Source of the DNA: a virus
Virus record (IMG/VR): IMGVR_UViG_3300036985_002246
Span: 96,001-160,000 of that record
Strand: one strand, 5' to 3'
Length of the DNA: 64,000 nucleotides
Part shown: one piece after another, positions 1-64,000 of the stretch
Layout of the letters: every line of letters starts with the position of its first letter
How positions within the stretch are numbered: position 1 is the stretch's first letter
Translations under genes and position numbers: made by a program
The notes under the pieces: generated by a model
What the model was told of the DNA's origin: nothing
The model's input: the letters and a program-made list of their open reading frames with translations, nothing else
Database searches by the model: none

Positions 1-30
1 GACCCCGACATTCCGACGAAGAGGCCCTGA

Positions 31-1353
31 ATGACGAAGAAGAAGCCCGACGAAGCTCCCGCTCCTGCTCCCAAGAAGTCCGCCAAGGCTGCTGTCCCCG
101 CCAAGAACCTCAGCCCGCTCGTTCGAGCACGGGCTGCGCTCAAGACGATCCTGAAGGAGGACCACGTCACACCGCTGTCGGACAGCACGCTCAAGTCCTC
201 CCTCCCGCATATCCCGACGGGCTCGATCGTCCTCGACTTCCTGATCGGTGGCCGCCCCAATCAGTACGGGGTCGCCCCGTGCCCCGGTATCCCCCGAGCG
301 AAGATCTTCAACCTCTACGGCAACGCGGGTGCGGGCAAGACGACTCTCGCCCTCACGACGGCAGCGTCGATCTGCAACGCGGGCGGAACCTGCGTCTATA
401 TCGACTGGGAGAACGAGATTGAGCCCCGCTACGCGGCTCGTCTCGGGGTGCCCGTTCAGGACGGCAGCAGGTTCCTCCTCATGCAGCCGAACACGCTGGA
501 GGAGGGCATGAAGATCATGGTCCAAATGGCGAGCGAGGGTGTGGACCTGATCGTCGTGGACTCGGTCGGAGCAGGCGTTCCGGAAGACCTCTACAACCGT
601 TCGGTGGACGAGGAGGGGGCGCAGACTCGGATCGGCCTCAACGCCGCGAAGTGGTCGCAGTTCCTCCCGAAGTTCAAGAGCATTGTCGCCAAGAGCAACA
701 CGGCGGTGATCGGTATCTCCCAGCTTCGCAAGACGATCGACAAGAGCGGCCACGGACCCGACTCCGCTGCTCAGGGCGGCGAGGCGTGGAAGTACTACTC
801 GGCTGTCCGCATGAGCCTCCGGGTCTACCAGAAGGAGAAGGCCAAGCAGTTCAACGCCCTTCTCGGCAAGTCTGAGGACACGATCGTCGGCACGTCGGTC
901 CTGGCCAAGCTCGACAAGTGCAAGGTCAGCGACTCGGTCCACCACGAGGCCAAGTTCTTCCTGCGGAGCGGCTTCGGAATCGACAACACCCGCTCGGTGA
1001 TCGACCTCGCCGCCACCTACAAGATCATTGACAAGAGCGGCTCCTGGTTCGAGTGGGAGACGGCCCCCGGCGGGAAGATCCGCGCTCAGGGCATGGACGG
1101 CATGATCAGGCTCGTCACCGAGCAGAAGGGTGCTCTCAAGGCGCTCTTCGCCCAGGTCGTCCCCAAGCTCACTGCCGTTCAGAAGCTCGACCCCACGACG
1201 ATCGAGGACGAGGAGGAGGAGGTGATCGGCGAGGACCTCTTCGACGAGATCGTCCCCGTCTCGGACGCTGAAGCCGCCCGTCGTGCAAAGGCGTCTGGCG
1301 GTGAGCCCCCCGCCGGGTTCCTGGCGGACCTCGACGAGTCCGAATCCGACTGA
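31..1353 (+). CDS. recA: RecA-family recombinase (phage-encoded)
   Basis: IPTGSIVLDFLIGG; Walker A GNAGAGKT; VYIDWEN; Walker B LIVVDSV; ISQLR; GGEAWKYYSAVR; acidic C-tail. Confidence 0.95.
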   Translation: MTKKKPDEAPAPAPKKSAKAAVPAKNLSPLVRARAALKTILKEDHVTPLSDSTLKSSLPHIPTGSIVLDFLIGGRPNQYGVAPCPGIPRAKIFNLYGNAGAGKTTLALTTAASICNAGGTCVYIDWENEIEPRYAARLGVPVQDGSRFLLMQPNTLEEGMKIMVQMASEGVDLIVVDSVGAGVPEDLYNRSVDEEGAQTRIGLNAAKWSQFLPKFKSIVAKSNTAVIGISQLRKTIDKSGHGPDSAAQGGEAWKYYSAVRMSLRVYQKEKAKQFNALLGKSEDTIVGTSVLAKLDKCKVSDSVHHEAKFFLRSGFGIDNTRSVIDLAATYKIIDKSGSWFEWETAPGGKIRAQGMDGMIRLVTEQKGALKALFAQVVPKLTAVQKLDPTTIEDEEEEVIGEDLFDEIVPVSDAEAARRAKASGGEPPAGFLADLDESESD

Positions 1354-1383
1354 CCGTAGTGAGGGAATGGGGTACTCTCCACC

Positions 1384-2496
1384 ATGTCCTTTCGCGTCCG
1401 AGTCAGGGATTTCCAGTCGATCGAGGACGCCACCATTGAGGTAGACGGCCTCACGGTGATCACTGGTCCGAACAACTCCGGTAAGACAGCCCTCATGCGG
1501 GCTGTCTCCGGGGCGTTCACCAATGCGCGTGGGACCAAGTTCGTTCGTCACGGGAAGGATAGCGCGAAGGTCGAGCTATCCTTCTCTGACGGGCGGACCC
1601 TTCTCTGGGAGAAGGGTGAGAAGGTCAACCGCTACGAACTCGACGGCAAGGCCCTCAATCGGGTTGGGCACGGTGCCCCGCCCGAGACGGCCACGCTCGG
1701 GATACTGCCGGTCGAGGCCGCAGGTCGGGAGCTTTGGCCGCAGTTCGCCCACCAGTTCGTCGGCCAGGTGTTCCTCCTCGACGAGCCCGGCTCTGTCCTC
1801 GCAGAGGCCGTCGCCAACGTGGACAAGGTGGGCGTCCTGAACGAGTCCCTGCGGCTCTCCCAATCTGACCGCAGGGGTGCTGCCTCTGAACTCAAGGTCC
1901 GCGTCGAGGACGTGGCCAAGCATGAGGCGGCGCTCCTCCTGTTCGACGGGCTCGACGTGGCGGTGGCTCAGGTCAAGAAGGCTGAGAAGCTGCGCGTCGA
2001 GGTCGCTGACCAGGGGAAGTCGCTCGACCAGGTGCGGGGCCTCCAATCTCGGCTGAGCACTGCGGTTGGGACCGTGAAGTCCCTCGCCCCGGTCAGGACT
2101 CTCCCGACCGTGGACAGTGCTTTGGTCGAGAAGGTGAAGAAGATCCAGTCCGCCCTCGACTGGTCAGTCCAGACCTCTGCCCGGCTGGTTCAAGCCAAGG
2201 CTGACCATGATCGGGCGCTCGACGCCGCCCAGTCTGTTCGAGACTGGGTGCTTCCTGACACCCAGCCGGTCCAGGACGCCCTCCACAGCCTGGAAGCCGC
2301 ACGCCGCAGCCTGGAGGCTGCCCGAGCCCTCACCGGTCGCCTGACCGCCCTGGAGGGCACGGTAACTGGGCTAAGAGCCACCCTGAGTGGAGTGGAGTCC
2401 GCATACGAGGCGGCGGCGTCCGACGTACAGGTCCTTTTCGAGGAGGCAGGCTCCTGCCCCTTCTGTGGAGTCGAGCATGAAGCAAGCTCTTGCTAG
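1384..2496 (+). CDS. SbcC/Rad50-like ATPase, N-terminal half only (Walker A, coiled coil, Zn-hook CPFC)
   Basis: RVRDFQSIEDATIEVDGLTVITGPNNSGKT; long coiled coil; ends just after SCPFCG; no signature motif or Walker B. Confidence 0.85.
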   Translation: MSFRVRVRDFQSIEDATIEVDGLTVITGPNNSGKTALMRAVSGAFTNARGTKFVRHGKDSAKVELSFSDGRTLLWEKGEKVNRYELDGKALNRVGHGAPPETATLGILPVEAAGRELWPQFAHQFVGQVFLLDEPGSVLAEAVANVDKVGVLNESLRLSQSDRRGAASELKVRVEDVAKHEAALLLFDGLDVAVAQVKKAEKLRVEVADQGKSLDQVRGLQSRLSTAVGTVKSLAPVRTLPTVDSALVEKVKKIQSALDWSVQTSARLVQAKADHDRALDAAQSVRDWVLPDTQPVQDALHSLEAARRSLEAARALTGRLTALEGTVTGLRATLSGVESAYEAAASDVQVLFEEAGSCPFCGVEHEASSC

Positions 2497-2722
2497 TCTG
2501 GTCCTGGCCCTCTGCATGAGTGGCTGCCCGCACCTCCCGCCCCCGAGCGGGTGTGCTCCCCGGTCCTCAATGTGCCAGGACGACCGGCCTTTCGTCTGCT
2601 CTGGAACGCAGCGGTGGACCCAGGTCGGCGACTCAACCTGTGCAGAGGTGGGTGGTGTCTGCTGCATGACGGCAGACGCGATCCACGCCTGCGTGCCCCA
2701 AACCGCCTGCACGGGGGAGTGA
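2477..2722 (+). CDS. Small Cys-rich lipoprotein
   Basis: ATG at 2477; MKQALASLVLALCMSG|C signal and lipobox; many further Cys. Confidence 0.65.
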   Translation: MKQALASLVLALCMSGCPHLPPPSGCAPRSSMCQDDRPFVCSGTQRWTQVGDSTCAEVGGVCCMTADAIHACVPQTACTGE

Positions 2723-2725
2723 CCC

Positions 2726-3328
2726 ATGACCGATCTCAAGACCGTGGCTGAGGACTTCTCGGTGTTCATGTGCTCGCACTTCGGAGCGACGGTCCTCCAC
2801 AAGGAGGACGCCGCCGAAATGAAGGCGATTGCCTGGGGCATGGACCTCGGTCGAGGCTTCGGGGCGACGGGGCTCGCGTCGGGCGCGAGCTTCATGTCCA
2901 ACTACACGACGACGCTCGGCACGAACGTCTATATGCCGAAGTCGCACCGGGAGGACCCCTTCAACTTCCTCACGATCCTCACCCACGAGTGCCAGCACGT
3001 CCTTCAGTTCAAGGAGTCTGGGGTCGAGTTCGCATGGCTCTACCTTGAGGAGCCTGAGGCTCGGGCCAGGTACGAGGCGGACGCCTACGCGGCAGGGCTC
3101 GCGCTCTGGAAGTGGCTGCGTGGCAGCCTGCCCGCAGACCCGGTCTCAGGGATCGTGGAGGGTCTGGTGAGGGGCTACAGCCTCCGCCAGGCAGACGCCG
3201 AACTCGCGGAGGATATGCTGAAGTCCCACTTCGTATCCCTGAAGAACGACATGGTCATGTCGAAGTCTGCACGCGAGGCGATCAAGTTCCTCGACGCGAA
3301 CTACCCGGAGCTTCGCGGGACGCTCTGA
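2726..3328 (+). CDS. Putative zincin metallopeptidase (HExxH)
   Basis: ILTHECQHVLQ followed by RYEADAY (candidate third Zn ligand Glu). Confidence 0.6.
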   Translation: MTDLKTVAEDFSVFMCSHFGATVLHKEDAAEMKAIAWGMDLGRGFGATGLASGASFMSNYTTTLGTNVYMPKSHREDPFNFLTILTHECQHVLQFKESGVEFAWLYLEEPEARARYEADAYAAGLALWKWLRGSLPADPVSGIVEGLVRGYSLRQADAELAEDMLKSHFVSLKNDMVMSKSAREAIKFLDANYPELRGTL

Positions 3329-3345
3329 CGGCGTAGCGTCCGCTC

Positions 3346-4309
3346 ATGAGCGACGAGTACACCTCGATCGACGACCTCCTGGCCCTCGAAGAGGGGGGCC
3401 GCACCCTCGACAAGAAGTCCCCGTACCAGAAGTCTGGTACGGGTCAGAACTCCTCGCTCAAAGCGATCCAAGCGGTCGAGGCCGAAATGGGCGAGAACCA
3501 TGTCCTCGACCGGTTTGGGTTCGTTCCGAAGTCGCTCCTCCGGTTTGAGAGGAGCCGGGAAATGCTCGAAGCGGTGAGTGACACCTCGAAGGTCAGGGGC
3601 CTTCTTCAGGGGCAGGGGTACGCCACCAATCTCCGCTTCTCAATCTACAACGTGGACGCGGCCAGGTTCTTCCTCGACTACTACCTGCCCCCGAGAGCAC
3701 TGGTGCTGGACCCGTTCATGGGTCGCTTCACGCGGGCGTTGTCCTCGCACTTGCTGGACATGACCTACGTTGGATTCGACACCTGTTCCGAGACAGTCGA
3801 GTTGAATCGCGAGTCACTCCTGCGGCACTTCAATCTGCCGGACCTCCCAGAGGGCTGGGAGTTGAACCACGGGGACGGGGTGGCACTCGCCCCCTACGCA
3901 GATCATGAGAGCGTGTTCGACGGGGTGTTCACCTGTCCCCCCCTACTACTCCACGGAGCAGTACAGCGGTGAGGCGGGCGACCTGTCCCACATGAAGGAG
4001 TCTGAGTTCAACGCGCAGATCGAGGTCCTGTTCAGGAACCTGTACCGGCTCGTGAAGCCCTCAGGCAAGCTCCGCCCCGACCTCCACCCAGTCGTCGTCA
4101 CAGTGGGCACCTTTCGGCAGGGAGAGCGGGGTCTGTTGGACATGGACTACCTCTTCCAACGGTGCGCCTACGACGCCGGGTTCGTCCTGCACGACAAGGT
4201 GGTCACGGAGAACTTCCCTCCGGGGGCTGGGTTCACGTTCCGCAGGAACTTCGGATTGGGGTTCGTGTGCAAGGCCCACGAGACCACCCTGGTCTTCCTC
4301 AAGCGGTGA
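3346..4309 (+). pseudogene. DNA amino-methyltransferase-like gene split by a one-base frameshift in a C7 tract
   Basis: ORF 3346-3972 has VLDPFMG...YVGFD and ends FTCPP; overlapping ORF 3905-4309 continues PPYYSTEQYSG...LYRLVKPSG; deleting one C of 3937-3943 gives FTCPPYY. Confidence 0.75.
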
Positions 4310-4351
4310 AAGACCTGCTCGGCTTCGAGGGGTAGGGCGTAAAGTCCAGCC

Positions 4352-5323
4352 ATGACTGTCTCGCTCCTCTGGCGCACGGACGTACACCTGTCAGACCAAA
4401 CGCCCCGGTCTCGCAAGGACGATTGGACCGCGACCGTTCTGGGCAAGCTCGCTCAGATTGGTGACCTCGCCCGCAAGCTCAAGGTGGACGGCGTTCTGGA
4501 CGGCGGGGACTTCTTCGACCTGAAGAGCCCGACCCGGAACTCCCACGCGCTCATTCAGAGGGTGCTCTCGGTACACCGTGGCTACCCGTGCCCGGTCTAC
4601 GGGAACGTCGGGAACCACGACTGCGTCTACGGGGACTACTCGTTCCTGCCCCAGCAGCCGCTCGGGGTGCTCTACGAGTCGGGTGCCTTCCGGCGCTGCT
4701 ACGACGAGCACGAGGCGGTCTTCACCTCGAAGGGGGAGACAGTGAGGGTCGTGGGTGTGCCCTACCACGGGACCAAGTACGACCTCGACCGGTTCACTCG
4801 GATCAAGAAGGGCAGCGAGGACCACCTCGTGGTGGTCGCCCATGTGTTGGCGTCGCCGACCGGGGGCACGCTGTTCGAGTCGGAGGACGTGCTCAAGTAC
4901 GCCGACCTCGACACCTTCGACGGGGACGTATTCTGCTTCGGTCACTGGCACAAGGACCAGGGGATCACCGAGACTCCTGGGGGCAAGACGATCGTGAACG
5001 TCGGCTCCCTCACGCGGGGTTCGCTCTCGCAGGACGACCTCGACCGAGTCCCCTCAGCGGTGCTCCTCAAGTTCGACAAGGCGAAGGTCTCCGCCGAGAA
5101 GATCCCCCTCAGCTACACTGTGGCGTCGGAGGTGTTCGACCTGGAGTCGAGGGACACGGCGAAGTTGCGTGAGGGCATGATCGAGGAGTTCGTCGGGAAC
5201 ATTCAGACGATCCTCACCGCCAAGTCGAACCGCTCGATCCGCGACGCGATCCGCGACCTGCCCAACGTCCCCGACGAGGTGAAAGAGCAGACGCTCCTCT
5301 ATGTGGAGAAGGCGGGAGGGTAG
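4352..5323 (+). CDS. SbcD/Mre11-like metallophosphoesterase nuclease
   Basis: TDVH, GGDFFD, GNHD, VAH, GHWH phosphoesterase motifs; NVGSLTR. Confidence 0.9.
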   Translation: MTVSLLWRTDVHLSDQTPRSRKDDWTATVLGKLAQIGDLARKLKVDGVLDGGDFFDLKSPTRNSHALIQRVLSVHRGYPCPVYGNVGNHDCVYGDYSFLPQQPLGVLYESGAFRRCYDEHEAVFTSKGETVRVVGVPYHGTKYDLDRFTRIKKGSEDHLVVVAHVLASPTGGTLFESEDVLKYADLDTFDGDVFCFGHWHKDQGITETPGGKTIVNVGSLTRGSLSQDDLDRVPSAVLLKFDKAKVSAEKIPLSYTVASEVFDLESRDTAKLREGMIEEFVGNIQTILTAKSNRSIRDAIRDLPNVPDEVKEQTLLYVEKAGG

Positions 5324-5330
5324 GGTCAGC

Positions 5331-6323
5331 ATGGCGCGTGACCCGTCCCTCTGGTGGTCAAATTTGGCGGACTACGAGGAGTGCCCTCAGAAGCTCCTGT
5401 GGAAGCGCGGCCACGGCACGATCGACCTTGGGCGAGGCCCTGGACGTGGGAAGCTCCTGCCTGACACGAAGAAGTCCGCCCACCACGCAGTCATGGGCAA
5501 CGTGCTCTCGGCGGCGATCGAGGCGCTCTACAACGAGGAGTTGTGGCGTGACCCGGCCAATCTCTCGGCTCGGCTGGAGGAACTCACCCGCAAGGAGTTC
5601 AACCTTCAGATCCTGAAGAACCATATCGTCTGGTCCGAGACTCCCGACAGGCCCAAGTGGGACGAGGCAGCCCCGCGTGAGGTGCTGCTCAAGACCTGCC
5701 TGGACGGGATCCTGAACTACCTCAAGACCATGAAGCGGAACCGGCTGCTCGGCCCCTACGCCAAGTCTGAGGTCAATATTTTCGCCCGCGTGGGGGACAC
5801 ACCGATTGCAGGGCGACCTGACCTGATCATTCGTCGAGAGTCACCCAAGCTCTCAATCCTCGACGGGAAGAACTCCTCGACGCCGGGCAAGTACACCAAC
5901 CCGGACCAGCTACGCTGGTACGCGCTCTGCTACTTCCTGGCGCACGGGGAAATGCCTGACCGGCTGGCGTTCGTGTACTTCCGGTTCCCTGAGGGCTGCC
6001 CGCCCAAGGACTACGACGGCGACCCGGAGACGTGGACCGGCCTCGTGGAGGTCTCCTGCACCAAGGGGGACCTCAAGGACCTCTCCCACCGGGCGGTCGA
6101 GACGCACCAGGCGATCACGAAGGAACTCTTCGACCCAACCCCGAGCACGAAGTCCTGCCAGTTCTGCGACTTCCAGGAGGTTTGCCCCGCTCGCATTGAG
6201 CAGAAGGCGGCGAACATTCGCAAGAAGCCGCCGAAGTCGGAGGCAGAGGTGGCGCTCGACTCCTCTACGGGGATCATGGATCTCGGGTTCTTTGGGGGTC
6301 CAGAAGTGGACTCCAAGCCGTAA
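5331..6323 (+). CDS. PD-(D/E)XK nuclease, AddB/Cas4-like with Fe-S Cys staple
   Basis: N-terminal ECP; AGRPDLI...ILDGKN; QLRWY; C-terminal CQFCDFQEVC. Confidence 0.85.
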   Translation: MARDPSLWWSNLADYEECPQKLLWKRGHGTIDLGRGPGRGKLLPDTKKSAHHAVMGNVLSAAIEALYNEELWRDPANLSARLEELTRKEFNLQILKNHIVWSETPDRPKWDEAAPREVLLKTCLDGILNYLKTMKRNRLLGPYAKSEVNIFARVGDTPIAGRPDLIIRRESPKLSILDGKNSSTPGKYTNPDQLRWYALCYFLAHGEMPDRLAFVYFRFPEGCPPKDYDGDPETWTGLVEVSCTKGDLKDLSHRAVETHQAITKELFDPTPSTKSCQFCDFQEVCPARIEQKAANIRKKPPKSEAEVALDSSTGIMDLGFFGGPEVDSKP

Positions 6324-6336
6324 AGTGAGCCGAGTC

Positions 6337-9315
6337 ATGGCTGCCCCCTGGATTCTCCACCACGAAGACTGCCTCAAGACCATGGCTGCCATGGAGGCTG
6401 ACTCTGTGGATTCCGTCGTCTGTGACCCGCCCTACGGCCTGGAGTTCATGGGCAAGGATTGGGACCACGGTGTCCCCGGTGTCGAGTTCTGGATCGAGGC
6501 GCTGCGCGTCGCGAAGCCTGGGGCCTACCTACTCGCGTTCGGCGGGACACGAATGTACCACCGGCTCGCGGTCGCGATCGAAGATGCGGGGTGGGAGATC
6601 CGCGACGCAATCTCGTGGCTCTACGGCTGCTTGAGCGAGGACACAGAGGTCCTCATCAACGGGGCGTGGGTCCACTACCGTAGCGCCATTGAAGGAAGTC
6701 TCGCATTGTGCTACGACGCGGAGAATGACACGTTCTCGCAGCAGCCAGTCGAGCAGCTTTTCGTCTACGACTACGACGACACAGCCTACCGAATCGAGTC
6801 AGATCGCACCGATCAAGTCGTCAGCCGAAATCACCGCTGCATCGTCTGGCGTGACGGACGCTGGGGGTTCGTCCTCGCAGAAGAGGTGGCACGGGAACAG
6901 GAAGCGAGAGTACCCGTTCTCGAAGCCGTGTCAGACGTGCTCGACGCCCTTTCTCTGCTTCAACCGAACGCAGGCAGTTCGCAACCGGCTCTGCGCCGGG
7001 TGTCTGACGAAGGTTCACCGGGGTCCGCGCAAGAAGCCGGTGGCGCTTCGGGAGGGCATGACCGAGATCGCGTGCTCTGTCTGCGGCAAGAGGGTGTGGA
7101 AGCCGCGATCAGCCTTGAAGGTGGTGAAGCTGCCCTCGTGCTCCCGGCGGTGCAACGGGAAGCTGCGCGGGGCGGAGTGGGCGAAGCACGGGCACAAGGG
7201 CTCGGCAGCGGTGAGCCCGGAGGGCCGAGCGTCTGCTGTTGCAAAGATGACCGGCCCGCTCAATCCAGCGTGGAAGGGCGGGGTCACAATCTTCAGGAAG
7301 CACGGGAGCTACAAGGGGGTGCGATACGTTCGGTGCCCGCTGGATTTCCTTCCAATGGCGCGGAAGGACGGCTATGTGATGGAGCACCGTCTGATCGTGG
7401 CGAAGGTGCTGGGTCGCCGTCTCCTTCGGACGGAGACGGTGCATCACGAGGATCACGACCCGACGAACAATGCTCTGTGCAACCTGTCGCTGTTCAAGTC
7501 GAATCGGGACCACAAGTTGTACGAGCATCACGGTTCACCACTTCCGATCTGGCGAGGATCACCCCCCTCCACCTGACCGGGAAGGTGTGGTGCGTGAAGG
7601 TGCCGACCGGAGCTTTCGTCGCTCGTCGTAACGGCAAGGTGTTCGTCACAGGCAACTCAGGCTTCCCGAAGTCGCTCGACGTGAGCAAGGCAATCGACAA
7701 GGCGGCTGGTGCAGAGCGGGAAGTGGTAGGCCAATACAATTTGCCGTCCGATAGTACATCAGGGCATGCCGGAAAGCCTATCCATTCACATGTTGCGGGG
7801 TCTTTTCCACTTGCTCCTACTCCAAACGGAAGAGATATTACAGCCCCCGCCACCGACGCCGCTCGTCAGTGGTCCGGCTGGGGCACCGCGCTCAAGCCCG
7901 CGTGGGAGCCGATCATCGTCGCACGCAAGCCCCTGGGTACACCTGGAACAAACGTCGTGGCCGTGGTAGAATCTGCTCTGAGACGGCAGGGCGTCGTAGG
8001 GGAGATCCTGTGGAAGCCAGACGATGCAAAGGCTGCGGAGAAGTCAAGGAGCACAAGGACTTCGTACTCAACCGAACAGCAGAAAACGGCGGTAACATCT
8101 GCCGCAAATGCCGTCGAGAGAGGGACGCAAAGCACCGATCCGCTAACCGCGACCTCTACAGAGAACGGTGGAATCAGTGGTCCGCCGCGAACCCAGGCAG
8201 GTCCAGAGAACTCGCTCGCGCAAGCGAACGAAAACTACGCAACGAAGTGCTCGACGCCTACGGAGGCGCGTGTGCTTGCTGTGGGGAGCAAGAACGGGAC
8301 TTCCTCACCCTCGACCACATCAACGGCGGGGGTACAGCGCACCGGAGAGCTACACACGGAAAGGTCTACGGGGCCGTCCGAAGAGCAGGATTTCCTCCCG
8401 ACTATCGAATCCTTTGCTGGAATTGCAACTGGGCTTACCGGCTCTATGGCTCATGTCCACATCAAACGAGACAGTGATGGCTTCTTCGTATGGCCTGCGG
8501 GGCTACCCAGGAGCGCAGCAGGGGGCTCGCTAACCGTCGCGGCGAACGTCCTGAAGCATGGCACGGGTGGGATCAATATCGACGGGTGCCGGATCGAAAC
8601 AGCAGACAAACTTCTCATCCATACTCGGGGTGATTCTGGCAAGCGGGATACACGTCTGACCTACTCAGGAGGTGATTTCCCTCTTATTATGGAGCGCAAG
8701 GCCACTGCTGGTCAGGCTTTGGGACGCTGGCCCGCGAACGTGATCCTCGACGAAGAGGCCGCTGCGCTACTGGACGAGCAGACGGGCACGCTCGCGAGTG
8801 GGAAGGCGGCGCGGGGGGGACACCGACGCAAGGATTCGATGGGTGCGACCGGAGGGGCTGCTCTTGGCGGAAACGCCGATGGTTCCCTCCGAGCGGACGA
8901 GAACGCAGGCACGCTGTACGGGGACTCCGGCGGTGCTTCGAGGTTCTTCTACACCGCCAAAGCGAGCCGCTCCGAGCGCACGCACGGCGGGGAAGTGGTC
9001 AATCTGCACCCCACGGTCAAGCCAATCTCCCTCATGCGCTACCTCGTGAGGTTGGTGACGCCTCCCGGCGGCGTGGTGCTCGACCCGTTCTGCGGTTCTG
9101 GCTCAACGGGCGTTGGGGCAATCCTGGAGGGTTTCAACTTCGTGGGTTGTGAGAGGGAACTGGCGTCGGTCGAGACTTCCAGAGCCAGGTTTGAACTCGC
9201 AGTTCTCGTCTCTGTCGGTGGTGTGAAGAACCCCTGGGTGGACGACCTAGAGGTGCCCCCTGACGAGGTTGAGCCCCCGGCTGTCTCCTCAATCGAAGAC
9301 CTGTTCGGCTTTTGA
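6337..9315 (+). CDS. Beta-class N6A/N4C DNA methyltransferase carrying an intein and a second in-frame insertion
   Basis: VCDPPY catalytic motif; WLYG|SGFPKS; KPAWEPIIVARKP; RWPANV; HPTVKP; VLDPFCGSGSTG SAM motif. Confidence 0.9.
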   Translation: MAAPWILHHEDCLKTMAAMEADSVDSVVCDPPYGLEFMGKDWDHGVPGVEFWIEALRVAKPGAYLLAFGGTRMYHRLAVAIEDAGWEIRDAISWLYGCLSEDTEVLINGAWVHYRSAIEGSLALCYDAENDTFSQQPVEQLFVYDYDDTAYRIESDRTDQVVSRNHRCIVWRDGRWGFVLAEEVAREQEARVPVLEAVSDVLDALSLLQPNAGSSQPALRRVSDEGSPGSAQEAGGASGGHDRDRVLCLRQEGVEAAISLEGGEAALVLPAVQREAARGGVGEARAQGLGSGEPGGPSVCCCKDDRPAQSSVEGRGHNLQEARELQGGAIRSVPAGFPSNGAEGRLCDGAPSDRGEGAGSPSPSDGDGASRGSRPDEQCSVQPVAVQVESGPQVVRASRFTTSDLARITPLHLTGKVWCVKVPTGAFVARRNGKVFVTGNSGFPKSLDVSKAIDKAAGAEREVVGQYNLPSDSTSGHAGKPIHSHVAGSFPLAPTPNGRDITAPATDAARQWSGWGTALKPAWEPIIVARKPLGTPGTNVVAVVESALRRQGVVGEILWKPDDAKAAEKSRSTRTSYSTEQQKTAVTSAANAVERGTQSTDPLTATSTENGGISGPPRTQAGPENSLAQANENYATKCSTPTEARVLAVGSKNGTSSPSTTSTAGVQRTGELHTERSTGPSEEQDFLPTIESFAGIATGLTGSMAHVHIKRDSDGFFVWPAGLPRSAAGGSLTVAANVLKHGTGGINIDGCRIETADKLLIHTRGDSGKRDTRLTYSGGDFPLIMERKATAGQALGRWPANVILDEEAAALLDEQTGTLASGKAARGGHRRKDSMGATGGAALGGNADGSLRADENAGTLYGDSGGASRFFYTAKASRSERTHGGEVVNLHPTVKPISLMRYLVRLVTPPGGVVLDPFCGSGSTGVGAILEGFNFVGCERELASVETSRARFELAVLVSVGGVKNPWVDDLEVPPDEVEPPAVSSIEDLFGF
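6628..7656 (+). mobile_element. Intein (343 aa) in the DNA methyltransferase
   Basis: Starts CLSEDTEVL, block B SRNHR, ends VWCVKVPTGAFVARRNGKVFVTGN followed by Ser; exteins rejoin as WLYG-SGFPKS. Confidence 0.9.
6851..7576 (+). CDS. HNH homing endonuclease overprinted in the +1 frame inside the intein (start uncertain; frame open from 6689)
   Basis: Zn-finger pairs CQTC, CAGC, CSVC, CSRRC; NPAWKGG; EHRLIVAKVLGRRL...VHHEDHDPTNNALCNL. Confidence 0.8.
   Translation: MTDAGGSSSQKRWHGNRKREYPFSKPCQTCSTPFLCFNRTQAVRNRLCAGCLTKVHRGPRKKPVALREGMTEIACSVCGKRVWKPRSALKVVKLPSCSRRCNGKLRGAEWAKHGHKGSAAVSPEGRASAVAKMTGPLNPAWKGGVTIFRKHGSYKGVRYVRCPLDFLPMARKDGYVMEHRLIVAKVLGRRLLRTETVHHEDHDPTNNALCNLSLFKSNRDHKLYEHHGSPLPIWRGSPPST
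7936..8532 (+). mobile_element. Non-intein in-frame insertion (~199 codons) in the MTase; boundaries approximate
   Basis: Interrupts ARKPL...TVAANVLKHGTGGINIDGCRI, which is normally contiguous in this MTase family; no splicing motifs seen; no stop in the MTase frame. Confidence 0.7.
8010..8477 (+). CDS. HNH endonuclease overprinted in the +2 frame inside the MTase insertion
   Basis: AGGGGAG RBS 5 nt before GTG 8010; CKGC/CRKC finger; YGGACACCGE...LTLDHINGGG...RILCWNCN...CPH. Confidence 0.85.
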   Translation: MEARRCKGCGEVKEHKDFVLNRTAENGGNICRKCRRERDAKHRSANRDLYRERWNQWSAANPGRSRELARASERKLRNEVLDAYGGACACCGEQERDFLTLDHINGGGTAHRRATHGKVYGAVRRAGFPPDYRILCWNCNWAYRLYGSCPHQTRQ

Positions 9316-9329
9316 GCGTAAGGAGTACC

Positions 9330-9593
9330 GTGGACGTGAAAGCTCGGATCGAAGCTGCAATCAAGCGGCGGGACGACCTCCGCTCTCAGAAGGAGCGGAC
9401 ATTGGGCCGCCTCGAAGAGGCAGAGAAGAATCTCGAAGCTCTCCGCGCCGAGTGCCGGGCGAAGAACCTCGACCCGGACGGTTTGGCCGACACCGTGGCC
9501 AAGCTGGAAAAGGGGCTCCAGACCTCAATCTCGGACCTGGAGACGCAGATCTCCGAGGCCGAGAGTGCCCTCAAACCCTATCTGCAACCGTGA
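9330..9593 (+). CDS. Small coiled-coil protein (possible middle piece of split SbcC)
   Basis: AGGAG RBS before GTG 9330; heptad pattern throughout. Confidence 0.7.
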   Translation: MDVKARIEAAIKRRDDLRSQKERTLGRLEEAEKNLEALRAECRAKNLDPDGLADTVAKLEKGLQTSISDLETQISEAESALKPYLQP

Positions 9594-9603
9594 GAGAGCC
9601 CGC

Positions 9604-10746
9604 ATGATCTTCAGCGTATCCAAGCGTGACCTGGAAGCCGCCCTCAAGGTGGTCAGCCACACCGTCTCCATGGGCGGCAGCGACATTTCCGCCCACTACC
9701 TCTTCCGGCAGACCCAGGCTGGGTCGAAGACCCTGGAGGTGCTTGCCTACAACGGGCGGGTGTTCGCGTCCTGCCCGGTGGTCGCCTCCTTCGAGGAGGA
9801 GGGCAAGTCCTTCACGGTCGAGGCGAAGCGGGTCCACTACCTGCTCGGTGCCGTGCCCGACGACGCTGTGCTCAAGGTGTCGAGCACGGGCGCGGGCGAG
9901 GCCACGATCAGCACCGGCAGGGGCAAGAACGTCTTCGCCAGTCTCGACCCCGACCTCTTTCCCTACTGGGACGAGCTTCTCGCGAACTCGACGGGGACGG
10001 CGGTGCTCCCGGCGGACCGGCTGCACGCTGCGCTCTCGCACGCCAAGTCGTTCATTTACGACCAGGAGGCGAAGGCCCCTCACCTCTGCGTGGCGGAGTT
10101 CCGCAAGGGCTGCCTCTACTCGACCGACCAAATGGCCGTGTCGATCGTCAAGGTGGACGGCATGGAGGGGGCTGCGATCCGCATTCTCGGCAAGGACGTG
10201 GGTGCCGTGACCTCCTTCCTGTCCTCCTTCAAGGAGGACCTCGTGGAGGTCTGGGAGTCCGACCGTGCCATGTTCCTCAAGCGTGGGGACGGGGCGGTGT
10301 TCGGCGAGAGCAAGTTCGCCAGCCGCTTCCCCGACATTGCCGTGGACTGGTCGATCGAGGACGACCACTGGATCGACCTCCCACGGGTGGAGATCGCCAA
10401 CGCGGTGAAGTTCCTCGCCTCTGGTGCTCGGTGGGAGGACACGCTGCTGCGAATGATCGTGGGGGACGGGTCCGTGACGCTCTCCATGATCGCGGCCAAC
10501 GGGAAGCCGATCACCCTCGACGTGAAGGCGGTGGCTCAGGGGACTCGGGACGGCGACGTGCCTGCCCTTCCGAAGGAGGGGTTCCCGATCTCCAACGCCT
10601 ACGTCTCGAACCTCCTGGCGAACTTCTCGGGTGAGACGGTCCGCTTCGGGATCTCGAAGAAGGGCAAGGGCGGTTGGGTCCGTGTGAAGGACGAGCGGGG
10701 TAAGGACACCTACCTCACGACCGTCGCATGGCTGAAGACCGCCTAA
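9604..10746 (+). CDS. dnaN: DNA polymerase III beta sliding clamp-like protein
   Basis: MIFSVSKRDLEAALKVV; ~380 aa; DPDLFP, LYSTD, SRFPD motifs resembling DnaN. Confidence 0.8.
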   Translation: MIFSVSKRDLEAALKVVSHTVSMGGSDISAHYLFRQTQAGSKTLEVLAYNGRVFASCPVVASFEEEGKSFTVEAKRVHYLLGAVPDDAVLKVSSTGAGEATISTGRGKNVFASLDPDLFPYWDELLANSTGTAVLPADRLHAALSHAKSFIYDQEAKAPHLCVAEFRKGCLYSTDQMAVSIVKVDGMEGAAIRILGKDVGAVTSFLSSFKEDLVEVWESDRAMFLKRGDGAVFGESKFASRFPDIAVDWSIEDDHWIDLPRVEIANAVKFLASGARWEDTLLRMIVGDGSVTLSMIAANGKPITLDVKAVAQGTRDGDVPALPKEGFPISNAYVSNLLANFSGETVRFGISKKGKGGWVRVKDERGKDTYLTTVAWLKTA

Positions 10747-11360
10747 GACCGCTGATCGAGGAGACCGCAAGGATCCTTGGTCGCAGGGACGCTGTGCAAG
10801 ACGGGCTGAAGGCAGCCCGTGCTTCCGCACGCACGCTCACGGAGCGCGTCGATCTTCTCGACCTCGTGTCGGCGCTGATCCGGTCGCTGATCGACGCGGA
10901 GATCACCGAAGGCGTGAAGGCGATCGAGACGCTCCAGACGGAGGGCGTGCGAGCCGTCTTTGACGACCAGGAGATCCGAGTCCGGGCCGACATTGAGGTT
11001 CTCCGGGGCAAGGTGAACGTGTCCCTCGTCACCATGCAGACGAAGGAGAACGGGGACATGATCGAGGGCGTGAGCCTCGAAGGGTTCGGCGGGGCCGTCT
11101 CGACCGTGCAGTCGGTGCTCCTCAGGCTCGCCCTGATCTTCCGGCGTGGGCTGCGGCCCGTGCTGTTCCTCGACGAGAGTCTTCCGGCCTTCGACGAGCG
11201 GTACGTCCTCAACATGGCGTCGTTCCTCAAGACGCTCTGCGCTCGAATGGGCGTGGACATTCTCCTCGTCACGCACAACCCAATCCTGGTAGAGCAGGCT
11301 GACCGAGCCTACCGGATTCGGCGCGAGCACGGGCACTCGTCTTTCAACCGGATCCGCTGA
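10728..11360 (+). CDS. SbcC/Rad50-like ATPase, C-terminal half
   Basis: Coiled coil, then degenerate signature FGGAVSTVQSVLLRLAL, Walker B LFLDE, H-loop LVTHN, ADRAYRI. Confidence 0.85.
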   Translation: MAEDRLRPLIEETARILGRRDAVQDGLKAARASARTLTERVDLLDLVSALIRSLIDAEITEGVKAIETLQTEGVRAVFDDQEIRVRADIEVLRGKVNVSLVTMQTKENGDMIEGVSLEGFGGAVSTVQSVLLRLALIFRRGLRPVLFLDESLPAFDERYVLNMASFLKTLCARMGVDILLVTHNPILVEQADRAYRIRREHGHSSFNRIR

Positions 11361-11391
11361 GCAGGTCTGACCCACACGGTAAGGTGCCAGC

Positions 11392-12063
11392 TTGAAGCCC
11401 GAAGGACAGATCAAGCACAAGCTCGCCCAGGTCCGGTTCCGGCACCTGAAGCGTGAGACTCGCACGGGTCTGTCCAGGCGTTCAGGCAACTGCAAGTTCA
11501 ACGGCCTGATCGACCTCCCAGGACACGAGAACCTCGGGGTCTGCCTCCACAGTGCGGAAGACCCGGCCTGCTGGAACGGTGGCTCGTGCGACGACACGCT
11601 GGACGACCGGGCGTCTCGCTGCCCGCTCTTCGAGACGCTGAACACGAAGGAGTCGATCCGGGACGAGTTCGACTCCTTCCTGGAGAAGGCTGACCGGGCG
11701 CACATTGCCGAGAGGTACCCGGACATGGCGGCGCTCCTCTGGGTGCTCGACCTCGACAAGCCCGGCGACCTGCCTGAGGAGGACGAGAGCGAGCTTGAGG
11801 GCGTGCAACCCACGACCCCCCAGCCAGAGGCTGAGCCGACGCCAGAGGTGGCCCCACAGCCTCCGGCGGCTGAGCCTGCCCCCGCTGCTGCGGAACCGGT
11901 CCCCGAAGAGCTTGCTGAGCCTCAGGCTGCCGTCGAGCCCTGGTCGGCGATCCCTACCCCCGTGCCACCCCCGTCTGAAGACCTGCCCGTGCTCAGGTCA
12001 GGGCTCCTGGGGAGCCTGGTCACCCTTTGGGCGCTGGTCATGAGGTTCTTCCGTCATGGGTGA
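11392..12063 (+). CDS. Hypothetical protein: Cys cluster, Pro/Ala/Glu linker, hydrophobic C-tail
   Basis: Tiles the operon; composition. Confidence 0.6.
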   Translation: MKPEGQIKHKLAQVRFRHLKRETRTGLSRRSGNCKFNGLIDLPGHENLGVCLHSAEDPACWNGGSCDDTLDDRASRCPLFETLNTKESIRDEFDSFLEKADRAHIAERYPDMAALLWVLDLDKPGDLPEEDESELEGVQPTTPQPEAEPTPEVAPQPPAAEPAPAAAEPVPEELAEPQAAVEPWSAIPTPVPPPSEDLPVLRSGLLGSLVTLWALVMRFFRHG

Positions 12064-12580
12064 CCTCCTCCAACAGGTGCCCATGCTCCCGGCGGCGAAG
12101 AAGGTGCCGCTGCTGATTGAGATCCCCGTCAACGGGGAGGGCGCACCCTTCCTGATCAGCGGCCTGCGGGATTGGGTCTGGATCAAGGGCTCCAAGTCTG
12201 GGATCGTCCGGTCGGCGGTGCGCCCTGGGGGGATCCCAGCGGACATTTTCACCACCGTGACCCAGCAGGTCGCCGAGAAGGGGGCCTCCGCCAAGTGGGG
12301 AAACACCCTCCCGTTCTCCGACGAGGGCCTCAAGAAGGCTGCGGCGTACCTCAAATCCTACGGCCTCGACCAGGTTGAGGCGCTCGTTCCGGTGGGCTCC
12401 ACCCTTCAGGCACCGAAGGGCGTAAAGCTCTCCGAGTCAACATGGGTGTCGAGTGGCAGAGCAGTGGTAGTTCCATTGGACCGCACCTACCTGGGGCTGC
12501 TCGGGACGTTCGGCCCGGAGTACTACACCGTGGTGCTGCACAATCCGAGTCGCGGAATGGTGGTGTTGGGGGACTGGTGA
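12056..12580 (+). CDS. Hypothetical protein
   Basis: Overlaps both neighbours; typical codon usage. Confidence 0.65.
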   Translation: MGDLLQQVPMLPAAKKVPLLIEIPVNGEGAPFLISGLRDWVWIKGSKSGIVRSAVRPGGIPADIFTTVTQQVAEKGASAKWGNTLPFSDEGLKKAAAYLKSYGLDQVEALVPVGSTLQAPKGVKLSESTWVSSGRAVVVPLDRTYLGLLGTFGPEYYTVVLHNPSRGMVVLGDW

Positions 12581-13302
12581 CACCGATCACTTCTTGGCTA
12601 GCAGAGCACCTCGCCTCCCTCTCACTCTCGGAAGAGGCTGAGGGGTACCTGCTAGGACGAGGCGCAACCCCGGAGGCGATCCAGCGGTTGGGGTTCGTGG
12701 AGTGGGAACCGGCCAAGACGGACTCCCCAAGCGCACAGTTCAGAACGAGGTACAAGCCTCGGGGTGACCTCCTGAAAGGGACGCTGGCGTACCCGCTCCG
12801 GTCCCCCACAGGGGACCTGATTGGGTTCGAGGCTCGCGGAATGAAGGAGAAGAAGATCTCCGAGTTCAGGACCCCCGAAGCCGAGTGGAACCCGGTGTTC
12901 GTCAACGCCCCAGAGGCGGCTCAGAAGCTCTGGAGCGGTGGGTCAATCTGGGTGACAGAGGGCGTGTTCGACGAACTCGCTCTGGAACTGGTCATTCCCG
13001 TCGAAGACGTGGCGATTGCGACGCTTCGGGCCGGTCTGTCGAAGCGCCATGTAGAGTTCATTTCCCGGCTCTGCCGAAATCGAGTCTACATGGTCTACGA
13101 CAACGACGAGACGGGGCGTAAGGCAACCCTGGGCTGGGAAGACGCGGTGACGGGGAAGTACAGGCCGGGGGCACTCAACCTGCTTCAGCGAGCAGGGCTC
13201 AGGGTCATTGACTTCCGGTATCGAGGCAAGGACCCCGGCGAGGTTTGGTCCTCGGGTGGGATCCATAAACTGCGGCAGGCGTTTCTAGGAGAGCAAAGAT
13301 GA
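12577..13302 (+). CDS. DnaG-type primase catalytic core/TOPRIM lacking the Zn-binding domain
   Basis: YLLGRG; YPLRSPTGDLIGFEAR; VTEGVFD; YDNDETG; GTGA overlap start. Confidence 0.8.
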   Translation: MTPITSWLAEHLASLSLSEEAEGYLLGRGATPEAIQRLGFVEWEPAKTDSPSAQFRTRYKPRGDLLKGTLAYPLRSPTGDLIGFEARGMKEKKISEFRTPEAEWNPVFVNAPEAAQKLWSGGSIWVTEGVFDELALELVIPVEDVAIATLRAGLSKRHVEFISRLCRNRVYMVYDNDETGRKATLGWEDAVTGKYRPGALNLLQRAGLRVIDFRYRGKDPGEVWSSGGIHKLRQAFLGEQR

Positions 13303-13838
13303 GCAACGACGTGTGGGAAGCAGGCAAGGACGTGATGGACGTTGTCCGTCACTACATAGCGAACTACCACCCGACCCTCGCGTCGGTGGACAAGGACATT
13401 GCTGTCCTCTTCCGCACCAAGGCGTCGAAGAAGGGCGGCCAGGTCGTCCTCGGTTCGAGCCGGAAGGCCCCCTCGATCCTGGAAGTGCTCGGGAAGGACA
13501 CCTACAAGTTCATTCTGGAGATCGCCTCCGACGAGTGGGTGCTCCTCTCCAACACCCAGCAGGGTGCTCTGATCGACCACCTCCTCTGCGCCTGCAAGGT
13601 CGAGGAGGACGAGAAGTCGGGCGACCTGAAGTTCTCGATCGCCCCTCCCGACGTGCAGTTCTACTGGGGCGAACTGGAGCGGAACGGCGACTGGCGTCCG
13701 CGTCCTCAGCAGGAGGACGGGGCGAGCATGGACCTCGAAGAAATGATCGGGGGCAAGACCGAGAGCAAGCCCGGCGCGAAGAAGGGCAAGAAGGCCCCGG
13801 CGACGGCGGACTCGTCGGACGACCCGCTGGACGAGTGA
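13299..13838 (+). CDS. Putative phage metallopeptidase-like protein with degenerate HExxH
   Basis: FILEIASDEW...ALIDHLLCAC...PPDVQ pattern. Confidence 0.55.
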   Translation: MSNDVWEAGKDVMDVVRHYIANYHPTLASVDKDIAVLFRTKASKKGGQVVLGSSRKAPSILEVLGKDTYKFILEIASDEWVLLSNTQQGALIDHLLCACKVEEDEKSGDLKFSIAPPDVQFYWGELERNGDWRPRPQQEDGASMDLEEMIGGKTESKPGAKKGKKAPATADSSDDPLDE

Positions 13839-13847
13839 GCGCCCGCT

Positions 13848-15221
13848 GTGGCACTCGACACGAAGCACCGCCCCCTCACCTATGACGGGGTGCTGGGGCA
13901 GGCGAGCACTGTTCAGATCCTCCGCCAGTACGTGAAGACGGGCTCGGGGTTCCACCAGTCGTACTTGTTCGCGGGTCCATGGGGCTCGGGCAAGACCACC
14001 CTGGGGCGAATCCTGGCCCGGTCCCTTCTCTGTTCCGCGCCGGTTGAGGGTGTGGCGTGCGACGCCTGCCTCTCGTGTCAGTCGATCCTGATCGGTGGCT
14101 CCTCGGAGAACTTCTTCGAGATCGACGCCGCCACGAACAGCGGCAAGGACTCGATCCGCAAGATCGTCGAGGAGATCCAGTACGCGACCTTCTCCGGCAA
14201 GCGTCGGATCTACCTCTTCGACGAGAGCCACCGGCTCACGCTCGACGCGCTCGACGCGCTGCTGAAGCCCATGGAGGACTGCGTTCCTGGGACGCAGGAC
14301 AAGACCCTCGTCTGCGTCTTCTGCACGACCGAGCCGGAGAAAATGAGGGCGACGATCCTCTCCCGGTGCGCTCCGGCCTTCGTGATCAAGCCCGTCACCC
14401 CCGACCAGATCGCCGAGCGTCTCGCTGCTGTCTGCGACATGGAGGGGATCCCCTACGAGAAGGACGCCCTCAAGCTGATCGGGGAACTGACCGAGTGCCA
14501 TATCCGCGACGCCCTCAAGGCGATCGAGGGGGTATCCATGCTCGGCCAGGTGAACCGGCTGAACGTGGCCAAGTACCTTCACCTGGACTCCCACCTCACC
14601 GTCCTCGAAATCCTGTCCATGCTCTTCGACGACCTCCCAGGTGCCCTCCGCAAGACCTCGGAGCTTCTGGCTTCCACCAGCCCGACCACTTGCTACGAGG
14701 CTCTGGCTGAAATGGCAATGCTGGCGTACAGGGCGGGGCTTGGGGCGGGGACAGCACCGAGCTACCTGGACGCACAGGTGGTTCAGGAGCTTGGGACGCG
14801 GGCGGGCGCGCACTTGCTCTCCTATGCAAGCAGGTTGTCGTCCCGTCCGGGCAGGCCCACGGCGTCAATGCTCTTGTGTGACCTGGCTCAGCTTCACCAG
14901 GAAGCAGTCTCCCCTACGGTTCAGGTGCTCCCTCAGATTGCACCAAAGCCCCCAACTTCGGTGCAGCGAGGTAACGTAAAGGCTGAAGACCAGCCAAGGG
15001 AGGTGGATCATGTATGGGTCCACCCCAGGGCTGTCAAACCCAACGATGAGCTTGCAAAGCCTCAGCCCCCAGCCAACCCCCACGGACTCCCGCCTCTGGA
15101 GTTCTTCAAGCTCGTCAAGCGACGAGCAGACGAACTGAAGGCGCAGCGGGATGGACGCACGGGACAAGATGACTTGGGTGGCCCTGGAGCTAACCAAGGC
15201 GGGGGAGCAGAAGGCGATTGA
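13848..15221 (+). CDS. dnaX: DNA polymerase III gamma/tau clamp-loader-like subunit
   Basis: KHRPLTYDGVLGQ; GPWGSGKT; Zn motif C-C-C-C; EIDAATNSG; LFDESHRL; SRC; IRDAL. Confidence 0.9.
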   Translation: MALDTKHRPLTYDGVLGQASTVQILRQYVKTGSGFHQSYLFAGPWGSGKTTLGRILARSLLCSAPVEGVACDACLSCQSILIGGSSENFFEIDAATNSGKDSIRKIVEEIQYATFSGKRRIYLFDESHRLTLDALDALLKPMEDCVPGTQDKTLVCVFCTTEPEKMRATILSRCAPAFVIKPVTPDQIAERLAAVCDMEGIPYEKDALKLIGELTECHIRDALKAIEGVSMLGQVNRLNVAKYLHLDSHLTVLEILSMLFDDLPGALRKTSELLASTSPTTCYEALAEMAMLAYRAGLGAGTAPSYLDAQVVQELGTRAGAHLLSYASRLSSRPGRPTASMLLCDLAQLHQEAVSPTVQVLPQIAPKPPTSVQRGNVKAEDQPREVDHVWVHPRAVKPNDELAKPQPPANPHGLPPLEFFKLVKRRADELKAQRDGRTGQDDLGGPGANQGGGAEGD

Positions 15222-15756
15222 GAGCACTCTCGCGAGTGCCCTCCGCTCTGCCCTCAGCGTCACCGACGCCCACCCCCTCTTCGTCCCCTACGCCTCCTAC
15301 TCGAAGGGTGGTCGGTCGGTCTCAGTCCGCCTCATTGAGGGCTACGCCTTCGTGGCCTCCGGGTTGGTCGAGACGCGGTACTTCTCGCTAGAGCGGGGTC
15401 CGTTCGTGGAGCGGGTCATGTCTGCCAAGGGCGCACACAATATGCGCGTCCTTCAGACCGTCCCGGACGCACGGGTGCGGGCGATGATGGCCCAGTTGAG
15501 AGAGCAGGTAGCCGCCGACCTGGAGGTTGGGGCAGCCGTCAAGATCACGGGCGGGAACTACCTTCACCTGGAGGGGGTGATCGTAGATTTGACCGACGAC
15601 CGGGCTGCCGTTAGGATCCGATTGAGGTCCCTCGACGTGGTTGCGTTCCTCCCCAAGATTTTCATTGACGTGATTGCAGAGGGCGAGGAGGATGACGCAG
15701 GTAAGATTGACGCGCTCGACGTGGCGGTCGGCCCTGAGTTCATCCCGGAGGATTGA
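15169..15756 (+). CDS. NusG/RfaH-family transcription antitermination factor
   Basis: NGN-like WVALE...FVP...LIEGYAFV; KOW VGAAVKITGGNYLHLEGVIV. Confidence 0.75.
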   Translation: MTWVALELTKAGEQKAIESTLASALRSALSVTDAHPLFVPYASYSKGGRSVSVRLIEGYAFVASGLVETRYFSLERGPFVERVMSAKGAHNMRVLQTVPDARVRAMMAQLREQVAADLEVGAAVKITGGNYLHLEGVIVDLTDDRAAVRIRLRSLDVVAFLPKIFIDVIAEGEEDDAGKIDALDVAVGPEFIPED

Positions 15757-15777
15757 GGGGCAATCTGAGGGGGTCCA

Positions 15778-16401
15778 ATGAAGAAGTCCAACCACAGCAC
15801 CGGTAGCCTCAGCAGCTTCCACAGGTCGTCGCTCGACCCGGACGCGGTCTTCTCTGAGGAGGACTCGCTCTCGTTCTTCGGCTCGGTCTTCACGGAGCCT
15901 GACGAGGACGACCTGAAGATGATGGAGAAGGTCCGCACCATGCTCGACCTGCTGCCTCCGGTGGAGGCCGACTTCGTCGAAATGTACTTCTTCCGCCATA
16001 TCAAGCAGACCGACATTGCCTCGATCTTCGGCGTCAGCCAGCCGACGGTCTGCTACCGGCTCTACCGGGCGATCGACCGGATCAAGTTCCTGCTGACCCT
16101 GCCAAAGGTGGACCTCGACGTAATGCGGGCGGACCTCTCGCGGTTCATGTCCGACCCCATGGACATTGACATTATGATGTTCATGTACGAGACGACCTGC
16201 CAATCCGAGTCCGCGAAGCGGCTGAAGGTCAGCCAGGGGCTGGTCCGGCACCGGTTCATTCGGTCGATCAAGAAGATGCAAGCGTTCGAGTCGATGCAGC
16301 TTTACAGCAACATTTTCTCAATGATTGCGAGCAACTTGAACATCATGCGCGAGGTCCGACGGCGGCGGACCTCCTCCCGCATAGATTGCGTGATCGACTG
16401 A
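15778..16401 (+). CDS. Protein with two sigma-70 region-4-like HTH motifs
   Basis: LPPVEADFVEMYFF...QTDIASIFGVSQPTV and QSESAKRLKVSQGLV; no region 2 recognised. Confidence 0.7.
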   Translation: MKKSNHSTGSLSSFHRSSLDPDAVFSEEDSLSFFGSVFTEPDEDDLKMMEKVRTMLDLLPPVEADFVEMYFFRHIKQTDIASIFGVSQPTVCYRLYRAIDRIKFLLTLPKVDLDVMRADLSRFMSDPMDIDIMMFMYETTCQSESAKRLKVSQGLVRHRFIRSIKKMQAFESMQLYSNIFSMIASNLNIMREVRRRRTSSRIDCVID

Positions 16402-16449
16402 CCCGGACGTTTTCCGCCCTATCCCTCGCAACGTGGGAGGGCTATCTGC

Positions 16450-16767
16450 GTGAAGTCTGAGGTCCGAATCGCCATGGTCCACACGGTCGCGAACCGGTGG
16501 CTCAACGAGGTCTCCCGTCAGGAGTACCGCTTCGCCGTCTTCCCAGGGTCTGGGAAGACAGAGGTGGACGTGCGCCTCCTCGCTGGGTGCCTTCGGTCGT
16601 GGAGGGACGGCAAGACGCGGATCGCGACCGTGAGCCCGATCCAGGACCTCGGGGTGAGCGAGTCCACCAACAACTCGATCGAGGTCTGGTCAACGGACTG
16701 CGACGGGCTCCGGAAGCTGTCCGCGTGGATGGAATCACGCGGCTTCGAGACGAACTTCATCTGGTAA
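16450..16767 (+). CDS. Hypothetical protein (N-terminal TVANRWL motif)
   Basis: GGAGG upstream; first gene after the regulator pair. Confidence 0.6.
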   Translation: MKSEVRIAMVHTVANRWLNEVSRQEYRFAVFPGSGKTEVDVRLLAGCLRSWRDGKTRIATVSPIQDLGVSESTNNSIEVWSTDCDGLRKLSAWMESRGFETNFIW

Positions 16768-16776
16768 CCCCACGGC

Positions 16777-17205
16777 ATGGCACTCGAACGAGCCACTTTT
16801 GACTTCACCTACCGCTCCGGCTCAGCCGGGACGTACTACTACTTCACGATCTCGCAGGACCAGGCAGGCCGGATCTCCCTCAAGAATATCCAGACCCCCA
16901 CCGGTCGGATCATTGACTCCCAGACCGGCGTCCCCCAATCGGTCGTGGACGACATTGACCTCGCTATCCAGCAAGTGGAGAACTTCGTGGCCCAGACGAG
17001 CGCAGTGAACGGAAACCTCGCCTTCGTGGCCCAGACGAGCCTGAACGTCGCCTTCGCCGTCCCGTTCGCCGGGACGAACTACCGCGTCCAGCTTTCCCTC
17101 GCCGACTTCATTCCCGCTCGCGTGGTCAACAAGACCACGACCGGCTTCACCGTGGAGGTCGGGGTGACCTACACCGGGACCGTCGGGTACGACGTGTTCG
17201 TGTGA
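16777..17205 (+). CDS. Hypothetical virion-associated beta-rich protein
   Basis: C-terminal domain resembles the end of 17645-18832; 19-nt internal duplication. Confidence 0.6.
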   Translation: MALERATFDFTYRSGSAGTYYYFTISQDQAGRISLKNIQTPTGRIIDSQTGVPQSVVDDIDLAIQQVENFVAQTSAVNGNLAFVAQTSLNVAFAVPFAGTNYRVQLSLADFIPARVVNKTTTGFTVEVGVTYTGTVGYDVFV

Positions 17206-17648
17206 CCCCTATGGACCTGACCTTCACATTCTTCCGGGGCTCAGTGATCGTCTCCTCACCTGTTGGTGAGGAGGCACAGGAGGTCGTCCATGCCGACATT
17301 CCCTCCATGGCTCGGGAGCTTGGCAAGCACCTGAGGTACCTCGTCGTCCCGACGAATGTCCCCAAGCCCAAGGGGACCAAGGGCTTCAGCTTCCACTGGT
17401 CAAATGCTCAGAGGGCATGGGACGTGATCCCTGCCAACGACCCCACCTGGCGAACCGACGGGGCAGAGTTCCTGGTGTACTTCACGAAGAGCGCCCTGTC
17501 CCCGCTCAAGAAGCCCTGGTCGCTCAAGGAAATGGAGTACGTCGCAATGTCGCTCCCGGAGCACCCTGGGTTCGCCCAATCGTTTGAGGCGTCCAGGGTT
17601 GCGAGTGTGGCCCGCGTCGCTGCGAAGTACCTCGGGAGGTCGCTGTGA
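17202..17648 (+). CDS. Hypothetical protein (C-terminal RVAAKYL motif)
   Basis: GTGA overlaps on both sides. Confidence 0.6.
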   Translation: MTPMDLTFTFFRGSVIVSSPVGEEAQEVVHADIPSMARELGKHLRYLVVPTNVPKPKGTKGFSFHWSNAQRAWDVIPANDPTWRTDGAEFLVYFTKSALSPLKKPWSLKEMEYVAMSLPEHPGFAQSFEASRVASVARVAAKYLGRSL

Positions 17649-18832
17649 CCCAGGCTCCCTTCCAGGCGGACGCCCTTCAGGTCGAGCCGGGCTCTGGGCA
17701 GACGCTCAAGGTCACGAGGGACGCGGCTACGGGCTCCCTGCGGTTCTGGGACGCCATGATCCCGCTGGGGATCAACCTCTCGGACCTTGCGAGCCTCAAC
17801 GCGATCACGGGCGTCCTCGTGGTCGGGCGGGCGGGGTCAGGGGCCAAGTACCTGACGATCCAGTCCGCGATCAACGCGATCCCGTCCACGGCGAGCGTGA
17901 CGAACCCGTACATGATCCTGTGCTTTCCGGGGATCTACCTGGAGAACCTGGTCATTGACAAGGACGGCGTGTCGATCGTCGGGGTCGGACCGGCCTCGAT
18001 CGTCGCCGTCTCGTCCACCCCGACGGTCACGATCCGAGCGGGCCTCCTGACGACGCCGCTCACGACCCTCTTCCAGGGCATGAAGATCCAGACCTCGTTC
18101 GCGGGCCTGGAGTGCGTGCTGGTTCAGGGTGGGCCGGGTTCTGCTGTCGCCAACGGCGGGATCGTCTTCAAGGACTGCAACCTCGCGGCGCTCGGGGCGG
18201 GCGGCTACACCGTCCGGGCGGACACCGTGAACTCGGTGGCCCTCTACAACTGCCGCACGGACGAGAGCGTGCCTACCGCCACGCAGAAGGTCACCCAGTG
18301 CGCGTCCTACCTCGTGTCGGGCGGCACCGTCCCCCCGACGCAGTTGGACTACGACACGGCGCTGCCACCCCCAGCAACGGCAGGGTCCACCTACTCGATC
18401 GAGGACGGTCGGACGGTCGGGGTGGTGCTCTCGACCCTGACGAACGCAGGCTCACTGAAGATCCTGAACTGCCTTTCAGTGGGTAACGTCACTCTCAATG
18501 GGAACCGCACGGGGCTCATTCAGTCCTCGACGGTCGGGAACCTCTCAATCGGAGGCACCTCGGCCATGACCCTCGTGTCCTCGAAGCGCGGGACAGCGGC
18601 TGGGACCGGGACCCTGAACGAGTCCGGGGTCACCGGGTCAGTGGACTTCGTGGCGAGCCTCTCGGAGGTCGTGACCTTCCCGGTCCCCCGGCCCAACGCC
18701 AACTACGCGGTGTTCCTCGACACAGGGGTCGCGGCGGCCTCCGCAGTCACCCTGAAGACGGCTGCCGGGTTCACGATCGCGTTCGGGGCTATACAGACCA
18801 CAACGGTGTACTGGACAATTTCGGGGACGTGA
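17645..18832 (+). CDS. Fibre/spike-like protein with pectin-lyase-like beta-helix start motif
   Basis: YLTIQSAINAI...PYMILCFPGIYLE; Thr/Gly/Val-rich. Confidence 0.55.
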   Translation: MTQAPFQADALQVEPGSGQTLKVTRDAATGSLRFWDAMIPLGINLSDLASLNAITGVLVVGRAGSGAKYLTIQSAINAIPSTASVTNPYMILCFPGIYLENLVIDKDGVSIVGVGPASIVAVSSTPTVTIRAGLLTTPLTTLFQGMKIQTSFAGLECVLVQGGPGSAVANGGIVFKDCNLAALGAGGYTVRADTVNSVALYNCRTDESVPTATQKVTQCASYLVSGGTVPPTQLDYDTALPPPATAGSTYSIEDGRTVGVVLSTLTNAGSLKILNCLSVGNVTLNGNRTGLIQSSTVGNLSIGGTSAMTLVSSKRGTAAGTGTLNESGVTGSVDFVASLSEVVTFPVPRPNANYAVFLDTGVAAASAVTLKTAAGFTIAFGAIQTTTVYWTISGT

Positions 18833-18839
18833 GGCTGAA

Positions 18840-19379
18840 GTGACTGACTTCTGGGACGAACTGACGCTCGGTATGCACAAGGAGGCTTCGCCTCTGGACC
18901 GCCACCTTGGCAGTCGTGTGCCCGCTGAGGGTGTTCGCAGCCTCACGGACAAGTTCCGGGCGGCCAACGCTCTGTCCCTGTCCCTGGCGGCTGGCACGAG
19001 GGTCACCTTCGCGAACAACCTCGGGGCAGTCCTCTCGTACCCGAACCCCCCAGACGGTGGGTCTGAGGGCACGATCGTCACCGTCCGGTGCGCGGCTGGG
19101 GACACGACCCACATGGACGGTCTCGTGTTCATGAAGTGGGACAGCGGGGCGTTCCTGCCGGTTCACCACGAGCACCTCCGACGCGCCTCGGACCGACGGA
19201 CGGCCTCCGCCTACACGATCCGAACCGCCTCCCTCGGCGACCTCACCGACTTCATGAAGTCGGCTGGTGACGACCTGATCCACAAGTCCACCAAGGACCT
19301 GTGGGCCGTGAAGCACGTCGGGAACGAGTACGTCATTGAGCGTCTCTTCGACGAGACCGGGACTCCGCTGAAGGTATGA
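18840..19379 (+). CDS. Hypothetical protein (putative head protein)
   Basis: Tiles the operon; KEAS/RTAS motifs. Confidence 0.6.
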   Translation: MTDFWDELTLGMHKEASPLDRHLGSRVPAEGVRSLTDKFRAANALSLSLAAGTRVTFANNLGAVLSYPNPPDGGSEGTIVTVRCAAGDTTHMDGLVFMKWDSGAFLPVHHEHLRRASDRRTASAYTIRTASLGDLTDFMKSAGDDLIHKSTKDLWAVKHVGNEYVIERLFDETGTPLKV

Positions 19380-19966
19380 CCAACAAGCGCAACGCCAGTG
19401 CTGAGCGGGTAGCCCGACGTGCAATGATCCGCACGGCGGGCGAGGTCCGTTTCATCAAGGACAAGTCCAACGACGCCTCCCAGTGGGCGTGGAACGACTC
19501 GGGTCCGCAGGAGCGGAAGATCAACCCGGACTTCGCCTTCAACCCGAAGAACACGAAGCCGCTTGCGAAGGTCATGCGCTCCACGAACGCGGCGCTCGGG
19601 CACGCCATGGCGGCCTACGGGGTCTTCACGAAGCTCAAGTCGGCGGACATTTCCCCCGACGGTGCCCTCGGCGGCAAGGGCTACATTCAGAAGATCGCCG
19701 AAATGCGTCGGGCGTACATGAACCTCGTCGAGGCTCTGTCGGCGCTCTCGGACACGCTCTACGACGAGATCCGGGCTCCCCACTGGGCCGCAGTCTCCCG
19801 CCAGGAAGACCCTGAGGAGCGGGAGGAGGTCGAGCAGATCGTCGAGGACGCTCTCGACATAAAGTCCGACCCCGAAGGCTGGGCCGAAGACCAAGAAGAG
19901 CAAATGGACGAGGACAGCGCGATCCTCACCAAGCGAGCGTCGCTCAGGCGCAACAGGGGTCGATGA
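19376..19966 (+). CDS. Hypothetical protein (putative head protein)
   Basis: ATGA overlap; ERVARR...RTA leader. Confidence 0.65.
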   Translation: MTNKRNASAERVARRAMIRTAGEVRFIKDKSNDASQWAWNDSGPQERKINPDFAFNPKNTKPLAKVMRSTNAALGHAMAAYGVFTKLKSADISPDGALGGKGYIQKIAEMRRAYMNLVEALSALSDTLYDEIRAPHWAAVSRQEDPEEREEVEQIVEDALDIKSDPEGWAEDQEEQMDEDSAILTKRASLRRNRGR

Positions 19967-22155
19967 TGGCGAAGTCTTCACAGATGCCGGACGGCGGGTA
20001 CGACCCCCAGCTTGGCTCGAACTACATGATGGACGGGTTCGACTTCGACTCCGAGTACGGGGAAGGCGTGGACTCGGCTCGCAAGGACCCAAGCCCTGAG
20101 CTTCCTCGTTCGACTCGCGGCCTCGCAGCCCTTCCGGACGGCCTCATGGGCGTGGACCCAGGTGAGGAGTTCGACTTCTCGATCGTCGAGGGCGGGGACG
20201 AGCACGGTCTCGGGAACCTCGGGGAAATGTTCAAGGAGGCTGCGCCTCTCATGGACCTCAACTGGCTTGAGAGCGCCACGCAGGACCCTGAGCGGCTCCC
20301 TGAAGCCGTGAACCCGATCGAGCACAGCCTCAGCGACCTCTACCACCAGACGGAGTTCTCGGACGTTCCTGGGTCCGGCACACGCGCCGAACTGGAGCAG
20401 GCTTGGGGCGTGGACCGCCGCACCGACGGCCAGAACCTCGTCCCGAACGTGGAGTACCCACGCCCCGCCAAGCCCCTGACCTCGGCTCTCCCTGGAACGG
20501 ACCAGTGGCGTGCGGTCGTGGCCCACGCAATGCGGAAGTCGGCTTTCGGGGACGACCTCGACGGAGTCCTTCGTGAGGTCGTCGCGTTCCTCGGACCCGA
20601 CCTTTTGAGGGTTCAGGAGTCCCCTGAGTTCGCAAAGTTTGCCTCGGCCATTCGGTCGATCCGTGCTGAGCATGGCCTGGTCGGCAACGTGTACGTCCGT
20701 GACTCGGCCTTCCCTGGAATCCTCTCCGGGAAGTGGGACGCGGCGATCAAGCGTCGCTGTGCCTCGGCAGCGTACTTCCTGACGACGCCAGGCTCGAAGC
20801 TCGCGGCCTACGAGAACTACCTCGGCAAGAAGGTCGTGACCTCGGTCCCGTGGGGTGAGGCGCTCAACCACTACCGTCCAATCATTGAGGCGGGTGGCAA
20901 GCGGCTCGCTTCGGGGAGCCCTCAGCAGGTTCTTCAGGCGGCGTTCACCCAGCACGTCGCCAAGGTCCGGGCTGCAACGAACTTCCCGACCCACGAGGTT
21001 CCGACGGTCTCTGGTGTGGAGGCCCGCAAGGCGTTCGCAGAGGCACCAGCAACGACACGCGAGGTGGTCGCCCGGAACGAGCGGGTCAGCCTGGTGAAGC
21101 GGGCCGACGCTCGGCTGGAGCGGTGGGTGCGTGCAGGTCTGCTCACGGCGCTTCGGGTGAACCAGTTGCGGGCGCAGATCGGCGACCCGCACGACCTGCT
21201 TCGGACTGCGGCCCTGGAGATCTCCCCGGCGAAGCGTGCCGAGTACCTCGGGTCAGGCGTTGGTGCGAAGACCCGTGATTCGAGCACCAAGCGAGACGCA
21301 GCCTGGGCCTCGGGCAAGAACGCAGAGATCCAGAAGGCTTCGCTCGACCGGGCGAAGGTGACGATCGCCAAGCTCGTGAAGTCCGGCAGCCTCACCCCTG
21401 AGGAGGCTGGGCAACTGCTGACGAGTGGTCTGGAGCCGGAGATTCTGCTCCACAAGGCGACGGAGCTTGCCACCGCCCCCAAGGTCGCAATGCTCGCCAA
21501 GACCCCGGAGAAGTCCTACTCCGGCCCTGTCTACAAGACGGCCCTGACCTCGAAGCGCGCCCAGGACCTGACCCCCGTGCTCCCGCTGGAGGTCCGCAGG
21601 CTTCTTCGCTGGGCCTCGGTGCAAATGAGCGAGGGCATGGCGGGCAAGGACCTGGACTATATGCTGTCGGCCAGGTTCTCGGACGGCCTCCGCAAGCAGG
21701 CAGACGCACCTCTCACTCAGCTTCGCAAGAAGCACGAGGGGCTCGCGGGTCACCTGTACGTCGAGGCCAGCGCCTACGCGAGCCCGGCAGGGACAGACGG
21801 GTGCGAGAAGGGTGCGCTCATTCACCGGGCCAACCAGCTTCGCTCGGTCCTCGCCATGGACCGCTGCGCTACCTGCACCTCGAACGTCGGGAACCACTGC
21901 CAGAAGTACAGCAAGGCGATCGTGGACGCCGTTCCCGAGAAGCAGGCAGCCAAGTACCAGGCGGAAATGATCCGCCTCGCGAACTCGGACGACTCGGAGC
22001 GCACAGCCTCGCTCTTCGCCCCCTCCTTCGACGAGGGTGAGTACGAGCTTCAGAACGACAACCTCGACGACATTGAGTTCAGCAACGCCCCTCCGGTCGA
22101 AGACCTCGGTGGGATCCTCTTCGAGGGGCTGATTCTCGACACCGACGAGGAGTGA
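19963..22155 (+). CDS. Large hypothetical protein with acidic termini and Cys cluster
   Basis: 730 aa; strong GC3 bias; CEKG...CATC...HCQKY. Confidence 0.7.
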   Translation: MMAKSSQMPDGGYDPQLGSNYMMDGFDFDSEYGEGVDSARKDPSPELPRSTRGLAALPDGLMGVDPGEEFDFSIVEGGDEHGLGNLGEMFKEAAPLMDLNWLESATQDPERLPEAVNPIEHSLSDLYHQTEFSDVPGSGTRAELEQAWGVDRRTDGQNLVPNVEYPRPAKPLTSALPGTDQWRAVVAHAMRKSAFGDDLDGVLREVVAFLGPDLLRVQESPEFAKFASAIRSIRAEHGLVGNVYVRDSAFPGILSGKWDAAIKRRCASAAYFLTTPGSKLAAYENYLGKKVVTSVPWGEALNHYRPIIEAGGKRLASGSPQQVLQAAFTQHVAKVRAATNFPTHEVPTVSGVEARKAFAEAPATTREVVARNERVSLVKRADARLERWVRAGLLTALRVNQLRAQIGDPHDLLRTAALEISPAKRAEYLGSGVGAKTRDSSTKRDAAWASGKNAEIQKASLDRAKVTIAKLVKSGSLTPEEAGQLLTSGLEPEILLHKATELATAPKVAMLAKTPEKSYSGPVYKTALTSKRAQDLTPVLPLEVRRLLRWASVQMSEGMAGKDLDYMLSARFSDGLRKQADAPLTQLRKKHEGLAGHLYVEASAYASPAGTDGCEKGALIHRANQLRSVLAMDRCATCTSNVGNHCQKYSKAIVDAVPEKQAAKYQAEMIRLANSDDSERTASLFAPSFDEGEYELQNDNLDDIEFSNAPPVEDLGGILFEGLILDTDEE

Positions 22156-22159
22156 CCCC

Positions 22160-22786
22160 ATGAACCCCAGCACCCCCCGGAAGTTCAACATTCTCGTTGC
22201 CGCCCTCAAGACACCCTCTGACCCAAGCAGAGGGCCGAGCGGCAACCCGACCGTCTCCCGCACGGGGTTCACGCTTCAGCAGGTGGTTCTGCCGAACGGG
22301 ACGACCCGCATTGGCGGACCCACCGCCGTCATTCCGCCCCCGAGCGCCCTCGCCCACACGGCAGCAATTGTGTGCGGAAACGGGGAGTACTGGGACCCCA
22401 GTGTGACAGTGCCTGGGCCGTTCTACTACGAGGAGGAGGTCTCCCTCTTCGACCAGTACGTCACGGCCAGCGCAAACTTCGGCATCGGCATGGGCTCAGG
22501 CACCGGACCCGCCGCCGCGATTGCGACCTCGCTCGCCACCTCGCTCGGGTCTTACCCGGACATTGACGCCCTCGCTGTTGGCAGCACCGTCTACGTCACG
22601 TCCTTCCGCCCTGAAGCCACCCTCCCGATCAAGGCGACTGCCGACGAGTCCGCCACCTTCGGGGCTCCCCCCTTCCTGGTGTATGGTCCTGGTGGTGTTC
22701 TGCTGTCCGTTGGGCCAGAATACCGGCAGACGTTCTTCGTGACGAAGACCAACAAGACACAGACGCCTCCTGTCTCTCTCCCGTGA
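22160..22786 (+). CDS. Hypothetical protein
   Basis: Tiles the operon. Confidence 0.6.
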   Translation: MNPSTPRKFNILVAALKTPSDPSRGPSGNPTVSRTGFTLQQVVLPNGTTRIGGPTAVIPPPSALAHTAAIVCGNGEYWDPSVTVPGPFYYEEEVSLFDQYVTASANFGIGMGSGTGPAAAIATSLATSLGSYPDIDALAVGSTVYVTSFRPEATLPIKATADESATFGAPPFLVYGPGGVLLSVGPEYRQTFFVTKTNKTQTPPVSLP

Positions 22787-23544
22787 AGAGGTGGGGGCTG
22801 AACACGGCGGGGTTCAGAATGAGCAGCAGAGAGCTAGACGGTCTGGACGCTTCAAGCGGCACAGAGGTCGAGAACGACCCCGCAGTCGCCCGGATCATCA
22901 AAGGCTTCGTCGCCCCTGAGGGGGCGCTTCGAGTTCGAGTAGCAGACGAGAAGGGCAAGGTCTGCTGGCGCAGAATCGACGAGGTCCGTGCCACGGACGC
23001 GATCAATCTGACCACGCAGGGCCAGCCCCAGTGGATGTTCAACCCCGTGGGCCGCCCCCGTCAGAAGAACCTCGCGGAGGTTGCCCCTCCGGTCAACCAA
23101 CTCGTCGGGGACCTCCTGCTGATCAAGCAGGCCAACCTCCGGTCGGACCCGGTGATCCTCGCAGCAGAGGCCACACCTGAGTCGGCGGAGGTCCTCAATC
23201 AGGTGCTCCTTGCAATTGCGGAGGAGGCCGCCTCAATCCGGTTCGAGCGTCAGGAGGCCGAGCGCAACGGGGAGGAGACCTCCTCCCTCTCAATGCGCCG
23301 GGTCATGGCACTCAAGGCGATCGGCGACACCTGGATCAAGCGCAAGGAGCAGATCCAGCACGCCGCCGTGGACATGGACAGCGCCGCCTTCCAGGAACTC
23401 TTCAAGTTTATCAGCGAGACGTTCTCCCGCGCAATGACCGCAGCGGGCGTCCGCCAGGAACTGATCGACGCGGTCTTCTCGCAGTTCTCGAAAATGCTCG
23501 ACGACGAGTGGAAGCGCGAAGCCAACACCAGAATGACGGAGTGA
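22783..23544 (+). CDS. Hypothetical helical protein, possible small terminase
   Basis: Immediately upstream of TerL; function from position only. Confidence 0.45.
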   Translation: MKRWGLNTAGFRMSSRELDGLDASSGTEVENDPAVARIIKGFVAPEGALRVRVADEKGKVCWRRIDEVRATDAINLTTQGQPQWMFNPVGRPRQKNLAEVAPPVNQLVGDLLLIKQANLRSDPVILAAEATPESAEVLNQVLLAIAEEAASIRFERQEAERNGEETSSLSMRRVMALKAIGDTWIKRKEQIQHAAVDMDSAAFQELFKFISETFSRAMTAAGVRQELIDAVFSQFSKMLDDEWKREANTRMTE

Positions 23545-23550
23545 TCCGTC

Positions 23551-25392
23551 GTGAGTCTGGGCAACCTAGCGATCTCGGGAGCACGAGCGGCTTCCCCTAG
23601 CTCGGCAAGTCGGGCCGTCGCCTCGATCACCGAGTTCATTGAGGAGCCCTGGGGGCTCCAAATGAAGCTCTTTCCGGTCCAGAAGGTGATCCTCAAGGCT
23701 CACTACGGGATCGAGCTAGACGACAAGACCCCGTTCCAGATCTCGGATTGGCGTCGGCAGAAGTTCATGTCGATGACCGAGAAGCAGTACCTGGAGTACC
23801 TCTTCAACGAGGGCCGGGCGAATATCAAGGAGGTCGTCCCCGGAGAGGACCGACGGGAAATGATCCTGTCGATCGGACGCCGAAGCGGCAAGACCACCCT
23901 GTCTGCCTGTGTCTCAGCCTACGAGACGTACAAGCTGATCAGCAAGGGCGACCCGCAGGGGTATTACGGCCTCCCGGCCTCGAACATGATCCAGTTGATC
24001 TCTGTCGCCACGGACAAGGACCAGGCTGGACTGCTCTACCAGGAGGTCTCCGGGCACTACAGAGGGTGCCCCTTCTTTGCCCCCTACATGGCGAACAACA
24101 CCATGTCCTATGCGCGCTTCCAGACGCCGAAGGACGTGGAAAAGTACGGGCAGTTCTCCGAGAACCCAGACGCGAAGGCGACGATCAAGGTCACGTTCCG
24201 GTCCTGTATCGCCAAGGGCTTGCGCGGTGCCGGTAACGTCGTCGTCATTCTCGACGAGGTCGCCCACTTCACCGACGCTGGGCAGTCGTCGGCGGACGCC
24301 GTGTACAACGCCGTCGTCCCGTCTACCTCAGCCTTCTCGCCGAAGGACCCCAAGGACGTTCGGATCCCCACCGGGCCGGTCGAGGCCCGCGTCATTCTGA
24401 TCTCGTCCCCGTTGGGGCGGCAGGGGCTGTTCTACAAGTTGTTCCAAATGGGCATGGGCGGAGGCAGCGTCTCCGCCAACATGCTGTGCATTCAAGCGCC
24501 CTCCTGGGAGGTGAACCCGACGATCCCCGCCTCGGAGTTCGAGAAGCACTACCTGAAGGACCCAGGCGTCTTCTTCACGGAGTACGGCGGCGAGTTCACC
24601 GACCGCACGAGGGGTTGGATTGAGCGCGAGGAGGACGTTGTCGCCTGTATCGACAAGAACCTCCGCCCTCTGATCCGTGGTATCCCACGCCGCCCCCACT
24701 TCCTCGGATTGGACTTGGGCCTCGTCGGCGACGGCACAGCTATCGCCATTGGCCACATTGACGAGACCGGGAAGATCCAAGCCGACCTGATCGACCAGGT
24801 CAAGGCGGGCGAGGGCAAGTACGTGGACAAGGAGCGTCTCGACTTCGACGACGTGGCCAACTGGATCAAGGAACTGAGCGAGCGGTTCTACATTGCGGAG
24901 GGCATTTTCGACCAGTGGGCAGGCATTCCCCTGGAGCAGGCGCTCGTGAAGCGTGGGCTCCAGCAAATGAAGGCCGTGCAAATGACGAAGGTGCTGACCT
25001 CGCAAATGTTCCAGAATTTCAAGGACATGCTCTGGGACAAGAAGCTCCTGCTCTACGACTTCCCCGTGGCCCCGCACGAGAGCCACTGCGGCTATATCAA
25101 GGAGCTTCTGGAGCTTCAGGCCCGCTACCACTCGAAGTACATAACCACCGTCGAGGCCCCCAATGTCGAGGGGAAGCACGACGACTTGTCCGACGCCCTG
25201 ATCCGAATGGTCTGGGTCGCCTCCAACCGACTCAGCAAGCAGCCACATATCGCCCGGTCAGGAATGTCCCTGAGCGGACAGGGCGGCCCGTTTGGTTCGC
25301 CTATGGGGACCGCTCGTAGAAGGCTCCACCAGAGTGGAAGCCACGAGTCGAGAATGGTCCCCAGGGGTCCGTCGAGAAGGCCAACACGGTGA
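23551..25392 (+). CDS. terL: Terminase large subunit
   Basis: Walker A GRRSGKT; Walker B VILDE; ISSP coupling motif; nuclease LGLDLG...D, HDDLSDAL. Confidence 0.9.
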   Translation: MSLGNLAISGARAASPSSASRAVASITEFIEEPWGLQMKLFPVQKVILKAHYGIELDDKTPFQISDWRRQKFMSMTEKQYLEYLFNEGRANIKEVVPGEDRREMILSIGRRSGKTTLSACVSAYETYKLISKGDPQGYYGLPASNMIQLISVATDKDQAGLLYQEVSGHYRGCPFFAPYMANNTMSYARFQTPKDVEKYGQFSENPDAKATIKVTFRSCIAKGLRGAGNVVVILDEVAHFTDAGQSSADAVYNAVVPSTSAFSPKDPKDVRIPTGPVEARVILISSPLGRQGLFYKLFQMGMGGGSVSANMLCIQAPSWEVNPTIPASEFEKHYLKDPGVFFTEYGGEFTDRTRGWIEREEDVVACIDKNLRPLIRGIPRRPHFLGLDLGLVGDGTAIAIGHIDETGKIQADLIDQVKAGEGKYVDKERLDFDDVANWIKELSERFYIAEGIFDQWAGIPLEQALVKRGLQQMKAVQMTKVLTSQMFQNFKDMLWDKKLLLYDFPVAPHESHCGYIKELLELQARYHSKYITTVEAPNVEGKHDDLSDALIRMVWVASNRLSKQPHIARSGMSLSGQGGPFGSPMGTARRRLHQSGSHESRMVPRGPSRRPTR

Positions 25393-25652
25393 GTACACGA
25401 AACGCCAAGAGCGACCCGCTCAAGCCTTCGAGGGCAGACTACCGGATCCTGAAGAAGATCCTGGAGTCCTCCTCGATTGAGGTGGTCCACGTCCCCGCCG
25501 AGTACGACCTGGTTCTCGCTGTCTTCGAGAAGGCAGGCGGGAACTGGGAGCGCCTCTTCGACGGCTCCGCGAACGACCTCCACCTCCTCAAGAGGGTCGC
25601 GAAGCTCGCCTACAAGCACGAGTACCTGACCCATGCCCCTGCGTGGGATTGA
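25389..25652 (+). CDS. Hypothetical protein
   Basis: GTGA overlap with TerL. Confidence 0.55.
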   Translation: MSTRNAKSDPLKPSRADYRILKKILESSSIEVVHVPAEYDLVLAVFEKAGGNWERLFDGSANDLHLLKRVAKLAYKHEYLTHAPAWD

Positions 25653-25674
25653 ACTGCGGTAAGGTTCAGAGCAC

Positions 25675-25980
25675 ATGAGCCGCCTACGCGCCCAGCTATC
25701 CAGGTCCGAGATCGATCGGAAGGTGGCCACCGCCCTGTCAGGGGTGGAGCGCACGGTTCTGTCAACGCTCCAGGAGTGCCACCAGTACGCACGTTCAGTG
25801 GGGAACCCGTTGGAGGCTGCTCGAACCAAGCGTGTGGTCCGTGACCTGGAGAAGGTGCTGGGGGCGCTTTCCGGAGTGCGTCGTGTCAGTCCTGTCTACG
25901 ACGCCGACGACAAGGACCTTCAGTCGTCCGAGCCCACTCCGAAGCCGAAGCGCCCGGCCCCTCCCCCTCCCACGGCATGA
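25675..25980 (+). CDS. Hypothetical protein
   Basis: Between TerL and portal. Confidence 0.55.
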   Translation: MSRLRAQLSRSEIDRKVATALSGVERTVLSTLQECHQYARSVGNPLEAARTKRVVRDLEKVLGALSGVRRVSPVYDADDKDLQSSEPTPKPKRPAPPPPTA

Positions 25981-25991
25981 AGTGAGCTTCC

Positions 25992-27695
25992 ATGAGAACC
26001 AACAAGCAGACACAGGACGCTGACGCCAAGGAGGTCAGGAAGATCTCCAAGCGGGCGAACGTCGAGACCGGTCGGCCTCGCCGTGTCGTTCTGAGTGCCA
26101 TGCGCTCGAAGGTCGCCTTCCCCTCGACAGGCGGAACGTCGTCGGCGACGGCGGGCAACTTCTACTCCCCGGAACTCTCCACCGATTTCCTCGAACTGCC
26201 CCAGTCGGCGGACGAGAAGCGGAACTACTACCGGTTCTTCTACGCGGCGGACCCCTTCGTCGGGCAGGCCGTGGACCTTCACACGGAGCTTCCGCTCTCG
26301 AAGATCCGGCTCAGCCAGCCGAAGGCGAAGAACAAGGACATTGCCGACGCTTCCCTCGCCTTCTGTACCGCATGGGCCAAGCGGATCGGTCTGCTGCACC
26401 GAATGATTGAGATCGTCCACGACTACAACCTCCTGGGGGAGGTGTTCGTGTTCTGCGAGGACGACTCCCCGGATATGCCCGAGGACGTTGAGTACGAACT
26501 CGTCCGGGAGATCGACGAGGAGAGCGGCCACCCCGTCGAGAACAAGAAGCAGCGGGCCGACTGGGCTGAGCGAGCCTCGAAGTGGCTCCTGAAGAACTAC
26601 AAGGGCTGGTCGGCGATCCGGGTCCTGCCCCCCGAGCAGATCCACATGGAGGGCTTCCCCTTCACGGACCAGAAGCTGATCGAACTGATCCCCGACAGCA
26701 AGACGAAGGACGTGATCTCCCGCGCCGACTCGGGCGACCCACACGCTCTGCGCGTCGTTCGGTCCATGCCCAACGAGGTCGTCGAGTCGATCCGCAACGG
26801 TGGGAATATCCCACTGAACACCGACCCGGACGCAGGCTCGTTCGTCTACTACATGGCTCGCAAGAAGAGCCAGTACGAGCCGCGTGGCCACTCAATCCTG
26901 GAGCGGTGCCTCCGCATTCTCGTCTACCGCGACAAGCTCCGCCAGGCGCAGACGAGCATTGCCTCCCGCCACATGACGCCGATCCGGCTGATCTGGGCAG
27001 AGGACGCTAGCGCCGCCGACGTGGACGCGATCCGCGAGCAGGTCGAACTGGCTCTCCAGGACCCCGACTACTCGATCGTCACGAACTTCCAGTTGAACTG
27101 GGAGGAAATGGGCAGCCAGCAGCGGCTCCTCGAACTGTCCGGGGAGTACGAAATGACCGACCGGCAGTTGTACGCCGGTCTGGGGGTCACCGAGTCACTC
27201 CTCTCGGGCGAGTCAAGCTACTCGGGCGACCGGATCAACCTGGAGGTGATCAACACCAGGTATATGCTCCTGCGGGAGATCCTCCAGGACATGATTGAGG
27301 ACAACTTCCTCCGGCCAATGTGCCGTCGAATGGGCTTCGTCGAGGTGGACGAGGCGGGCAACGAGACGGTGATCGTGCCTGCCCTTTCGTTCACCAGGCT
27401 GGCCCTCCGGGACAACGCCGACACGTTCGACGCGCTCTTCAATCTGTATCAGAAGGGCTCCCTCGACGTGGACATTATCCTGGAGCTTCTGAACATTGAC
27501 CCCCACACCACGAGCGAGAAGCTCAAGCGCGATATGTTCACGGTGAACGACTCGAAGTTCAACGACGTGCTCGGGGCGATCTACTCGGAGGCCGGGCGTG
27601 TCCTCGCTGAGAACAGCGACGTGATCACGAAGATCGCCCAGAACGTCGGGCTGAAGTACGTCAAGCCAGTCGAGAAGGAAGAGGGGAGGTTCTGA
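25992..27695 (+). CDS. Portal protein
   Basis: 567 aa after TerL; FYAADPFVGQAVD; LLGEVF; RVLPPEQI; YEPRGHSILER; helical C-half. Confidence 0.8.
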   Translation: MRTNKQTQDADAKEVRKISKRANVETGRPRRVVLSAMRSKVAFPSTGGTSSATAGNFYSPELSTDFLELPQSADEKRNYYRFFYAADPFVGQAVDLHTELPLSKIRLSQPKAKNKDIADASLAFCTAWAKRIGLLHRMIEIVHDYNLLGEVFVFCEDDSPDMPEDVEYELVREIDEESGHPVENKKQRADWAERASKWLLKNYKGWSAIRVLPPEQIHMEGFPFTDQKLIELIPDSKTKDVISRADSGDPHALRVVRSMPNEVVESIRNGGNIPLNTDPDAGSFVYYMARKKSQYEPRGHSILERCLRILVYRDKLRQAQTSIASRHMTPIRLIWAEDASAADVDAIREQVELALQDPDYSIVTNFQLNWEEMGSQQRLLELSGEYEMTDRQLYAGLGVTESLLSGESSYSGDRINLEVINTRYMLLREILQDMIEDNFLRPMCRRMGFVEVDEAGNETVIVPALSFTRLALRDNADTFDALFNLYQKGSLDVDIILELLNIDPHTTSEKLKRDMFTVNDSKFNDVLGAIYSEAGRVLAENSDVITKIAQNVGLKYVKPVEKEEGRF

Positions 27696-27995
27696 ATGAA
27701 GCTCAAGATCACCCGCCCGGACGGGACAGTCCTCGAAGCTGAGGGCACCGTCGAGGAGTGCGAGCGCCTTGCGGGTGCGGGGCACCCGCTCCCGGTCCAG
27801 TACCCAATCTACGTCCATCTCCCCTACCAGCCGGTGACCGTCCCCGTCTACCCGACGTACCCGGTCCAGCCGTACCCGTACCCGTACTACGTCGGGGACC
27901 CGATCGGTGTGACACCGACATGGGGAGTGCTCCAAGGGGCGACGGTTGACGGGGTCACCTTCACGTACACAGAGCCTGCCCCGCTTCGGGCGTGA
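27696..27995 (+). CDS. Hypothetical Pro/Tyr-rich protein
   Basis: Abuts the portal stop. Confidence 0.5.
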   Translation: MKLKITRPDGTVLEAEGTVEECERLAGAGHPLPVQYPIYVHLPYQPVTVPVYPTYPVQPYPYPYYVGDPIGVTPTWGVLQGATVDGVTFTYTEPAPLRA

Positions 27996-28047
27996 CACGG
28001 GGCGTCGCGGTTCGCTTTCTATGGCGTGCCCAGGCTAGGAAGCTCCC

Positions 28048-28497
28048 GTGACACCTCGCAGGTCAGTTCTCGCGTCGGACCTACTTCCGATCATGCACCC
28101 CCTCTACAACCTGAGGGAGATCTGCAAGCAATCCGCTCTGCTGGAGGACCACCTCAACAACGAGCGGAAGCGGTGCGAGGACTGCATTCGGAAGCACTTC
28201 CTGACGATCGAGGCCCTCTACGAGGAGGCCCTCTCGCTCGATAACAAGCAGAAGTGGTCCAACCAGATCGTGGGCAAGGCTGACCTCGTTCGGTCGCTCC
28301 AGGAGCGGTGGATTGACGAGGGTGATCCCCTGGAGATCGCGCAGGAACTGCGTGAGATCCGCAAGGAGTTCGCCCCGCTCTGCTTCGACCTTCGCGGAAT
28401 GACCGAGGAGTCACGGCTCGCCTCAGGCAGGGTCTCTCTTGCCAGGCACGTCGCGGACGTACACCTCGCACGTCGTCCGAGGCACACGGGGTCCTGA
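28048..28497 (+). CDS. Hypothetical protein
   Basis: CEDCIRKH; typical codon usage. Confidence 0.6.
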   Translation: MTPRRSVLASDLLPIMHPLYNLREICKQSALLEDHLNNERKRCEDCIRKHFLTIEALYEEALSLDNKQKWSNQIVGKADLVRSLQERWIDEGDPLEIAQELREIRKEFAPLCFDLRGMTEESRLASGRVSLARHVADVHLARRPRHTGS

Positions 28498-28498
28498 C

Positions 28499-31400
28499 GT
28501 GAGTCCGATCAAGCTGCACGTCTTCGATTTCGACGGCACCCTGTTCCGCAGCCCGGAGAAGCCGGTCTGGTGGAAGGGCGGCTGGTGGGGGAACCTGGAC
28601 TCCCTCTCGGACCCGTGCGTGCCGGAGCGCCCGCCCCCTGAGTGGTGGAACGAGTCTGTCGTCTCGGCGGCCAAGCAGGCGATCAGCAACCCAGACGTGC
28701 TGGCGGTCCTGCTCACGGGCAGGGTCTCGAAGTTCTCCCTCCGCCTCAAGGACCTCCTGAACCAGGCCGGTCTGCACTTCGACTCCGTTCAGTTGAACGG
28801 TGGCGGACCGACGGAAGCCTTCAAAATGAAGGCGATCAAGGCGATCCTCGAAGAGCACCCAGGGATCCGTGGGGTCGCGATCTGGGAGGACCGGGAGAAC
28901 CACCTCCGAATGCTCGCAGACTGGATCGAGTCCAACGGGCGGGCCTGCACACCGCACCTGGTCACCGTCTCTGCCCATGCGGCAGAGTGCCGCCCCCCGG
29001 AGGACGAGCCTTCAGCCACGAAGGTGGCTGCCAAGTACAAGTCCAAGAAGAAGGACGACGAGGGGAACGTCCACTACGAGTACAGCGAGCGCCAGGTCGC
29101 TAACCGCCACAATCAGAAGGCTGAGCGGGTCGAGAACCTCCGTGGGGACATTTCCAATCTCCGCGAGAAGGTCACCAACGACCTGTCGGCGAAGGACCCC
29201 AAGAAGTACCTCCCTGCGCTCGCGGTTGCCCTGATCGACGAGACGTATGAGCGGGTTGGGAACGCTGAGAGCGCCGCCGACGGTCACTACGGGGTGACCG
29301 GCTGGTTGGTGAAGCACCTGTCCTTCGAGGACGGGGAGGCGGTCTTCCGGTACGTCGGGAAGTCCGGGGTCAAGCACGAGAAGGTCGTGTCAAAGGCCCC
29401 GGTCGTGAAGCTCCTCAAGAAGCTCGTCAAGGGCAAGGGGAAGGGCGACCAGGTACTCGAACTGGACGACTTCTCGGTCAAGTCAGAGGACGTGAACGCC
29501 TACCTGAAGGACTTCAAGATCACCGCGAAGGACATTCGCGGGTACGGGGCGAACCAGGAAATGTGCAAGGCGTTGCGGGAGGTCCGCCGGGAGGGTCCAG
29601 ACCTCCCACGCGCCCGGAAGGAACGCGACAAGATCCTCAAGGAGGAGTTCAAGGACGCGCTGGAGGAGGTCGCGGAGATCGTGGGCCATGAGCCTGCCAC
29701 CCTTCGGTCGGACTACCTCGTGCCGGGCCTCGAAGACTCGTTCATGAAGGACGGGACGATCCTCGCCACGTTCAAGTCGTCCAAGGCGGCCACGAAGACC
29801 ACCTCCGAGAAGGAGGACGAGGCCGTGGACGCCCTGATCAAGCCGAGCCCCAAGCTGAAGCCGCCCCGCGACGACCTCAAGAAGCGCCGGATCGACCTGG
29901 GTGACGACGACCTGGACAGCGGGGACGACGACCTCTCGCTCAACTTCAAGGACGGGGCGGCTCGGGTCGCAATGGCCCTCCGGGTCGCTCAGGCGTTCCT
30001 GAAGGTCGCGATCGTCTTCTCCACCGAGGAAGCCAAGAAGAAGTACCTCGAAGAGCACCCTGACGCGGACGCCGACAGCCACACCGTGGAGGAGTCCGAG
30101 AAAGGCTCCCCAGCAGAGGGTGAGGGGAAGCCCAAGGAGAAGTCCAAGAAGGACGACTCGGCGGAGGCGAGGGATCTCGCGTCGGAGGAACTGGACGAGA
30201 AGGCCAAGAGCCTGGTGTCAGCCCCTTCGCTTGACAGGGGCACCGCTGCCCACGTTGACGGGGTGCTGAACTCGCTGCTCAGGTCAATGCCGGAGGGTCA
30301 CGCCAAGGAGTTCCTCGACGGGATCACCAAGGCGCGGGACTCCGACCGGGACGCCCTGGCGGCTGGCAGGCCGCCGAAGCGGACGCCCCCCGACAAGGCG
30401 AAGATTGACGACAGCAAGAAGAAGCTCGACGACCTGAACTCCAAGGTCAGTGGGCTCCAGAGGGAACTGGATTCCGGCAAGGGGAACGCCGCCGAGATCC
30501 AGGCTCACGTCAAAAAGCTCACTGAACTCCGGGACAAGGTTGGGGTGGAGCTTCAGGAGGACTTCAAGTCCTACTACGCGCACGAGGCGCTGAAGTCAGC
30601 AGCGCGGAACCCGCTGACCTTCATTGACTCCGACCCCAAGCCGCTCGGGAAGGGCGGGGCGAAGGACCGTGTCAAGGCCAGCCTGGAGCGGTTCAAGGGC
30701 ATGACGGCGGAGGACCGGGCAGCGACTGGGGCCGCCTTCAAGAAGACCGTGACCGAGGCCCAGAAGGAGCGCGCCAGCCTGGAGGAGAAGCTCTCCTCAG
30801 GGGACTCCTCTGACCCCAATCGTGCAGAGGACCAGAAGAAGCTGGAGTCGCTCAAGAGCCAGATCGAGCACCTCGACGCCGATTGGCGGTCCCTGGAGAT
30901 CTCCGCGCTCGTCAGCGGCGACAAGAACGCGGCCTCCCGGATTGGGAAGGGCACCCAGGCGCTCGTGAAGGCTCTTCACGAGAGCGGCCAGGACGTGGAG
31001 GACATTGTCGATTCCGGTATCGGGCTCCTAGGGTCTGACCCTGACCCGAAGGCGCTGGAAGACATGATGATGCGCCTCAAGCCCGAGCACATGGAGTCTG
31101 CCCTGCGGGAGATTGATCCCAAAATGGCGGACACCTGGAAGAAGCTCGTCGAGTCCGGGGAGCGCGGGAAGATTGAGAACGCCCAGTCGATCTTCGCGGC
31201 CCTGCTCACCGACGTGGCCCTCGAAGACGCTGACCCGGACCTGGCCGGTCGTGCCGTAGGGGAGCAGACCAAGAGCAAGACCAAGAGTGAGCCGAGCGAC
31301 CTCTCGGGTCCGGAGGACGAGGAGGAGGAGACGCCCCCCTATGAGTCCCCGCTCCAGGACGCGGTTGGGGATTTGGTCAAGCTCGACATTCCCGTCCCAG

Positions 31401-31555
31401 GCGAGGGTTCAAGCAAGGAACCGGCTCCAGAGGTGCCCCGCAGCCAGCAGAAGCAGGACTCCGTGGAGCGCGTCGCTGCTAGATTTACGTCGTCCCTGTT
31501 CCCAATCCGGGCGACTGGCTCGTTTAGTTCCTTATCCCATGACCCTTTAGGGTAG
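28499..31555 (+). CDS. Fusion: HAD phosphatase (Swiss-Army-Knife RNA-repair type) + DNA topoisomerase IB + charged C-terminal domain
   Basis: HVFDFDGTLFRSP, LLTGR, AFK, WEDR; TopIB residues ERVGN, YVGKSG, KDIR, GHEP, RSDY. Confidence 0.85.
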   Translation: MSPIKLHVFDFDGTLFRSPEKPVWWKGGWWGNLDSLSDPCVPERPPPEWWNESVVSAAKQAISNPDVLAVLLTGRVSKFSLRLKDLLNQAGLHFDSVQLNGGGPTEAFKMKAIKAILEEHPGIRGVAIWEDRENHLRMLADWIESNGRACTPHLVTVSAHAAECRPPEDEPSATKVAAKYKSKKKDDEGNVHYEYSERQVANRHNQKAERVENLRGDISNLREKVTNDLSAKDPKKYLPALAVALIDETYERVGNAESAADGHYGVTGWLVKHLSFEDGEAVFRYVGKSGVKHEKVVSKAPVVKLLKKLVKGKGKGDQVLELDDFSVKSEDVNAYLKDFKITAKDIRGYGANQEMCKALREVRREGPDLPRARKERDKILKEEFKDALEEVAEIVGHEPATLRSDYLVPGLEDSFMKDGTILATFKSSKAATKTTSEKEDEAVDALIKPSPKLKPPRDDLKKRRIDLGDDDLDSGDDDLSLNFKDGAARVAMALRVAQAFLKVAIVFSTEEAKKKYLEEHPDADADSHTVEESEKGSPAEGEGKPKEKSKKDDSAEARDLASEELDEKAKSLVSAPSLDRGTAAHVDGVLNSLLRSMPEGHAKEFLDGITKARDSDRDALAAGRPPKRTPPDKAKIDDSKKKLDDLNSKVSGLQRELDSGKGNAAEIQAHVKKLTELRDKVGVELQEDFKSYYAHEALKSAARNPLTFIDSDPKPLGKGGAKDRVKASLERFKGMTAEDRAATGAAFKKTVTEAQKERASLEEKLSSGDSSDPNRAEDQKKLESLKSQIEHLDADWRSLEISALVSGDKNAASRIGKGTQALVKALHESGQDVEDIVDSGIGLLGSDPDPKALEDMMMRLKPEHMESALREIDPKMADTWKKLVESGERGKIENAQSIFAALLTDVALEDADPDLAGRAVGEQTKSKTKSEPSDLSGPEDEEEETPPYESPLQDAVGDLVKLDIPVPGEGSSKEPAPEVPRSQQKQDSVERVAARFTSSLFPIRATGSFSSLSHDPLG

Positions 31556-31652
31556 GGTGCGCCGCATCCTTTCAAACCTGGTTCTGACAGACTCGGGACC
31601 GAGACAACGGATGCGTCGATCCCACCCCACGACGACACACAGGAGAGACTCC

Positions 31653-32228
31653 ATGACCGTTCGTAAGATGGCTACTGCACAGGGTGCGCGTCGGGTGACT
31701 TCGGGTCTCGACCGCTTCGCCTCGCTCTTCCAGGGCAACCACGAGTCCCTGGGCATTCCGAAGAAGGTCGCCATGGACTTCGCACTTCGGTGCGACATGC
31801 TCTCGGACGCGATCGACCGCCGGTTCAACACCAAGAACGCGGGCTACGTCGATCCCTCGACGATCGGCAAGGAAGTCCCCGGCCCCCTCGTCATGGACTC
31901 GAACAACCCGTTCATGTCGGGTGAGTTCACGCAGGAGAAGTTCTACGCGCTCGCCCAGAAGCAAATGAGCGGCGAACTCGCGGCGAACGCAGCGGCTCAC
32001 GTCGCCGACCCGAAGCTCGCGGCGCTGATCGCCAAGCAGGCCGCGAAGCTCGCCTTCGCCGTCCTCAAGCAGGCGAAGGCTGCCGAGGACGAGAAGGAGT
32101 CCGAGGACGTGGCCGAGGAGCCCGCCAAGGAAGCCGCCAAGAAGTCGGAGGGCGAGGAGCCCGACGGCGACGAGGGCGAGGACGCCGAGAAGACGGCCTC
32201 GATCTTCGGTCTCTTCGAGACGAAGTAA
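31653..32228 (+). CDS. Hypothetical head/scaffold-related protein with acidic C-tail
   Basis: AGGAG RBS; shares acidic repeats with the scaffold. Confidence 0.65.
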   Translation: MTVRKMATAQGARRVTSGLDRFASLFQGNHESLGIPKKVAMDFALRCDMLSDAIDRRFNTKNAGYVDPSTIGKEVPGPLVMDSNNPFMSGEFTQEKFYALAQKQMSGELAANAAAHVADPKLAALIAKQAAKLAFAVLKQAKAAEDEKESEDVAEEPAKEAAKKSEGEEPDGDEGEDAEKTASIFGLFETK

Positions 32229-32237
32229 GGTCACCCC

Positions 32238-32822
32238 TTGTCCTCCCGCAGGGGCAACTACGCTGACTTCCAGGCACGGGCCTCCGCCTTTTCGGTGGGG
32301 GACCGTGTGTTCACTATGGTCGGGGCAAACCCGGCCATTGGTGGGACTGTGGTCGCCGTATGGCCCGCGATTGGGATGATCGATGTTCAGTTCCCGCACG
32401 GGGCCTCCAGGTACCCGGTCGAGGACATGGTGATCGACAACTCCGACACCTTCGAGAACTTCGGTGACTTCGCGGCGGACGGGATCCCCGGAGGTACGCC
32501 CACGGTCTCGGTGCCCGGAGGCCCAACCCCGCTCCTGAAGGACCAGCGGGAGGAGATCACCGAGGAGGCACTCACGCGAGTGGCCAGCCGGGTGATCGAA
32601 GCCCACGTCAAGAAGGCGCTCTACTGGGACGCCCCTGACCGCAAGTACCGAATGAACCGGGGCGAGCTTGAGGCAGGCGTTCCGACCTGCCCGAGGTGTT
32701 CCGGAGTGGGCCTCCGCAAGGTGGTTTACAAGCGTGAAGACGGGCGGAACGAGAAGCTCCACTGCTGCCCTGACTGCCTCTTCCTGATCCGCCGGTCCGA
32801 CATTATCGGAATGGAGGACTGA
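32238..32822 (+). CDS. Hypothetical protein with C-terminal Zn ribbon
   Basis: CPRC...CPDC; KKA|LYW. Confidence 0.65.
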   Translation: MSSRRGNYADFQARASAFSVGDRVFTMVGANPAIGGTVVAVWPAIGMIDVQFPHGASRYPVEDMVIDNSDTFENFGDFAADGIPGGTPTVSVPGGPTPLLKDQREEITEEALTRVASRVIEAHVKKALYWDAPDRKYRMNRGELEAGVPTCPRCSGVGLRKVVYKREDGRNEKLHCCPDCLFLIRRSDIIGMED

Positions 32823-32825
32823 ACC

Positions 32826-34295
32826 ATGCCGTTCCTCCGGTACGCCAATGCGCGGGTGACGCACCCCCATGTCCGGGACTCGCTCTGGGACAACGTGAGG
32901 GTCGCGTCGGGGAACGTCCGTTCCGACCGGAACCTGGTGGACCAGGCGTCGAAGATCCTCAAGGCGGAGTTCGACCCCAAGCAGTTCCTGCTGACCCACG
33001 CCACGATCGTCGCGTCGGTCGATACGATCGTCGTTCCGAACGTCAAGGTCGGGCGGACCACCGAGAACGGCAAGCAGATCGTCCGCAAGACGGCCAGCTT
33101 CCGGATCAAGGCTGACTGCGACAAGTACATCAACAACAACCTCGACTCCTGGGCGAGGCCCGTCCTCCTCAAGAGCTACCCGACGTTCATTGGCGGCCAC
33201 TCGTTCGTCGAGCACGTCCAGGTCGAGGACCTCTCGAAGGGCCGGATCATTGACGCCGTGGCCCGCGACGTTGGTGACAGCGTCTACGTTGACATTCTCG
33301 TCGCCAACGACCGCAAGCACGCGAGCCTGATCAAGGAGATCGAGTCCGGGGAGCTTTCGACGCTCTCCATGGGCTGCTCGATTGACGGCTCGACCTGCAC
33401 GAAGTGCGGCCACTGGGCGGCTGACGAGACCGAGTTCTGCGACCACGTCCGGTACGAGAAGGGCAACACCTTCTACGGTGAGGACGGCCAGAAGTACCGG
33501 GTCGCCGAGTTGTGCGGTGACGAGAGCCTGGACCCGAACGGCGGGGTCATGTTCATTGAGGCGTCCTGGGTCAAGGTGCCTGCCTTCACGGGTGCGGTCG
33601 CCCGGAACGTGATCACCGTGGACACCGGCTCCGACTCGAAGAAGACCGCTCAGAAAATGAAGCGCGTCTTCGAGTCGCCCGCACGGCAGGCCGACCCGAC
33701 CGCCATGAAGAAGGCAGCCTCCGACCTGACCGCCGACGATATGTTCGACGGGGAGCCGTCGGAGGAGGGGGCACCTGAAGAGGCAGCCCCGCCGCCGCCC
33801 CCAGCGCCCCCTCCCTCCCCTCTCCACGGGATCCAGGACGAACTCAAGAAGTTCATTCTGGACAACGTGCAGGAGCAACTGAAGACCGAGCTTCGGAAGA
33901 CGAAGATCGACGACCAGACGCTCCCCCCCACGGACGCCCCGAACGACACCATAGTCAAGCAGGCAGCGGCCAATCGCCTTGCGGGCATGAAGAAAGCCTA
34001 CACCGCGTCCCTCCGGGAGATCGTCGCGACCTCCCTGACGGACGTGGACCTGCTGGACCGGGTTGCGACTCTCAATCGAGAGATTGGAATTTCGGTTCCC
34101 GTTTCCCTCTATAGGGCAATGCTAAAGGTTGGAGCCCGAAGTTCGTATTCGGGGGTCAATCCTTTTCTGAGGGCAGCCTCTAAGGCTCTAGGACATCAAC
34201 CTACCCCCAATGAGGCGCGGACAATGATTCGTCTCGCGTCCTTGTTGGAGGCACACCGGTACTCTCGGCGTCACGCCGACACGAAGCGATCCTGA
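32826..34295 (+). CDS. Prohead (maturation) protease
   Basis: FVEH; LSMGC; CTKC...CDH insert; FIEASWVKVPA; located before scaffold and capsid. Confidence 0.75.
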   Translation: MPFLRYANARVTHPHVRDSLWDNVRVASGNVRSDRNLVDQASKILKAEFDPKQFLLTHATIVASVDTIVVPNVKVGRTTENGKQIVRKTASFRIKADCDKYINNNLDSWARPVLLKSYPTFIGGHSFVEHVQVEDLSKGRIIDAVARDVGDSVYVDILVANDRKHASLIKEIESGELSTLSMGCSIDGSTCTKCGHWAADETEFCDHVRYEKGNTFYGEDGQKYRVAELCGDESLDPNGGVMFIEASWVKVPAFTGAVARNVITVDTGSDSKKTAQKMKRVFESPARQADPTAMKKAASDLTADDMFDGEPSEEGAPEEAAPPPPPAPPPSPLHGIQDELKKFILDNVQEQLKTELRKTKIDDQTLPPTDAPNDTIVKQAAANRLAGMKKAYTASLREIVATSLTDVDLLDRVATLNREIGISVPVSLYRAMLKVGARSSYSGVNPFLRAASKALGHQPTPNEARTMIRLASLLEAHRYSRRHADTKRS

Positions 34296-34305
34296 AGGAG
34301 ACAAC

Positions 34306-35811
34306 ATGACGACCCGACGCCGCCTGACCCAGTCCGCTGACCGCAAGGCTTCCGCACCCCCGGCAACCCCCGGCTACCAGGAGGGGACCAATCACCCTGC
34401 CTACACGCAGCCGGACCCCGACGCGAACCAGTACGAGAACGGTGACACGTCCTCGTGGGCGGAGGACCCGCACCCCGGCCCGTACCCGAACACCCCGCCC
34501 CCGGCGACCCCCGGCACGAACGCGCCCCAGGGCCACCCGGCGACGGACCCGAAGCACTACTTCCCCGCCGGAGTCGGCAAGGAGGCGTCGCGCAATCTCC
34601 GTGCAGCCATGGAGCACAAGGCGGCGAAGTGCATTCGGATCGCGCAGGCCATGTTCGGGCGCAAGGCGTCGGTCCAGGCGATCGAGGACCAGGCTCTCGA
34701 CCTCATGAACCTCTCGGACCGTCAGATCCAGGCCATGCTTTCGCGGATCGCGGACCAGGCGAAGGAAGGCCCCGAGGCCAACTACACCCTCACGCCGCCC
34801 CGCACGGGTGACGACCTGCTCGCCGACGACCTGCTCGTGGACGACGAGGACGTGATCGTCCCCGCCGCCGCCAAGGCCGCCAAGAAGTCCGAGGACGAGG
34901 CGGAGAAGGAAGTCGAAGAGGGCGTCAAGCCGGAGGACGAGGCCGAGGCAGCCGCCAAGAAGGCCGCTCACTTCAGCCGCCTCGCCGCCTTCTGGTCGAA
35001 GGCCGCCAAGAAGGCTGCCGAGGACGAGAAGGAGTCCGAGGACGAGGAGCCCGTCAAGGAGGAGCCCAAGAAGGAGGCTCGCAAGTCCGTCAAGGCGGAC
35101 CAGAACGACCCGGCCACCTACATGGCTGAGGACGACGAGGAGCTTCTCGTCGAAATGATGGCCGAGGAGGCTCTCAAGCAGGCCAAGGCTGCTCGTCTCG
35201 CGAAGCAGAAGCTGATCGCCGCCAAGAAGTCCGAGGACGAGGACAGCGACGAGGACAGCGACGAGGAGAGCGACGAGGCCCTGCTCGAAGAGATGGAGAA
35301 GGAAGCCGCCAAGCAGTCCGAGGACGAGAAGGCGTCTGCCAAGAAGTCCGAGGGCGAGCCCGACGGCGACGAGCCCAAGGCGGAGGACGAGGGAGCCAAG
35401 AAGGAGGCTTCCGACGACCTCACGATCGCCGATATGCTCGCCGACATGAACGAGCCGCTGGCGGACGAGGACTTCATGGACGACCCCATGTCGCTCATGG
35501 ACGAGTCGGACGACATGGGCATGGGCGACGTGGAAATGGGCCTCCTCTACGGTGGCCGCTTCGCCAAGAAGTCCGAGGACGAGAAGGAGCCTGAGGCGAA
35601 GGAGTCGGAGGAGAAGGAGCCCGAGGCGAAGTCCGCCGCTGCTCGCACTGCCGCCGCCAAGCGCACCGCTGCTCTCAAGCCCCAGCCCCGCCTCGCCTCG
35701 ACCGGCGTGAAGACGCTCGGTGCGGTCAGCAAGACGGCTGGTACGTCGGAGATCTCGGACCTCTCGAAGCTGTGGGAGTCCGCTCCCGACGTGTCGAAGA
35801 TCTTCGGCTGA
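34306..35811 (+). CDS. Acidic low-complexity scaffolding protein
   Basis: Repeated AKKSEDE units; between protease and capsid genes. Confidence 0.65.
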   Translation: MTTRRRLTQSADRKASAPPATPGYQEGTNHPAYTQPDPDANQYENGDTSSWAEDPHPGPYPNTPPPATPGTNAPQGHPATDPKHYFPAGVGKEASRNLRAAMEHKAAKCIRIAQAMFGRKASVQAIEDQALDLMNLSDRQIQAMLSRIADQAKEGPEANYTLTPPRTGDDLLADDLLVDDEDVIVPAAAKAAKKSEDEAEKEVEEGVKPEDEAEAAAKKAAHFSRLAAFWSKAAKKAAEDEKESEDEEPVKEEPKKEARKSVKADQNDPATYMAEDDEELLVEMMAEEALKQAKAARLAKQKLIAAKKSEDEDSDEDSDEESDEALLEEMEKEAAKQSEDEKASAKKSEGEPDGDEPKAEDEGAKKEASDDLTIADMLADMNEPLADEDFMDDPMSLMDESDDMGMGDVEMGLLYGGRFAKKSEDEKEPEAKESEEKEPEAKSAAARTAAAKRTAALKPQPRLASTGVKTLGAVSKTAGTSEISDLSKLWESAPDVSKIFG

Positions 35812-35854
35812 TCGCCTGACCGTCGGCTGAGAGGCCCAATCGAGGGCCAAGTAG

Positions 35855-35893
35855 AGGGGCTGAGTGGATTTTCCACTCAGCCCCTTCGCTTTT
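35855..35893 (+). terminator. Intrinsic terminator-like hairpin
   Basis: Perfect 14-bp inverted repeat aggggctgagtgga-ttt-tccactcagcccct, then tcgctttt. Confidence 0.7.
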
Positions 35894-36023
35894 GTCTCAA
35901 TACCAATCCCTTACTACGACAGCCCTACTGTTTGGGTTGTCCCGTCTGCTTCGGCAGGCGGAGGCTTCGAGACACGATCCAACACCACTCTCCCGAACAG
36001 GGAGCAGAGACAGGAGCAAGGCT

Positions 36024-36710
36024 ATGCCTTTGCTTGGACAGGCGAGCGGTGGGTGGACGGAGAGCAGCAGCGCGCTGAGGATTCTTCACGTCGGTATTCG
36101 GAATACCGTCGGAGTCCTCACGGATGATGCGTTCCGTCAGCAGAACCCGCCGATCATCAACACCGCAGGAACCGTCACCACGTCGCCCGGAGCCCTCACC
36201 GAGGTCTTCGGCGTTCTCTCGGGCTCGGTCGCGTTCACGCGCCCGGACGCGGGAAGCAACCACATCGGCGGTCCCGTGACCGTCGCCGTGAGCGGCGTCA
36301 CCGCAGCCCAGGCGTTCAACACGCGCCCGCTCGGCTGCTTCATCAACAACGCCGCAGGCAACCCCTACGAGAACCTCCCCGCGAGCGCCTCGAACAAGGG
36401 TCCCTACGTCGCTGCCATGGGCACCTACGGGAACCGTCTCTACGAGACGCAGTTCCTCATGGCTGCCGCGCCCTTCCTGATCGGCGCGTCGCTCCCCTAC
36501 CTGGTCGGCCAGGACCTGATCTCGTCGGTCAACGGCTACCTCATGCCGCGTTGGGTGGACAACGCGGGTGCGGTCGTCTCGCTCGACATCGCGGGCTTCT
36601 CGCTCGAAGTCACCAACGGCCATGGCGCTGGGACCTCGCAGACACTGGGCGTTCTCAAGATGGTCCCCGACTCGGTCATGACCGAGTGCGTCTACGACGC
36701 GCGCGTCTGA
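36024..36710 (+). CDS. Putative capsid decoration/cement protein
   Basis: AGGAG RBS; directly upstream of the MCP; beta/Gly-rich. Confidence 0.6.
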   Translation: MPLLGQASGGWTESSSALRILHVGIRNTVGVLTDDAFRQQNPPIINTAGTVTTSPGALTEVFGVLSGSVAFTRPDAGSNHIGGPVTVAVSGVTAAQAFNTRPLGCFINNAAGNPYENLPASASNKGPYVAAMGTYGNRLYETQFLMAAAPFLIGASLPYLVGQDLISSVNGYLMPRWVDNAGAVVSLDIAGFSLEVTNGHGAGTSQTLGVLKMVPDSVMTECVYDARV

Positions 36711-36735
36711 ACCGAAGGAAAGGAGACACCCAGTC

Positions 36736-37614
36736 ATGACAACCAACGTCAACAACGCTGTCAAGCAGAAGATCATCAGCGACTACCTCAAGACAGCGTC
36801 GGGCCGCAACAAGCTCGCCGCGTCTATGACGCAGCCGCTCCGCACTCGCCGGGACTACATGAGCGTCGGTCGCAAGACCTTCCTCGTGGAGCAGCTTCCC
36901 GACGGCGCGCTTCCGATCTACGACAAGGACCCGGACGTGACCGCGTTCGTGGTCGGCGAGGAGGGCGAGAACATTCTCGCTATCACCAAGCCCCGTCGTG
37001 TGATCTTCCCGCTGTTCGAGATCGCCTCGAACCCGGAGATCCCGCTCACGCAGATCAAGGAGCGTCGCTTCGACCTGATCGAGCGCGCCCAGGATCTCGC
37101 TCGGGCGCAGATCCAGGCTGCTGAGGACGAGCGCGTCTTCGCGGTTCTGGACGCAATCGCAATCAACGGCTTCGACTCGCTTCCGGGCGGGACGAACCCG
37201 GACGTGCCGGTCATCGCCCCGATCACGGGCGCTGTGCTCGCGGACGCCTTCTCGCTCATCGAGCGCCACGACCTCCGGGTCGCTCGCGTGTACATGAACG
37301 CACGGGACTACGCGGACATTCGCAAGTTCGGTCGCGACATTCTCGACATCGAGAGCCAGGCGACGCTGCTCAAGACCGGCCTCCAGGCGACCCTCTGGGG
37401 CGCTCAGGTCATCACGAGCCGCCTCGTTCCCGTCGGCACCGTGTACGTCTGCTGCGAGCCCGAGATGTTCGGTCGGATCCCGGTCCGCACGGAACTCACG
37501 GTCCTCTCGGCGGACGACCCGAAGGCCCGCACGATCGGCTTCAGCGTCTTTGAAAATCTCGGCATTGGCGCGTACAACCCCCGTGGGTTGGTCCGCCTCA
37601 CGATCACCCGCTGA
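36736..37614 (+). CDS. Major capsid protein (HK97-like fold)
   Basis: 292 aa; strong RBS AAGGAG; FEIASNPEI...RAQIQAAEDERVF; position after protease and scaffold. Confidence 0.85.
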   Translation: MTTNVNNAVKQKIISDYLKTASGRNKLAASMTQPLRTRRDYMSVGRKTFLVEQLPDGALPIYDKDPDVTAFVVGEEGENILAITKPRRVIFPLFEIASNPEIPLTQIKERRFDLIERAQDLARAQIQAAEDERVFAVLDAIAINGFDSLPGGTNPDVPVIAPITGAVLADAFSLIERHDLRVARVYMNARDYADIRKFGRDILDIESQATLLKTGLQATLWGAQVITSRLVPVGTVYVCCEPEMFGRIPVRTELTVLSADDPKARTIGFSVFENLGIGAYNPRGLVRLTITR

Positions 37615-37661
37615 TAGCGGTTGGTCGCTGAAAAGCCGGGACTCAAAGCGAGCCCACCCGC

Positions 37662-37701
37662 CAGACCCGGTTCCCGAAAGGGGGCCGGGTCTGTCGCTTT
37701 C
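37662..37701 (+). terminator. Terminator-like hairpin after the MCP
   Basis: cagacccggttccc-GAAA-gggggccgggtctg, then tcgctttc. Confidence 0.7.
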
Positions 37702-37761
37702 TGGTTGCATTTTGGAGCATTGTCTGCCACATTTTGCCCAATGTGAGCTATCGACTGCCCT

Positions 37762-38685
37762 GTGTCTCCGGAGGAGCTTCGCCGTCTCGTGAGGGACGAG
37801 AAGTTGACCGACGCAGAGGTGGCTGCACGCCTCCCTGGTGGGACAATCAAGCGCGTTCAGTCGTGGCGACGCCGATACGCCATTGAGGTTGTGGCTCGGT
37901 GGGAGCGGGGTGAGGTACCACCTATCGAGGGGCAGTTGAGGTCCCTCTTGGTGGGCTCAATGCTGGGGGACGGTCGCATTGTTCACCGCACCCATGCTGC
38001 TCACTTCGCAGAGGGTCACTGTGAAGCCCAACGCCCCTACTTGGAGTGGAAGGCCAGTCTCTGGGGCGCTTGGGCACGCCCAATCTTCGACGTGCCTGAC
38101 AAGCGGGGGTACGTCCACTCTCGAATGAACACAGTGGCGCATGGGTCACTCGTCCCGTGGCGTGACCTGTTCTACGCCACCAGAGACAAGGGTTGGAAGC
38201 GGCTCCTGCCGGAGGTGGCGGACCTCGTAGACGAGTTTGCCCTGGCCGTCTGGTACCTGGACGACGGGTGTGCAGCCTGGTGGCCTACGATCACCTTCGG
38301 GGCAGACGAGCAGAGCCGCCAGGTCGCCCTAGCAATCTTCGAGAAGTTTGGGCTCAATCCTCGCTGGAGCCCTGTGAAGGGGAAGACCGGTGAGTTCCAC
38401 ATGGAGCGTGAGGACACAGCCCACAGGTTCCTCGACCTGATCCAGCCCCATGTCCCGGAGTGCATGGCCTACAAGCTCCGTGACTTTGGCTTCCAGGGGC
38501 CGCACTACCAGGTCCGACAGAAGGTGTCTCCGGACAGACTCCGGGAGCTAGCCTCCCAAGGCACTCCGATCCGCCGCATGGCGAAGCTCCTGGGTGTGGG
38601 TGCCTCTACAGTGGACCGCTGGCTCCTGGACCTGGGTATCCCCCATGCTCGAAAGAAGGGCCGACCCTCGCTACTTGCCCTGTGA
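37762..38685 (+). CDS. Free-standing LAGLIDADG homing endonuclease with terminal HTHs
   Basis: LLVGSMLGDG and ALAVWYLDDG motifs; PYLEWK. Confidence 0.85.
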   Translation: MSPEELRRLVRDEKLTDAEVAARLPGGTIKRVQSWRRRYAIEVVARWERGEVPPIEGQLRSLLVGSMLGDGRIVHRTHAAHFAEGHCEAQRPYLEWKASLWGAWARPIFDVPDKRGYVHSRMNTVAHGSLVPWRDLFYATRDKGWKRLLPEVADLVDEFALAVWYLDDGCAAWWPTITFGADEQSRQVALAIFEKFGLNPRWSPVKGKTGEFHMEREDTAHRFLDLIQPHVPECMAYKLRDFGFQGPHYQVRQKVSPDRLRELASQGTPIRRMAKLLGVGASTVDRWLLDLGIPHARKKGRPSLLAL

Positions 38686-38706
38686 GGGCGTAAGGGTGTG
38701 GTCGGG

Positions 38707-38735
38707 TTGCTCCTCGCTTAGATTGGGTGTAGCTT
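38707..38735 (+). promoter_or_regulatory. Sigma-70-like promoter for the tmRNA
   Basis: TTGCTC-17 nt-TAGCTT, ending 10 nt before the mature 5' end. Confidence 0.6.
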
Positions 38736-38744
38736 CAAATCTCA

Positions 38745-39154
38745 GGGCTCGTCACGGTTTCGACGGGGTGTTCTACGACTGTGCTGCGTGTCCCGGTTGG
38801 TCTGCTCGCCGGGTAAAAAGCAGACCAAACATAGCTGCGAACGACAACAGCTACGCCTCAGCCGCAATCGCGGCCTGAAGCCGTTGACGAGGAGAGTCCG
38901 CCTAACACTCTCCTCGTTGGCGTAATCGAGTTGGGCGAAAATCCCGGACGTACTTCAGCGGGAGCCGAAAGGCGATCTGAGGAACTGGTGGAGGGCAATC
39001 GGGCAACCGTGAGCCCCTCGGGGAGTCCCGAAAGGGAGAGGTCGTCGGGCCTCGTGCTTTCCTCGTATCAAAACAGGCACGGACTTCGGCTACGCACGTA
39101 GACGCACAGAAGAAGGCATTCCGGACGCGGGTTCGACTCCCGCCGAGTCCACAA
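38745..39154 (+). ncRNA. ssrA: tmRNA (tag ANDNSYASAAIAA*, 38837-38878)
   Basis: 5' GGGCUCG...UUUCGACGGGG; 3' GGACGCGGGUUCGACUCCCGCCGAGUCC-A; acceptor stem with G3:U70; resume context ATAGCT|GCG AAC GAC; CCA not encoded (ACAA). Confidence 0.93.
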
Positions 39155-39157
39155 GTG

Positions 39158-39197
39158 GGGGCGGGCAACCTTTCAAGTTGCCCGCCCCTTTCCTTTG
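39158..39197 (+). terminator. Intrinsic terminator after the tmRNA
   Basis: ggggcgggcaac-7 nt-gttgcccgcccc, then tttccttt. Confidence 0.75.
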
Positions 39198-39232
39198 GTG
39201 CTTCGGTGGACTCTCAATAAAGTCCATGGGGC

Positions 39233-40054
39233 ATGACTGACAAGCTCGCCGCTGCCGATTCCGGGGACTTCGCTCGTTGGGTGCTCTCGAACTACTCGGA
39301 CCCGATCCCGGAGTCTGAGGCGCGCTCGTTTATCGAGAGCAAGCTGGGCCTGGAGATCAAGCCGCCCCGCAAGCCCCGTGGCGGCCCCCGCTTCCAGAAG
39401 GGTGACGAGGTTGTCATCAAGAAGGACAAGCACAAGAACGCCGAGACCATGGAGGTCTACGCGGAGTTCAACGGCAAGGTCGGCGAGGTGATCGACACCG
39501 ACTCGACTGGGGCCACCGTGAAGTTCAAGTCGGGCGGCGAAGGCGTGTTCCCGGACGCTCAGAAGCTCCGTGGCGTCGGGATCTACAAGTACACGCCCCC
39601 CTTCGTCATGCAGGGCTCCCCGGCGCTGGAAATGGTCTACCTCGCCGAAGAGAAGGAGATCCGCGACGAGCAGAAGGTGATCGTCGATCGGTATCTCTCG
39701 AACGGGAAGACCCAGACCCGCTCCGGCAACTACTACTCTGGCTACGCCTTCACGGCCAGCGTGAACCAGGGCGGCCAGGTCTACTTCTCGGTCTTCCCCC
39801 AGCAGCGCGTCGAGGTGGACCCGGAGTCGGAGAGCGGCTTCCTCCCCCGCAGCTTCAACCCGACGAAGGGCCAGGTGCTCTACATGGGCCTGCTCGGCAA
39901 GCGTCCGGTCGGCTGGAAGGACCAGTGGGCGGAGCAGGAGAACGCTGGGCCGGAGGGTGCAATGCACTCGGCCTCGCTCCGCGCCAAGGTCATTCGGCTC
40001 GCCCATGCGAAGCCTGAGCTTCGGGCAGCCCTCCTCCCGCTCCTGAAGAAGTGA
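39233..40054 (+). CDS. Hypothetical protein with KOW/SH3-like segment and C-terminal LRAKVIRLAH tag
   Basis: FQKGDEVVI...GKVGEVI; terminal tag. Confidence 0.7.
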   Translation: MTDKLAAADSGDFARWVLSNYSDPIPESEARSFIESKLGLEIKPPRKPRGGPRFQKGDEVVIKKDKHKNAETMEVYAEFNGKVGEVIDTDSTGATVKFKSGGEGVFPDAQKLRGVGIYKYTPPFVMQGSPALEMVYLAEEKEIRDEQKVIVDRYLSNGKTQTRSGNYYSGYAFTASVNQGGQVYFSVFPQQRVEVDPESESGFLPRSFNPTKGQVLYMGLLGKRPVGWKDQWAEQENAGPEGAMHSASLRAKVIRLAHAKPELRAALLPLLKK

Positions 40055-40130
40055 GTCTCACGGCCCTCCAGGTTGAGGGCTGGCCACGTCGGTAGAGTCC
40101 CCCGGAGGCACCAACCTCTGGAGGACTCGT

Positions 40131-41327
40131 ATGGCCGCTGAGACTGCTGAGATCCAATTCGCCACTGGGACGTTCCAATCGTTCCGGGCTGTCGCGAAGA
40201 TTCACCTTGGGAAGATCGCGACGGACGTTCGCGAGGGCGACATTATCCAGTTCGACGGTCAGACGATCAAGCTCGGGGGCGTGGACCACTCCTACCCCGA
40301 GCTTCGAGCGGGTATCCGTGTCGGCTGGTTCGTCCCTGAGGCCGACAATATCTCGAACTACAAGCCCAAGCCCGCCGACACCAACGTCCGGGCTGCCGTC
40401 GAGTCCAAGACCAAGGGGAAGAAGCAGGCGCTCCCCACAGTCTCCGACGACGAGAAGGACATGGGACCGGCCCGTGGGCGTCACGTCGTCAAGGCGGACG
40501 ACCCCGACGAGGCCACTGAGGTCGCTTCCTTCAGCCGCGAAGTGAAGAACCAGGACGACCTGGAGCGCCCTGTCGGCCCCTCAATCCGGCGGACGGCAAG
40601 CGAGCAGAAGACCGACTCTGTCGGCAACGAGGACGCAAGGCCGGTTGGCAAGGTCCGGACCCCTGCGGTCATGAAGACCGTCGTGTCAGACGGCACCCAG
40701 GCTGCCCGTGAGGCAGCCAGGCTCGACAACGCTCCCCCTCCTCGTGCGATCCTCAACACGCCCAAGGGTGCGATCCATGCGGCGGAGGCTGAGAAGGTCG
40801 AGTCAATCCTCGACACTCTCAATCCTGAGGACCAGGCTCGTATCGTCCAGGAGCAGCGCAAGGCTCAGGCGCAGGCCGCTGCCAAGGCCGCTGCCAAGGT
40901 TGAGACAGCCGAAGAGGCTGCACCGAAGAAGGTCGAGCCCAAGGCTGCGAAGCCCGCCCAGGTCCCGGACGCGCCCCCTCCTATGACCCGTGAGCAGCAG
41001 ATCGCCGCTGCCCGCCTCCTCCTGGCTGAGGAGGACGCTCGGGTCGCCGCAGCGGCAGCACCTCCCAAGGCTGCCGCCCCCAAGGCTGTGCCGCCCAAGA
41101 AGAAGGCACCGACCTCAATCGAGCAGATCGTGATCGAGGGCACCGACCTCGACCTGGGTCACGGCGTCAAGTGGGACAAGACCCTCCACTGGCGGACCCG
41201 AGCGAAGATCGCTGCTGAGCAGTACGGGACCAATCAAGTGGTCCTGGAAGCTATCCGGGCAGTCGAGGCTCCGGCGGTGGTGGCTCTCATTGCAGAGCGC
41301 CTCGCTGCGATCCACCCGACCGCCTGA
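40131..41327 (+). CDS. Hypothetical protein with Ala/Pro/Lys-rich linker
   Basis: GGAGG RBS; codon usage. Confidence 0.7.
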   Translation: MAAETAEIQFATGTFQSFRAVAKIHLGKIATDVREGDIIQFDGQTIKLGGVDHSYPELRAGIRVGWFVPEADNISNYKPKPADTNVRAAVESKTKGKKQALPTVSDDEKDMGPARGRHVVKADDPDEATEVASFSREVKNQDDLERPVGPSIRRTASEQKTDSVGNEDARPVGKVRTPAVMKTVVSDGTQAAREAARLDNAPPPRAILNTPKGAIHAAEAEKVESILDTLNPEDQARIVQEQRKAQAQAAAKAAAKVETAEEAAPKKVEPKAAKPAQVPDAPPPMTREQQIAAARLLLAEEDARVAAAAAPPKAAAPKAVPPKKKAPTSIEQIVIEGTDLDLGHGVKWDKTLHWRTRAKIAAEQYGTNQVVLEAIRAVEAPAVVALIAERLAAIHPTA

Positions 41328-41396
41328 CCGGGTCCGTCTCGGTTTCTCGCGGATAGGACGTGGTAGTACGAAGCAGCCTTCGCTGCCTGTACACCC

Positions 41397-42119
41397 ATGA
41401 ACAGAACCAAAAGAGCCTCCAGTCAGGTCGCCTGGTCACTCCTCACTGAGGGTGTGACTCAGGCCCGCGTGGACATTCACCGTCTGCGGCTCATGTTCGA
41501 CCGAGCCCAGGTGCTGGTGGAGGAGTCCACGCAGCGGGACCACCTCTACTCGGTGGCGGGCGACATGATTGAGGGTCTTCCGGACACCCTCTCCTCCGTG
41601 GAGAGGGCGCTCGACCGGACCTCCTACGCGCTCGCTGTCATGGGTGAGGACTTCCTCCGCAGCAGGCTCACGTTCGACGACCGTGTCCGGGTGGACAGGG
41701 CCACGACGACCTCTCCCTTCTCGTCAAACCGGCAGAAGGAGTCGATCGAGGCCCGTGTGGCTCGTCGCTTCATTCAGGCTCAGAAGGGTGTGGCTCCGAG
41801 CGCGGAGCCCTACTTCTTCCACAACCCTGAGTTGCATGAGGTCCGGCAGTTCAGCCGGTCCAACGCCCCCTCGAACATTCCTGCCGTCGCCGTCAACGCG
41901 GTGAAGGACCTGGACTCCTCTGAGCGGACGGTCGGTGAGGCCCGCCGAGAGGTCAAGAACGCCCCTCCGGTCCCGACGAAGATCGACCAAATGCCCGGTG
42001 GCAAGGAGTTCTCCACGCTCAACCGCTACCTCGTGAGGACCGTGCAGCCTGGGGTGCGTGGTGTTCCGGAAGGCCACGACGAGGTTCGCAAGCACCCCAA
42101 GCCGAAGGGGAACCTGTGA
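41397..42119 (+). CDS. Hypothetical (putative head) protein
   Basis: KRAS leader; RVARRF motif. Confidence 0.65.
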   Translation: MNRTKRASSQVAWSLLTEGVTQARVDIHRLRLMFDRAQVLVEESTQRDHLYSVAGDMIEGLPDTLSSVERALDRTSYALAVMGEDFLRSRLTFDDRVRVDRATTTSPFSSNRQKESIEARVARRFIQAQKGVAPSAEPYFFHNPELHEVRQFSRSNAPSNIPAVAVNAVKDLDSSERTVGEARREVKNAPPVPTKIDQMPGGKEFSTLNRYLVRTVQPGVRGVPEGHDEVRKHPKPKGNL

Positions 42120-42694
42120 TGCCCCGGAACATTTCCAACCTCAACGGGTACACCTCCGAGCGGCAGCTTTCGATCTTCCACAAGGGCGACTCCATGCCCA
42201 TGAAGATCGACCGGGCCATGGCGCGACATGGCTGGCCCGGAGGTACGTTCGTTCGCTGGGTGGACGACGGCACGGGCGACCCCTGCGTCACGATCGCTGA
42301 CGGTCGCTACTGCGGGTTCACCCCGTGGGGCTCGAACGAGCCTGCGGACCAGTACACGTCGATCACACAGACGAACCCGACGTACCGGTACATTACCCTG
42401 TTCTTCGGTGGCAACTTCGTCGCCACCACGACCTTCGAGACGCAGACCTACAAGGCCCGTCACGGCTTGACCCCGCCCACGCCTCTCGTCTACGCCCCAC
42501 AGGACTTCCTGTACGTCAGCGAGAACGGGATCATTACCAATCAGGACGAGAGCAACCCGCTGGTGAACCCCGGTGGTCTGTTCCCTGACGGCACCCCAAT
42601 CCTCGTGCCGTTCCTGTACTTCGGCCTGTGCGCTGTGCCCCCGAGCACCGCGACCGACGGCAAAATCTTCGTACAGACGAACGTCGGAGTCTGA
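42116..42694 (+). CDS. Putative decoration/cement-like protein
   Basis: N-terminus (RQLSIFHKG) loosely resembles 36024-36710 (SALRILHVG). Confidence 0.5.
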   Translation: MMPRNISNLNGYTSERQLSIFHKGDSMPMKIDRAMARHGWPGGTFVRWVDDGTGDPCVTIADGRYCGFTPWGSNEPADQYTSITQTNPTYRYITLFFGGNFVATTTFETQTYKARHGLTPPTPLVYAPQDFLYVSENGIITNQDESNPLVNPGGLFPDGTPILVPFLYFGLCAVPPSTATDGKIFVQTNVGV

Positions 42695-42696
42695 CC

Positions 42697-44289
42697 ATGA
42701 GCGGGCCGTCCCGACAGGCAGGACACGCTGCCCCGGCGGGCGAACTCTTCGGGGTTCGCACCGTCGTGGACGAGAAGCCTGCCAAGGGGATCGACGACCC
42801 TCTCGGCGACACGATCTACCACTCCCCAGGTGAGTCTCCGAAGTCTGACCGTGAGCGGGCCAAGCCGCAGCGGACGGACACCAGGGAGAACCTCGACAAG
42901 GACCCGCCGGACCCGCCGGTCTTCAACACCCCCGGCCCCTCTGTTCCCATGCGGGACAGGGACACCCGGACGCCTGGCGACCCAGACCAGAGCGACAAGA
43001 TCAAGGTCCGCACGCCCAGCGTCCCCGGTGAGGAGTACGGCCACCCCTACAAGGACAACGTCTACCCTCGCCGCACCGACGGGGAGGGTGGTCCGAAGCC
43101 CTCACACACGGCCTCTGACTCCGACTTGAGTGAGGAGGAGGAGTTCCGGCTGGCTGGGCTCTTCCCCTCGTACTCGAAGCGGCAGCACAAGCAGCGGGGC
43201 CAGGCGAAGCGGTACTATCAGAAGTACTACCGGCGGCACAAGGGTCGGATCAAGACGAAGGCCAAGCGCCGGTACAAGAAGGTCCGCAACAGTCCGAGCT
43301 TCAAGCGGCAGCGCAAGCTCCGGAACAACCCCAAGTACAAGAGCCGCTTTCGCAGGCTCCCGGCTGGGGGGGTTCACTCGACGACTGAAATGGCGGACAG
43401 GCACCGCAAGCACGCCTCTGAGCCGCTCACCTTCTTCCACTCGGTCTTCGGGTGGGGGGACATTACGGACTTCTCTGAGGAGGGTGTGGTAGTCCACCTC
43501 GACGGCGAGGAGGAGGAGTGCCTCACGATCCCGATCTCCCTGTTCGTGAGGGGCGTCGTCTTCGACTCGGAGGAGGACACAGACTCCTTCTTCGACACTC
43601 TCGACGAGGTGTACGGAACACCTGACCCACGGGCCGTCGCTGCCACCTTCTACCGGGAGGTCTACACGCCCGGCTGGAACATGGACCCAGGGCAGGGGGC
43701 GCAGAATCTCGGCCTCCCAGGTCCGGAGAGCCCGATCGTGGACTCCCTCGAAGAGGAGCACGACGACCGGGCTCCAGGGCACAAGCTCGACATTCGCGAG
43801 TTCGACGGTGGCGGCGGCTCGGCCAAGGTCATTCCTTCGGGCCATGACTTCGCCAACAAGGAAGCCCACGGCCCCTCCGCCATTCGGGTCGCCAAGCGGC
43901 TCGCTGAAATGCTCGACGGCACCTCGAATGAGGTCCTTCAGCGGTCCACCTCGATCAAGCCGAAGGGGAAGCGGTTCGACCCGAAGAACTCAATGTTCAC
44001 GTTCAGCGTTCCCGGCTCGGGTGGTGACTCCTACGTCGTGCGGATCAAGGCACTTCGCAAGGGCAACGTCACGAAGCTCTCGAAAATGGACCTGCTGGTG
44101 TCATGCTCGTGCGACTTCTGGCGGTGGCAGGGTCCAGAGCATTGGGCGAAGGTTGAGAGCTACCTCTACGGGAAGCCTCGTGGGACGGCCTCCAAGCCCG
44201 ACATGAAGGACCCCTCCGGAGACCACCGTCTCTGCAAGCACGCAGCAGCCTGCCTTCGCTCGGTCAAGGGTTGGGAGCTTTCGAGGTAA
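42697..44289 (+). CDS. Multidomain protein: Arg/Lys-rich tract, acidic segment, C-terminal SWIM Zn finger
   Basis: SCSCDF...LCKHAAA SWIM pattern; basic tract ~43180-43360. Confidence 0.7.
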   Translation: MSGPSRQAGHAAPAGELFGVRTVVDEKPAKGIDDPLGDTIYHSPGESPKSDRERAKPQRTDTRENLDKDPPDPPVFNTPGPSVPMRDRDTRTPGDPDQSDKIKVRTPSVPGEEYGHPYKDNVYPRRTDGEGGPKPSHTASDSDLSEEEEFRLAGLFPSYSKRQHKQRGQAKRYYQKYYRRHKGRIKTKAKRRYKKVRNSPSFKRQRKLRNNPKYKSRFRRLPAGGVHSTTEMADRHRKHASEPLTFFHSVFGWGDITDFSEEGVVVHLDGEEEECLTIPISLFVRGVVFDSEEDTDSFFDTLDEVYGTPDPRAVAATFYREVYTPGWNMDPGQGAQNLGLPGPESPIVDSLEEEHDDRAPGHKLDIREFDGGGGSAKVIPSGHDFANKEAHGPSAIRVAKRLAEMLDGTSNEVLQRSTSIKPKGKRFDPKNSMFTFSVPGSGGDSYVVRIKALRKGNVTKLSKMDLLVSCSCDFWRWQGPEHWAKVESYLYGKPRGTASKPDMKDPSGDHRLCKHAAACLRSVKGWELSR

Positions 44290-44297
44290 CGTCTCCC

Positions 44298-44681
44298 ATG
44301 CCCACCTACGACTACGAGTGCCCCAAGTGCGAGTCGAGCTTCGAGCGAGTGCTCCCGCTGGCTCAGTACCGAGACCCCCAGACCTGTGAGACGTGCGGGG
44401 AGATTGCGACGAAGGTCATGTCCCCGGTCAACTTCGTGCTCAAGGGCGACAACTGGGCGTCGAAGGCCAATCGGATCAGCGGGCAAATGGCTCAGAAGAA
44501 CCGCAAGCTCGACGCCAAGCAGGCAGAGAGAAAGCGGTCCATGCCCGGCGTCACCCTCGTGCCCAACGTCAACGGGGAGCGCGTTGGCTCCTGGTCGGAA
44601 GCTCAGAAGCTCGCGGCCTCGAAGGGCAAGAACGCCGAGTCCTACGCTCCGAAGGTCCGCAAGGAACAGGCGAAGCAGTAG
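44298..44681 (+). CDS. FmdB-family zinc-ribbon protein
   Basis: MPTYDYECPKCESSFE...CETCG...KGDNW. Confidence 0.85.
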   Translation: MPTYDYECPKCESSFERVLPLAQYRDPQTCETCGEIATKVMSPVNFVLKGDNWASKANRISGQMAQKNRKLDAKQAERKRSMPGVTLVPNVNGERVGSWSEAQKLAASKGKNAESYAPKVRKEQAKQ

Positions 44682-44715
44682 GTACGCAATAGATCCCCGG
44701 TAGGAGAACCTCTAC

Positions 44716-45474
44716 ATGACCCGCCAGCGAGACATTCCCTCCATTCAGTACCGGAGCCAGGGCCAGATCAATCTGACCCTCCCGAAGGCTCCGGGGATCG
44801 ACTTCTACGAGGTCCGTGGCGCGGCACGCCTGAATGACGCCTACGGGGCGGTCGCTGGCGTGCCTGGGTTCGGGGCGAACCCAATGTTCCGGATTCCCTG
44901 CGGAGGGGACTTCCGCTCGAAGGCGATCCAAATGAAGCGGCTCCCAGCCGTCGAGGAGTCGCAGCGAGGTCTGTCTCGGGCGGTCTATGACCCCGACGAC
45001 TTCGCCACTCCGATCGTGGCAGGGGCGACCTACCTCCCGAGCGACGAGGTGACGGCGTACCTTCGTGTGGCCGCGTTCGACCGTGCGACCAACGCCTTCC
45101 TGCCCGAAGGTCCGATCCTGATTGTGCCACCCTACGACTTCTTCTCGACGAAGGAGCCGATCTTCACGCTCACAGGGGTTGCGCCCAATCTCGGTATCGG
45201 GGCGTTCCCCCCGAACCTCCCGGACACTCTGCCCCCGTCGGTCATGAACTTCCTGCTGCCCTCGTACAGCATGACGCTCTCGATCGTGAACCTCGACCCT
45301 GTGGTCGGTGGGAAGCCTATCTTCGTGGGATTTCACCCAGGTATGCCTCCGACCGTCGTCATGCCTGGGGACGAGATCGGGCTCACGGGCGCTGGTTCCC
45401 CTGAGTTCTTCATTGCCAGCCCGAACGGGAACCCCTGGTTCACAATCCGAGTCGCGGTCGCAAACAGCGCCTAA
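44716..45474 (+). CDS. Hypothetical virion protein
   Basis: AGGAG RBS; Pro-rich, beta-rich. Confidence 0.65.
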   Translation: MTRQRDIPSIQYRSQGQINLTLPKAPGIDFYEVRGAARLNDAYGAVAGVPGFGANPMFRIPCGGDFRSKAIQMKRLPAVEESQRGLSRAVYDPDDFATPIVAGATYLPSDEVTAYLRVAAFDRATNAFLPEGPILIVPPYDFFSTKEPIFTLTGVAPNLGIGAFPPNLPDTLPPSVMNFLLPSYSMTLSIVNLDPVVGGKPIFVGFHPGMPPTVVMPGDEIGLTGAGSPEFFIASPNGNPWFTIRVAVANSA

Positions 45475-45587
45475 CGCAGATTGGGTCCGGTAGAGGGTCT
45501 ATCGTGGACCCTCTACGGAGAGGGCTTCGGGCTCTCACATTTCACCCCCGTTCTCTGCGGCGGGTCCATTCTCAGGGAGACAAGACA

Positions 45588-46268
45588 ATGCCGTTCATCT
45601 GCAAGCGCCGTAGTGACATCCAGAATGGGATCCTCCAGGTCACTGACCTCTGGCCCAACGCCAGCCAGCGGAACCAGTCGATCGACCCGCAGCCCCAGGG
45701 TCCCCGCTACGTCAGCGCCCCGGTGACCAACACGGTCGTCCTGAGCAGCACGGGCGCGACCCAGCGGTACCTCGCGACGGCCCAGTCGGGCCTCTCGGCG
45801 TACCTCGTCGCCAACGTCGATGTGGCTGGCCCCGCGCTCACGCCCGCCCAGGCGGACGTGGCCTCGGCAGCCCTGATCGCTGCCATGCAGGCAGGCGCGG
45901 TCCTCAACCTCGCGGCGATCAACGTGATCCTCAACGCGGCTGCGGCAGGTGCAACCCTCACGGGTGGTACCTCGACCGGTGCGGTCATGGACGTGCTCCG
46001 GATCCTCTCGGGCGCGACCTACACAGTCCCGGCTGGCACGGTCGTTCAGGTCGTCGTCTCGACGTTCAACCCCCAGGCGACCCCTGCGGTGTGGAACGCG
46101 AACAACTTCGACTTCAACGCCTACCACGACATTCTCGTGAGCGACTCGTCGTTCTACATCTCGCTCGCTCAGGGCCAGATCAACGGCTTCTCGTCGGCTT
46201 CGTTCATGTACCTCGGGACGGCGGGCGCGGCGCTCGTCGTGTACGACAACACGGGTGCAGTCCTCTGA
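45588..46268 (+). CDS. Hypothetical virion protein, tandem paralog A
   Basis: MPFICKRRSDIQ...; highly similar to the next gene. Confidence 0.7.
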   Translation: MPFICKRRSDIQNGILQVTDLWPNASQRNQSIDPQPQGPRYVSAPVTNTVVLSSTGATQRYLATAQSGLSAYLVANVDVAGPALTPAQADVASAALIAAMQAGAVLNLAAINVILNAAAAGATLTGGTSTGAVMDVLRILSGATYTVPAGTVVQVVVSTFNPQATPAVWNANNFDFNAYHDILVSDSSFYISLAQGQINGFSSASFMYLGTAGAALVVYDNTGAVL

Positions 46269-46336
46269 GTCCTGGAGGGACCTGATTCTCAGGTCCCTTG
46301 CAGGTCTTGGTATCCTGCAACGCAAAGGGAAGTGGG

Positions 46337-47386
46337 ATGCCTTTTATCTGCCTCCGGCGCTCGGACATTCAGGACGCGGTTCTTCAGATCACTGACCTCT
46401 GGCCCAACGCTTCGCAGCGGAACCAGAGCATTGATCCGCAGCCGCAGGGTCCACGCTACGTGGACGGGCCGAAGACCTCTTCGGTGATCCTGAGCAGCAC
46501 AGGTGCAACGCAGAGGTACCTCGCGCAAGCGCAGGTTGGCCTCGCCGCGTACCTGATCGCGAACGTGGAGGCCGCCAATCTGGCGGCCCTCACGCCCGCT
46601 CAGGCCGACACGATCGCTGCCTCCCTGATCGCCACAATGCGGGCGGGTGGGACGCTCAATCTCGCGGCGATCGACGCGGCCCTCTCCACGACTGCCGGTG
46701 TGGCTGCGACCGCCACCCTGACGTTCGGTGGTGCCCCGGTCAACGGCGAGACCGTCACGATCAACGGCAAGGTCTACACCTTCCGAGCGGTGATCAACGG
46801 GGCCTCTGTCAACGGTGACGTGCTGAACGACGCTCTGGCGGCCAACGCCATTGCGAACCTCGTCGCTGCGATCAATCTCGGTGCGGGTTCCGGCGTCAAG
46901 TACGCCGCCGCCATGACGCTCCACCCGACGGTGTCCGCAGCCCCTGGGCTTCTTCCTGAGATCCTGGACGCGACGGCCAAGTTCCTGGGCGCAGCAGGCA
47001 ACCTGCTCACGAACGCGACGAACGTCACGCTCGGCGTCTGGGCACCTGTCGGGTTCTTCGGTTCGGGCCTGGACGCCTCCCTGACCGGCGGTGCCTCGAC
47101 CGGGACGGTCCTCGACGTGCTTCGGATCCTCGCTGGTGCGACCTACACGGTGCCCGCAGGGACCGTCATTCAGGTGCCCGTCTCGACGTTCAATCCTCAG
47201 CCGACCCCTGCGGCGTGGAACAGCGCGAACTTCTCGGACTTCAAGGACGTTCTGGTCTCGGACTCGTCGTTCTACACCAGCCTCGCGCAGGGTCAGATCA
47301 GCGGCTTCCTGTCGCCCCAGTTCAGCTACCGGGGCGTCACGAGCCCGGCGCTCACTGTGTACGACAACGCTGGCGCAGTTCTCTGA
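46337..47386 (+). CDS. Hypothetical virion protein, tandem paralog B with ~125-aa inserted domain
   Basis: MPFICLRRSDIQ...; insert ATATLTFGG...TVTINGKVYTF...NLVAAIN. Confidence 0.7.
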   Translation: MPFICLRRSDIQDAVLQITDLWPNASQRNQSIDPQPQGPRYVDGPKTSSVILSSTGATQRYLAQAQVGLAAYLIANVEAANLAALTPAQADTIAASLIATMRAGGTLNLAAIDAALSTTAGVAATATLTFGGAPVNGETVTINGKVYTFRAVINGASVNGDVLNDALAANAIANLVAAINLGAGSGVKYAAAMTLHPTVSAAPGLLPEILDATAKFLGAAGNLLTNATNVTLGVWAPVGFFGSGLDASLTGGASTGTVLDVLRILAGATYTVPAGTVIQVPVSTFNPQPTPAAWNSANFSDFKDVLVSDSSFYTSLAQGQISGFLSPQFSYRGVTSPALTVYDNAGAVL

Positions 47387-47431
47387 CCTGAGCCCATGAG
47401 GTCCTCCCCCCGCCGCTTCGGCAGCGGGGTC

Positions 47432-47459
47432 GAAGCCGCCGAAAGGCGGCTTCTGCTTT
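47432..47459 (+). terminator. Terminator-like GAAA hairpin, preceded by a cUUCGg hairpin at 47408-47429
   Basis: gaagccgcc-GAAA-ggcggcttc, then tgcttt. Confidence 0.65.
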
Positions 47460-47510
47460 GGCCCTCCACGGCGGTAGAGTCCAACGGCTCACCCAGGGAA
47501 GGCCGAAGCA

Positions 47511-47741
47511 TTGGACGACGCTCATTACCACACAAGCGATCTGTACTACGCAGCGTTCCTGCGTGTGGCAGGCGTCAAGTTCATTGAAACGACCCGTGAC
47601 GGCACCCGGACTATCTTCGTCTTCGAGAACGCTGAGGGCATTCGAGACCTGAAGCGCGAGTACTTCAATCGAACGGCCAAGGTAGGCGCACTCGACTACG
47701 CCGACCAGGTTCGCAGCATGAAGGCCATGATCCACCTGTAG
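47511..47741 (+). CDS. DUF5659-like small phage protein
   Basis: TSDLYYAAFL...RTIFVFE...V.ALDY pattern. Confidence 0.6.
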   Translation: MDDAHYHTSDLYYAAFLRVAGVKFIETTRDGTRTIFVFENAEGIRDLKREYFNRTAKVGALDYADQVRSMKAMIHL

Positions 47742-47780
47742 CGGGCCGCCTAGCTCCGCTATAGGCCGCTTCGGATAGAG

Positions 47781-48149
47781 ATGGCTGTAGACGCTTACAT
47801 CAACGAGCCGTTCATCTTCCAGACCCTCTTCGTGGATCCGGAAGGTGCGCCCGTTCTCGTCCTCAGCCCGAATATCACAATCTTCCGCATGGACCCGCTG
47901 ACCGGGGACGAGATCCCCATGGTGGTCGCAGGTCCCATGTCCCCTGTCTTCCCCCCGGAGCCAGGCCGGTTCGTCTTCCCGTATGTGATCCCGGCCACAC
48001 TGCTCGACGGGGACACCCTCTACGCTGAGACACGGGCCACAGACCCGGTGACCCTCTACGTCACTATCTCGAACGAGACCCTCAACGTCAAGTCACGAGC
48101 CAGCAGCCCAACCGCCTGCGCTGGCCTCAACGCTAGGTTCGTGAAGTGA
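47781..48149 (+). CDS. Hypothetical protein (Ig-like?)
   Basis: Codon usage; beta-strand pattern. Confidence 0.55.
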   Translation: MAVDAYINEPFIFQTLFVDPEGAPVLVLSPNITIFRMDPLTGDEIPMVVAGPMSPVFPPEPGRFVFPYVIPATLLDGDTLYAETRATDPVTLYVTISNETLNVKSRASSPTACAGLNARFVK

Positions 48150-48203
48150 GCCAGGCGTCCGGACAGGACGTGACCGGCAGACTCCCGCCTCCGGGGGTCC
48201 GTC

Positions 48204-48581
48204 ATGGTTGAGTTCAACAAGATCATCACGATCCCCACCGGGGGCGGAAACCCCGCTGCCCCAGGTCCAGGGGACTCTGTCGTCCTGAACATTGCCTCCC
48301 TCACGGTCGCGGGGCGGTACATTATCCGGGACTTCCAGCAGCCCCTGACAGGGCCGCTGAACGGCTTCAACACGGTCTTCACGACCGCGACCGCCTTCAT
48401 TGCCTCAGGCCCCTCGAAGGAGTCGTTCTACCTGAACGGCGTGCTCCTTCTCCAAGGGGTCGGGAACGACTACACGGTGTCAGAGTCCGGTGGGGTGGGC
48501 ACTGGGTTCAACACCCTCACAATGGCCTTCGCCCCCAAGTCAGTGGACTGGCTGACGATCGACTACTGCCCGGCCCCGTAA
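48204..48581 (+). CDS. Hypothetical virion protein
   Basis: LNGFNTVFTT...YLNGVLL...NDYT motif shared with the C-end of 48647-50596. Confidence 0.6.
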   Translation: MVEFNKIITIPTGGGNPAAPGPGDSVVLNIASLTVAGRYIIRDFQQPLTGPLNGFNTVFTTATAFIASGPSKESFYLNGVLLLQGVGNDYTVSESGGVGTGFNTLTMAFAPKSVDWLTIDYCPAP

Positions 48582-48646
48582 GCCCTGCCTCGACTGGCGG
48601 TGTTTCACCTATGCTGACGCCGGGATAACCCACCAGGAGTGTAGAC

Positions 48647-50596
48647 ATGGCCCGCACGTTCATTCAGCAAGAGACGCAGATCCGCAACACCCCAGCGGCG
48701 GAGTACGCGGACAATATTGCGCCCACGCTGGCCAACTACCAGACGAACCCGACGAACCTCCAGCAAGACCTGAACAACATTCGGTCTCAGGTTCACAACC
48801 TGCTGGAGACGATCTCGGTCGGCAACTGGTACGACCCCCTCAACACCCCCAGCACGTTCGAGTTCGGGGCGCAGCGTGGCGTCAACGACCTGAACACCGA
48901 CCTGCACGACCTGGAGCGCAAGCGCGTCCTCGTCACGGTCTCCAGCCTGATCGACGTGGTGGTCCCGGCCAGCGTGCAGGCGACCAACACGTTCACCTCG
49001 ACGGGTGCCTTCAGCACCACCGAGACGATCACGATCGGCGGCCAGGTCTACACGTTCGTCAGCCCCTTCGTGGACGTGGCGGGCAACATTGACGCCTCGG
49101 GCACGACCGCCCAGACGCACCAGAACCTTCGCCGGGCGATCAACGGCAACGGCGTCGCGGGTGTCAACTACGGCACGGGCACTCCGGTCAACACCTCCGT
49201 CACGGCGACCGACGGAGCCACCTCGAACGTCTTCACGGCGATCCTGGGCGGCACGGCGGGCAACCTGATCGCGACCACGACGACGTGCGCGAACGCCACG
49301 GTTCCTGCGACGCTCACGGGCGGCACGGGTGACATCAGCATCCTGACGCTCGGCCAGCTTCCCTCGAACACGACCCAGGCCGTCGGCGCAGTCACCACGC
49401 TCGGCACGGTTGCCGCGTTCAACGCGACGTTCGGCTCAATCTCGCTCGCAGAGGTCGCAGGCTCCACGGCGATCTCGCCGAAGAACCTCTGTGAGATCGT
49501 GGACGGCTCGACACGCGACCCGATCCTCTCGTCAGGCCGCACGATCTACGCCCTGTTCCAGGTCGAGACGGTGACCGACGGGATCACCATGACGGGCACC
49601 ACGCCCAACCGAGCCCAGCTTTCCTACGTCCGCCTCACCTCCACTGGCGACGACCTGGAAATGGTCCCGGCAAGTGACATTGCGGGCAAGACGATCAACT
49701 ACTCCTCGGTCGAGCGCAAGGGCCTCGACTCGCTGAGCGAGCAGGACTTCCTGCGCGGGGCGATCATTGACGTTCCCGCCGGAACCACGGTCACCCGTCA
49801 GATCGGCTACGACAATCAGGGCACGACTCCGGTCACCGTCCTGACCAACTCCCTCCTCGACCTGGGGACGGCCAGCGTGGACTGGGAGATCCGCGACCTC
49901 GCCTCGGTCATGCTGTTCAAGGTGCTCGAAGGCAGCACGGGCGGCACGAGCGAGGTGCAGGTCGGCGCAGCGACTGACCTCTTCAAGTCGAACGCCGTCC
50001 TCAACGAGTTCAACACGGGCGCGGCCTTCGACAACGCCGCAGCGGGCACCACGATCAACGTGGGCGTCACGGCGAACCAGATCGACGCGGGCGGTGCCCT
50101 CACCGTCACCTCGGGCGGCGCTGCCGACCTGAACCTCGTGGGTGCCCTGGAACTCAACCTCACGGACAGCTACCGTGCGGGCTCGACCTGGAGCCTTGCA
50201 GCCGGTGTCGCGCTCTCCAGTGCCTCGGCTGAGTGGTCACTCTTCGAGACGAACTTCGGTGAGGTCAGCCTCCTCAACGCGATCAACCAAGCCTACGCCT
50301 CGGCGGCTGGCCCGACTCGCGGCACGAAGACCTACTCGAACGTGACGGTCACCTCGGTGGCGGGCACGGACATGAGCCTCGCCACGGCGACGCTCGACGC
50401 GGCGCTCCCGGACATGAGCCAGGGCACCTTTACCGACCACGACGTGTACCTGAACGGCAACCTGCTTCGTGGTGAGGCGTCGTATCCCGGAGCGAACGAC
50501 TACGGCCCCGGTACAGTCCTCAACCCGGCACGGCTGAAGTTCGAGTTCATCACCAAGGTTGGTGACGTGATCTGCGTCGTGCCGTGGAACCCGTGA
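48647..50596 (+). CDS. Large Thr/Gly-rich fibre-like virion protein
   Basis: AGGAG RBS; 649 aa; shares a module with the 46337 insert. Confidence 0.7.
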   Translation: MARTFIQQETQIRNTPAAEYADNIAPTLANYQTNPTNLQQDLNNIRSQVHNLLETISVGNWYDPLNTPSTFEFGAQRGVNDLNTDLHDLERKRVLVTVSSLIDVVVPASVQATNTFTSTGAFSTTETITIGGQVYTFVSPFVDVAGNIDASGTTAQTHQNLRRAINGNGVAGVNYGTGTPVNTSVTATDGATSNVFTAILGGTAGNLIATTTTCANATVPATLTGGTGDISILTLGQLPSNTTQAVGAVTTLGTVAAFNATFGSISLAEVAGSTAISPKNLCEIVDGSTRDPILSSGRTIYALFQVETVTDGITMTGTTPNRAQLSYVRLTSTGDDLEMVPASDIAGKTINYSSVERKGLDSLSEQDFLRGAIIDVPAGTTVTRQIGYDNQGTTPVTVLTNSLLDLGTASVDWEIRDLASVMLFKVLEGSTGGTSEVQVGAATDLFKSNAVLNEFNTGAAFDNAAAGTTINVGVTANQIDAGGALTVTSGGAADLNLVGALELNLTDSYRAGSTWSLAAGVALSSASAEWSLFETNFGEVSLLNAINQAYASAAGPTRGTKTYSNVTVTSVAGTDMSLATATLDAALPDMSQGTFTDHDVYLNGNLLRGEASYPGANDYGPGTVLNPARLKFEFITKVGDVICVVPWNP

Positions 50597-50610
50597 GGAG
50601 TCACTGAACC

Positions 50611-51180
50611 ATGAGCCATGAGAGAGTCGAACTGCGCGCTTCCGGAATGCACGACGTAGGGGTCCGTATGGACGACCTGCTGGAGGGTGCCCGGAAGGAG
50701 GTCCTTCGCTGTGACGGAGCCGTGTCTGGGCTCCAGCAATGTGCGAAGGCAGTCGGCGAACTCACGCCTCATGTGGACAGGGACGTGGACGAGGGAAAGT
50801 ACGACCTGGAGACGGCAAAGCAGATCAAGCTCTACTTGAGCCGGGCTATCCAGGTCGTACAGAACCTCGGCATGAACGCCAGCAACCAGCGAATGCTCTC
50901 GGCTGGCCAAGTGCAAATGGCTGAGGTGGCGGTCTCCGTCACGAAGAAGATGTACGACGGCGAAATGCAGAAGTCGGCTGCGATTGCAGCCGCTGAAGCG
51001 TCTCCTGTCAGTGCGGACGGTCGCGGGCGTGTGGTGGGAATGCACCCGTCAGCCACGATCAAGGAGCAGCGCCTGGCAGAGGAGGCCGCTCCGGCTGTCG
51101 TCCCTCAGGTGGCCCAAGGGACAGCTACAGCCCCGGCCAGGAAGAAGCCGGGGCCAAAGCCGAAGAACACCAGTGTCTAA
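50611..51180 (+). CDS. Hypothetical helical protein
   Basis: GAGGAG RBS. Confidence 0.65.
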   Translation: MSHERVELRASGMHDVGVRMDDLLEGARKEVLRCDGAVSGLQQCAKAVGELTPHVDRDVDEGKYDLETAKQIKLYLSRAIQVVQNLGMNASNQRMLSAGQVQMAEVAVSVTKKMYDGEMQKSAAIAAAEASPVSADGRGRVVGMHPSATIKEQRLAEEAAPAVVPQVAQGTATAPARKKPGPKPKNTSV

Positions 51181-51958
51181 GACCCCCGACAGGCACCCAG
51201 GAATCCTCGTCGAGACTGAGGAGATCCTGCTGGGCGGGGATGTCTCCGGCGACCCCACTGACCTGGGCGGAATGCGCTATGTCAGTGGTGCCTTCCGGTT
51301 CATGGACGCCATTGGGGTTTTCGATCCGAGAGGCACTGGTTCGGGTGACGTTGTCGGTCCGGCGTCCGCGACAGACAACGCTATCGCCCGCTACGATCTG
51401 ACCACCGGCAAGCTGATCCAGAACAGTTCCGCCACTGTTGACGACAACGGGTACATTGACAACGCACAGGGTCGGTTCAACGGCGTCCGCTACTACACTA
51501 GCTCGGCCACCGACCCGTCGTCACCCACCCCAGCCGACGGGGACATTTACTGGAACACCGCACTCGAAAAGGAAATGCGGTACGACGGCACGCGCTCAAA
51601 GTGGCTCAGCGTGGAGTCGGTGACGTTTCTGTTCAACAGCCCGCAGGCCGCGATTGGCAGCTACTTCAAGCTGGGCGACGTTACCATGACCTCGACCAGG
51701 GGCTACAATATGCCCCACAACGCGACGCTCGTCGCCATGGGCGTCACGCGCAGCAACACGGGTACTGCGACACTTGAGGCGGTGGCCGCTGGATCTTCGC
51801 TGGCGACTCAGGCGATCGGCACTGCGACGAAAGTGAAGACCAACACGGTGAACGCTGACATTGCCGTTGACGTGGTGCTCTCAGCAAAGAATGCAAGCGC
51901 GAGTGCCAACGAGATCCTGAACGGAATCGGGTACTTCGTCGTGAAGTGGAGAGTCTGA
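51173..51958 (+). CDS. Fibre-like protein
   Basis: GSGDVVGPASATDNAIARYD...GKLIQNS repeat typical of phage fibres. Confidence 0.65.
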   Translation: MSKTPDRHPGILVETEEILLGGDVSGDPTDLGGMRYVSGAFRFMDAIGVFDPRGTGSGDVVGPASATDNAIARYDLTTGKLIQNSSATVDDNGYIDNAQGRFNGVRYYTSSATDPSSPTPADGDIYWNTALEKEMRYDGTRSKWLSVESVTFLFNSPQAAIGSYFKLGDVTMTSTRGYNMPHNATLVAMGVTRSNTGTATLEAVAAGSSLATQAIGTATKVKTNTVNADIAVDVVLSAKNASASANEILNGIGYFVVKWRV

Positions 51959-51959
51959 C

Positions 51960-54900
51960 GTGGTCACGATCATTGCGAAGAACACGACCGCTGCGGACCT
52001 CCCGATCGACAACCTGTCGGTGGTGGACGCTGTTATCCCGGCGTTCGGAACGGTGACGCTGACGGACTCCAACTTCGTCTATCAGATCCAGGCCGACCCG
52101 CAGCTTCGGGACTACGTCACCTCGGGCGACATAGTGATCAGCGACGGAACGTCCGACCTGTCCCTCACAGACGGTCTGAACTACCTGTCAACCGTCGCGA
52201 TTGCGAACTCTTCGGCGAGCGTTGACACCTTCATAGCGGAGAACAGCCCCGCGCAGGTCGTCACGGTCGCGGTGAGCGGCGGGCAGCTTACGTCCGTAGC
52301 GGCAGCCATTGCGAGTATCACGGACGCGACGGTCACGAAGCCGTACATGGTGTCGGTGTACCCAGGCGAGTACACCGAGCCGCCGTTCACAATGAAGCCC
52401 TACGTCTCGGTCGTCGGCGTGGACGGGTTCTACTCGGTCCATATCAAGACGAACAACGACTCGGCGCACTTCATTACGGGCGAAGCGGGCTCCGAGCTTC
52501 TCAACGTCTCGCTCACGGGTCCAACCGGAGTCGGCTACGCGACCATTGACTACCAGACGGAGTCGCGGATCCCGTTCATGCTCGATCACGTTCTGATCCG
52601 TGGCGGCTACTACGGGGTCTGGTGCCACCCAGCCGCAGCACGGGGCGTCGTCCACGCCTTCTTCGTCACCGACTGGTACTCGGGCAACACGATCAATCAG
52701 CTTTTCCGCTCGACCGACTACGGCAATATCACCTGCATGAACTCGGCAAAAATGTCGGGTCCCGCAGGTAGCTGCGTGACCGGGTGGTATGGGTCAGGAC
52801 CGCACGCCGAGTTCACCCTGGACCTGTGTGCCTTCCGCGACTCCAGTGGCACAGCCTTCTTTGCAGACAACGGTGCCTACTACCGCCTGACGGCCTGTGC
52901 GGTGTCAAAGGCGTCGAAGGCACTCCATATTGGGAGCACAGGCACGGCCTCTGAGTTCCAGGCGATCGGCTGCGTTATCAACGAGGCTGAGGTCACCACT
53001 CATATCCAGACCGACACCCCGAACTGCGTCGTTGAGTACCAGGGATCGGCATGGAGCAGCCGGTTCAATCTGGCGAGTGGGACGGATGCGTTCATCCTGG
53101 CCACGGACACCGACGCCTTGGCGGTGACTGTTGTTGGTGAGCTTCGGGTCGGCGACCTTGCCACGGCTGTTCCGGTGGGATCCTATCTCCGCAAGACCTC
53201 TTCGACAGCAAGCACCACGTTTACGACGCTCTCACGGGGCACCGGGCGCGTTCTGAACGTCGGTGCTGGAACCGGGTTTATCTCGAACGGGTCCAGTATC
53301 GTTGGGGTGACCTGGGGGGCAGCAACGCCTACCCTCACGGCGAACAGCAACCTCTGGGTCATTGTGGATTCAGCGGGTGTGGTTCAGGAAGTCCTCACGG
53401 AGCCGGACTATGAAGCCGTGGTTGTGCTGGCAATCGCGACCACCAGCGCCACCGACACTATCTTCCTTTCCAGGCACTACGTCGCGGCGAGTCAGCACCT
53501 CCCGCACATGCACGAGTATTTCGAGACCGTGCTTGGGCCGCTGTCGGTGTCTGGCTGCACCACGGTCAAGCACGCTTCGCCGTCGCTCCAACTCGATGTG
53601 GATGGCGGCGTCTTTTACATTGCGGAGAATGAGTTCACGGCCAGTGCGAATGCTCCGATCACGTTCACCTACTGGTATCGCAACGGAAGCGGCGGGTGGA
53701 ACTGGGTCACGTCGCAAACCTCGATCAACGTCACCCAGTACGACGACGGGTCCGGGACGCTCGCCACGCTAACGGGGACCAACTTTCGCCGCGATTCCGT
53801 CTATCTCATTTCCGGCACCTGGGGCACGGAGTACCATGTGGTACTCGGTCAGGAGCAGTTCGCGACCGCACTCCTCGCCGTTGTGAATCCGACCCCTCCG
53901 GAACAGCTTCGAGTGAACTCGCTGCGGGTGGCTGCGGTGGTTGTCCAGAAGGACGCGACAGACCTGACTTCGGTCATTGACCAGCGCCCGATCCTCGGGC
54001 AACTCTCCACCGGAACGACAGCAGTCACGTCCCATGGTTCACTCTCTGGGCTCGGTGCGGACGACCACCCTCAGTACCAGCTTGTCACGGGGAAGAACGC
54101 AGCGAACGGGTACGCGGGGCTGACTGCCGGGACGATGATTGCGACGGCTCAGCTTCCCTTCACAGCGACGCCTCCGGTCAACGTCACGAAGGCGGCGGCA
54201 GCCGTAGGGACTTCGACTGAGATTGCTCGACAGGACCACAAGCACGACGTGACGACGGCGGCGGCTGTTGCAGTTGGGACGGCGAACGCAGAGGGGTCAG
54301 CGACTTCACTTGCACGCTCTGACCACACGCACCAGGTCACGGGCTTCTCGATCGCAAACCTCACGATCGACGCGGAGGGCTACCCGAACCTGGGCGACGC
54401 CTCGACGACGACGCCAGCGACGCCAGCGACTGGGGTGACCCTCTTCTCGCGGTTCCGTGCTGGTCGCCACATGGCCTCCCAGGTCGGGCCGTCTGGCATT
54501 CCATACTCGTTTCAACCGGCGCTGTTCGCTAGCAAGATCACGCTCTGGACGGCGCAGGGCAACGGCACTTCGGTCAGCACGATCAACTTTGGCACGAGCA
54601 ACACGGGCAACGCAACGGCTCGCAACGTCGCAACCACGAATTTCGCGACCTCACTCAGGCGACTGGCCTTCGTATCAACCACAGGCTCCGGCAGTTCGTC
54701 GGGCACACGCCACAACCTGCTTCAGTTCTATCGTGGCGACGCTGCTGGGCGTGGCGGCTTCTTCTACGTGGCGCGCTTCGTGGTTGATACGATCTCGGCT
54801 GGAGCCCGGTGGTTCGTCGGCCTCTATGGCTCTGCTGCGGCGATCGGGAACGCGAACCCATCGTCACTTGCCAACACCCTCGGGTTCGGGATCGACGCCA

Positions 54901-55211
54901 GCCATACGACGGTGCGGTGGTTCTACAATGACGGATCCGGAACGGCGTCAAGCTCTGACATGGGTGCGAGCTTTCCCGCGAAGACGGCAAACGTCGTCTA
55001 CGAGATTCGCATTTTCTGCCCGCCCAATGGCTCGACGATCTACTACTCGATCGAGCGGCTCGACTCGGCTGCTTTCGCTGAGGGGAGTGTCACTACGGAC
55101 ATTCCGGCGGCCACACAGCTTCTCTCGCCGCAGATTTGGGCGAACAATGGTGTCGATAACTCAGCAGTCGCACTTGCGGTCGTGTCGCAGTACCTTGAGA
55201 CGGACAACTAG
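51960..55211 (+). CDS. Long tail fibre/spike-like protein (beta-helix segment, HGSLSGLGADDHPQY and ARxDHxH repeats)
   Basis: 1083 aa; TSVAAAIASI...PYMVSVYPGEYTE; ARQDHKH, ARSDHTH. Confidence 0.7.
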   Translation: MVTIIAKNTTAADLPIDNLSVVDAVIPAFGTVTLTDSNFVYQIQADPQLRDYVTSGDIVISDGTSDLSLTDGLNYLSTVAIANSSASVDTFIAENSPAQVVTVAVSGGQLTSVAAAIASITDATVTKPYMVSVYPGEYTEPPFTMKPYVSVVGVDGFYSVHIKTNNDSAHFITGEAGSELLNVSLTGPTGVGYATIDYQTESRIPFMLDHVLIRGGYYGVWCHPAAARGVVHAFFVTDWYSGNTINQLFRSTDYGNITCMNSAKMSGPAGSCVTGWYGSGPHAEFTLDLCAFRDSSGTAFFADNGAYYRLTACAVSKASKALHIGSTGTASEFQAIGCVINEAEVTTHIQTDTPNCVVEYQGSAWSSRFNLASGTDAFILATDTDALAVTVVGELRVGDLATAVPVGSYLRKTSSTASTTFTTLSRGTGRVLNVGAGTGFISNGSSIVGVTWGAATPTLTANSNLWVIVDSAGVVQEVLTEPDYEAVVVLAIATTSATDTIFLSRHYVAASQHLPHMHEYFETVLGPLSVSGCTTVKHASPSLQLDVDGGVFYIAENEFTASANAPITFTYWYRNGSGGWNWVTSQTSINVTQYDDGSGTLATLTGTNFRRDSVYLISGTWGTEYHVVLGQEQFATALLAVVNPTPPEQLRVNSLRVAAVVVQKDATDLTSVIDQRPILGQLSTGTTAVTSHGSLSGLGADDHPQYQLVTGKNAANGYAGLTAGTMIATAQLPFTATPPVNVTKAAAAVGTSTEIARQDHKHDVTTAAAVAVGTANAEGSATSLARSDHTHQVTGFSIANLTIDAEGYPNLGDASTTTPATPATGVTLFSRFRAGRHMASQVGPSGIPYSFQPALFASKITLWTAQGNGTSVSTINFGTSNTGNATARNVATTNFATSLRRLAFVSTTGSGSSSGTRHNLLQFYRGDAAGRGGFFYVARFVVDTISAGARWFVGLYGSAAAIGNANPSSLANTLGFGIDASHTTVRWFYNDGSGTASSSDMGASFPAKTANVVYEIRIFCPPNGSTIYYSIERLDSAAFAEGSVTTDIPAATQLLSPQIWANNGVDNSAVALAVVSQYLETDN

Positions 55212-55222
55212 GAGCTAGATCA

Positions 55223-56353
55223 GTGGCCGCCACGACCCCCAACACCGTGTTCGAGTACACCGTCGATTCCGACGGCATTTTCCCCAACAAGCGCGTGGAC
55301 ATTCCGCGCTTCACGGAGGAGATCCGCGCCAGCAGTATCTCCGTCGCGCTTCGTGGGATCACGATCGCCTCCGGCAACTGCGTGATCGAGTTCTCCGGCA
55401 ACGCAAGCTCACCCCCAGGGCTGTCGTCGGCGGAGATTCTGGTCCTCGACACTCTGGTCACAAGCCACACAGGGGAGCCCCTCCCTGTGGGTGCTGCGAC
55501 TGTGACCCTCTCCTCCCCGTCCAACCCGGAGAACAAGATCCCACTCTTTTCCCTCGCGGGACGCGAGGGCAGTGAGGTGATCTACGCCACGCACAACTAC
55601 TGCGACAAGACCACCTGGTACTCGCAGAGCCTCCGGGCGGAGTCAGAGACCCTCGTGGACTCCGGGAATGGCCTCACCTGGGGGAGCGCCCATACCCACT
55701 GGGTGGATATGTACTCCGGCAAGGTCATGGACGACGACGGGGTTCGCACAGACGTTTCCCACGGGTACTCCGTGGTCGTCACCGCGAACGGGGTCGAGAA
55801 GACCATGCGCGAGGTCTACGAGGACAACGGGGGTGACTACACCGTGGACTTCGCTGCGGGCACGGTCACGTTCTTCTCGGTCCCAACAGGCCCGGTGGTG
55901 GCGACCTACTCGTATGCGGACGGGTCTGCATGGATCCTCCGGGCCTCGCCCGGTAAGAACCTCGACGTTGAGTCCGCCGAGACGCAGTTCAGCACCGACG
56001 TGGAGATCACGGACTCGATCGTGTTCACCTTCCACGGGTATGCGGCTGTGTTCGCCCCAGCCGCCGTGGCCGCCAACCTCTTGCAGCCCACCGACCTCGT
56101 GGAGATCGGGAGGGACACGTACAAGCGGTTCACCCAGATCATTGACAACGCGATCGGTTCCTTCCCTGTCGTCCCGGCCATTGGCGGTGCTGCCAGGGGC
56201 ACACAGCACGCAGTCTACGGGTTCCCGTTCAGGTACGGGACGCTCCGACGGATCTACTCGGAGTACGGAATGGAACTGCGGGTGTTCACGAAGCACGGTC
56301 GAGTGCTTCCCGGCGAGTACGCCACCACAACCTTCTACTGCGTGTCAAGGTGA
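55223..56353 (+). CDS. Hypothetical virion protein
   Basis: Tiles the operon; beta-rich. Confidence 0.65.
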   Translation: MAATTPNTVFEYTVDSDGIFPNKRVDIPRFTEEIRASSISVALRGITIASGNCVIEFSGNASSPPGLSSAEILVLDTLVTSHTGEPLPVGAATVTLSSPSNPENKIPLFSLAGREGSEVIYATHNYCDKTTWYSQSLRAESETLVDSGNGLTWGSAHTHWVDMYSGKVMDDDGVRTDVSHGYSVVVTANGVEKTMREVYEDNGGDYTVDFAAGTVTFFSVPTGPVVATYSYADGSAWILRASPGKNLDVESAETQFSTDVEITDSIVFTFHGYAAVFAPAAVAANLLQPTDLVEIGRDTYKRFTQIIDNAIGSFPVVPAIGGAARGTQHAVYGFPFRYGTLRRIYSEYGMELRVFTKHGRVLPGEYATTTFYCVSR

Positions 56354-57282
56354 AGGCCCTCTGTCTCAGTGGTGGGGGTGCTCGTGGTGCCTACCAGGTG
56401 GGCGCGATCAAGTACCTCATGGGTGAGCGTGGTGAGAACTACGACATTTTCACCGGCACCAGCGTCGGCGCTCTCAATGCGGCGTACCTTGCTCAGTTCC
56501 CTGTAGGGGAGGAGTTGGACGCGGCACACGGCCTGAGGGAACTGTGGCTCGGGCTTGACTCCTCGAAGGTCTGGCGGGAGTGGTACTGGGGGCTGCTGGG
56601 GCTCCTTCCAGTCGTTCTGCCGAAGTGGTTTGGTGGCAAGACCTCCGCCTACTCAACGGCTCCTCTGAGGGGATTGGTTGACCACCACCTCAGGCCGCGA
56701 GCGATCCTGTCTTCGGGGAAGAAGCTCCGAGTCGGGGCCGTGGACCTGGACTCAGGGGTCCGCAGGGTGTGGGACGAGCAGGATCCTGCCCACCTACGGA
56801 AGGCTGTGCTCGCAAGCTCGTCCTTCCCGGTGTTCTTCGAGCCTGTCGAGATCAACGGACGCCTCTACACGGACGCCGGGGTGCGTGAGGTCAGCCCAAT
56901 CGAGGACGCGATCAAGGCCGGGGCCAGGGAGATCCACCTGATCTCCACCAGACCCATGGAGGTCGTGGGTGCCTTCGACCGCAAGGGCGGCCTCTCGCTC
57001 GGGCGACGTGTGCTCGGGATCATGGAGTCTGAGATCGAGCGGTGGGACGTGAGGGCCGTCGAGTTGTACAACGCCCTCTACGAGGCGAGGCACCCGCTGG
57101 CCGTCGGCAAGTCCTACGTCACCCTGAAGGTGTTGCGCCCGGAGCAGGACCTGCTGGACAACGCCCTGGACTTCAACACGACCGACATTATCGCCAACAT
57201 GGGGCGCGGCTATGCCGACGCGAAGGCCATGAACTGGGGGTCCGGTCCTGCGGTACAGTCCGAGAGCAAGGTGCCCTCATGA
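56350..57282 (+). CDS. Patatin-like phospholipase
   Basis: LSGGGARG oxyanion motif; GTSVG nucleophile; DAG variant of DGG. Confidence 0.9.
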   Translation: MKALCLSGGGARGAYQVGAIKYLMGERGENYDIFTGTSVGALNAAYLAQFPVGEELDAAHGLRELWLGLDSSKVWREWYWGLLGLLPVVLPKWFGGKTSAYSTAPLRGLVDHHLRPRAILSSGKKLRVGAVDLDSGVRRVWDEQDPAHLRKAVLASSSFPVFFEPVEINGRLYTDAGVREVSPIEDAIKAGAREIHLISTRPMEVVGAFDRKGGLSLGRRVLGIMESEIERWDVRAVELYNALYEARHPLAVGKSYVTLKVLRPEQDLLDNALDFNTTDIIANMGRGYADAKAMNWGSGPAVQSESKVPS

Positions 57283-57734
57283 GCGCAGAATCCAAGGTGC
57301 TTCAGGTCGGTCTAGGGGACGCCATGCGCCGTCTCCTCGACATTGAGATCCGCGTCCGCCACGGGATCACCACCCCCGAGGTGGCTGTCGAGCGGGATAT
57401 GCTCCTCGAAGCCCTGAACCGGGTCGAGATCAATCTCGGGTTCGACTGTGACAGCGACGGGCTCCCCGACACCGTGGACCTGTTCAGGGAGACCTCTGAG
57501 ACTTCCTGCTGCCGCCTCATTGACCTGCCAGGCGTGAAGCCCACGAAGAAGCCCACTGTGAAGAAGGCGGCACCTCCCCCGGCTCCCGTGCCACCTGCGG
57601 TCTCGCAGGAGGTGTCCTCCTCCCGTCTGGAGGAGCTTCCTTCGCTCACCACGGGTCCGCTCGGGACCCCAGCGGGTCCGGGCTTCTTCTCTCGAATGTT
57701 CAACCCGGCTGACAAGAAGGGTGGGAAGCAGTAG
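57279..57734 (+). CDS. Hypothetical protein
   Basis: ATGA overlap; DCDSDGLPD; Pro-rich. Confidence 0.55.
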   Translation: MSAESKVLQVGLGDAMRRLLDIEIRVRHGITTPEVAVERDMLLEALNRVEINLGFDCDSDGLPDTVDLFRETSETSCCRLIDLPGVKPTKKPTVKKAAPPPAPVPPAVSQEVSSSRLEELPSLTTGPLGTPAGPGFFSRMFNPADKKGGKQ

Positions 57735-58042
57735 TGCCGACGCTCAACTTCCTGCTGCTCGCCTACGGGATCGCCTTCGGGGTCCAGAACAAGCTCCCGT
57801 TCCTTCGGGGCAAGCTGGCTGTCCTGGACGCACTGATCAAGTGTACCTACTGCTTGGGGTTCCACACGGGATACCTGGCTTGGGGTCTGTACTGGGTCAT
57901 GGAGAGGCCGTCTCTTGGGACTGACGCCGGAAGCATTGCACTCTCGGTGGTCCTCGCCGTCGTGACGTGGGGGCTCTCTTCGGCGGCGTTCTCCTACGGG
58001 GTGGACACGGCGATCCGGTGGCTTGAATATCGCCCCCGGTAG
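57734..58042 (+). CDS. Small membrane protein, DUF1360-like
   Basis: 2-3 hydrophobic segments; LIKCTYCLGFH. Confidence 0.55.
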   Translation: MPTLNFLLLAYGIAFGVQNKLPFLRGKLAVLDALIKCTYCLGFHTGYLAWGLYWVMERPSLGTDAGSIALSVVLAVVTWGLSSAAFSYGVDTAIRWLEYRPR

Positions 58043-58057
58043 GCGAGGGCTTCAAGC

Positions 58058-58489
58058 GTGCCGGTCGTACAACTTTTCCGACCTCAGAGTTCCGGGGACG
58101 TGATTCTTCCGGCGTCCATGCCGCCAGGGTATGTGCCCGGCTCGTACCTGAACATGGCCGTGAAGATCGTGGACGTGCTCGGGGTGCCCACGATCTACCC
58201 GTGCATGGCCCAGAAGAACACGGACAGCCCGCAATCGTTCTACGGGATCCTGAAGCAGGACCTCCCGACGGTGATCGTCACGGCAGGCAGGGGGGCCGCC
58301 ACGACTCCGCTCGTCGAGGGGGCGATCCCACTTGTGCCGGACAAGGACGTGTACCTGTCCTCGACCACGCCAGGGTATGTGACCCAGGCGACGCCCCAAT
58401 CTTCAGGGACCGTCATGCTCCGGGTCGGGTTCGCCCTTGACGCTGCTCGGGTCATTCTGTCCGGTGACTTCCGGGTGGACTACTACTGA
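58058..58489 (+). CDS. Cement/decoration-fold-like small protein
   Basis: VYLSSTTPGYVTQATP...RVGFAL pattern. Confidence 0.5.
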   Translation: MPVVQLFRPQSSGDVILPASMPPGYVPGSYLNMAVKIVDVLGVPTIYPCMAQKNTDSPQSFYGILKQDLPTVIVTAGRGAATTPLVEGAIPLVPDKDVYLSSTTPGYVTQATPQSSGTVMLRVGFALDAARVILSGDFRVDYY

Positions 58490-58522
58490 GCCTATCAGCA
58501 GACCCTGCTAGGAGTCTCGTCC

Positions 58523-58906
58523 ATGTCCAATCTCCGCTCGAAGCTGATCCGCCTGGCCCACCAGAAGCCAGAGCTTCGGGCTGACTTGCTGCCGCTGCTC
58601 AAGTCGGCGAGACCCACGTTCGTGGAGGCCAAGCAGACGATCCTCGACTACCTGGGGGAGCACGGCTGGAAGCTCTCGGCCCCTGGACTCAAGGTCATGC
58701 ACGCCACGTCCAAGGACGGGAAGGTGCGCCTCTGGTTCAAGGCACAGGCGGTCTACTTCACCTACAGCACGGGTAGACACGACTTCGGGGAGGCACACTC
58801 CCTTCACAACGACATTCGCTCAATGACCCCAGAGGCGTTCGCAAAGGACGCCGACGAGACCGCCAGGGCTGACCTCTGGGTGGAACGGGACGCTGAGCGG
58901 GGGTGA
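58523..58906 (+). CDS. Small protein with N-terminal LRSKLIRLAH tag
   Basis: AGGAG RBS; tag then KSA|. Confidence 0.7.
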   Translation: MSNLRSKLIRLAHQKPELRADLLPLLKSARPTFVEAKQTILDYLGEHGWKLSAPGLKVMHATSKDGKVRLWFKAQAVYFTYSTGRHDFGEAHSLHNDIRSMTPEAFAKDADETARADLWVERDAERG

Positions 58907-58946
58907 GCCACACCTCGTCTTTCACAACCAGTAGGGAGTCCTCTCA

Positions 58947-59405
58947 ATGTCCGACCGAACACTTCGAGCCAAGCTGATCCGCCTCGCCCACGCCAACCCC
59001 GAGCTTCGCGCTCAGATCCTCCCGCTCCTCAAGGACGCGGGCTGCGAGAAGCTGCCTGAGGGCGGCATGAGGGACAACTGCGAGGAGAAGGTCGAGGAGG
59101 GCAAGGAGTCTGCCTCCAAGAAGGCCGGTGGCAACGACGTGATCGAGTACGTCCTCCCCATGGACGACATGGCCAAGCTCTACCACACGCTGAAGAAGCA
59201 GGACGAGCAGTCAGCCAAGCTCCTCATGGAGGTCTACAACGTCCTGCGGGATAGGCTCAAGCTCTCCGACGGCGAGAACGAGGCCATGAGCCGGGTCCGT
59301 GGCATGGTCACTCGTGGGCAGAACTGGGACGCGGCCCTCCTCCGCAACAACGTCTTCAAGGCCGCCCACTCGCTCGGCATGAAGCTGCCGAGCTTCATGT
59401 TCTGA
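58947..59405 (+). CDS. Small protein with N-terminal LRAKLIRLAH tag
   Basis: GGGAG RBS; tag then KDA|; SKKA|G. Confidence 0.7.
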   Translation: MSDRTLRAKLIRLAHANPELRAQILPLLKDAGCEKLPEGGMRDNCEEKVEEGKESASKKAGGNDVIEYVLPMDDMAKLYHTLKKQDEQSAKLLMEVYNVLRDRLKLSDGENEAMSRVRGMVTRGQNWDAALLRNNVFKAAHSLGMKLPSFMF

Positions 59406-59418
59406 GCGGAGACACTCG

Positions 59419-60315
59419 GTGGCAGTCGCATTTCTACCAGGGACAGTGCTCGGGCAGGGAGATCTCGACATTTTCCTGACGAACTCGTCGTCGATTGCGA
59501 CCAACGCCTTCGAGATCACCTACGCGATCTACTGGGTCAGCAACGTCTTCCCGTTCCCCGAGATCCTGATCGGGTCGCCGAACCGGATCCCGCTGAACCC
59601 GAACGTCGGCGAGTACTACGCCTCGCTCCAGGTGCCGACCAACGCGAGTATCGGCACCTACCACATTCGGTGGAACTTCAAGCAGTTCGCCGGGAGCCCA
59701 GTCCAGCAGGTCGTGCAGGAGTGGGCCGTGGTCACGCCTGGGACGACAACCTCCCCGATCTACACCCAGTGCGTCACGTCAATGATCGGGAAGCTGCGGC
59801 TCCTCCTCCGCGACCAGAACCCCGACAAGTTCTACCACTTCCGCCCACCGGAGGCGGAAGGCAACATTGGCGCGTACAACCAGGTCTTCGGTCAGATCTG
59901 GGAGGACGCTGAGCTTCTGGAGTACCTGGAGCGCGGGCTCGACTGGTGGAATATGTTCCCACCGACGACGCCTGACCTGGACACCCTCGACAAGCTCTGC
60001 GCCGAGAAGTCCGTGTGGCGGACAGCCGTTCTGTGGGAGGCGATTGCTCACGCCTGCTTCGCTGTGTCACTCAACTGGGTGGCGGACGAGTTCGACTACT
60101 CAATCGGTGGTGTTTCCCTCTCGATCGAGAAGTCCTCGAAGTACGAGTCACTCAAGCAGAACGCCGAGTCTCAGTTCGACAAGGCCACCGAAGCCAAGGC
60201 TCGGACCGTGAAGTTCATTCGCGGCTTGCAGCAGCCCAAGTACGGGATCGGGATAAGGTCGGCCTTTGGACCACAGGTAGGTCGGGGTGTGCTCAGTCCG
60301 AGGAATTTCCTCTAA
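59419..60315 (+). CDS. Putative neck/head-completion protein
   Basis: KLRLLLRD...WEDAELLEYL...FDYSIGGVSLSIEKSSKY, resembling head-tail adaptors. Confidence 0.55.
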   Translation: MAVAFLPGTVLGQGDLDIFLTNSSSIATNAFEITYAIYWVSNVFPFPEILIGSPNRIPLNPNVGEYYASLQVPTNASIGTYHIRWNFKQFAGSPVQQVVQEWAVVTPGTTTSPIYTQCVTSMIGKLRLLLRDQNPDKFYHFRPPEAEGNIGAYNQVFGQIWEDAELLEYLERGLDWWNMFPPTTPDLDTLDKLCAEKSVWRTAVLWEAIAHACFAVSLNWVADEFDYSIGGVSLSIEKSSKYESLKQNAESQFDKATEAKARTVKFIRGLQQPKYGIGIRSAFGPQVGRGVLSPRNFL

Positions 60316-60433
60316 AACCTGAATCATTCCGGGTACCATCACTCCGTCATCAAGTACCTGAAGCGGTAACAGACAGCAAGAAAAGTACGGGTTAGGGGTA
60401 GACGTTCGGTTCTGGGTCAAGTAGACTCCAGGC

Positions 60434-61504
60434 ATGAAGTCCACGGCGACCGTCGAATGCCCGGCCTGCAAGAAGCTCATTCCGACCAAGGCGATCCCCA
60501 AACACACTTCGGGGTGTCACAGTTGGTCTACGGTCGTTGGGGTTCCCCCGTCCAAGTTCAACTGGGACGCCCACTGCAAGCGCGGCCCATACGCAGACGG
60601 GCTCATGGAGGGCACCAACTACGTTCGGTGCTTGGAGTGTGCGAAGAAGGGCTGGGACGCTCGTTTCAAGCGCATGATGGACCACCTCAAGAAGGTCCAC
60701 GGCTATGACGAGGCGACGTACCTTGCGAAGTACTCCAACGCGGCGGTGAGGATCGCCTCTACGGCCCAGAAGCGTGAGGGGACAGTCCAGGCTCGTTACG
60801 GGGTCGAGAACGTCTTTCAGGCCGACTCTGTGAAGCAGCAGAGCCGCAAGACAATGAGACAGCGGTACGGGGCCAGTCACCCACTTCAGGCTCTGAAGCC
60901 TCGCCAGAAGATGCTTGCAACCAATCTCACTCGCTACGGGTCAGCCAATCCGTTCGGCTCTGCTAAGATCAAAGCGAGGCTGAAGGCCACCAACATTCTC
61001 CGCTACGGGACCGAGTTCCCCAATCAGAACCGGGGGGTTATCGCTCGTCGTGTTGGGACGAACATGATCCGGTACGGATCTCCCGTGCCACAGGGGTTTG
61101 GTAGGTCGGGAAAGACCTCCCTTGAGGATTGGGTAGACAAGCTCGCCCTAGCAGGCGTCGTCTACACCGGGGACCGTTCGTACTGGGTCCGGTGTACCGG
61201 ACAGGACGGTTTTCCGAAGAACCGCAATCCCGACTTCGTGGTCTACTCGCCTGAGAACCTCGCCAGGGTGCTGGAAGGGGCACCTACCAATGAGGTCCGC
61301 ACGAACAAGGTGATCGAGGTGCTGGGGGATTGGTGGCACCGGGAGGAGATCGTGGGCCTCCCCCGAGACGCCTACGTTGCTTCCCGCATCGCGGAGTACG
61401 CCTCCGCCCGGATCTCCTGCCTCATCCTCTGGGAGTCCGAGGTCAAGAAGCAACCTGAGCTAGTCCTGGAGCGCCTCGCTGGGTTCCTCTCAGTAGGTCC
61501 GTGA
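60434..61504 (+). CDS. Free-standing endonuclease: Zn-finger/repeat N-terminus and Vsr-like PD-(D/E)XK C-terminus (likely homing endonuclease)
   Basis: CPAC, CLEC...HLKKVH; RYGVENVFQ-type repeats; NPDFV...VIEVLGDWWH...LILWESE. Confidence 0.75.
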   Translation: MKSTATVECPACKKLIPTKAIPKHTSGCHSWSTVVGVPPSKFNWDAHCKRGPYADGLMEGTNYVRCLECAKKGWDARFKRMMDHLKKVHGYDEATYLAKYSNAAVRIASTAQKREGTVQARYGVENVFQADSVKQQSRKTMRQRYGASHPLQALKPRQKMLATNLTRYGSANPFGSAKIKARLKATNILRYGTEFPNQNRGVIARRVGTNMIRYGSPVPQGFGRSGKTSLEDWVDKLALAGVVYTGDRSYWVRCTGQDGFPKNRNPDFVVYSPENLARVLEGAPTNEVRTNKVIEVLGDWWHREEIVGLPRDAYVASRIAEYASARISCLILWESEVKKQPELVLERLAGFLSVGP

Positions 61505-61527
61505 GTTCTCTATAGGCCGGGGGTGAC

Positions 61528-62520
61528 ATGACCAATCTGCTTCGTCTGGTCGCAGTGCTGGGAGTGTCCCTCCTGTTCTCGTGCGGGCCGTCACCGGCTC
61601 CTCTTGTGGACGCAGGGTTCGACGCCGGGACGACCGACGGTGGGGTTCCTCCGACACGGCTCCGGGTGATCAACGGCTCCACCGAGACGCTGTGGATCTT
61701 CTACCAGGTCGGCTCGGGCGGCGGGTCGATCCCCACGGCTCACCAGGTCCAGTTGGCGGCTGGCGAGCACCTCGACTACCCGATCCCCGACGAGGGCCTC
61801 GCGGCCACTCGGTTCTGGCCAGGCTACGGCTGTGACGACACCGGGAACAACTGCCAGATCGGGCAGTCAGGCGGCCCCGCAGACCAGGGCTTCACCTGCC
61901 CAAGCTACGGCTGCGCCCCGCCGATCGACTCGAAGTTCGAGGGCACCTTCGGCTGCCTTCCAAGCGTGCCGGTCGGCGACTGCCTGATCAACCCGTCGAG
62001 CCCGACGCATGACCCGCTCCCTGCCACGGACGGCTGGGACACGAGCATGGTTGACGGCTTCACGCTGCCCTTCCGGGTCGAGGTGTTCGGGGACTGTCCC
62101 GGCGGTCCGATCGCCAACACGATCGACTGCTCGGCGCTCCCCCTGTCCATGTGCCCGACCACGGAGGACCTCTCCACGGACGGGGCATTCCCGGCGCTCA
62201 TGTCGGAGAGCATGATGCTCACGAACCCCTCAAGCTCGCTGCCGGGTGGCTGCTACGCGGACTGCTCGAAGCTCACCATGTCCCAGTGGTCTGGGCTCTC
62301 CTACGACCCCGCTTCGGCTGAGGCGCAAATGTACTGCTGCCCGACGCCGCCGATTGAGCCCCCGGCCTGCCGAGTCGGCCCAGTCGCGAGCACAGCCTAC
62401 ACCGACCTGGTTCACCGGACCTGCCCGCAGGTCTACGCCTACTCCTACGACGACGGGAGCGGGCTGTTCTCGTGCCCGGCGGGCGTCCACTACGAAGTCA
62501 CCTTCTACGGACTACAATGA
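61528..62520 (+). CDS. Thaumatin-family lipoprotein
   Basis: Lipobox LFS|C; RFW..GC; DTSMVDGFTLP; YCC; CPQVYAYSYDD..LFSC..YEVTF. Confidence 0.85.
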   Translation: MTNLLRLVAVLGVSLLFSCGPSPAPLVDAGFDAGTTDGGVPPTRLRVINGSTETLWIFYQVGSGGGSIPTAHQVQLAAGEHLDYPIPDEGLAATRFWPGYGCDDTGNNCQIGQSGGPADQGFTCPSYGCAPPIDSKFEGTFGCLPSVPVGDCLINPSSPTHDPLPATDGWDTSMVDGFTLPFRVEVFGDCPGGPIANTIDCSALPLSMCPTTEDLSTDGAFPALMSESMMLTNPSSSLPGGCYADCSKLTMSQWSGLSYDPASAEAQMYCCPTPPIEPPACRVGPVASTAYTDLVHRTCPQVYAYSYDDGSGLFSCPAGVHYEVTFYGLQ

Positions 62521-62813
62521 CCAATCTCCGCAGCAAACTGATCCGTCTCGCCCACTCGAATCCCGAGCTTCGGGCTGACCTCCTGCCGCTGCTCAAGACG
62601 GCTACCCCGCAGGAGTCCACCCCTGAGCAGCAGGCGGCTTCAGCAGAGGCCAAGCGTCTCTCGGAGATCGCGAACGAGAAGGGGACGCGCTCCGCCCACG
62701 CCAAGGCGGCCTCTGCCCACAGGGCAGCCGCCGACCTCTACCCTTGGGGGCACCTCATGAAGAGCACACACAAGGGAATGGCGCAAATGCACAAGCAGAA
62801 GGCCGGGCGGTGA
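62517..62813 (+). CDS. Small protein with N-terminal LRSKLIRLAH tag
   Basis: ATGA overlap; tag then KTA|. Confidence 0.7.
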   Translation: MTNLRSKLIRLAHSNPELRADLLPLLKTATPQESTPEQQAASAEAKRLSEIANEKGTRSAHAKAASAHRAAADLYPWGHLMKSTHKGMAQMHKQKAGR

Positions 62814-63838
62814 GCAGCGCGTACTTCGTAGCGACCCGCTTCCTGACTGCGAAGGTCTGGGTCAACCCGGAGAAGCTCCTCTCGGCCTACCAGGGGGAGT
62901 TGGTTGCCCTCAAGCGGGGGTTCCAGATTGGGTGGAGCAATCAGGGGCTGCGGATCTCTCTGTCCCATGTGCTCAACGCAGCCAGGCCACTGGCTGACTG
63001 GGTGATCCAGACCCGCTCAATCCCCGCTGGCAAGTCCAAGGCGGTGGAGTTGGCCGCTCGCCTCGTGACGAATATCGCCCGTGTGCCGACCGACGCCGTC
63101 GCCTGGTACGGGAAGAACTCTGGGAAGCTGGACCTTCTCCTGGAGGCTGCACAGTGGGGCGAGCGGGCGTCAACGGAGTCCGACGACAACCTGGAGGTCG
63201 CCACGGTTGGGCCGTTCAAGGTCCACAACACGATCGGGGCGAACGCCAAGCAACTCGGTGAGATCAAGGGGATCGTCGAGAACGCAGTCAGGTCACTGGG
63301 CACCACCCTCGACTTCAGGAAGGTGCTCTACGGCGACGTGTTCATTGTCGGCCAACTCAAGCAGTCAACCACGCTCGCTTGGTACTCGGTCACGGAAGAC
63401 GACGTGTACGTCCGGTCCCTCATGAAGAAGGGGATCGACAGCCTCAAGAGCCTGACCCACGAGCTAGGGCACCGCTACTGGTTCAAGTTCTTCCCCACCG
63501 ACGCAAAGCAGAGGGTCCTCAAGCTCTACTACGACCTGGGGAGCCAGCGCCCGGAACTGCCTGACCTGAAGGTGGGTGACCTCCTCCCAGTGGAGGTCCG
63601 TGGGGCGAAGGGTCCGATCACGATCGTCAGCAGGACAGGGCTCACCCTCGGGCTCTCCACAGGTGGTGCCGTGAGCATGATGGACGTGCAGAAGTTCCTT
63701 CGCAACAAGGCGGTCTTCCCGACCGTCTACGCGGCGAAGAACGTCGAAGAGTTCTTCGCCGAGTGCTTCGCGTTCTACACAATGGGGACGCTCAAGCCTG
63801 ACCTGGCCGCTCAGTTCGAGGCCGCGATCAAGGGCTGA
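62810..63838 (+). CDS. Zincin metallopeptidase (lethal-factor-like HExxH...E) with VATRFLTA leader
   Basis: THELGHRY; YAAKNVEEFFAECF. Confidence 0.7.
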   Translation: MSSAYFVATRFLTAKVWVNPEKLLSAYQGELVALKRGFQIGWSNQGLRISLSHVLNAARPLADWVIQTRSIPAGKSKAVELAARLVTNIARVPTDAVAWYGKNSGKLDLLLEAAQWGERASTESDDNLEVATVGPFKVHNTIGANAKQLGEIKGIVENAVRSLGTTLDFRKVLYGDVFIVGQLKQSTTLAWYSVTEDDVYVRSLMKKGIDSLKSLTHELGHRYWFKFFPTDAKQRVLKLYYDLGSQRPELPDLKVGDLLPVEVRGAKGPITIVSRTGLTLGLSTGGAVSMMDVQKFLRNKAVFPTVYAAKNVEEFFAECFAFYTMGTLKPDLAAQFEAAIKG

Positions 63839-64000
63839 CCTCGACGCGGAGTTCGTCAATGAGGAACCAGCGGTCGAAACCCCGTGCCTCATTGACCACT
63901 CGGGCGTGAGTACCAGCCGCCACTGTGACGACACACCATAGACCAGTGGGTCGCCCCTCGTGAACGTAGGGGGCGATCACCTTCTGGCCCACGTCCACAT
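63828..64000 (-). CDS. 3' part of a small minus-strand gene truncated by the window edge
   Basis: ...VGQKVIAPYVHEGRPTGLWCVVTVAAGTHARVVNEARGFDRWFLIDELRVEVSP*; converges on the zincin. Confidence 0.45.
   Translation of the reverse strand, partial: VDVGQKVIAPYVHEGRPTGLWCVVTVAAGTHARVVNEARGFDRWFLIDELRVEVSP

Follow-up and report, generated by a model that had tools for sequence, protein, structure and literature searches.

A beta-class N6/N4 DNA methyltransferase (MTase) gene of the IMG/VR virus record IMGVR_UViG_3300036985_002246 contains a long in-frame insertion that hides an HNH endonuclease gene in another reading frame, and this insertion is most probably a mobile homing-endonuclease cassette residing inside coding sequence without splicing. 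To our knowledge, the earlier view was that homing endonuclease genes persist in essential or conserved genes only via introns or inteins. The stretch of DNA analysed, hereafter the window, comprises 64,000 nucleotides (positions 96,001 to 160,000 of the record), and its relevant features are listed in Table 1.

Table 1. Features of the MTase gene and of its two insertions (window coordinates; a slash marks a junction).
Feature	Position	Strand	Description or basis
Host gene, beta-class N6/N4 DNA methyltransferase (MTase)	6337..9315	+	992 codons with both insertions
Upstream intein (C1 ... GN/S) in the same MTase gene	6628..7656	+	Both ends align with the ShiLan gp65 and Lilac gp101 inteins
First hidden HNH ORF, located within the intein in the +1 frame with respect to the MTase	6689..7576	+	Homology to the ShiLan hidden HNH
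MTase extein, left flank of the insertion site, ending ...WGTALKPAWEPIIVARKPL	7657..7935	+	Alignments; codon position 3 most variable
Insertion in the MTase	7936..8532	+	597 nt, 199 codons; MTase frame open; boundaries +/- ~2 codons
MTase-frame module at the 5' end of the insert (..TNVVAVVESALRRQGVVGEI..), carrying the HNH ribosome-binding site	7936..8009	+	Codon variability, homologue model
Shine-Dalgarno-like AGGGGAG	7998..8004	+	5-nt spacer, then GTG at 8010
Hidden HNH / endonuclease-VII-like gene	8010..8477	+	155 codons + TGA (8475-8477); reading frame leads that of the MTase by 1 nt
3' end module of the insert, past the HNH stop, in the MTase frame (DGFFVWPAGLPRSAAGGSL)	8478..8532	+	Codon variability, motif, homologue model
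C-terminal MTase extein, beginning TVAANVLKHGTG, with motif I (DPFCGSGST)	8533..9315	+	Alignments

The host gene and its insertion

The longest open reading frame of the MTase in the ORF list runs from a TTG at 6196 to 9315 with no stop anywhere, and its probable start is the ATG at 6337. The gene was assigned to PF01555 (N6_N4_Mtase) in a Pfam search (E 8e-24), its motifs occur in the order CDPPYG and then motif I, and the model of a homologue resembles CcrM, M.BceJIV, M.RsrI and M.PvuII (E 1e-8 to 4e-5), with CcrM (6pbd, E 1e-8) as the best match. ShiLan gp65 and Lilac gp101 align with the exteins, and a megablast comparison of the whole gene with phage records returned no match. In the database, this MTase is recorded as a fragment of 573 aa, with the nested nuclease never called.

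The MTase is uninterrupted in approximately 50 IMG/VR homologues, which read ...ALKPxxEPxxxARKPLxG/TVAANVL..HGTG, and in the closest of these empty alleles (L066) ARKPLIS is followed directly by TVAANVLKHGTG. Additionally, metagenome contigs aligned to the window stop at 7931-7936 and restart at 8532-8533, with only the L-x-G codons between. The empty homologues and the contig breakpoints therefore fix the limits of the insert given in Table 1, and the insertion site lies where the MTase catalytic strand (..EPIIVARKPL) joins the TVAANVL..HGTG segment. The original prediction, made from the window alone, of a stop-free, non-splicing insertion is supported; the flanks are contiguous in the insertion-free alleles, and the possibility that the segment is a normal domain of all homologues was ruled out by the same empty alleles. 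It was also verified that at least 50 metagenomic MTases bear the insert, the insert homologues being 38-87% identical over ~100% of its length, and that contigs with empty alleles are present in the same kinds of metagenome.

The nested endonuclease gene

The HNH frame, which starts 1 nt before the MTase codons (-1 frame), is open from 7869 to 8477. The nested product is homologous to the HNH protein gp103 of Streptomyces phage Galactica (tblastn, E 4e-23) and to the PHROGs families phrog_2255 (HNH, 2e-18) and phrog_1035 (endonuclease VII, 2e-12); the family assignment came from PHROGs, since a Pfam search at E<=0.01 gave no match. Nested and free-standing relatives share the invariant pattern CxCC..DH..GGG..CxNCN..CPH, comprising residues C88, C90, C91, D102, H103, C136, N138, C139, N140 and H151, so that the catalytic DH, the downstream N, the metal-binding H and the zinc cysteines are all present in the alignment. 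The AlphaFold2 model of the HNH reached a pLDDT of 86.9. Its highest-ranking structural hits include many HNH nucleases (Gme HNH, the Cas9 and Cas5 HNH domains, Cap5 and T4 endonuclease VII), but with weak scores (Foldseek E 0.03; VIA Z 4.4, rmsd 3.9 over 66 residues), and a beta-beta-alpha-Me fold is a tentative assignment. A comparison of the HNH profile with PDB sequences gave a single match at 0.2, to a group II maturase, and no further copies of the nested HNH were found in the 199-kb record.

In the nested copies, a GGAG-type purine run lies 5-7 nt upstream of an ATG or GTG at the homologous place, the start of one copy (L007) being probably a TTG one codon downstream. The prediction of a genuine HNH gene in another frame with its own ribosome-binding site is therefore upheld by the PHROG and tblastn homology, by the invariant residues and by the conservation of the site and start. 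A fusion of MTase and HNH by -1 frameshifting was considered and rejected: a stop closes the HNH frame 12-42 nt upstream of the start in five loci (L006-L010), so there is no conserved frameshift entry path into the HNH.

An open host frame and the frame in which the insert evolves

In the frame relation found here, any xTG/A or xTA/R dicodon of the HNH gene would put a stop codon into the MTase, and none is present here, from which selection to keep the host frame open had been proposed. The frame logic is right, but the window alone does not give significance, considering that synonymous resampling expects 1.4 stops (P(0)=0.19) and that shuffling of the gene's own codons gives P 0.13. The significance of the stop avoidance thus rests on the family. 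Relatives were gathered by HNH protein similarity, a search that is independent of host-frame openness, and among eight non-redundant nested copies the MTase frame contains 0 stops and the third frame 47, while the corresponding counts in nine free-standing relatives are 69 for the MTase-equivalent frame (6-12 each) and 153 for the third (Fisher p=2e-7 for the depletion in nested copies). All ten nearest HNH relatives in IMG/VR (49-92% identity) share the nested arrangement, in the same relative frame and within open MTase ORFs, from 380 codons in a truncated locus to 939, whereas relatives below ~48% identity are free-standing, with the MTase-equivalent frame closed. These family comparisons support the interpretation that selection keeps the host MTase frame open.

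Codon-position variability was compared among eight carriers. The highest variability falls on MTase codon position 3 in the exteins and at either end of the insert (0.65 versus 0.44 and 0.38 in the 5' module, p=3e-4; 0.70 versus 0.41 and 0.42 in the 3' module, p=7e-4), and across the HNH overlap there is a switch to MTase position 2, which is HNH position 3 (p=3e-15). Over the overlap, the amino acids are 56% identical when read in the HNH frame and 37% in the MTase frame, and the motif DGxFxWPxxLP of the 3' module is conserved in about 50 carriers. As judged from these codon patterns, the middle of the insert evolves as an HNH and both ends evolve as MTase-frame protein under purifying selection. 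Such selection on the ends shows that they are translated in the MTase frame, and it is still compatible with removal of the insert after translation.

The homologue model is in agreement with this division, with pLDDT values (10-residue blocks) of mostly 87-96 in the MTase core, 72-81 in the insert ends and 25-35 in the middle. The 5' module is predicted to form a helix and a strand (pLDDT 73-78) and the 3' module a beta-hairpin (72-81), and the host-frame linker between them consists of S, T, A, G, P, E and Q to 66%. The insert had been described as a tolerated loop, which fits the part overlapping the HNH, predicted to be disordered, but is too passive for ends that are predicted to be structured and are under purifying selection. 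The end modules (NVLxxVESxLRxxG at the start and HIxRDxxGxFxWPxxLP at the end) may neutralize the insertion at the protein level, either as a clasp joining the ends of the host fold or, in a stronger form, by a non-Hint self-excision chemistry, a proposal that is tentative and on balance rather doubtful.

Mobility and the nature of the element

When the window was compared with one other carrier (L004), nucleotide identity was 88-98% over ~7860-8580 (~700 bp) and 30-65% outside, in the MTase flanks; in amino acids, the C-extein is 57% identical, the insert 87% and the HNH 92%. In the tree of C-exteins, carriers and empties are mixed, with 18-20 state changes, at least 7 of them forced by well-supported branches, and the window pairs with the empty allele L066 with a support of 96. 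However, an AU test did not reject a topology with the MTase exteins of the window and of P0002/L004 as sisters (p=0.375), so a recent transfer rests on the identity profile and not on tree conflict.

The HNH could also be not selfish, or not only so, if the MTase and HNH formed a restriction-like or addiction pair, or if the insert were a DNA-binding or regulatory appendage of the MTase. The mixture of carriers and empties on the MTase tree and the near-identical cassette in a divergent MTase make this reading unlikely, as do the free evolution of the linker in the MTase frame and the annotation of the nearest free-standing relatives simply as phage HNH endonucleases, despite the physical coupling of MTase and nuclease, the selection of the end modules in the host frame and the age and diversity of the family, in which carriers share 38-50% insert identity.

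Another explanation, slightly less probable than a functional pair, is the post-translational removal of the insert by an unrecognized self-excision, that is, non-Hint protein splicing or autoproteolysis, with the end modules being catalytic. In its favor are the conservation and the predicted structure of the ends and a Thr that is conserved at +1 (TVAANVL), but empty alleles keep this Thr equally well. Across carriers, the insert begins variably with G, V, S, A, I, K or T and ends in L, S or P, and accordingly no nucleophile or Asn is conserved; the intein hallmarks, namely Cys, Ser or Thr or the class 2/3 equivalent as the first residue and His-Asn, Asn or Gln at the C-terminal end, do not hold across the carriers. 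There was also no match to a Hint, intein or protease family: six host-frame insert peptides compared with Pfam at E<=5 gave only noise from low-complexity families, and the host-frame insert profile had no match among PDB sequences.

It is very unlikely that the insert is an intron or another RNA element that is spliced out, the open MTase frame being incidental. Group I introns commonly host HNH genes, and the authors who described the ShiLan domain were unable to exclude splicing by experiment (PMC11855218). Here, no Rfam match was found on either strand of 5800-9700 at E<=1, the RNA folding of 7900-8570 is no better than that of shuffles (z-score 0.44), and only 74+55 nt (129 nt) of the insert lie outside the HNH ORF. 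Moreover, no carrier has a stop in the host frame, and the evolution of both non-HNH ends with MTase-frame codon periodicity, unexpected of spliced-out RNA, argues against RNA splicing. Public metatranscriptome contigs gave one exact match, at 7600-7691, and none spans the insert. Finally, although GC-rich DNA gives long open alternative frames (1.8-3% of 156-199-codon windows in the genes of this phage), a dead MTase or a spurious HNH ORF overlapping by chance is scarcely credible, since the carrier exteins are under purifying selection with MTase motifs intact, the HNH homology includes the invariant catalytic and zinc residues, and the arrangement is conserved in >50 loci, family data that refute this explanation as far as computation allows.

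Under the favored explanation, a homing cassette that stays in the coding sequence, a free-standing-type HNH gene with its own ribosome-binding site and GTG sits in the insert, and ribosomes on the MTase mRNA would read through it without interruption. This read-through would add a structured N-end module of ~25 residues, a Ser/Thr/Ala-rich disordered linker of ~155 residues, whose sequence would be a by-product of the HNH frame kept stop-free, and a structured C-end module of ~18 residues; the MTase would retain this appendage in the mature protein and presumably remain functional. The HNH would be produced via internal initiation at 8010 and presumably cleaves empty MTase alleles near ARKPLxG/TVAANVL in co-infection, after which repair would copy the cassette together with short flanking tracts; the high-identity block and the scattered occurrence of the insert speak indirectly for such homing.

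Comparison with known systems

A hidden out-of-frame HNH insertion, the ShiLan domain, was previously described in gp65, a DNA methylase of a mycobacteriophage (Gosselin et al. 2023, PMC9957025; Arsenault et al. 2025, PMC11855218), and a third way was proposed in which the insert stays in the protein as a harmless loop, with no evidence given on translation (PMC9957025, PMC11855218). The resemblance that had been suspected holds in kind: both insertions are found in the same MTase family, are stop-free over ~200 codons in the host frame, carry a same-strand HNH in another frame and no intein or intron signature, show a patchy distribution and signs of transfer, and encode a host-frame peptide predicted to be a disordered loop. 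Nevertheless, the insert analysed here is not the ShiLan element. Its HNH is of the endonuclease-VII-like DH..GGG..NCN type, whereas that of ShiLan has 195 aa and is HNH_3-like; the two gave a BLASTP E>1, and tblastn found no match in ShiLan gp65. A clear and conserved ribosome-binding site is present here and none is reported for ShiLan (PMC11855218, PMC9957025), the HNH starts 75 nt into the insert rather than 18, and it stops 55 nt before the end instead of within the last four bases.

The insertion sites also differ, the present one being 13-14 codons downstream of that of ShiLan, according to the boundaries of its authors, and a further distinction of the present insert is the host-frame conservation of its end modules. 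In ShiLan and in four IMG/VR loci (L095, L098, L136 and L139), a segment of 11-13 downstream extein residues is duplicated, as a diverged copy, on both sides of the insert, while the family of the window lacks a duplicated ALKPxxEPxxxARKP flank and shows a single canonical copy on the upstream side, the motif on the downstream side (DGxFxWPxxLP) being a different one. The 3' module was also considered as a degenerate copy of the upstream AWEPIIVARKPLxG, similar to the ShiLan duplication, but this is unsupported, as by eye only W and P align.

By sequence similarity, it is the HNH within the upstream intein, and not that at 8010-8477, that is ShiLan-like in this gene. The intein HNH is 29% identical to the ShiLan hidden HNH (E 4e-10), matches PHROG HNH families (E 2e-15) and has 0 host-frame stops versus 6.8 expected (P=0.0005), and the center of this intein is low-information sequence. 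Inteins with an out-of-frame endonuclease have been reported in actinophages, with an endonuclease-VII-like gene in frame 3 (bioRxiv 10.1101/2025.01.02.630785), and in a cyanobacterial dnaX intein (bioRxiv 10.64898/2026.09.14.751524). They share with the insert the nested nuclease, the open host frame and the endonuclease-VII-like class, but are removed by protein splicing, whereas the insert is without a splicing domain.

Pacc40 gp60, a divergent helicase-methylase with a hidden HNH/AP2-like ORF (PMC11855218), likewise combines an out-of-frame nuclease-like ORF with an open methylase ORF, although its methylase family and insertion site are different, and sequence comparison found no similarity between its hidden HNH and that at 8010-8477. 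On the other hand, the free-standing phage HNHs (Galactica gp103, Arthrobacter phage gp46-49 and PHROG 2255/1035) are homologous and have the same invariant zinc and catalytic residues, but are intergenic or stand-alone genes with stops in the alternative frames. Since its HNH is unrelated to the hidden HNHs of ShiLan and Pacc40, the insert represents, as far as sequence comparison can tell, a separate and widespread family of an already published kind.

Implications

This family supplies comparative evidence that such an insert is translated: its ends evolve as host-frame protein and its middle as nuclease, and host-frame stops have been purged from all nested copies, though not from the free-standing relatives. 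A plain internal ribosome-binding site is a simple candidate answer to how hidden nucleases get translated, and the window gene, which holds both a ShiLan-type out-of-frame HNH in an intein and an intein-free hidden HNH, is a convenient test object. On the practical side, gene callers split or mis-annotate genes of this type. The clasp form of the end-module proposal, if true, would add a third route to those of RNA splicing and protein splicing.

Host gene and boundaries of the insertion

The source record is a 199,475-bp IMG/VR virus from a sediment metagenome, and the window carries a beta-class N6/N4 DNA methyltransferase (MTase) gene of a family shared with the mycobacteriophages ShiLan, Lilac, Dorothy and Cjw1. 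Two insertions were found in this gene, an intein and an insert hiding an out-of-frame HNH gene. In the public annotation of the locus neither nested HNH is called, and the gene call at ~7594-9315 (protein P0001) is a 573-aa fragment starting within the C-terminal part of the intein, so that the MTase on record is truncated.

Features of the interrupted MTase gene (window positions)
Feature	Position	Strand	Remarks
MTase ORF	6196..9315	+	probable start 6337; PF01555, E 8e-24
Intein	6628-7656	+	both ends align with the ShiLan and Lilac inteins
Intein hidden HNH	6689-7576		+1 frame relative to host; 295-codon ORF
ORF holding the HNH	7869..8477	+	frame begins 1 nt ahead of the MTase codons
Insert	7936-8532	+	597 nt, 199 codons; precision ~2 codons
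AGGGGAG	7998-8004	+	upstream of GTG 8010
Hidden HNH	8010 (GTG) to 8477	+	155 residues

The original prediction held that the insert splits a normally contiguous MTase segment and proposed an alignment to insertion-free alleles. In about 50 IMG/VR homologues the segment runs uninterrupted as ...ALKPxxEPxxxARKPLxG/TVAANVL..HGTG (the slash marking the insertion site), and L066, the closest empty homologue, i.e., lacking the insert, has the junction ARKPLIS/TVAANVLKHGTG. Metagenome contigs of related empty alleles, when mapped to the window, exit at 7931-7936 and re-enter at 8532-8533, with the L-x-G codons alone in between. Because the empty homologues and the contig break points fix both edges, the insertion could be confirmed at the predicted site and its size determined, and the segment is not a normal domain present in all homologues. 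In the host frame, the insert shows ..NVVAVVESALR near its start and DSDGFFVWPAGLPR at its other end.

The nested HNH gene

A second HNH with its own ribosome binding site in another frame had been predicted and is well supported, since the encoded protein matched annotated phage HNH endonucleases (tblastn E 4e-23), as well as the PHROG HNH (E 2e-18) and endonuclease VII (E 2e-12) families, and the start signals are conserved in the nested copies, i.e., HNHs lying out of frame inside an open MTase ORF, as a GGAG-type purine run plus ATG/GTG at the homologous position. The motif CxCC..DH..GGG..CxNCN..CPH is invariant across nested and free-standing relatives. The AlphaFold2 model was confident (pLDDT 86.9), and many of its structural neighbours were HNH nucleases, these being weak matches (Foldseek E 0.03, VIA Z 4.4). 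In several relatives the HNH frame is interrupted 12-42 nt 5' of the start, so that a conserved way into the HNH by frameshifting is lacking. The product would presumably arise by internal initiation and act as a nuclease.

The absence of MTase-frame stops had been attributed to selection, which is not significant in the window but is significant across the family. Given the HNH protein sequence, 1.4 MTase-frame stops were expected, with P(0) = 0.19, or 0.13 when the gene's own codons were used, and 1.8-3% of 156-199-codon windows in this phage's genes are open in the same relative frame; the window sequence alone does not show openness beyond chance. Relatives were searched with the HNH protein, independently of whether the host frame was open. 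The 10 nearest ones (49-92% identity) were all nested, with the same frame offset, in open ORFs that spanned 380 (a truncated locus) to 939 codons, whereas those below ~48% identity were free-standing, with the MTase-equivalent frame closed. With the third frame as a composition control, the eight nested copies had 0 stops in the MTase-equivalent frame and 47 in the third, versus 69 and 153, respectively, in nine free-standing relatives (Fisher's exact test, p=2e-7). At the sequence level, it is the family that settles the question.

Relationship to the ShiLan element

The ShiLan domain, named by Gosselin et al. 2023 (PMC9957025), hides an out-of-frame HNH without intron or intein features and with no ribosome binding site reported, and a second hidden-HNH case is Pacc40 gp60 (Arsenault et al. 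2025, PMC11855218). The resemblance to ShiLan suggested in the original prediction holds for the kind of element and the methylase family; nevertheless, the element itself is different. Its hidden HNH shows no similarity to those of ShiLan and Pacc40 and, unlike the ShiLan element, it has a clear ribosome binding site, lacks duplicated flanks and continues in the host frame for 55 nt past the HNH stop. These comparisons indicate that it is a separate, widespread lineage of an already published kind. Taken together, the results bear out what the original prediction observed and support its interpretation.

By homology, the ShiLan-like HNH of this gene is the one in the intein, not that at 8010-8477. 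It shares 29% identity with the ShiLan hidden HNH (E 4e-10) and matches a PHROG HNH (E 2e-15), and the intein centre is low-information in the host frame. For this single sequence, 0 host-frame stops were seen across the intein HNH versus 6.8 expected (P=0.0005). Therefore, an intein with an out-of-frame homing endonuclease and an intein-free hidden HNH occur together in one gene. Additionally, four IMG/VR MTases of the same family (L095, L098, L136 and L139) carry 173-216-codon inserts with ALKPxxEPxxxARKP copies on both sides, as in ShiLan, and the ORFs hidden in these inserts are similar to the HNHs of the window's intein and of ShiLan (E 2e-9 to 4e-6); thus, the ShiLan type is not confined to mycobacteriophages.

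Distribution and mobility

A search with the host-frame peptide retrieved at least 50 PF01555 proteins with the insert, at 38-87% identity across its whole length. In the locus of the closest carrier, L004, nucleotide identity to the window is 88-98% over ~7860-8580 and drops to 30-65% on either side; the C-extein (the MTase segment after the insert) shares 57% of its amino acids, the insert 87% and the HNH 92%. This block has the appearance of a cassette that was copied recently, together with short flanks by co-conversion. In a C-extein tree of 47 carriers and 51 empties, carrier status required 18-20 changes, at least seven of them being forced by well-supported branches, and the window's partner was an empty allele (support 96). 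A sister relationship between the exteins of the window and L004 was not rejected by an AU test (p=0.375); hence it is the identity profile, rather than conflict in the tree, that points to recent transfer. In P0002, the L004 protein, ~137 additional residues (~115-252) separate the N-extein from the stretch that leads up to the insertion site; these residues failed to align to the window and may represent a further insertion.

In a 2025 freshwater metagenome (X4), contigs 94-99% identical to cassette parts 8141-8289 and 8407-8557 were found together with an empty-allele contig (…ITLARKPLVG/TVA…), so that cassette and empty targets co-occur in one sample. A 260-nt contig from a sediment metatranscriptome (run X5) matched window 7600-7691 exactly, indicating that this phage or a near-identical one was present in the RNA library; none of the RNA contigs compared with the window lay over the insert.

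Frame-specific selection and comparative evidence for host-frame translation

The insert had been described as lacking intein motifs and stops, which agrees with the open frame and with the searches: Rfam (E<=1) returned no family match, nor did Pfam, PHROG and PDB for the host-frame peptide. Among carriers the first insert residue is variable, L, S or P occupies the final position, and the +1 Thr of the insertion site occurs in empty alleles too. Outside the HNH ORF the insert has 74+55 nt only, and it folded no better than shuffles (z-score 0.44). By these features, the element is neither an intron nor an intein.

The host-frame alignment of eight carriers was back-translated and pairwise nucleotide differences were computed per MTase codon position.

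Pairwise nucleotide differences by MTase codon position
Region	Position	Pos 1	Pos 2	Pos 3	Most variable
Exteins	7882-7935 and 8533 onward	0.20-0.26	0.14	0.58-0.67	MTase pos 3
Insert 5' part	7936-8009	0.44	0.38	0.65	MTase pos 3, p=3e-4
HNH overlap	8010-8477	0.30	0.53	0.37	MTase pos 2 = HNH pos 3, p=3e-15
Insert 3' part	8478-8532	0.41	0.42	0.70	MTase pos 3, p=7e-4

Across the HNH overlap, amino-acid identity was 56% in the HNH frame versus 37% in the MTase frame. This pattern indicates that the insert middle evolves as a nuclease and both ends as MTase-frame protein, which argues against an intron, where such a pattern would be absent. The start motif NVLxxVESxLRxxGxxGEI and the end motif HIxRDxxGxFxWPxxLP recur in ~50 carriers. 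In a structure modelled for P0006, a compact carrier, from 44 aligned sequences, the MTase core (mostly pLDDT 87-96) matched CcrM, M.BceJIV, M.RsrI and M.PvuII, the N-end module formed a helix and a strand (pLDDT 73-78), the C-end module a beta-hairpin (pLDDT 72-81), and the ~140 residues between them were disordered (pLDDT 25-35); the window linker is 66% S/T/A/G/P/E/Q. By codon variability and by the model, the insert ends are selected, structured adaptor modules flanking a disordered linker. The insert would presumably be retained in a mature, active MTase. That the ends evolve as MTase-frame protein adds comparative support for translation of the insert as part of the host reading frame, with selected end modules.

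Follow-up and report, generated by a model that had tools for sequence, protein, structure and literature searches.

An intein inserted in a viral DNA methyltransferase gene appears to carry its endonuclease in a reading frame other than its own, raising the question of whether this layout is real, how two products would be made from it and what keeps both frames open. We have investigated the locus in a window of 64,000 nucleotides, positions 96,001 to 160,000 of IMG/VR record IMGVR_UViG_3300036985_002246, together with related viral loci. We judge it likely that the locus is a composite element, in which a cis-spliced intein is read straight through, the HNH endonuclease is made separately and the whole unit homes. 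The features of the locus, all on the + strand, are as follows.

6337..6627, +, N-extein of an N6/N4 DNA methyltransferase (DPPY motif), frame 1; from Pfam and alignment with the allele L084
6628..7656, +, intein of 343 codons in the methyltransferase frame; from sequence, profile, predicted structure and the empty allele L084
6628..6957, +, N-terminal splicing lobe, residues 1-110, beta-rich, pLDDT 85-97
6851..6957, +, 5' dual-coding overlap of the intein N-lobe end (..AEEVAREQEARVPVLE..) and the HNH N-terminus (..WHGNRKREYPFSKPCQTC..), both motifs conserved
6851..7576, +, HNH1, putative free-standing homing-endonuclease gene in the +1 frame, with two Cys4 zinc ribbons and an HNH_3 core
6958..7494, +, intein-frame linker, translated, stop-free and apparently unselected as protein; from AlphaFold, wobble pattern and stop count
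7495..7656, +, C-terminal splicing lobe with blocks F and G (..VWCVKVPTGAFVARRNGKVFVTGN); from predicted structure, wobble and likeness to ShiLan gp65
7657..9315, +, C-extein of the methyltransferase (GFPKS, TVAANVLKHGTGG and FxGxG motif), holding insertion 2
~7936..8532, +, insertion 2, non-splicing and in frame, at the site between ARKPL and GTVAAN; from comparison with uninterrupted relatives and ShiLan gp65
8010..8477, +, HNH2, HNH/endonuclease VII-like, frame 0 (+2 relative to the methyltransferase), start GTG 8010, stop 8475-8477

The intein in the methyltransferase frame

Frame 1 is open from 6196 to 9315 with a probable ATG at 6337 and no stop throughout, and encodes an N6/N4 DNA methyltransferase (Pfam N6_N4_Mtase on 6337-9315, E 6.9e-24). 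The N-extein is 76% identical in nucleotides to that of L084, an exact intein-free allele that reads ..SWLYG directly into SGFPKS.., and the alignment breaks exactly at 6628 and 7656. Mantra gp64 is likewise uninterrupted at this site. The intein begins with Cys1 (TGC 6628-6630), carries block B as S66-R-N-H69 (6823-6834) and Cys322 at block F position 4, and ends Thr341-Gly-Asn343, the terminal Gly-Asn occupying 7651-7656 and the +1 Ser following as TCA 7657-7659. The coordinates and motifs proposed in an earlier note on this DNA (C1, SRNH, GN and the +1 Ser) are therefore exact in the sequence. C1, H69, C322 and N343 are all present in the window, and C1, H69 and N343 are invariant among 40 relatives. 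The penultimate residue is Gly and not His, and a non-His residue is common at this position among phage inteins (PMC5050341).

The window's own intein-frame sequence matched no Pfam family, and only 4 of the 40 relatives reach Pfam Intein_splicing; a profile built from the 40 matches the AceL NrdHF intein 6zgq with E 4.5e-8. The top Foldseek matches of an AF2 model of the intein frame are all HINT (Hedgehog/intein) folds, those in the PDB including Hedgehog 6tyy, AceL NrdHF 6zgq and DnaE 1zd7 (probability 1.00, TM ~0.55-0.60 on target). In the AlphaFold model, pLDDT is 92-97 at both ends and falls below 45-50 across residues 112-280, which show no secondary structure; it climbs by residues 281-290, and the C-lobe reaches ~74 at residues 291-300 and 92-96 from residue 301. 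The two intein ends are thus confidently predicted to form a HINT fold, around a disordered middle of ~170 residues.

Two other classifications fit the sequence less well. In class 3 inteins, defined by a WCT triad and by having no nucleophile at position 1, B:12 is Trp; here it is Cys or Val, and Cys1 is invariant. Cys322 (F:4) and Thr341 (G:5) are invariant among the relatives as in that triad, and the nearest solved relative is a class 3 split intein. A fractured gene or split intein is not indicated as the single open reading frame 6337-9315 has no stop and leaves the host gene undivided. Taken together with the gene described below, the methyltransferase gene is, as read from its sequence, split by a putatively self-splicing intein with an HNH endonuclease as a separate +1-frame gene.

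The nuclease gene in the +1 frame

The frame-2 ORF is open from 6689 to 7576, with a TGA stop at 7574-7576, and as had been claimed it encodes a multi-zinc-finger HNH protein, with two Cys4 zinc ribbons and an HNH core. Pfam HNH_3 matches 38 of 40 family members (best E 1.9e-11) and PHROG HNH families match HNH1 with E 2.6e-15. The HNH residues H179, N211 and H221 are invariant in the family. An AF2 model of the HNH frame has a mean pLDDT of 86, and in VIA-align I-HmuI (1u3e) is its best match and the sole one with Z >=5 (Z 5.2, rmsd 4.4, 79 aligned residues), followed by I-PpoI with Z 3.5. A Foldseek search of the PDB with the same model gave no significant match, and a PDB sequence profile search with the HNH family returned weak zinc-finger matches only.

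HNH1 most likely starts at GTG 6851, which we infer from a conserved column of TTG, ATG or GTG codons. Of 44 unique inteins, 39 share an HNH-frame TTG at a single column of the alignment, where 15 would be expected from T usage at codon position 3 (P<5e-6). In four of the other five, an ATG, GTG or TTG lies no more than three codons from that column: the window has GTG 6851, L004 and L039 each have an ATG, and L021 has its TTG one codon earlier. In the remaining intein, L006, the sole such codon is a TTG 11 codons further downstream, behind GGGAG. Intein-less relatives carry the same HNH with an ATG of its own, often preceded by GGAG or GAGG. No Shine-Dalgarno-like motif lies before GTG 6851, and scanning for promoters and terminators revealed nothing promoter-like on the + strand. 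Alternatively, the conserved TTG could encode a Leu that is needed within a more extended N-terminus. Among the starts considered earlier (GTG 6851, ATG 7058 or a frameshift), the family alignment favours the first and disfavours the other two. ATG 7058, the gene caller's choice (P0002, 172 aa), was rejected because the first invariant zinc ribbon would be lost. ATG 6725 and TTG 6689 were rejected as well, neither being conserved in relatives.

The layout could be real while the window's HNH is no longer expressed or active, only the open methyltransferase frame still being selected. The window copy scores 19.9-20.3 bits against Pfam HNH_3, under the curated cut-off of 24.8, its GTG replaces the family TTG with no Shine-Dalgarno motif, and searches turned up no near-identical copy: a megablast of phage records with 6300-9400 gave no match, and no close relative (>70% identity) of the window copy was found. 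We nevertheless consider such decay unlikely, as the window keeps each Cys, His and Asn that is invariant in the family, its HNH frame runs without an internal stop, and GC3 in that frame is 0.7-0.94, a level typical of coding sequence.

Separate initiation also has to be weighed against a programmed +1 ribosomal frameshift near block B, which would yield a fusion of N-extein, intein N-lobe and HNH, while unshifted ribosomes would make the splicing precursor. Consistent with this, in most loci the HNH frame extends open for 48-92 codons 5' of the conserved HNH N-terminus, intein-borne copies lack a clear Shine-Dalgarno sequence before the proposed start, and the nucleotide motif CATCGYTGCMTTGTTGAACGAGGCGGA is unusually conserved. 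However, there is no shared slippery site, because the window has ATC-GTC-TGG in place of CTT-GTT-GAA; in L039 an HNH-frame TGA immediately precedes the ATG; loci without the TTG carry a compensating ATG or GTG, as expected of a start codon and not of a slip site; and the intein-less relatives have an ATG with a Shine-Dalgarno sequence. Frameshifting is thus improbable, and initiation at GTG 6851 is the reading retained below.

Two-frame coding and selection

The frame under constraint changes along the intein. GC3 periodicity in the window passes from frame 1 to frame 2 between ~6850 and 6900 and back at ~7540. In the column entropy of the 44 unique inteins, the third position of the intein codons is the wobble site up to ~6897 and again from 7558, and HNH codon position 3 takes that role in between. 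The earlier description of the intein interior as junk in its own frame agrees with both the disorder of residues 112-280 and this wobble pattern, and the linker region appears, from these patterns, to be unselected as protein in the intein frame and merely kept free of stops. From 6838 to 6927 all three codon positions show low column entropy; as HNH1 would start inside the block-B codons, ~35 codons would be truly dual-coding.

Synonymous permutation of the window HNH predicts 5.6-9.1 intein-frame stops where none is observed (P ~0.002 and <0.001), and the third frame contains 8 stops. The host frame is stop-free across the HNH in all 69 testable loci (GC 28-71%), in which 2-25 stops are expected per locus and 15-25 in those of GC 28-35%, and the third frame is closed at every one. 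T at HNH codon position 3 is found at 0 of 3443 junctions where it would create a stop compared with 25.1% of 8368 other junctions; for the window alone the counts are 0/48 and 28/180. Host-frame stops arise only where such a T is followed by AA, AG or GA, so that stop avoidance costs the HNH gene synonymous changes only; in the proposed mechanism the nuclease gene's sole cost would be the exclusion of codons ending in T before codons starting AA, AG or GA. Selection maintains both frames as readable sequence. The pressure to leave the host frame open favours translation across the region as opposed to a group I or II intron; Rfam over 6000-9600 at E <=1 returned no family, hence no group I/II intron signal.

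That splicing has been lost and the methyltransferase gene is dead, its frame being open by chance in GC-rich DNA, or that an assembly indel displaced an in-frame HNH, is very improbable and already contradicted by the comparative data, for although a GC content of 62% lowers the frequency of stops in non-coding frames and three of more than 620 homologues were called as in-frame fusions, the window alone gives P ~0.002 or lower, the stop-free loci include those of GC 28-35%, T is absent from every at-risk junction, two compensating indels would be required, and the methyltransferase motifs and splicing residues are both intact. The earlier note had raised an assembly indel and an unconserved HNH frame as possible objections; recurrence of the layout in 69/69 testable related loci from unrelated metagenomes rules out an assembly indel, and the HNH frame proves strongly conserved in homologous inteins.

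Insertion 2 adds the remaining frame, HNH2 being an HNH/endonuclease VII-like ORF in frame 0, so that the locus does code in all three forward frames as proposed. Its start GTG 8010 lies 5 nt after AGGGGAG. Positions 7834-8596 are 89.8% identical in nucleotides to L084 compared with 70-78% for the flanking gene. The ten closest HNH2 relatives all sit inside a host gene whose frame stays open, and more distant relatives are free-standing. The within-gene synonymous permutation, with P(0 stops) of 0.12 in the window, has low power for HNH2, and the case for insertion 2 therefore rests on the ten embedded relatives.

Relatives, known systems and the proposed element

The same layout is present in ~56 related viral contigs of GC 30-64%. 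Between L013 and L014 the HNH is 100% identical, compared with 78% for the N-exteins and 45% for the C-exteins; the corresponding identities between L013 and L017 are 89%, 59% and 40%. This pattern, a signature of horizontal transfer, indicates that in these relatives intein and nuclease have apparently spread as one unit. A quick tree lends support to two or more changes of context, between intein-borne and intein-less. In the rare variants P0124 and P0125, the HNH frame is fused to the C-lobe and C-extein; these may represent steps between fractured genes and the window layout.

The novelty implied by the earlier note does not stand, as out-of-frame intein nucleases and hidden HNHs in the same methylase family were both published in 2025, and the principle of an out-of-frame intein nuclease is thus already in the literature. 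Gosselin, Arsenault and Gogarten (bioRxiv 10.1101/2025.01.02.630785) describe non-canonical actinobacteriophage inteins with the nuclease in a separate reading frame. As in the window, their lobes lie in the extein frame, the middle is unfolded and the nuclease ORF occupies another frame of the same strand; those elements also appear mobile, with a free-standing nuclease gene invading an intein as the proposed origin. Their out-of-frame case is endonuclease VII-like, in frame 3 and called rare, and the HNH inteins of their survey are all in frame, whereas the window has a zinc-ribbon HNH_3 in frame 2 (+1). Their hosts are the DNA polymerase, minor capsid, terminase or thymidylate synthase genes of cultured actinophages, compared with an N6/N4 methyltransferase here. 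The window is set apart further by a start inside the block-B codons, with its dual-coding stretch, and by a lineage abundant in uncultured phages over GC 30-64%. The set of loci compared here suggests that the layout is common and not rare in environmental phages.

Mycobacteriophage ShiLan gp65 (DNMT inteins, Kelley et al. 2016, PMC5050341) belongs to the same methyltransferase family and has the same insertion site, WLYG preceding the intein (C...TGN) and SGFPKS following it. Its N-lobe is ~37% identical to that of the window and the C-lobe ..VWCVKVPTGAFVARRNGKVFITGN is nearly identical, but it holds a canonical in-frame LAGLIDADG between the lobes where the window has the out-of-frame HNH gene. 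The difference would amount to a nuclease swap within one intein lineage. A second system from this methylase family, the ShiLan domain, is a hidden out-of-frame HNH in phage DNA methylases (Arsenault, Gosselin and Gogarten, Genes 2025, PMC11855218), and Mantra gp64 is counted among its carriers (PMC11855218); the HNH of Mantra gp64 is a distant relative of HNH1 (30% identity, E 1e-6). HNH1 resembles this domain in being overprinted in the same methylase family with the host frame stop-free. However, the ShiLan domain lacks splicing lobes and presumably persists in the mature protein, whereas HNH1 lies inside an intein able to remove the read-through peptide. Insertion 2 shares the ARKPL site of the ShiLan domain and likewise uses the third frame, but its HNH belongs to a different, EndoVII-like family.

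In fractured genes (Dassa et al. 2009, PMC2677866), the halves of a split intein flank a free-standing endonuclease gene. They resemble the window in that a single host gene holds such a nuclease gene between its N- and C-terminal intein segments, but there the host is two ORFs joined by trans-splicing. In the window one ORF runs through the nuclease gene, so that splicing would be in cis.

In the composite element that we favour, splicing, the HNH start codon, nuclease activity and the nuclease target are the steps that we infer, splicing drawing indirect support from the selection for an open frame. Two HINT lobes would lie in the methyltransferase frame with a zinc-ribbon HNH_3 gene where canonical inteins hold an in-frame nuclease domain. 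Ribosomes translating the methyltransferase would pass through the HNH gene in the intein frame, producing the disordered linker of ~170-180 residues, after which the lobes would fold together and splice the intein out, restoring WLYG-SGFPKS. HNH protein would arise by internal initiation inside the block-B codons, at GTG 6851 here and at the conserved TTG in most relatives, and would cut intein-free alleles at about the junction of TGGCTCTACGGC and TCGGGCTTCCCG; repair would then copy in the whole intein-HNH unit.

A wider and more tentative reading, which we consider possible but doubtful, is that the HNH cassette and not the intein is the unit adapted to life inside genes, a lineage of zinc-ribbon HNH genes having turned 'translationally transparent' in its -1 frame, colonising inteins or tolerant loops and having moved between these contexts more than once. 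If so, within an intein the read-through peptide would be spliced away, the cassette having here replaced the LAGLIDADG of a ShiLan-type intein, and in a loop, the situation of the intein-less 'class B' methyltransferases, this peptide would remain part of the protein.

For the composite element, the finding means that a nuclease gene can reside inside an intein and remain unfused to it, and that the linker between the lobes tolerates ~170-180 residues of arbitrary disordered peptide. Such loci are easily mis-annotated because gene callers either list the HNH like any other small gene or overlook the intein altogether. The 69 loci and the empty class of at-risk junctions constitute unusually clean evidence of selection on an overprinted frame. 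The arrangement would be a naturally occurring link among mini-inteins, canonical inteins and fractured genes, and it favours a 'splicing first, nuclease later' origin of inteins.

Layout of the methyltransferase locus and its intein

The source virus record is 199,475 bp long and, by CheckV estimate, ~45% complete. The features considered are as follows, all on the forward strand.

6196..9315, frame 1: methyltransferase ORF, uninterrupted, probable ATG at 6337 (Pfam N6_N4_Mtase, E 6.9e-24)
6628-7656, frame 1: intein
6635 to the TGA at 7574-7576, frame 2: HNH ORF, with two Cys4 zinc ribbons and an HNH core
about 7936-8532, frame 1: insertion 2, between ARKPL and TVAANV, the methyltransferase frame reading through 199 codons
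8010-8477, frame 0: HNH/EndoVII-like gene of insertion 2, with AGGGGAG upstream

The N-terminal intein junction is formed by a conserved ..SWLYG followed by Cys-Leu-Ser-Glu-Asp-Thr-Glu from 6628, and the C-terminal junction at 7656 by ..VWCVKVPTGAFVARRNGKVFVTGN followed by SGFPKS. The earlier note had described, from the sequence alone, an intein whose HNH endonuclease is overprinted in the +1 frame; this observation was confirmed and its interpretation is supported, with the splicing motifs Cys1, S66-R-N-H69, terminal Gly-Asn and Ser+1 all found where it had placed them. The frame-2 ORF matches Pfam HNH_3 and PHROG HNH families (PHROG E 2.6e-15). The further claim, that the locus codes in all three forward frames, also held, with the methyltransferase in frame 1, the intein-borne HNH in frame 2 and the HNH of insertion 2 in frame 0.

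The same intein is observed at the same site in the same methyltransferase family in about 56 viral loci, and in the 484-kb uncultured phage LR756508.1 (GC 41%). Its family profile matches the AceL NrdHF intein 6zgq (E 4.5e-8). In an AlphaFold model of the intein frame built with 40 relatives, pLDDT is 92-97 at residues 1-110 and 301-343 and <45 at residues 112-280, which lack secondary structure; the top Foldseek matches are, without exception, Hedgehog/intein folds. The HNH-frame reading of the same DNA gives a mean pLDDT of 86, its best structural match being the HNH homing endonuclease I-HmuI, a match that is weak (Z 5.2) but stands alone at the top. The intein presumably splices, and the HNH protein is a putative active nuclease. 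Like class 3 inteins, the intein has a Cys in block F and a Thr in block G, but it also has Cys1 and no Trp in block B.

Directly 5' of the methyltransferase, the gene at 5301-6323 ends in a C-x2-C-x5-C cluster (..SCQFCDFQEVCP..), reminiscent, as judged from the translation only, of Cas4/RecB-like exonucleases.

Selection on the two frames and initiation of the HNH gene

In the window, the GC3 peak lies in frame 1 to about 6850, in frame 2 (0.7-0.94) to about 7540 and then in frame 1 again. Codon-position variability, a measure independent of composition, was determined across 44 unique, homologous inteins after alignment. Variability peaks at intein position 3 in 6628-6897 and 7558-7656 and at HNH position 3 in 6898-7557, indicating selection as intein at the two ends and as HNH between them. 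Variability is low at all three codon positions in 6838-6927, and at this 5' junction about 35 codons are truly dual-coding, the HNH motif ..YPFWK.. being overlaid by the intein motif ..VP(V/I)LE...

An HNH-frame TTG occupies one alignment column in 39 of the 44 unique inteins, compared with 15 expected from T3 usage of Val/Ile codons in the exteins (P<5e-6); it is created where a Val or Ile codon of block B ends in T, a synonymous choice (..HRC-L-V-E..). All five inteins without this TTG have another start-type codon, four of them within three codons of the column: GTG 6851 in the window, ATG in L004 and L039, and TTG one codon upstream in L021. In the fifth, the related locus L006, a TTG preceded by GGGAG lies 11 codons downstream, and in L039 an HNH-frame TGA immediately precedes the ATG. 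HNH relatives in intein-less methyltransferases have their own ATG, often after GGAG or GAGG, and only 3 of >620 HNH homologues were called as in-frame fusions. Combined, these results favour independent internal initiation, by which the HNH protein is probably produced, with GTG 6851 as the predicted start in the window. The weak point of this reading is that a Shine-Dalgarno sequence is missing before GTG 6851. Synthesis of HNH by a +1 frameshift is unlikely, as no slippery sequence is common to the window and its relatives.

The nucleotide motif CATCGYTGCMTTGTTGAACGAGGCGGA (6832-6862 and homologous positions in the 44 inteins) is conserved at the synonymous sites of the two frames over a GC range of 30-64%, and its conservation exceeds the needs of a start codon alone; GAGG/GGCGGA could serve in ribosome binding or as a structural signal. 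The sequence of the window departs from this motif.

Maintenance of the open host frame

A search with the HNH protein found 79 viral loci and 619 proteins. In nearly all of these loci, the -1 frame relative to HNH is open, within an ORF of 500-1190 aa, and the third frame is closed. Synonymous permutation predicted 5.6-9.1 host-frame stops in the window, where none is observed; stops are likewise absent from 69/69 testable loci (GC 28-71%), for which 2-25 per locus were expected. Of the possible frame relations, this one costs least to maintain, since a synonymous HNH change suffices to avoid each host-frame stop. In 62 unique genes, HNH codons end in T at 0/3443 at-risk junctions, in which the next HNH codon begins AA, AG or GA, compared with 25.1% of 8368 others; the corresponding counts in the window are 0/48 and 28/180. 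Stop absence and T avoidance show that translation of the host frame continues through the nuclease gene, and dual coding and read-through are well supported as the mechanism. The zero host-frame stops and T avoidance across loci rule out that the gene is dead or that the layout stems from an assembly indel.

Mobility, other contexts and relation to known systems

Locus L084, from a different metagenome, reads ..SWLYG|SGFPKS.. (empty site TGGCTCTACGGC|TCGGGCTTCCCG). At the nucleotide level it aligns with the window up to 6628 and again from 7656, so that L084 represents a precise intein-free allele. Between relatives L013 and L014, the HNH proteins are 100% identical whereas the exteins are just 78% and 45% identical; for L013 and L017 the values are 89% for HNH and 59% and 40% for the exteins. 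This excess similarity of HNH is the classical homing signature.

Methyltransferase ORFs without an intein also carry this HNH family, overprinted between GFPKS and GTALKP with the same +1 offset and in a shorter form that lacks the first zinc ribbon (loci L047-L051, L055-L057, L059-L061, L065-L067, L069, L072, L073, L077, L078, L080, L082 and L154, the last being Cupriavidus sp. UYPR2.512, NZ_KB903195.1); one carrier is a cultured strain. In the host frame, CxC ... CxxC often borders this form and may be a zinc clasp keeping the read-through loop aside. On a quick tree, intein-less copies are interspersed with intein-borne ones, which indicates at least two context switches. In rare variants, the HNH frame continues in frame into the intein C-lobe and C-extein (P0124, P0125), or the C-terminal half of HNH is joined to the N-extein and N-lobe (P0126); these could be sequencing indels, or could be intermediates toward fractured genes or in-frame HNH inteins. 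On Curtobacterium pusillum AA3 plasmid pCPAA3 (L158, CP018784.1), an HNH relative (49% identity) lies inside an ORF of 500 aa that shares its frame, with the -1 frame closed, and may be an in-frame fusion of the nuclease to another domain.

No intein motifs were found in the 199 methyltransferase-frame codons of insertion 2. Each of the ten closest relatives of its HNH lies within a methyltransferase ORF with the same frame offset, and more distant ones are free-standing. Region 7834-8596 is 89.8% identical in nucleotides to L084:2825-3587, whereas the flanking methyltransferase is only 70-78% identical. As this exceeds the flanks and L084 lacks the intein, the comparison suggests that insertion 2 spread recently, independently and horizontally, with short co-conversion tracts of the flanks. 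In the C-extein region of L053 and L039, ShiLan-like insertions lie at the ARKPL site between duplicated host segments (..EPVIVAQKPL.. / ..EPIVLARKPLVG..), and in L039 the segment HEPIIxARKP..GTVADNVERWGTG is repeated as many as three times. The ARKPL site looks like a hot spot of repeated invasion.

The principle of an out-of-frame intein nuclease is already published. Gosselin, Arsenault and Gogarten (bioRxiv 2025) described actinophage inteins with the nuclease in another frame or antisense, including an EndoVII-like gene in frame 3, and proposed that free-standing nuclease genes invaded inteins; in their survey HNH inteins are in frame and no non-canonical case lies in a methylase. The ShiLan domain, which occurs in the same family of methylases, is an HNH that lies out of frame and has no splicing lobes (Arsenault et al., Genes 2025). 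Near the N-terminus of Mantra gp64 (L001), at residues ~55-190, is a LAGLIDADG-type segment (..LAGLIDGEGCF..) that is in frame but lacks visible splicing lobes; it is the 'lone LAGLIDADG' of PMC11855218 and is absent from the window methyltransferase. The locus in the window differs from the published cases in nuclease family, frame and host gene, in a predicted start codon inside block B and in a very broad environmental distribution and, unlike them, its intein co-occurs with a ShiLan-type insertion. The intein of ShiLan gp65 is homologous to that of the window and occupies the same site but contains an in-frame LAGLIDADG domain, indicating that this intein lineage exchanged its nuclease.

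Follow-up and report, generated by a model that had tools for sequence, protein, structure and literature searches.

Type IB topoisomerases (TopIB) relax supercoils by way of a 3'-phosphotyrosyl intermediate and need neither ATP nor Mg, and poxviruses encapsidate theirs. Among bacteriophages, several jumbo phages also encode a TopIB, namely PaBG (gp84), Lu11 (gp197), phiRSL1 (ORF108) and Motura (Iyer et al. 2021, PMC7824862). Each is about 560 aa long and stands alone. In PaBG the TopIB gene is found three genes upstream of that for the capsid protein and adjoins the gene of the virion protein gp83, and the genes of phiRSL1 and Lu11 are found among metabolic or unknown ones.

Regarding the delivery of enzymes together with phage DNA, capsid packaging was inferred for phage proteins with multiple enzymes whose genes adjoin those of portal or MuF or are fused with them (Iyer et al. 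2017, PMC5512222). These so-called polyvalent proteins gather several unrelated enzyme domains, among which 2H esterase and GNAT modules recur, in one large polypeptide encoded in the portal/terminase neighbourhood, and their domains are shuffled between members. The internal head or inner-body proteins of T4 and phiKZ-type phages offer an analogy for such a route, as they are encoded in head operons, loaded into the procapsid, partly ejected, and cut at x-x-Glu by gp21-type proteases. Finally, capless DxDxT phosphatases that act on macromolecular ends are represented by T4 polynucleotide kinase-phosphatase (Pnkp) and by the Swiss-Army-Knife (SAK) RNA-repair HADs (PF10307), a type that acts on the 3' (or 2') phosphates of nucleic-acid ends.

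Here we describe a gene found in a 64,000-nucleotide stretch of DNA (the window) from an uncultured huge phage with a genome of roughly 450 kb. Its 1018-aa product joins a HAD phosphatase, a TopIB and an all-helical domain, and we regard it as an enzyme-carrying ("polyvalent") head protein and a candidate capsid cargo, a reading to which we give a probability of about one half. With the proteins of PMC5512222 it has in common the several unrelated enzymes in one large polypeptide, the neighbourhood, the domain shuffling, the 2H and GNAT modules (here in relatives) and the proposed loading and delivery with the DNA. It differs in that the domains covered there include neither TopIB nor HAD_SAK_1, "topoisomerase" occurring in one reference title only, and in that neither its backbone (an o28048-like domain, a linker, a tag and the helical domain) nor the tag itself is described; moreover, Pfam and PHROGs searches found no MuF, portal-fusion or autoprocessing peptidase domain in the 1018-aa protein, modules that are common in polyvalent proteins but do not define them. 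In the literature that was searched no such system is described, and the TopIB of jumbo phages figures there only as a gene of DNA topology.

The gene and its place in the head operon

The gene and its neighbours are the following.

25389–25652, plus strand: o25389, 87 aa, between TerL and portal
25992–27695, plus strand: portal protein (phrog_16240, E 5.5e-36)
28048–28497, plus strand: o28048, small helical protein, 149 aa
28499–31555, plus strand: gene of the 1018-aa protein (HAD phosphatase, TopIB, linker, helical domain, disordered tail), GTG start, stop included
31557–32228, plus strand: o31557, at most 223 aa, C-terminus acidic and scaffold-like
32238–32822, plus strand: o32238, 194 aa, Cys-rich C-end
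32826–34295, plus strand: prohead protease with a long C-terminal extension (phrog_18299, E 1.1e-12)
34306–35811, plus strand: scaffold-like protein, acidic and A/E/K-rich, directly after the protease
36736–37614, plus strand: major capsid protein (phrog_2522, E 5.3e-50)

The reading frame listed for the 1018-aa protein spans 28439–31555; its start is placed at the GTG at 28499, one base after the TGA of the upstream gene and in agreement with the starts of the homologues. The PHROGs matches of both neighbours bear out its position between portal and prohead protease, as proposed in the first-pass annotation of the window. For the protease these matches are limited to phrog_18299 and phrog_2774, and searches of Pfam and of PDB sequences gave no match; Pfam also returned none for o27696, o28048, o25389, o31557 or o32238. 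The likeness between o31557 and the scaffold is weak and compositional only (E 0.07).

From portal to scaffold the intergenic gaps measure 0–10 nt, with the sole exception of 52 nt ahead of o28048. A strong terminator-like hairpin lies at 35854–35886, downstream of the scaffold-like gene, and none was found upstream of 35854 in the operon. The short gaps and the lack of a strong hairpin before 35854 thus point to a single transcription unit from portal to scaffold; no sigma-70 promoter-like sites were found in 22500–39500. The order TerL, portal, counterpart of the 1018-aa protein, o31557, o32238, protease and scaffold is kept in five related loci (L001, L003, L009, L010 and L011), in which TerL identity goes down to 46%. 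All close relatives are uncultured: a megablast of 20 kb against cultured phages gave no match, and tblastn matched uncultured huge phages only.

Domains of the 1018-aa protein

The protein can be divided as follows, tag copies being those found by a motif scan.

28499–28969, plus strand: HAD_SAK_1-type phosphatase domain, aa 1–157 (Pfam PF10307)
28970–29029, plus strand: disordered joint, aa 158–177 (pLDDT <50), running into the first tag
29021–29038, plus strand: tag copy KVAAKY, at the start of the TopIB module
29030–29788, plus strand: type IB topoisomerase, both lobes, aa 178–430 (Pfam PF01028)
29789–29947, plus strand: linker module, aa 431–483 (ATKT..EKEDE..PKLKPPR..DDDLSLNFK), defined by sequence conservation
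29963–30019, plus strand: triple tag RVAMAL-RVAQAF-LKVAIVF, aa 489–507, a predicted amphipathic helix
30158–31216, plus strand: all-helical folded domain with long helical hairpins, aa ~554–906
31217–31552, plus strand: disordered acidic/proline-rich C-terminal tail, aa 907–1018 (structure model)
31469–31486, plus strand: last tag copy, RVAARF, in the C-terminal tail

The proposal of a Swiss-Army-Knife-type HAD at the N-terminal end is upheld by a match to HAD_SAK_1 (PF10307) over aa 25–153 (E 3.5e-22; 79.6 bits against a cut-off of 25.6) and by motif conservation; phrog_415 (polynucleotide kinase) is matched more weakly. Motif I is D10-x-D12-x-T14, at positions 28526–28540, and its residues, T73 and R75, K109, and E130 and D131 are conserved in 15 HAD-bearing relatives, each of the four motifs (DxDxT; T73; K109; E130-D131) at a level of at least 90%. 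In Foldseek comparisons the modelled domain resembles the Lem4 HAD, MDP-1, the T4 Pnkp phosphatase and Pnkp1 (E 0.04–0.13). Judged from its motif residues, the phosphatase looks catalytically intact; unlike T4 Pnkp and the SAK HADs, it comes without a kinase or ligase partner and is joined to a TopIB.

The Topoisom_I family (PF01028) matches aa 202–401 (E 6.7e-28; 98 bits against a cut-off of 23.7), and in a profile search of the window's own genome the TopIB scored 101.5 bits. The catalytic residues R252 (codon 29252–29254), K288 (29360–29362), R347 (29537–29539), H397 (29687–29689) and Y406 (29714–29716) stand in register with R137, K174, R239, N280 and Y289 of Deinococcus radiodurans TopIB, all five being aligned in the match to PDB 2f4q (E 1.1e-11). 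They are invariant across a 68-sequence alignment, in keeping with the complete catalytic set first noticed by eye, and by these residues the domain looks catalytically intact. The model, with pLDDT >90, has the two-lobe fold, with variola TopIB 2h7f (E 7e-10, TM 0.62, 265 of 314 columns) and D. radiodurans 3m4a (E 1e-9) as Foldseek matches. A protelomerase or tyrosine recombinase was considered and rejected, the Xer and integrase folds being matched at E ~1e-2 as against 1e-9 to 1e-10 for TopIB. The domain thus shares with the poxvirus (variola/vaccinia) and D. radiodurans enzymes the two-lobe fold and the R-K-R-H-Y set. However, identity to these is about 20–22%, and the phage domain lies within a 1018-aa multi-domain protein of a tailed-phage head operon, with tag helices on either side; to the jumbo-phage TopIBs, which stand alone, identity is about 30% over part of the core.

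Downstream of the TopIB, the linker module is conserved in all four proteins of a smaller alignment and in the family consensus. The C-terminal part, earlier described as a coiled coil, is instead modelled as a folded all-helical domain, with pLDDT about 90 in the full-length model, where disordered stretches flank it, and about 80–90 when aa 540–1018 are modelled alone. Searches of this domain with Foldseek (PDB and BFVD) and VIA-align retrieved generic helical hairpins only (Z at most 9.2) and no fold match linking it to capsids, and the sole Pfam hit was an ABC_tran_CTD coiled coil below threshold. There are eleven representative relatives; seven of the eight large ones, which were scanned against Pfam, carry a TopIB, and the stretch that they match lies C-terminal to the TopIB in the query.

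The protein in related huge phages

An assembly chimera is ruled out. A record of the protein, as called, exists (P0123), the full HAD-TopIB-helical architecture is also present in L009 (1124 aa) and P0124 (1032 aa), and about eight sequence clusters (1077–1394 aa), distant from one another, have these three parts again, so that the fusion is genuine.

The position after the portal (hereafter the slot) was further surveyed in a sample of 80 loci that was seeded with the portal and blind to TopIB, 41 of them with a detectable protease. A TopIB lies between portal and protease in 22 of these 41. In relatives the slot is always occupied by a protein of 750–2500 aa built on the same backbone, and it is still there, with 750–1260 aa, in loci that have no TopIB. 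What varies is the enzyme inserts, which can be none, TopIB, HAD, 2H esterase, CCA-type nucleotidyltransferase (PolyA_pol), GNAT, tRNA_lig_CPD, PAP2, Ham1 or GGCT, with up to four enzymes in one slot protein. The linker module was found in 28 of the 41 loci and, because loci without TopIB are among these, it belongs to the backbone of the head protein rather than to the TopIB.

The first-pass annotation had also asked whether relatives encode the domains separately, and both arrangements occur. TopIB and HAD-tail are separate genes in L010, whereas one ORF spans portal to protease in L049 and the slot protein is a 1765-aa ORF in L003. The small neighbouring genes take part in this traffic. A homologue of o28048 is inserted after the TopIB in the L003 ORF, is N-terminal to the TopIB in P0049, and comes first among the domains of the slot protein in several loci, L049 and L025 included; a homologue of o31557 is the C-terminal domain of the giant L003 protein; L049, L026, L032 and L045 have one of o32238 fused to their slot proteins; and in another clade a domain that looks like o25389, as judged by eye and unscored, forms the C-terminus of the TopIB. 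Such coexisting fused and split forms are what a modular head "polyprotein" would look like. On this comparison, the backbone in the window would be split among o28048, the 1018-aa ORF (linker, tags and helical domain), o31557 and o32238.

Regarding other topoisomerases, a TopIB is present in all ten related genomes. Two of them (G003 and G009) hold a second copy in addition to that of the head slot, and stand-alone copies adjoin DNA polymerase A and a DnaB-like helicase in G005 and an SNF2 helicase in G008. The slot TopIB is thus a specialised paralogue, since some genomes have a second copy in a replication module. It may also, or instead, serve replication, as it is the only topoisomerase found in three complete relatives. 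No type IA or IIA enzyme was found in five relatives of 376–619 kb, of which four have a completeness of 92% or more. A search of the window's own record found no other topoisomerase, which is uninformative because the record is just 45% complete.

The recurrent tag, proposed capsid loading and alternative roles

The motif [KR]-V-A-x-x-[FWYLM] occurs five times in the 1018-aa protein against 0.16 expected, a count reached in none of 20,000 shuffles, and the tag occurs 94 times across the family against 9.5 expected. The TopIB module starts with RVAARY in most family members, stand-alone TopIBs of the family end in a doubled tag like the RVAMAL-RVAQAF region, and L009 has KKVAAKF in the place of RVAARF. 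The first-pass annotation had located K-x-A peptides at the domain boundaries and read them as cleavage sites: their positions are correct, and what they represent is a portable tag, [KR]VAxx[FYW], with the exception of SSKAAT, which is part of a separate conserved segment (ATKT...). In stand-alone relatives, 21 and 7 of the 94 instances lie within a few residues of the N- and C-terminus, respectively. Of nine copies in 62,311 aa of the window's own genome, four are in the 1018-aa protein and two lie at or near the C-ends of other proteins. Because it is so often found at extreme protein ends, a docking or structural peptide fits the tag better than a scissile site does, and of the two functions we consider docking the likelier, with processing by the prohead protease possible. 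That the tag is exclusive to proteins of the head slot is a view weakened by the replication-module TopIBs, two of three of which have one tag-like peptide near the C-end, so that it may not be purely an address to the head.

We propose that a conserved backbone, encoded directly after the portal, carries in the window's lineage two enzymes that look active, one a capless HAD phosphatase of the kind that heals nucleic-acid ends, the other a TopIB of the poxvirus/bacterial type. The protein would be made alongside scaffold, protease and capsid protein and incorporated into the procapsid, with the helical domain and the helices of the [KR]VAxx[FYW] tag as putative attachment elements, and would then move with the DNA. 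Since it needs neither ATP nor Mg, the TopIB could act as a swivel for the ~450-kb DNA while this is packaged, ejected or first transcribed, and the HAD could take blocking phosphates off DNA or RNA ends; relatives have 2H esterases or CCA-type nucleotidyltransferases in place of the HAD. Gene position and fusion show association, not packaging. A passage in PMC7247149 states, at second hand (Yamada 2010), that a topoisomerase was found in the virion proteome of phiRSL1; the gel proteome of PaBG virions (14 bands) does not list the distant TopIB gp84, which counts against capsid loading.

Should the protein indeed be loaded into the head, the poxvirus habit of a particle-borne type IB topoisomerase would extend to tailed phages, and huge phages would own a modular means of delivering ready-made enzymes with their DNA, with a bearing on how very long genomes are packed and released free of torsional trouble and on phage survival in the first minutes of infection. 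In that case the short tag would, in addition, offer a practical way of getting foreign proteins into capsids.

Other roles can be envisaged. The TopIB could be a packaging helper, attached to the terminase-portal motor either at the portal or outside it, that releases packaging twist and delivers nothing, the other domains being accessory. The clade with an o25389-like part has its TopIB directly after TerL and before the portal, which, together with the enzyme's established independence of cofactors and its presence in ten of ten genomes, speaks for this role. Nevertheless, we find it unlikely: the 19 of 41 loci without a slot TopIB belong to phages that package equally large genomes and keep a TopIB in replication neighbourhoods, and a swivel leaves the swappable HAD, 2H, nucleotidyltransferase and GNAT inserts unexplained. 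Slightly less probable is an ordinary topoisomerase of replication or transcription with an end-repair phosphatase, merely placed in a late operon and free of any link to the virion. The failure to find type IA and IIA enzymes in the five relatives would agree with it, as would the distant TopIB genes of phiRSL1 and Lu11, located away from head genes, and the assignment of jumbo-phage TopIB to DNA topology functions (PMC7824862). Against it, in relatives the gene forms in-frame fusions with domains that elsewhere have genes of their own in the head operon, some genomes hold a second, separate TopIB in addition to that of the slot, and across the clade the conservation of the TopIB core is close to that of portal and TerL.

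The reading that we consider least probable is that of a true polyprotein, which the prohead protease would cut at K-x-A to leave a free HAD, a free TopIB and a coiled-coil fragment in the head. Tags do sit where the model has low confidence, in the joints that separate folded domains, relatives include both fused and split versions of the same parts, and PaBG and phiKZ-type phages process many head proteins. Yet a cut at tags kept at the extreme ends of stand-alone proteins would free only a few residues, the tags are predicted to form amphipathic helices and not extended linkers, and SSKAAT lacks the motif. Moreover, the window's protease has neither a Pfam nor a PDB match, and no family or cleavage consensus comparable to the x-x-Glu of gp21-type enzymes is established for it.

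Returning to the protein as an enzyme-carrying head protein, a tentative and rather doubtful extension is that, throughout a clade of 250–620 kb phages, the [KR]-V-A-x-x-[FYW] tag and the post-portal backbone form a programmable system for loading TopIB together with an interchangeable HAD, 2H or CCA-type nucleotidyltransferase. Under this extension the TopIB would act on phage DNA at packaging or ejection, or would seal or circularise ends, and the system would be a tailed-phage counterpart to poxvirus core enzymes and to encapsulin targeting peptides.

The HAD-TopIB gene and its head operon

The fusion of a HAD domain with a type IB topoisomerase (TopIB) between portal and prohead protease is confirmed as an observation, and its gene occupies the position that the first-pass annotation had given it. 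The product encoded in this interval is referred to as the slot protein.

Features of the head operon (window coordinates)
23551-25392, TerL
25389-25652, small gene (o25389)
25675-25980, small gene
25992-27695, portal
27696-27995, small gene (o27696)
28048-28497, small gene (o28048)
28499-31555 (+), HAD-TopIB slot gene
31557-32228, small gene (o31557)
32238-32822, small gene (o32238)
32826-34295, prohead protease
34306-35811, acidic scaffold-like protein, 501 aa
35854-35886, strong terminator-like hairpin, 15-bp stem
36736-37614, major capsid protein

Intergenic gaps from portal to scaffold measure 0-10 nt, with the sole exception of 52 nt before o28048, and therefore the slot gene belongs to the head-morphogenesis operon. 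The extreme acidity and repeated KKSEDE-like units of the 34306-35811 product fit a scaffold role, and the terminator-like hairpin closes the operon. With 84-98% identity among related loci L016-L094, whose portals are only 57-85% and TerLs 51-82% identical, the major capsid protein is unusually slow-evolving. Selfish elements are abundant in these head operons: a LAGLIDADG endonuclease gene lies directly behind the capsid gene in the window (37762-38685), a GIY-YIG gene is present in LR745208 (L001 14730-15590), a NUMOD3 gene separates the TopIB and HAD-tail genes of L010 (10861-11628), and TerL and protease of L011 contain inteins (4743-7367 and 13539-17642).

The open frame spans 28439-31555, and the GTG at 28499, one base after the TGA of the upstream gene, agrees with the starts of homologues and gives a product of 1018 residues, equal to the on-record protein P0123. 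The window covers bases 96001-160000 of an IMG/VR virus record of 199,475 bp, which CheckV rates 45% complete, so that the phage genome is estimated at ~450 kb. Both enzymatic assignments made at first reading, an N-terminal HAD phosphatase and a complete TopIB catalytic set, held up. In Pfam, HAD_SAK_1 covers aa 25-153 (E 3.5e-22) and Topoisom_I covers aa 202-401 (E 6.7e-28). Among 15 relatives that bear the HAD domain, its motifs (D10/D12/T14, T73/R75, K109, E130/D131) show at least 90% conservation; the catalytic pentad of TopIB aligns with that of the D. radiodurans enzyme and is invariant across 68 sequences.

Domains of the slot protein in its AlphaFold model (mean pLDDT 79.7)
aa 1-157, folded HAD domain
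aa 158-177, disordered joint
aa 178-430, TopIB, pLDDT >90
aa 431-553, low-confidence stretch
aa 554-906, all-helical domain, pLDDT ~90
aa 907-1018, disordered tail

In Foldseek the TopIB part matched the variola and Deinococcus enzymes (E ~1e-9) and the HAD part weakly matched Lem4, MDP-1, T4 Pnkp phosphatase and Pnkp1; structure comparison found no specific fold match for the helical domain. The latter is rare, with 11 representative relatives among 1.84 billion proteins; seven of the eight large relatives scanned with Pfam carry TopIB, the matched stretch lying C-terminal to it.

Split, fused and exchanged domains

All close relatives are uncultured huge phages, and gene order is conserved in LR745208 (L001), L003, L009, L010 and L011. 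Their slot proteins range from 508 aa with only HAD-TopIB (L001), through 780 aa with 2H-TopIB (L011), to 1124 aa with the complete architecture (L009). The question whether relatives encode the domains separately is answered by L010, where three genes follow one another as 2H + PolyA_pol, TopIB and HAD-linker-tail, a homing endonuclease gene separating the last two; in the single 1765-aa ORF of L003 a 2H esterase and TopIB are joined to an o28048-like insert, the linker (a conserved module following TopIB) and an o31557-like C-terminus. Four window genes correspond to a single protein in other phages. The TopIB family (645 matches, ~55-60% identity over the core) includes stand-alone forms and fusions to HAD, 2H, PAP2, GGCT, Ham1, GNAT and zinc-ribbon partners.

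In a survey seeded by the portal only, after which each part was sought, 41 loci had a detectable protease; 22 of them have TopIB between portal and protease, and 28 of them have the linker module (aa 431-500 of the window protein). Loci without TopIB keep a slot protein of 750-1260 aa that combines an o28048-like domain with the linker and an uncharacterised middle part, sometimes with an o32238-like end, and in L049 one 1146-aa ORF fills the whole interval. The Pfam content of slot proteins is nothing, PolyA_pol, TopIB, 2H+PolyA_pol+TopIB, the same with GNAT, or TopIB+tRNA-ligase CPD. The head-operon backbone is therefore the constant part and the enzymes are interchangeable inserts.

Head-slot and replication-module topoisomerases

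TopIB is present in all ten related records (G001-G009 and LR745208; 275-619 kb), and no type IA or type IIA topoisomerase was found in the five checked. Records without a slot TopIB carry a divergent stand-alone TopIB elsewhere, adjoining DNA polymerase A and a DnaB-like helicase in G005 and an SNF2 helicase in G008; G003 and G009 have a slot TopIB and a second copy. There are thus two paralogue classes, head-slot and replication-module, of which the slot copy is the specialised one; where it is the sole copy, it may do double duty. In a second clade (230-450 kb phages), a TopIB of 344-351 aa (L014 10001-11056; L015 10001-11035) overlaps the TerL end, with four small genes and then the portal downstream of it; by eye, the C-terminal 80 residues of this TopIB resemble o25389.

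Polyvalent proteins, multi-enzyme products whose genes adjoin or are fused to portal or MuF, have been inferred to be packaged and injected (Iyer et al. 2017, PMC5512222); TopIB is not among their domains. The TopIBs of phiRSL1, Lu11, PaBG and Motura, placed under DNA topology (Iyer et al. 2021, PMC7824862), share ~30% identity with the window protein; that of PaBG is encoded near the capsid gene but was not among the proteins of a virion gel of 14 bands, and one paper states at second hand that phiRSL1 virions contain a topoisomerase (PMC7247149). No description of TopIB within a phage head protein was found in the literature searched. In Pseudomonas phage PaBG (L004 47677-65988), a row of genes just upstream of the capsid genes encodes a HAD-like protein, a protease resembling SprT/Spartan, an MmcB-like nuclease, thymidylate kinase and TopIB; together they may form a repair set for topoisomerase adducts.

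The recurrent tag and the polyprotein reading

The K-x-A boundary sites proposed at first reading are copies of [KR]-V-A-x-x-[FWYLM], a tag often found at protein ends. Five occur in the 1018-aa protein against 0.16 expected, and 94 against 9.5 in the 68-member family, with similar enrichment in slot proteins of relatives; the strict form, [KR]-V-A-x-x-[FYW], occurs nine times in 62,311 aa of the phage's own genome, four of them within the slot protein. The copies are predicted as short amphipathic helices in the AlphaFold model. Of the 94 family instances, 21 lie within 12 residues of the N-terminus and seven within 12 of the C-terminus, and the family's stand-alone TopIBs start with ..RVAARY.. 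and end with ..RVARRFL. Because the tag is retained at extreme protein ends, a docking or structural element is more likely than a cleavage site. The proposal of a virion-packaged polyprotein holds in part. Operon position and the split and fused relatives give good support to an association with the head and to modular "polyprotein" behaviour; packaging, ejection and tag cleavage are putative.

Three more tag carriers are of unknown function (window 17202-17648 and 41397-42119; own genome 65824-66765), two of which bear the tag at or near the C-terminus, one with the ending ..RVASVARVAAKYLGRSL. The tag stands at the extreme C-end of the 148-aa protein at 17202-17648, and 27 residues before the end of a 313-aa protein of the same genome. 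A second portable peptide, LRxKLIRLAHxxPELRAxLLPLLK, occurs C-terminally in one protein and N-terminally in three others that are otherwise unrelated.

Sites of the second peptide (window coordinates)
39977-40051
58523-58600
58947-59030
62517-62600
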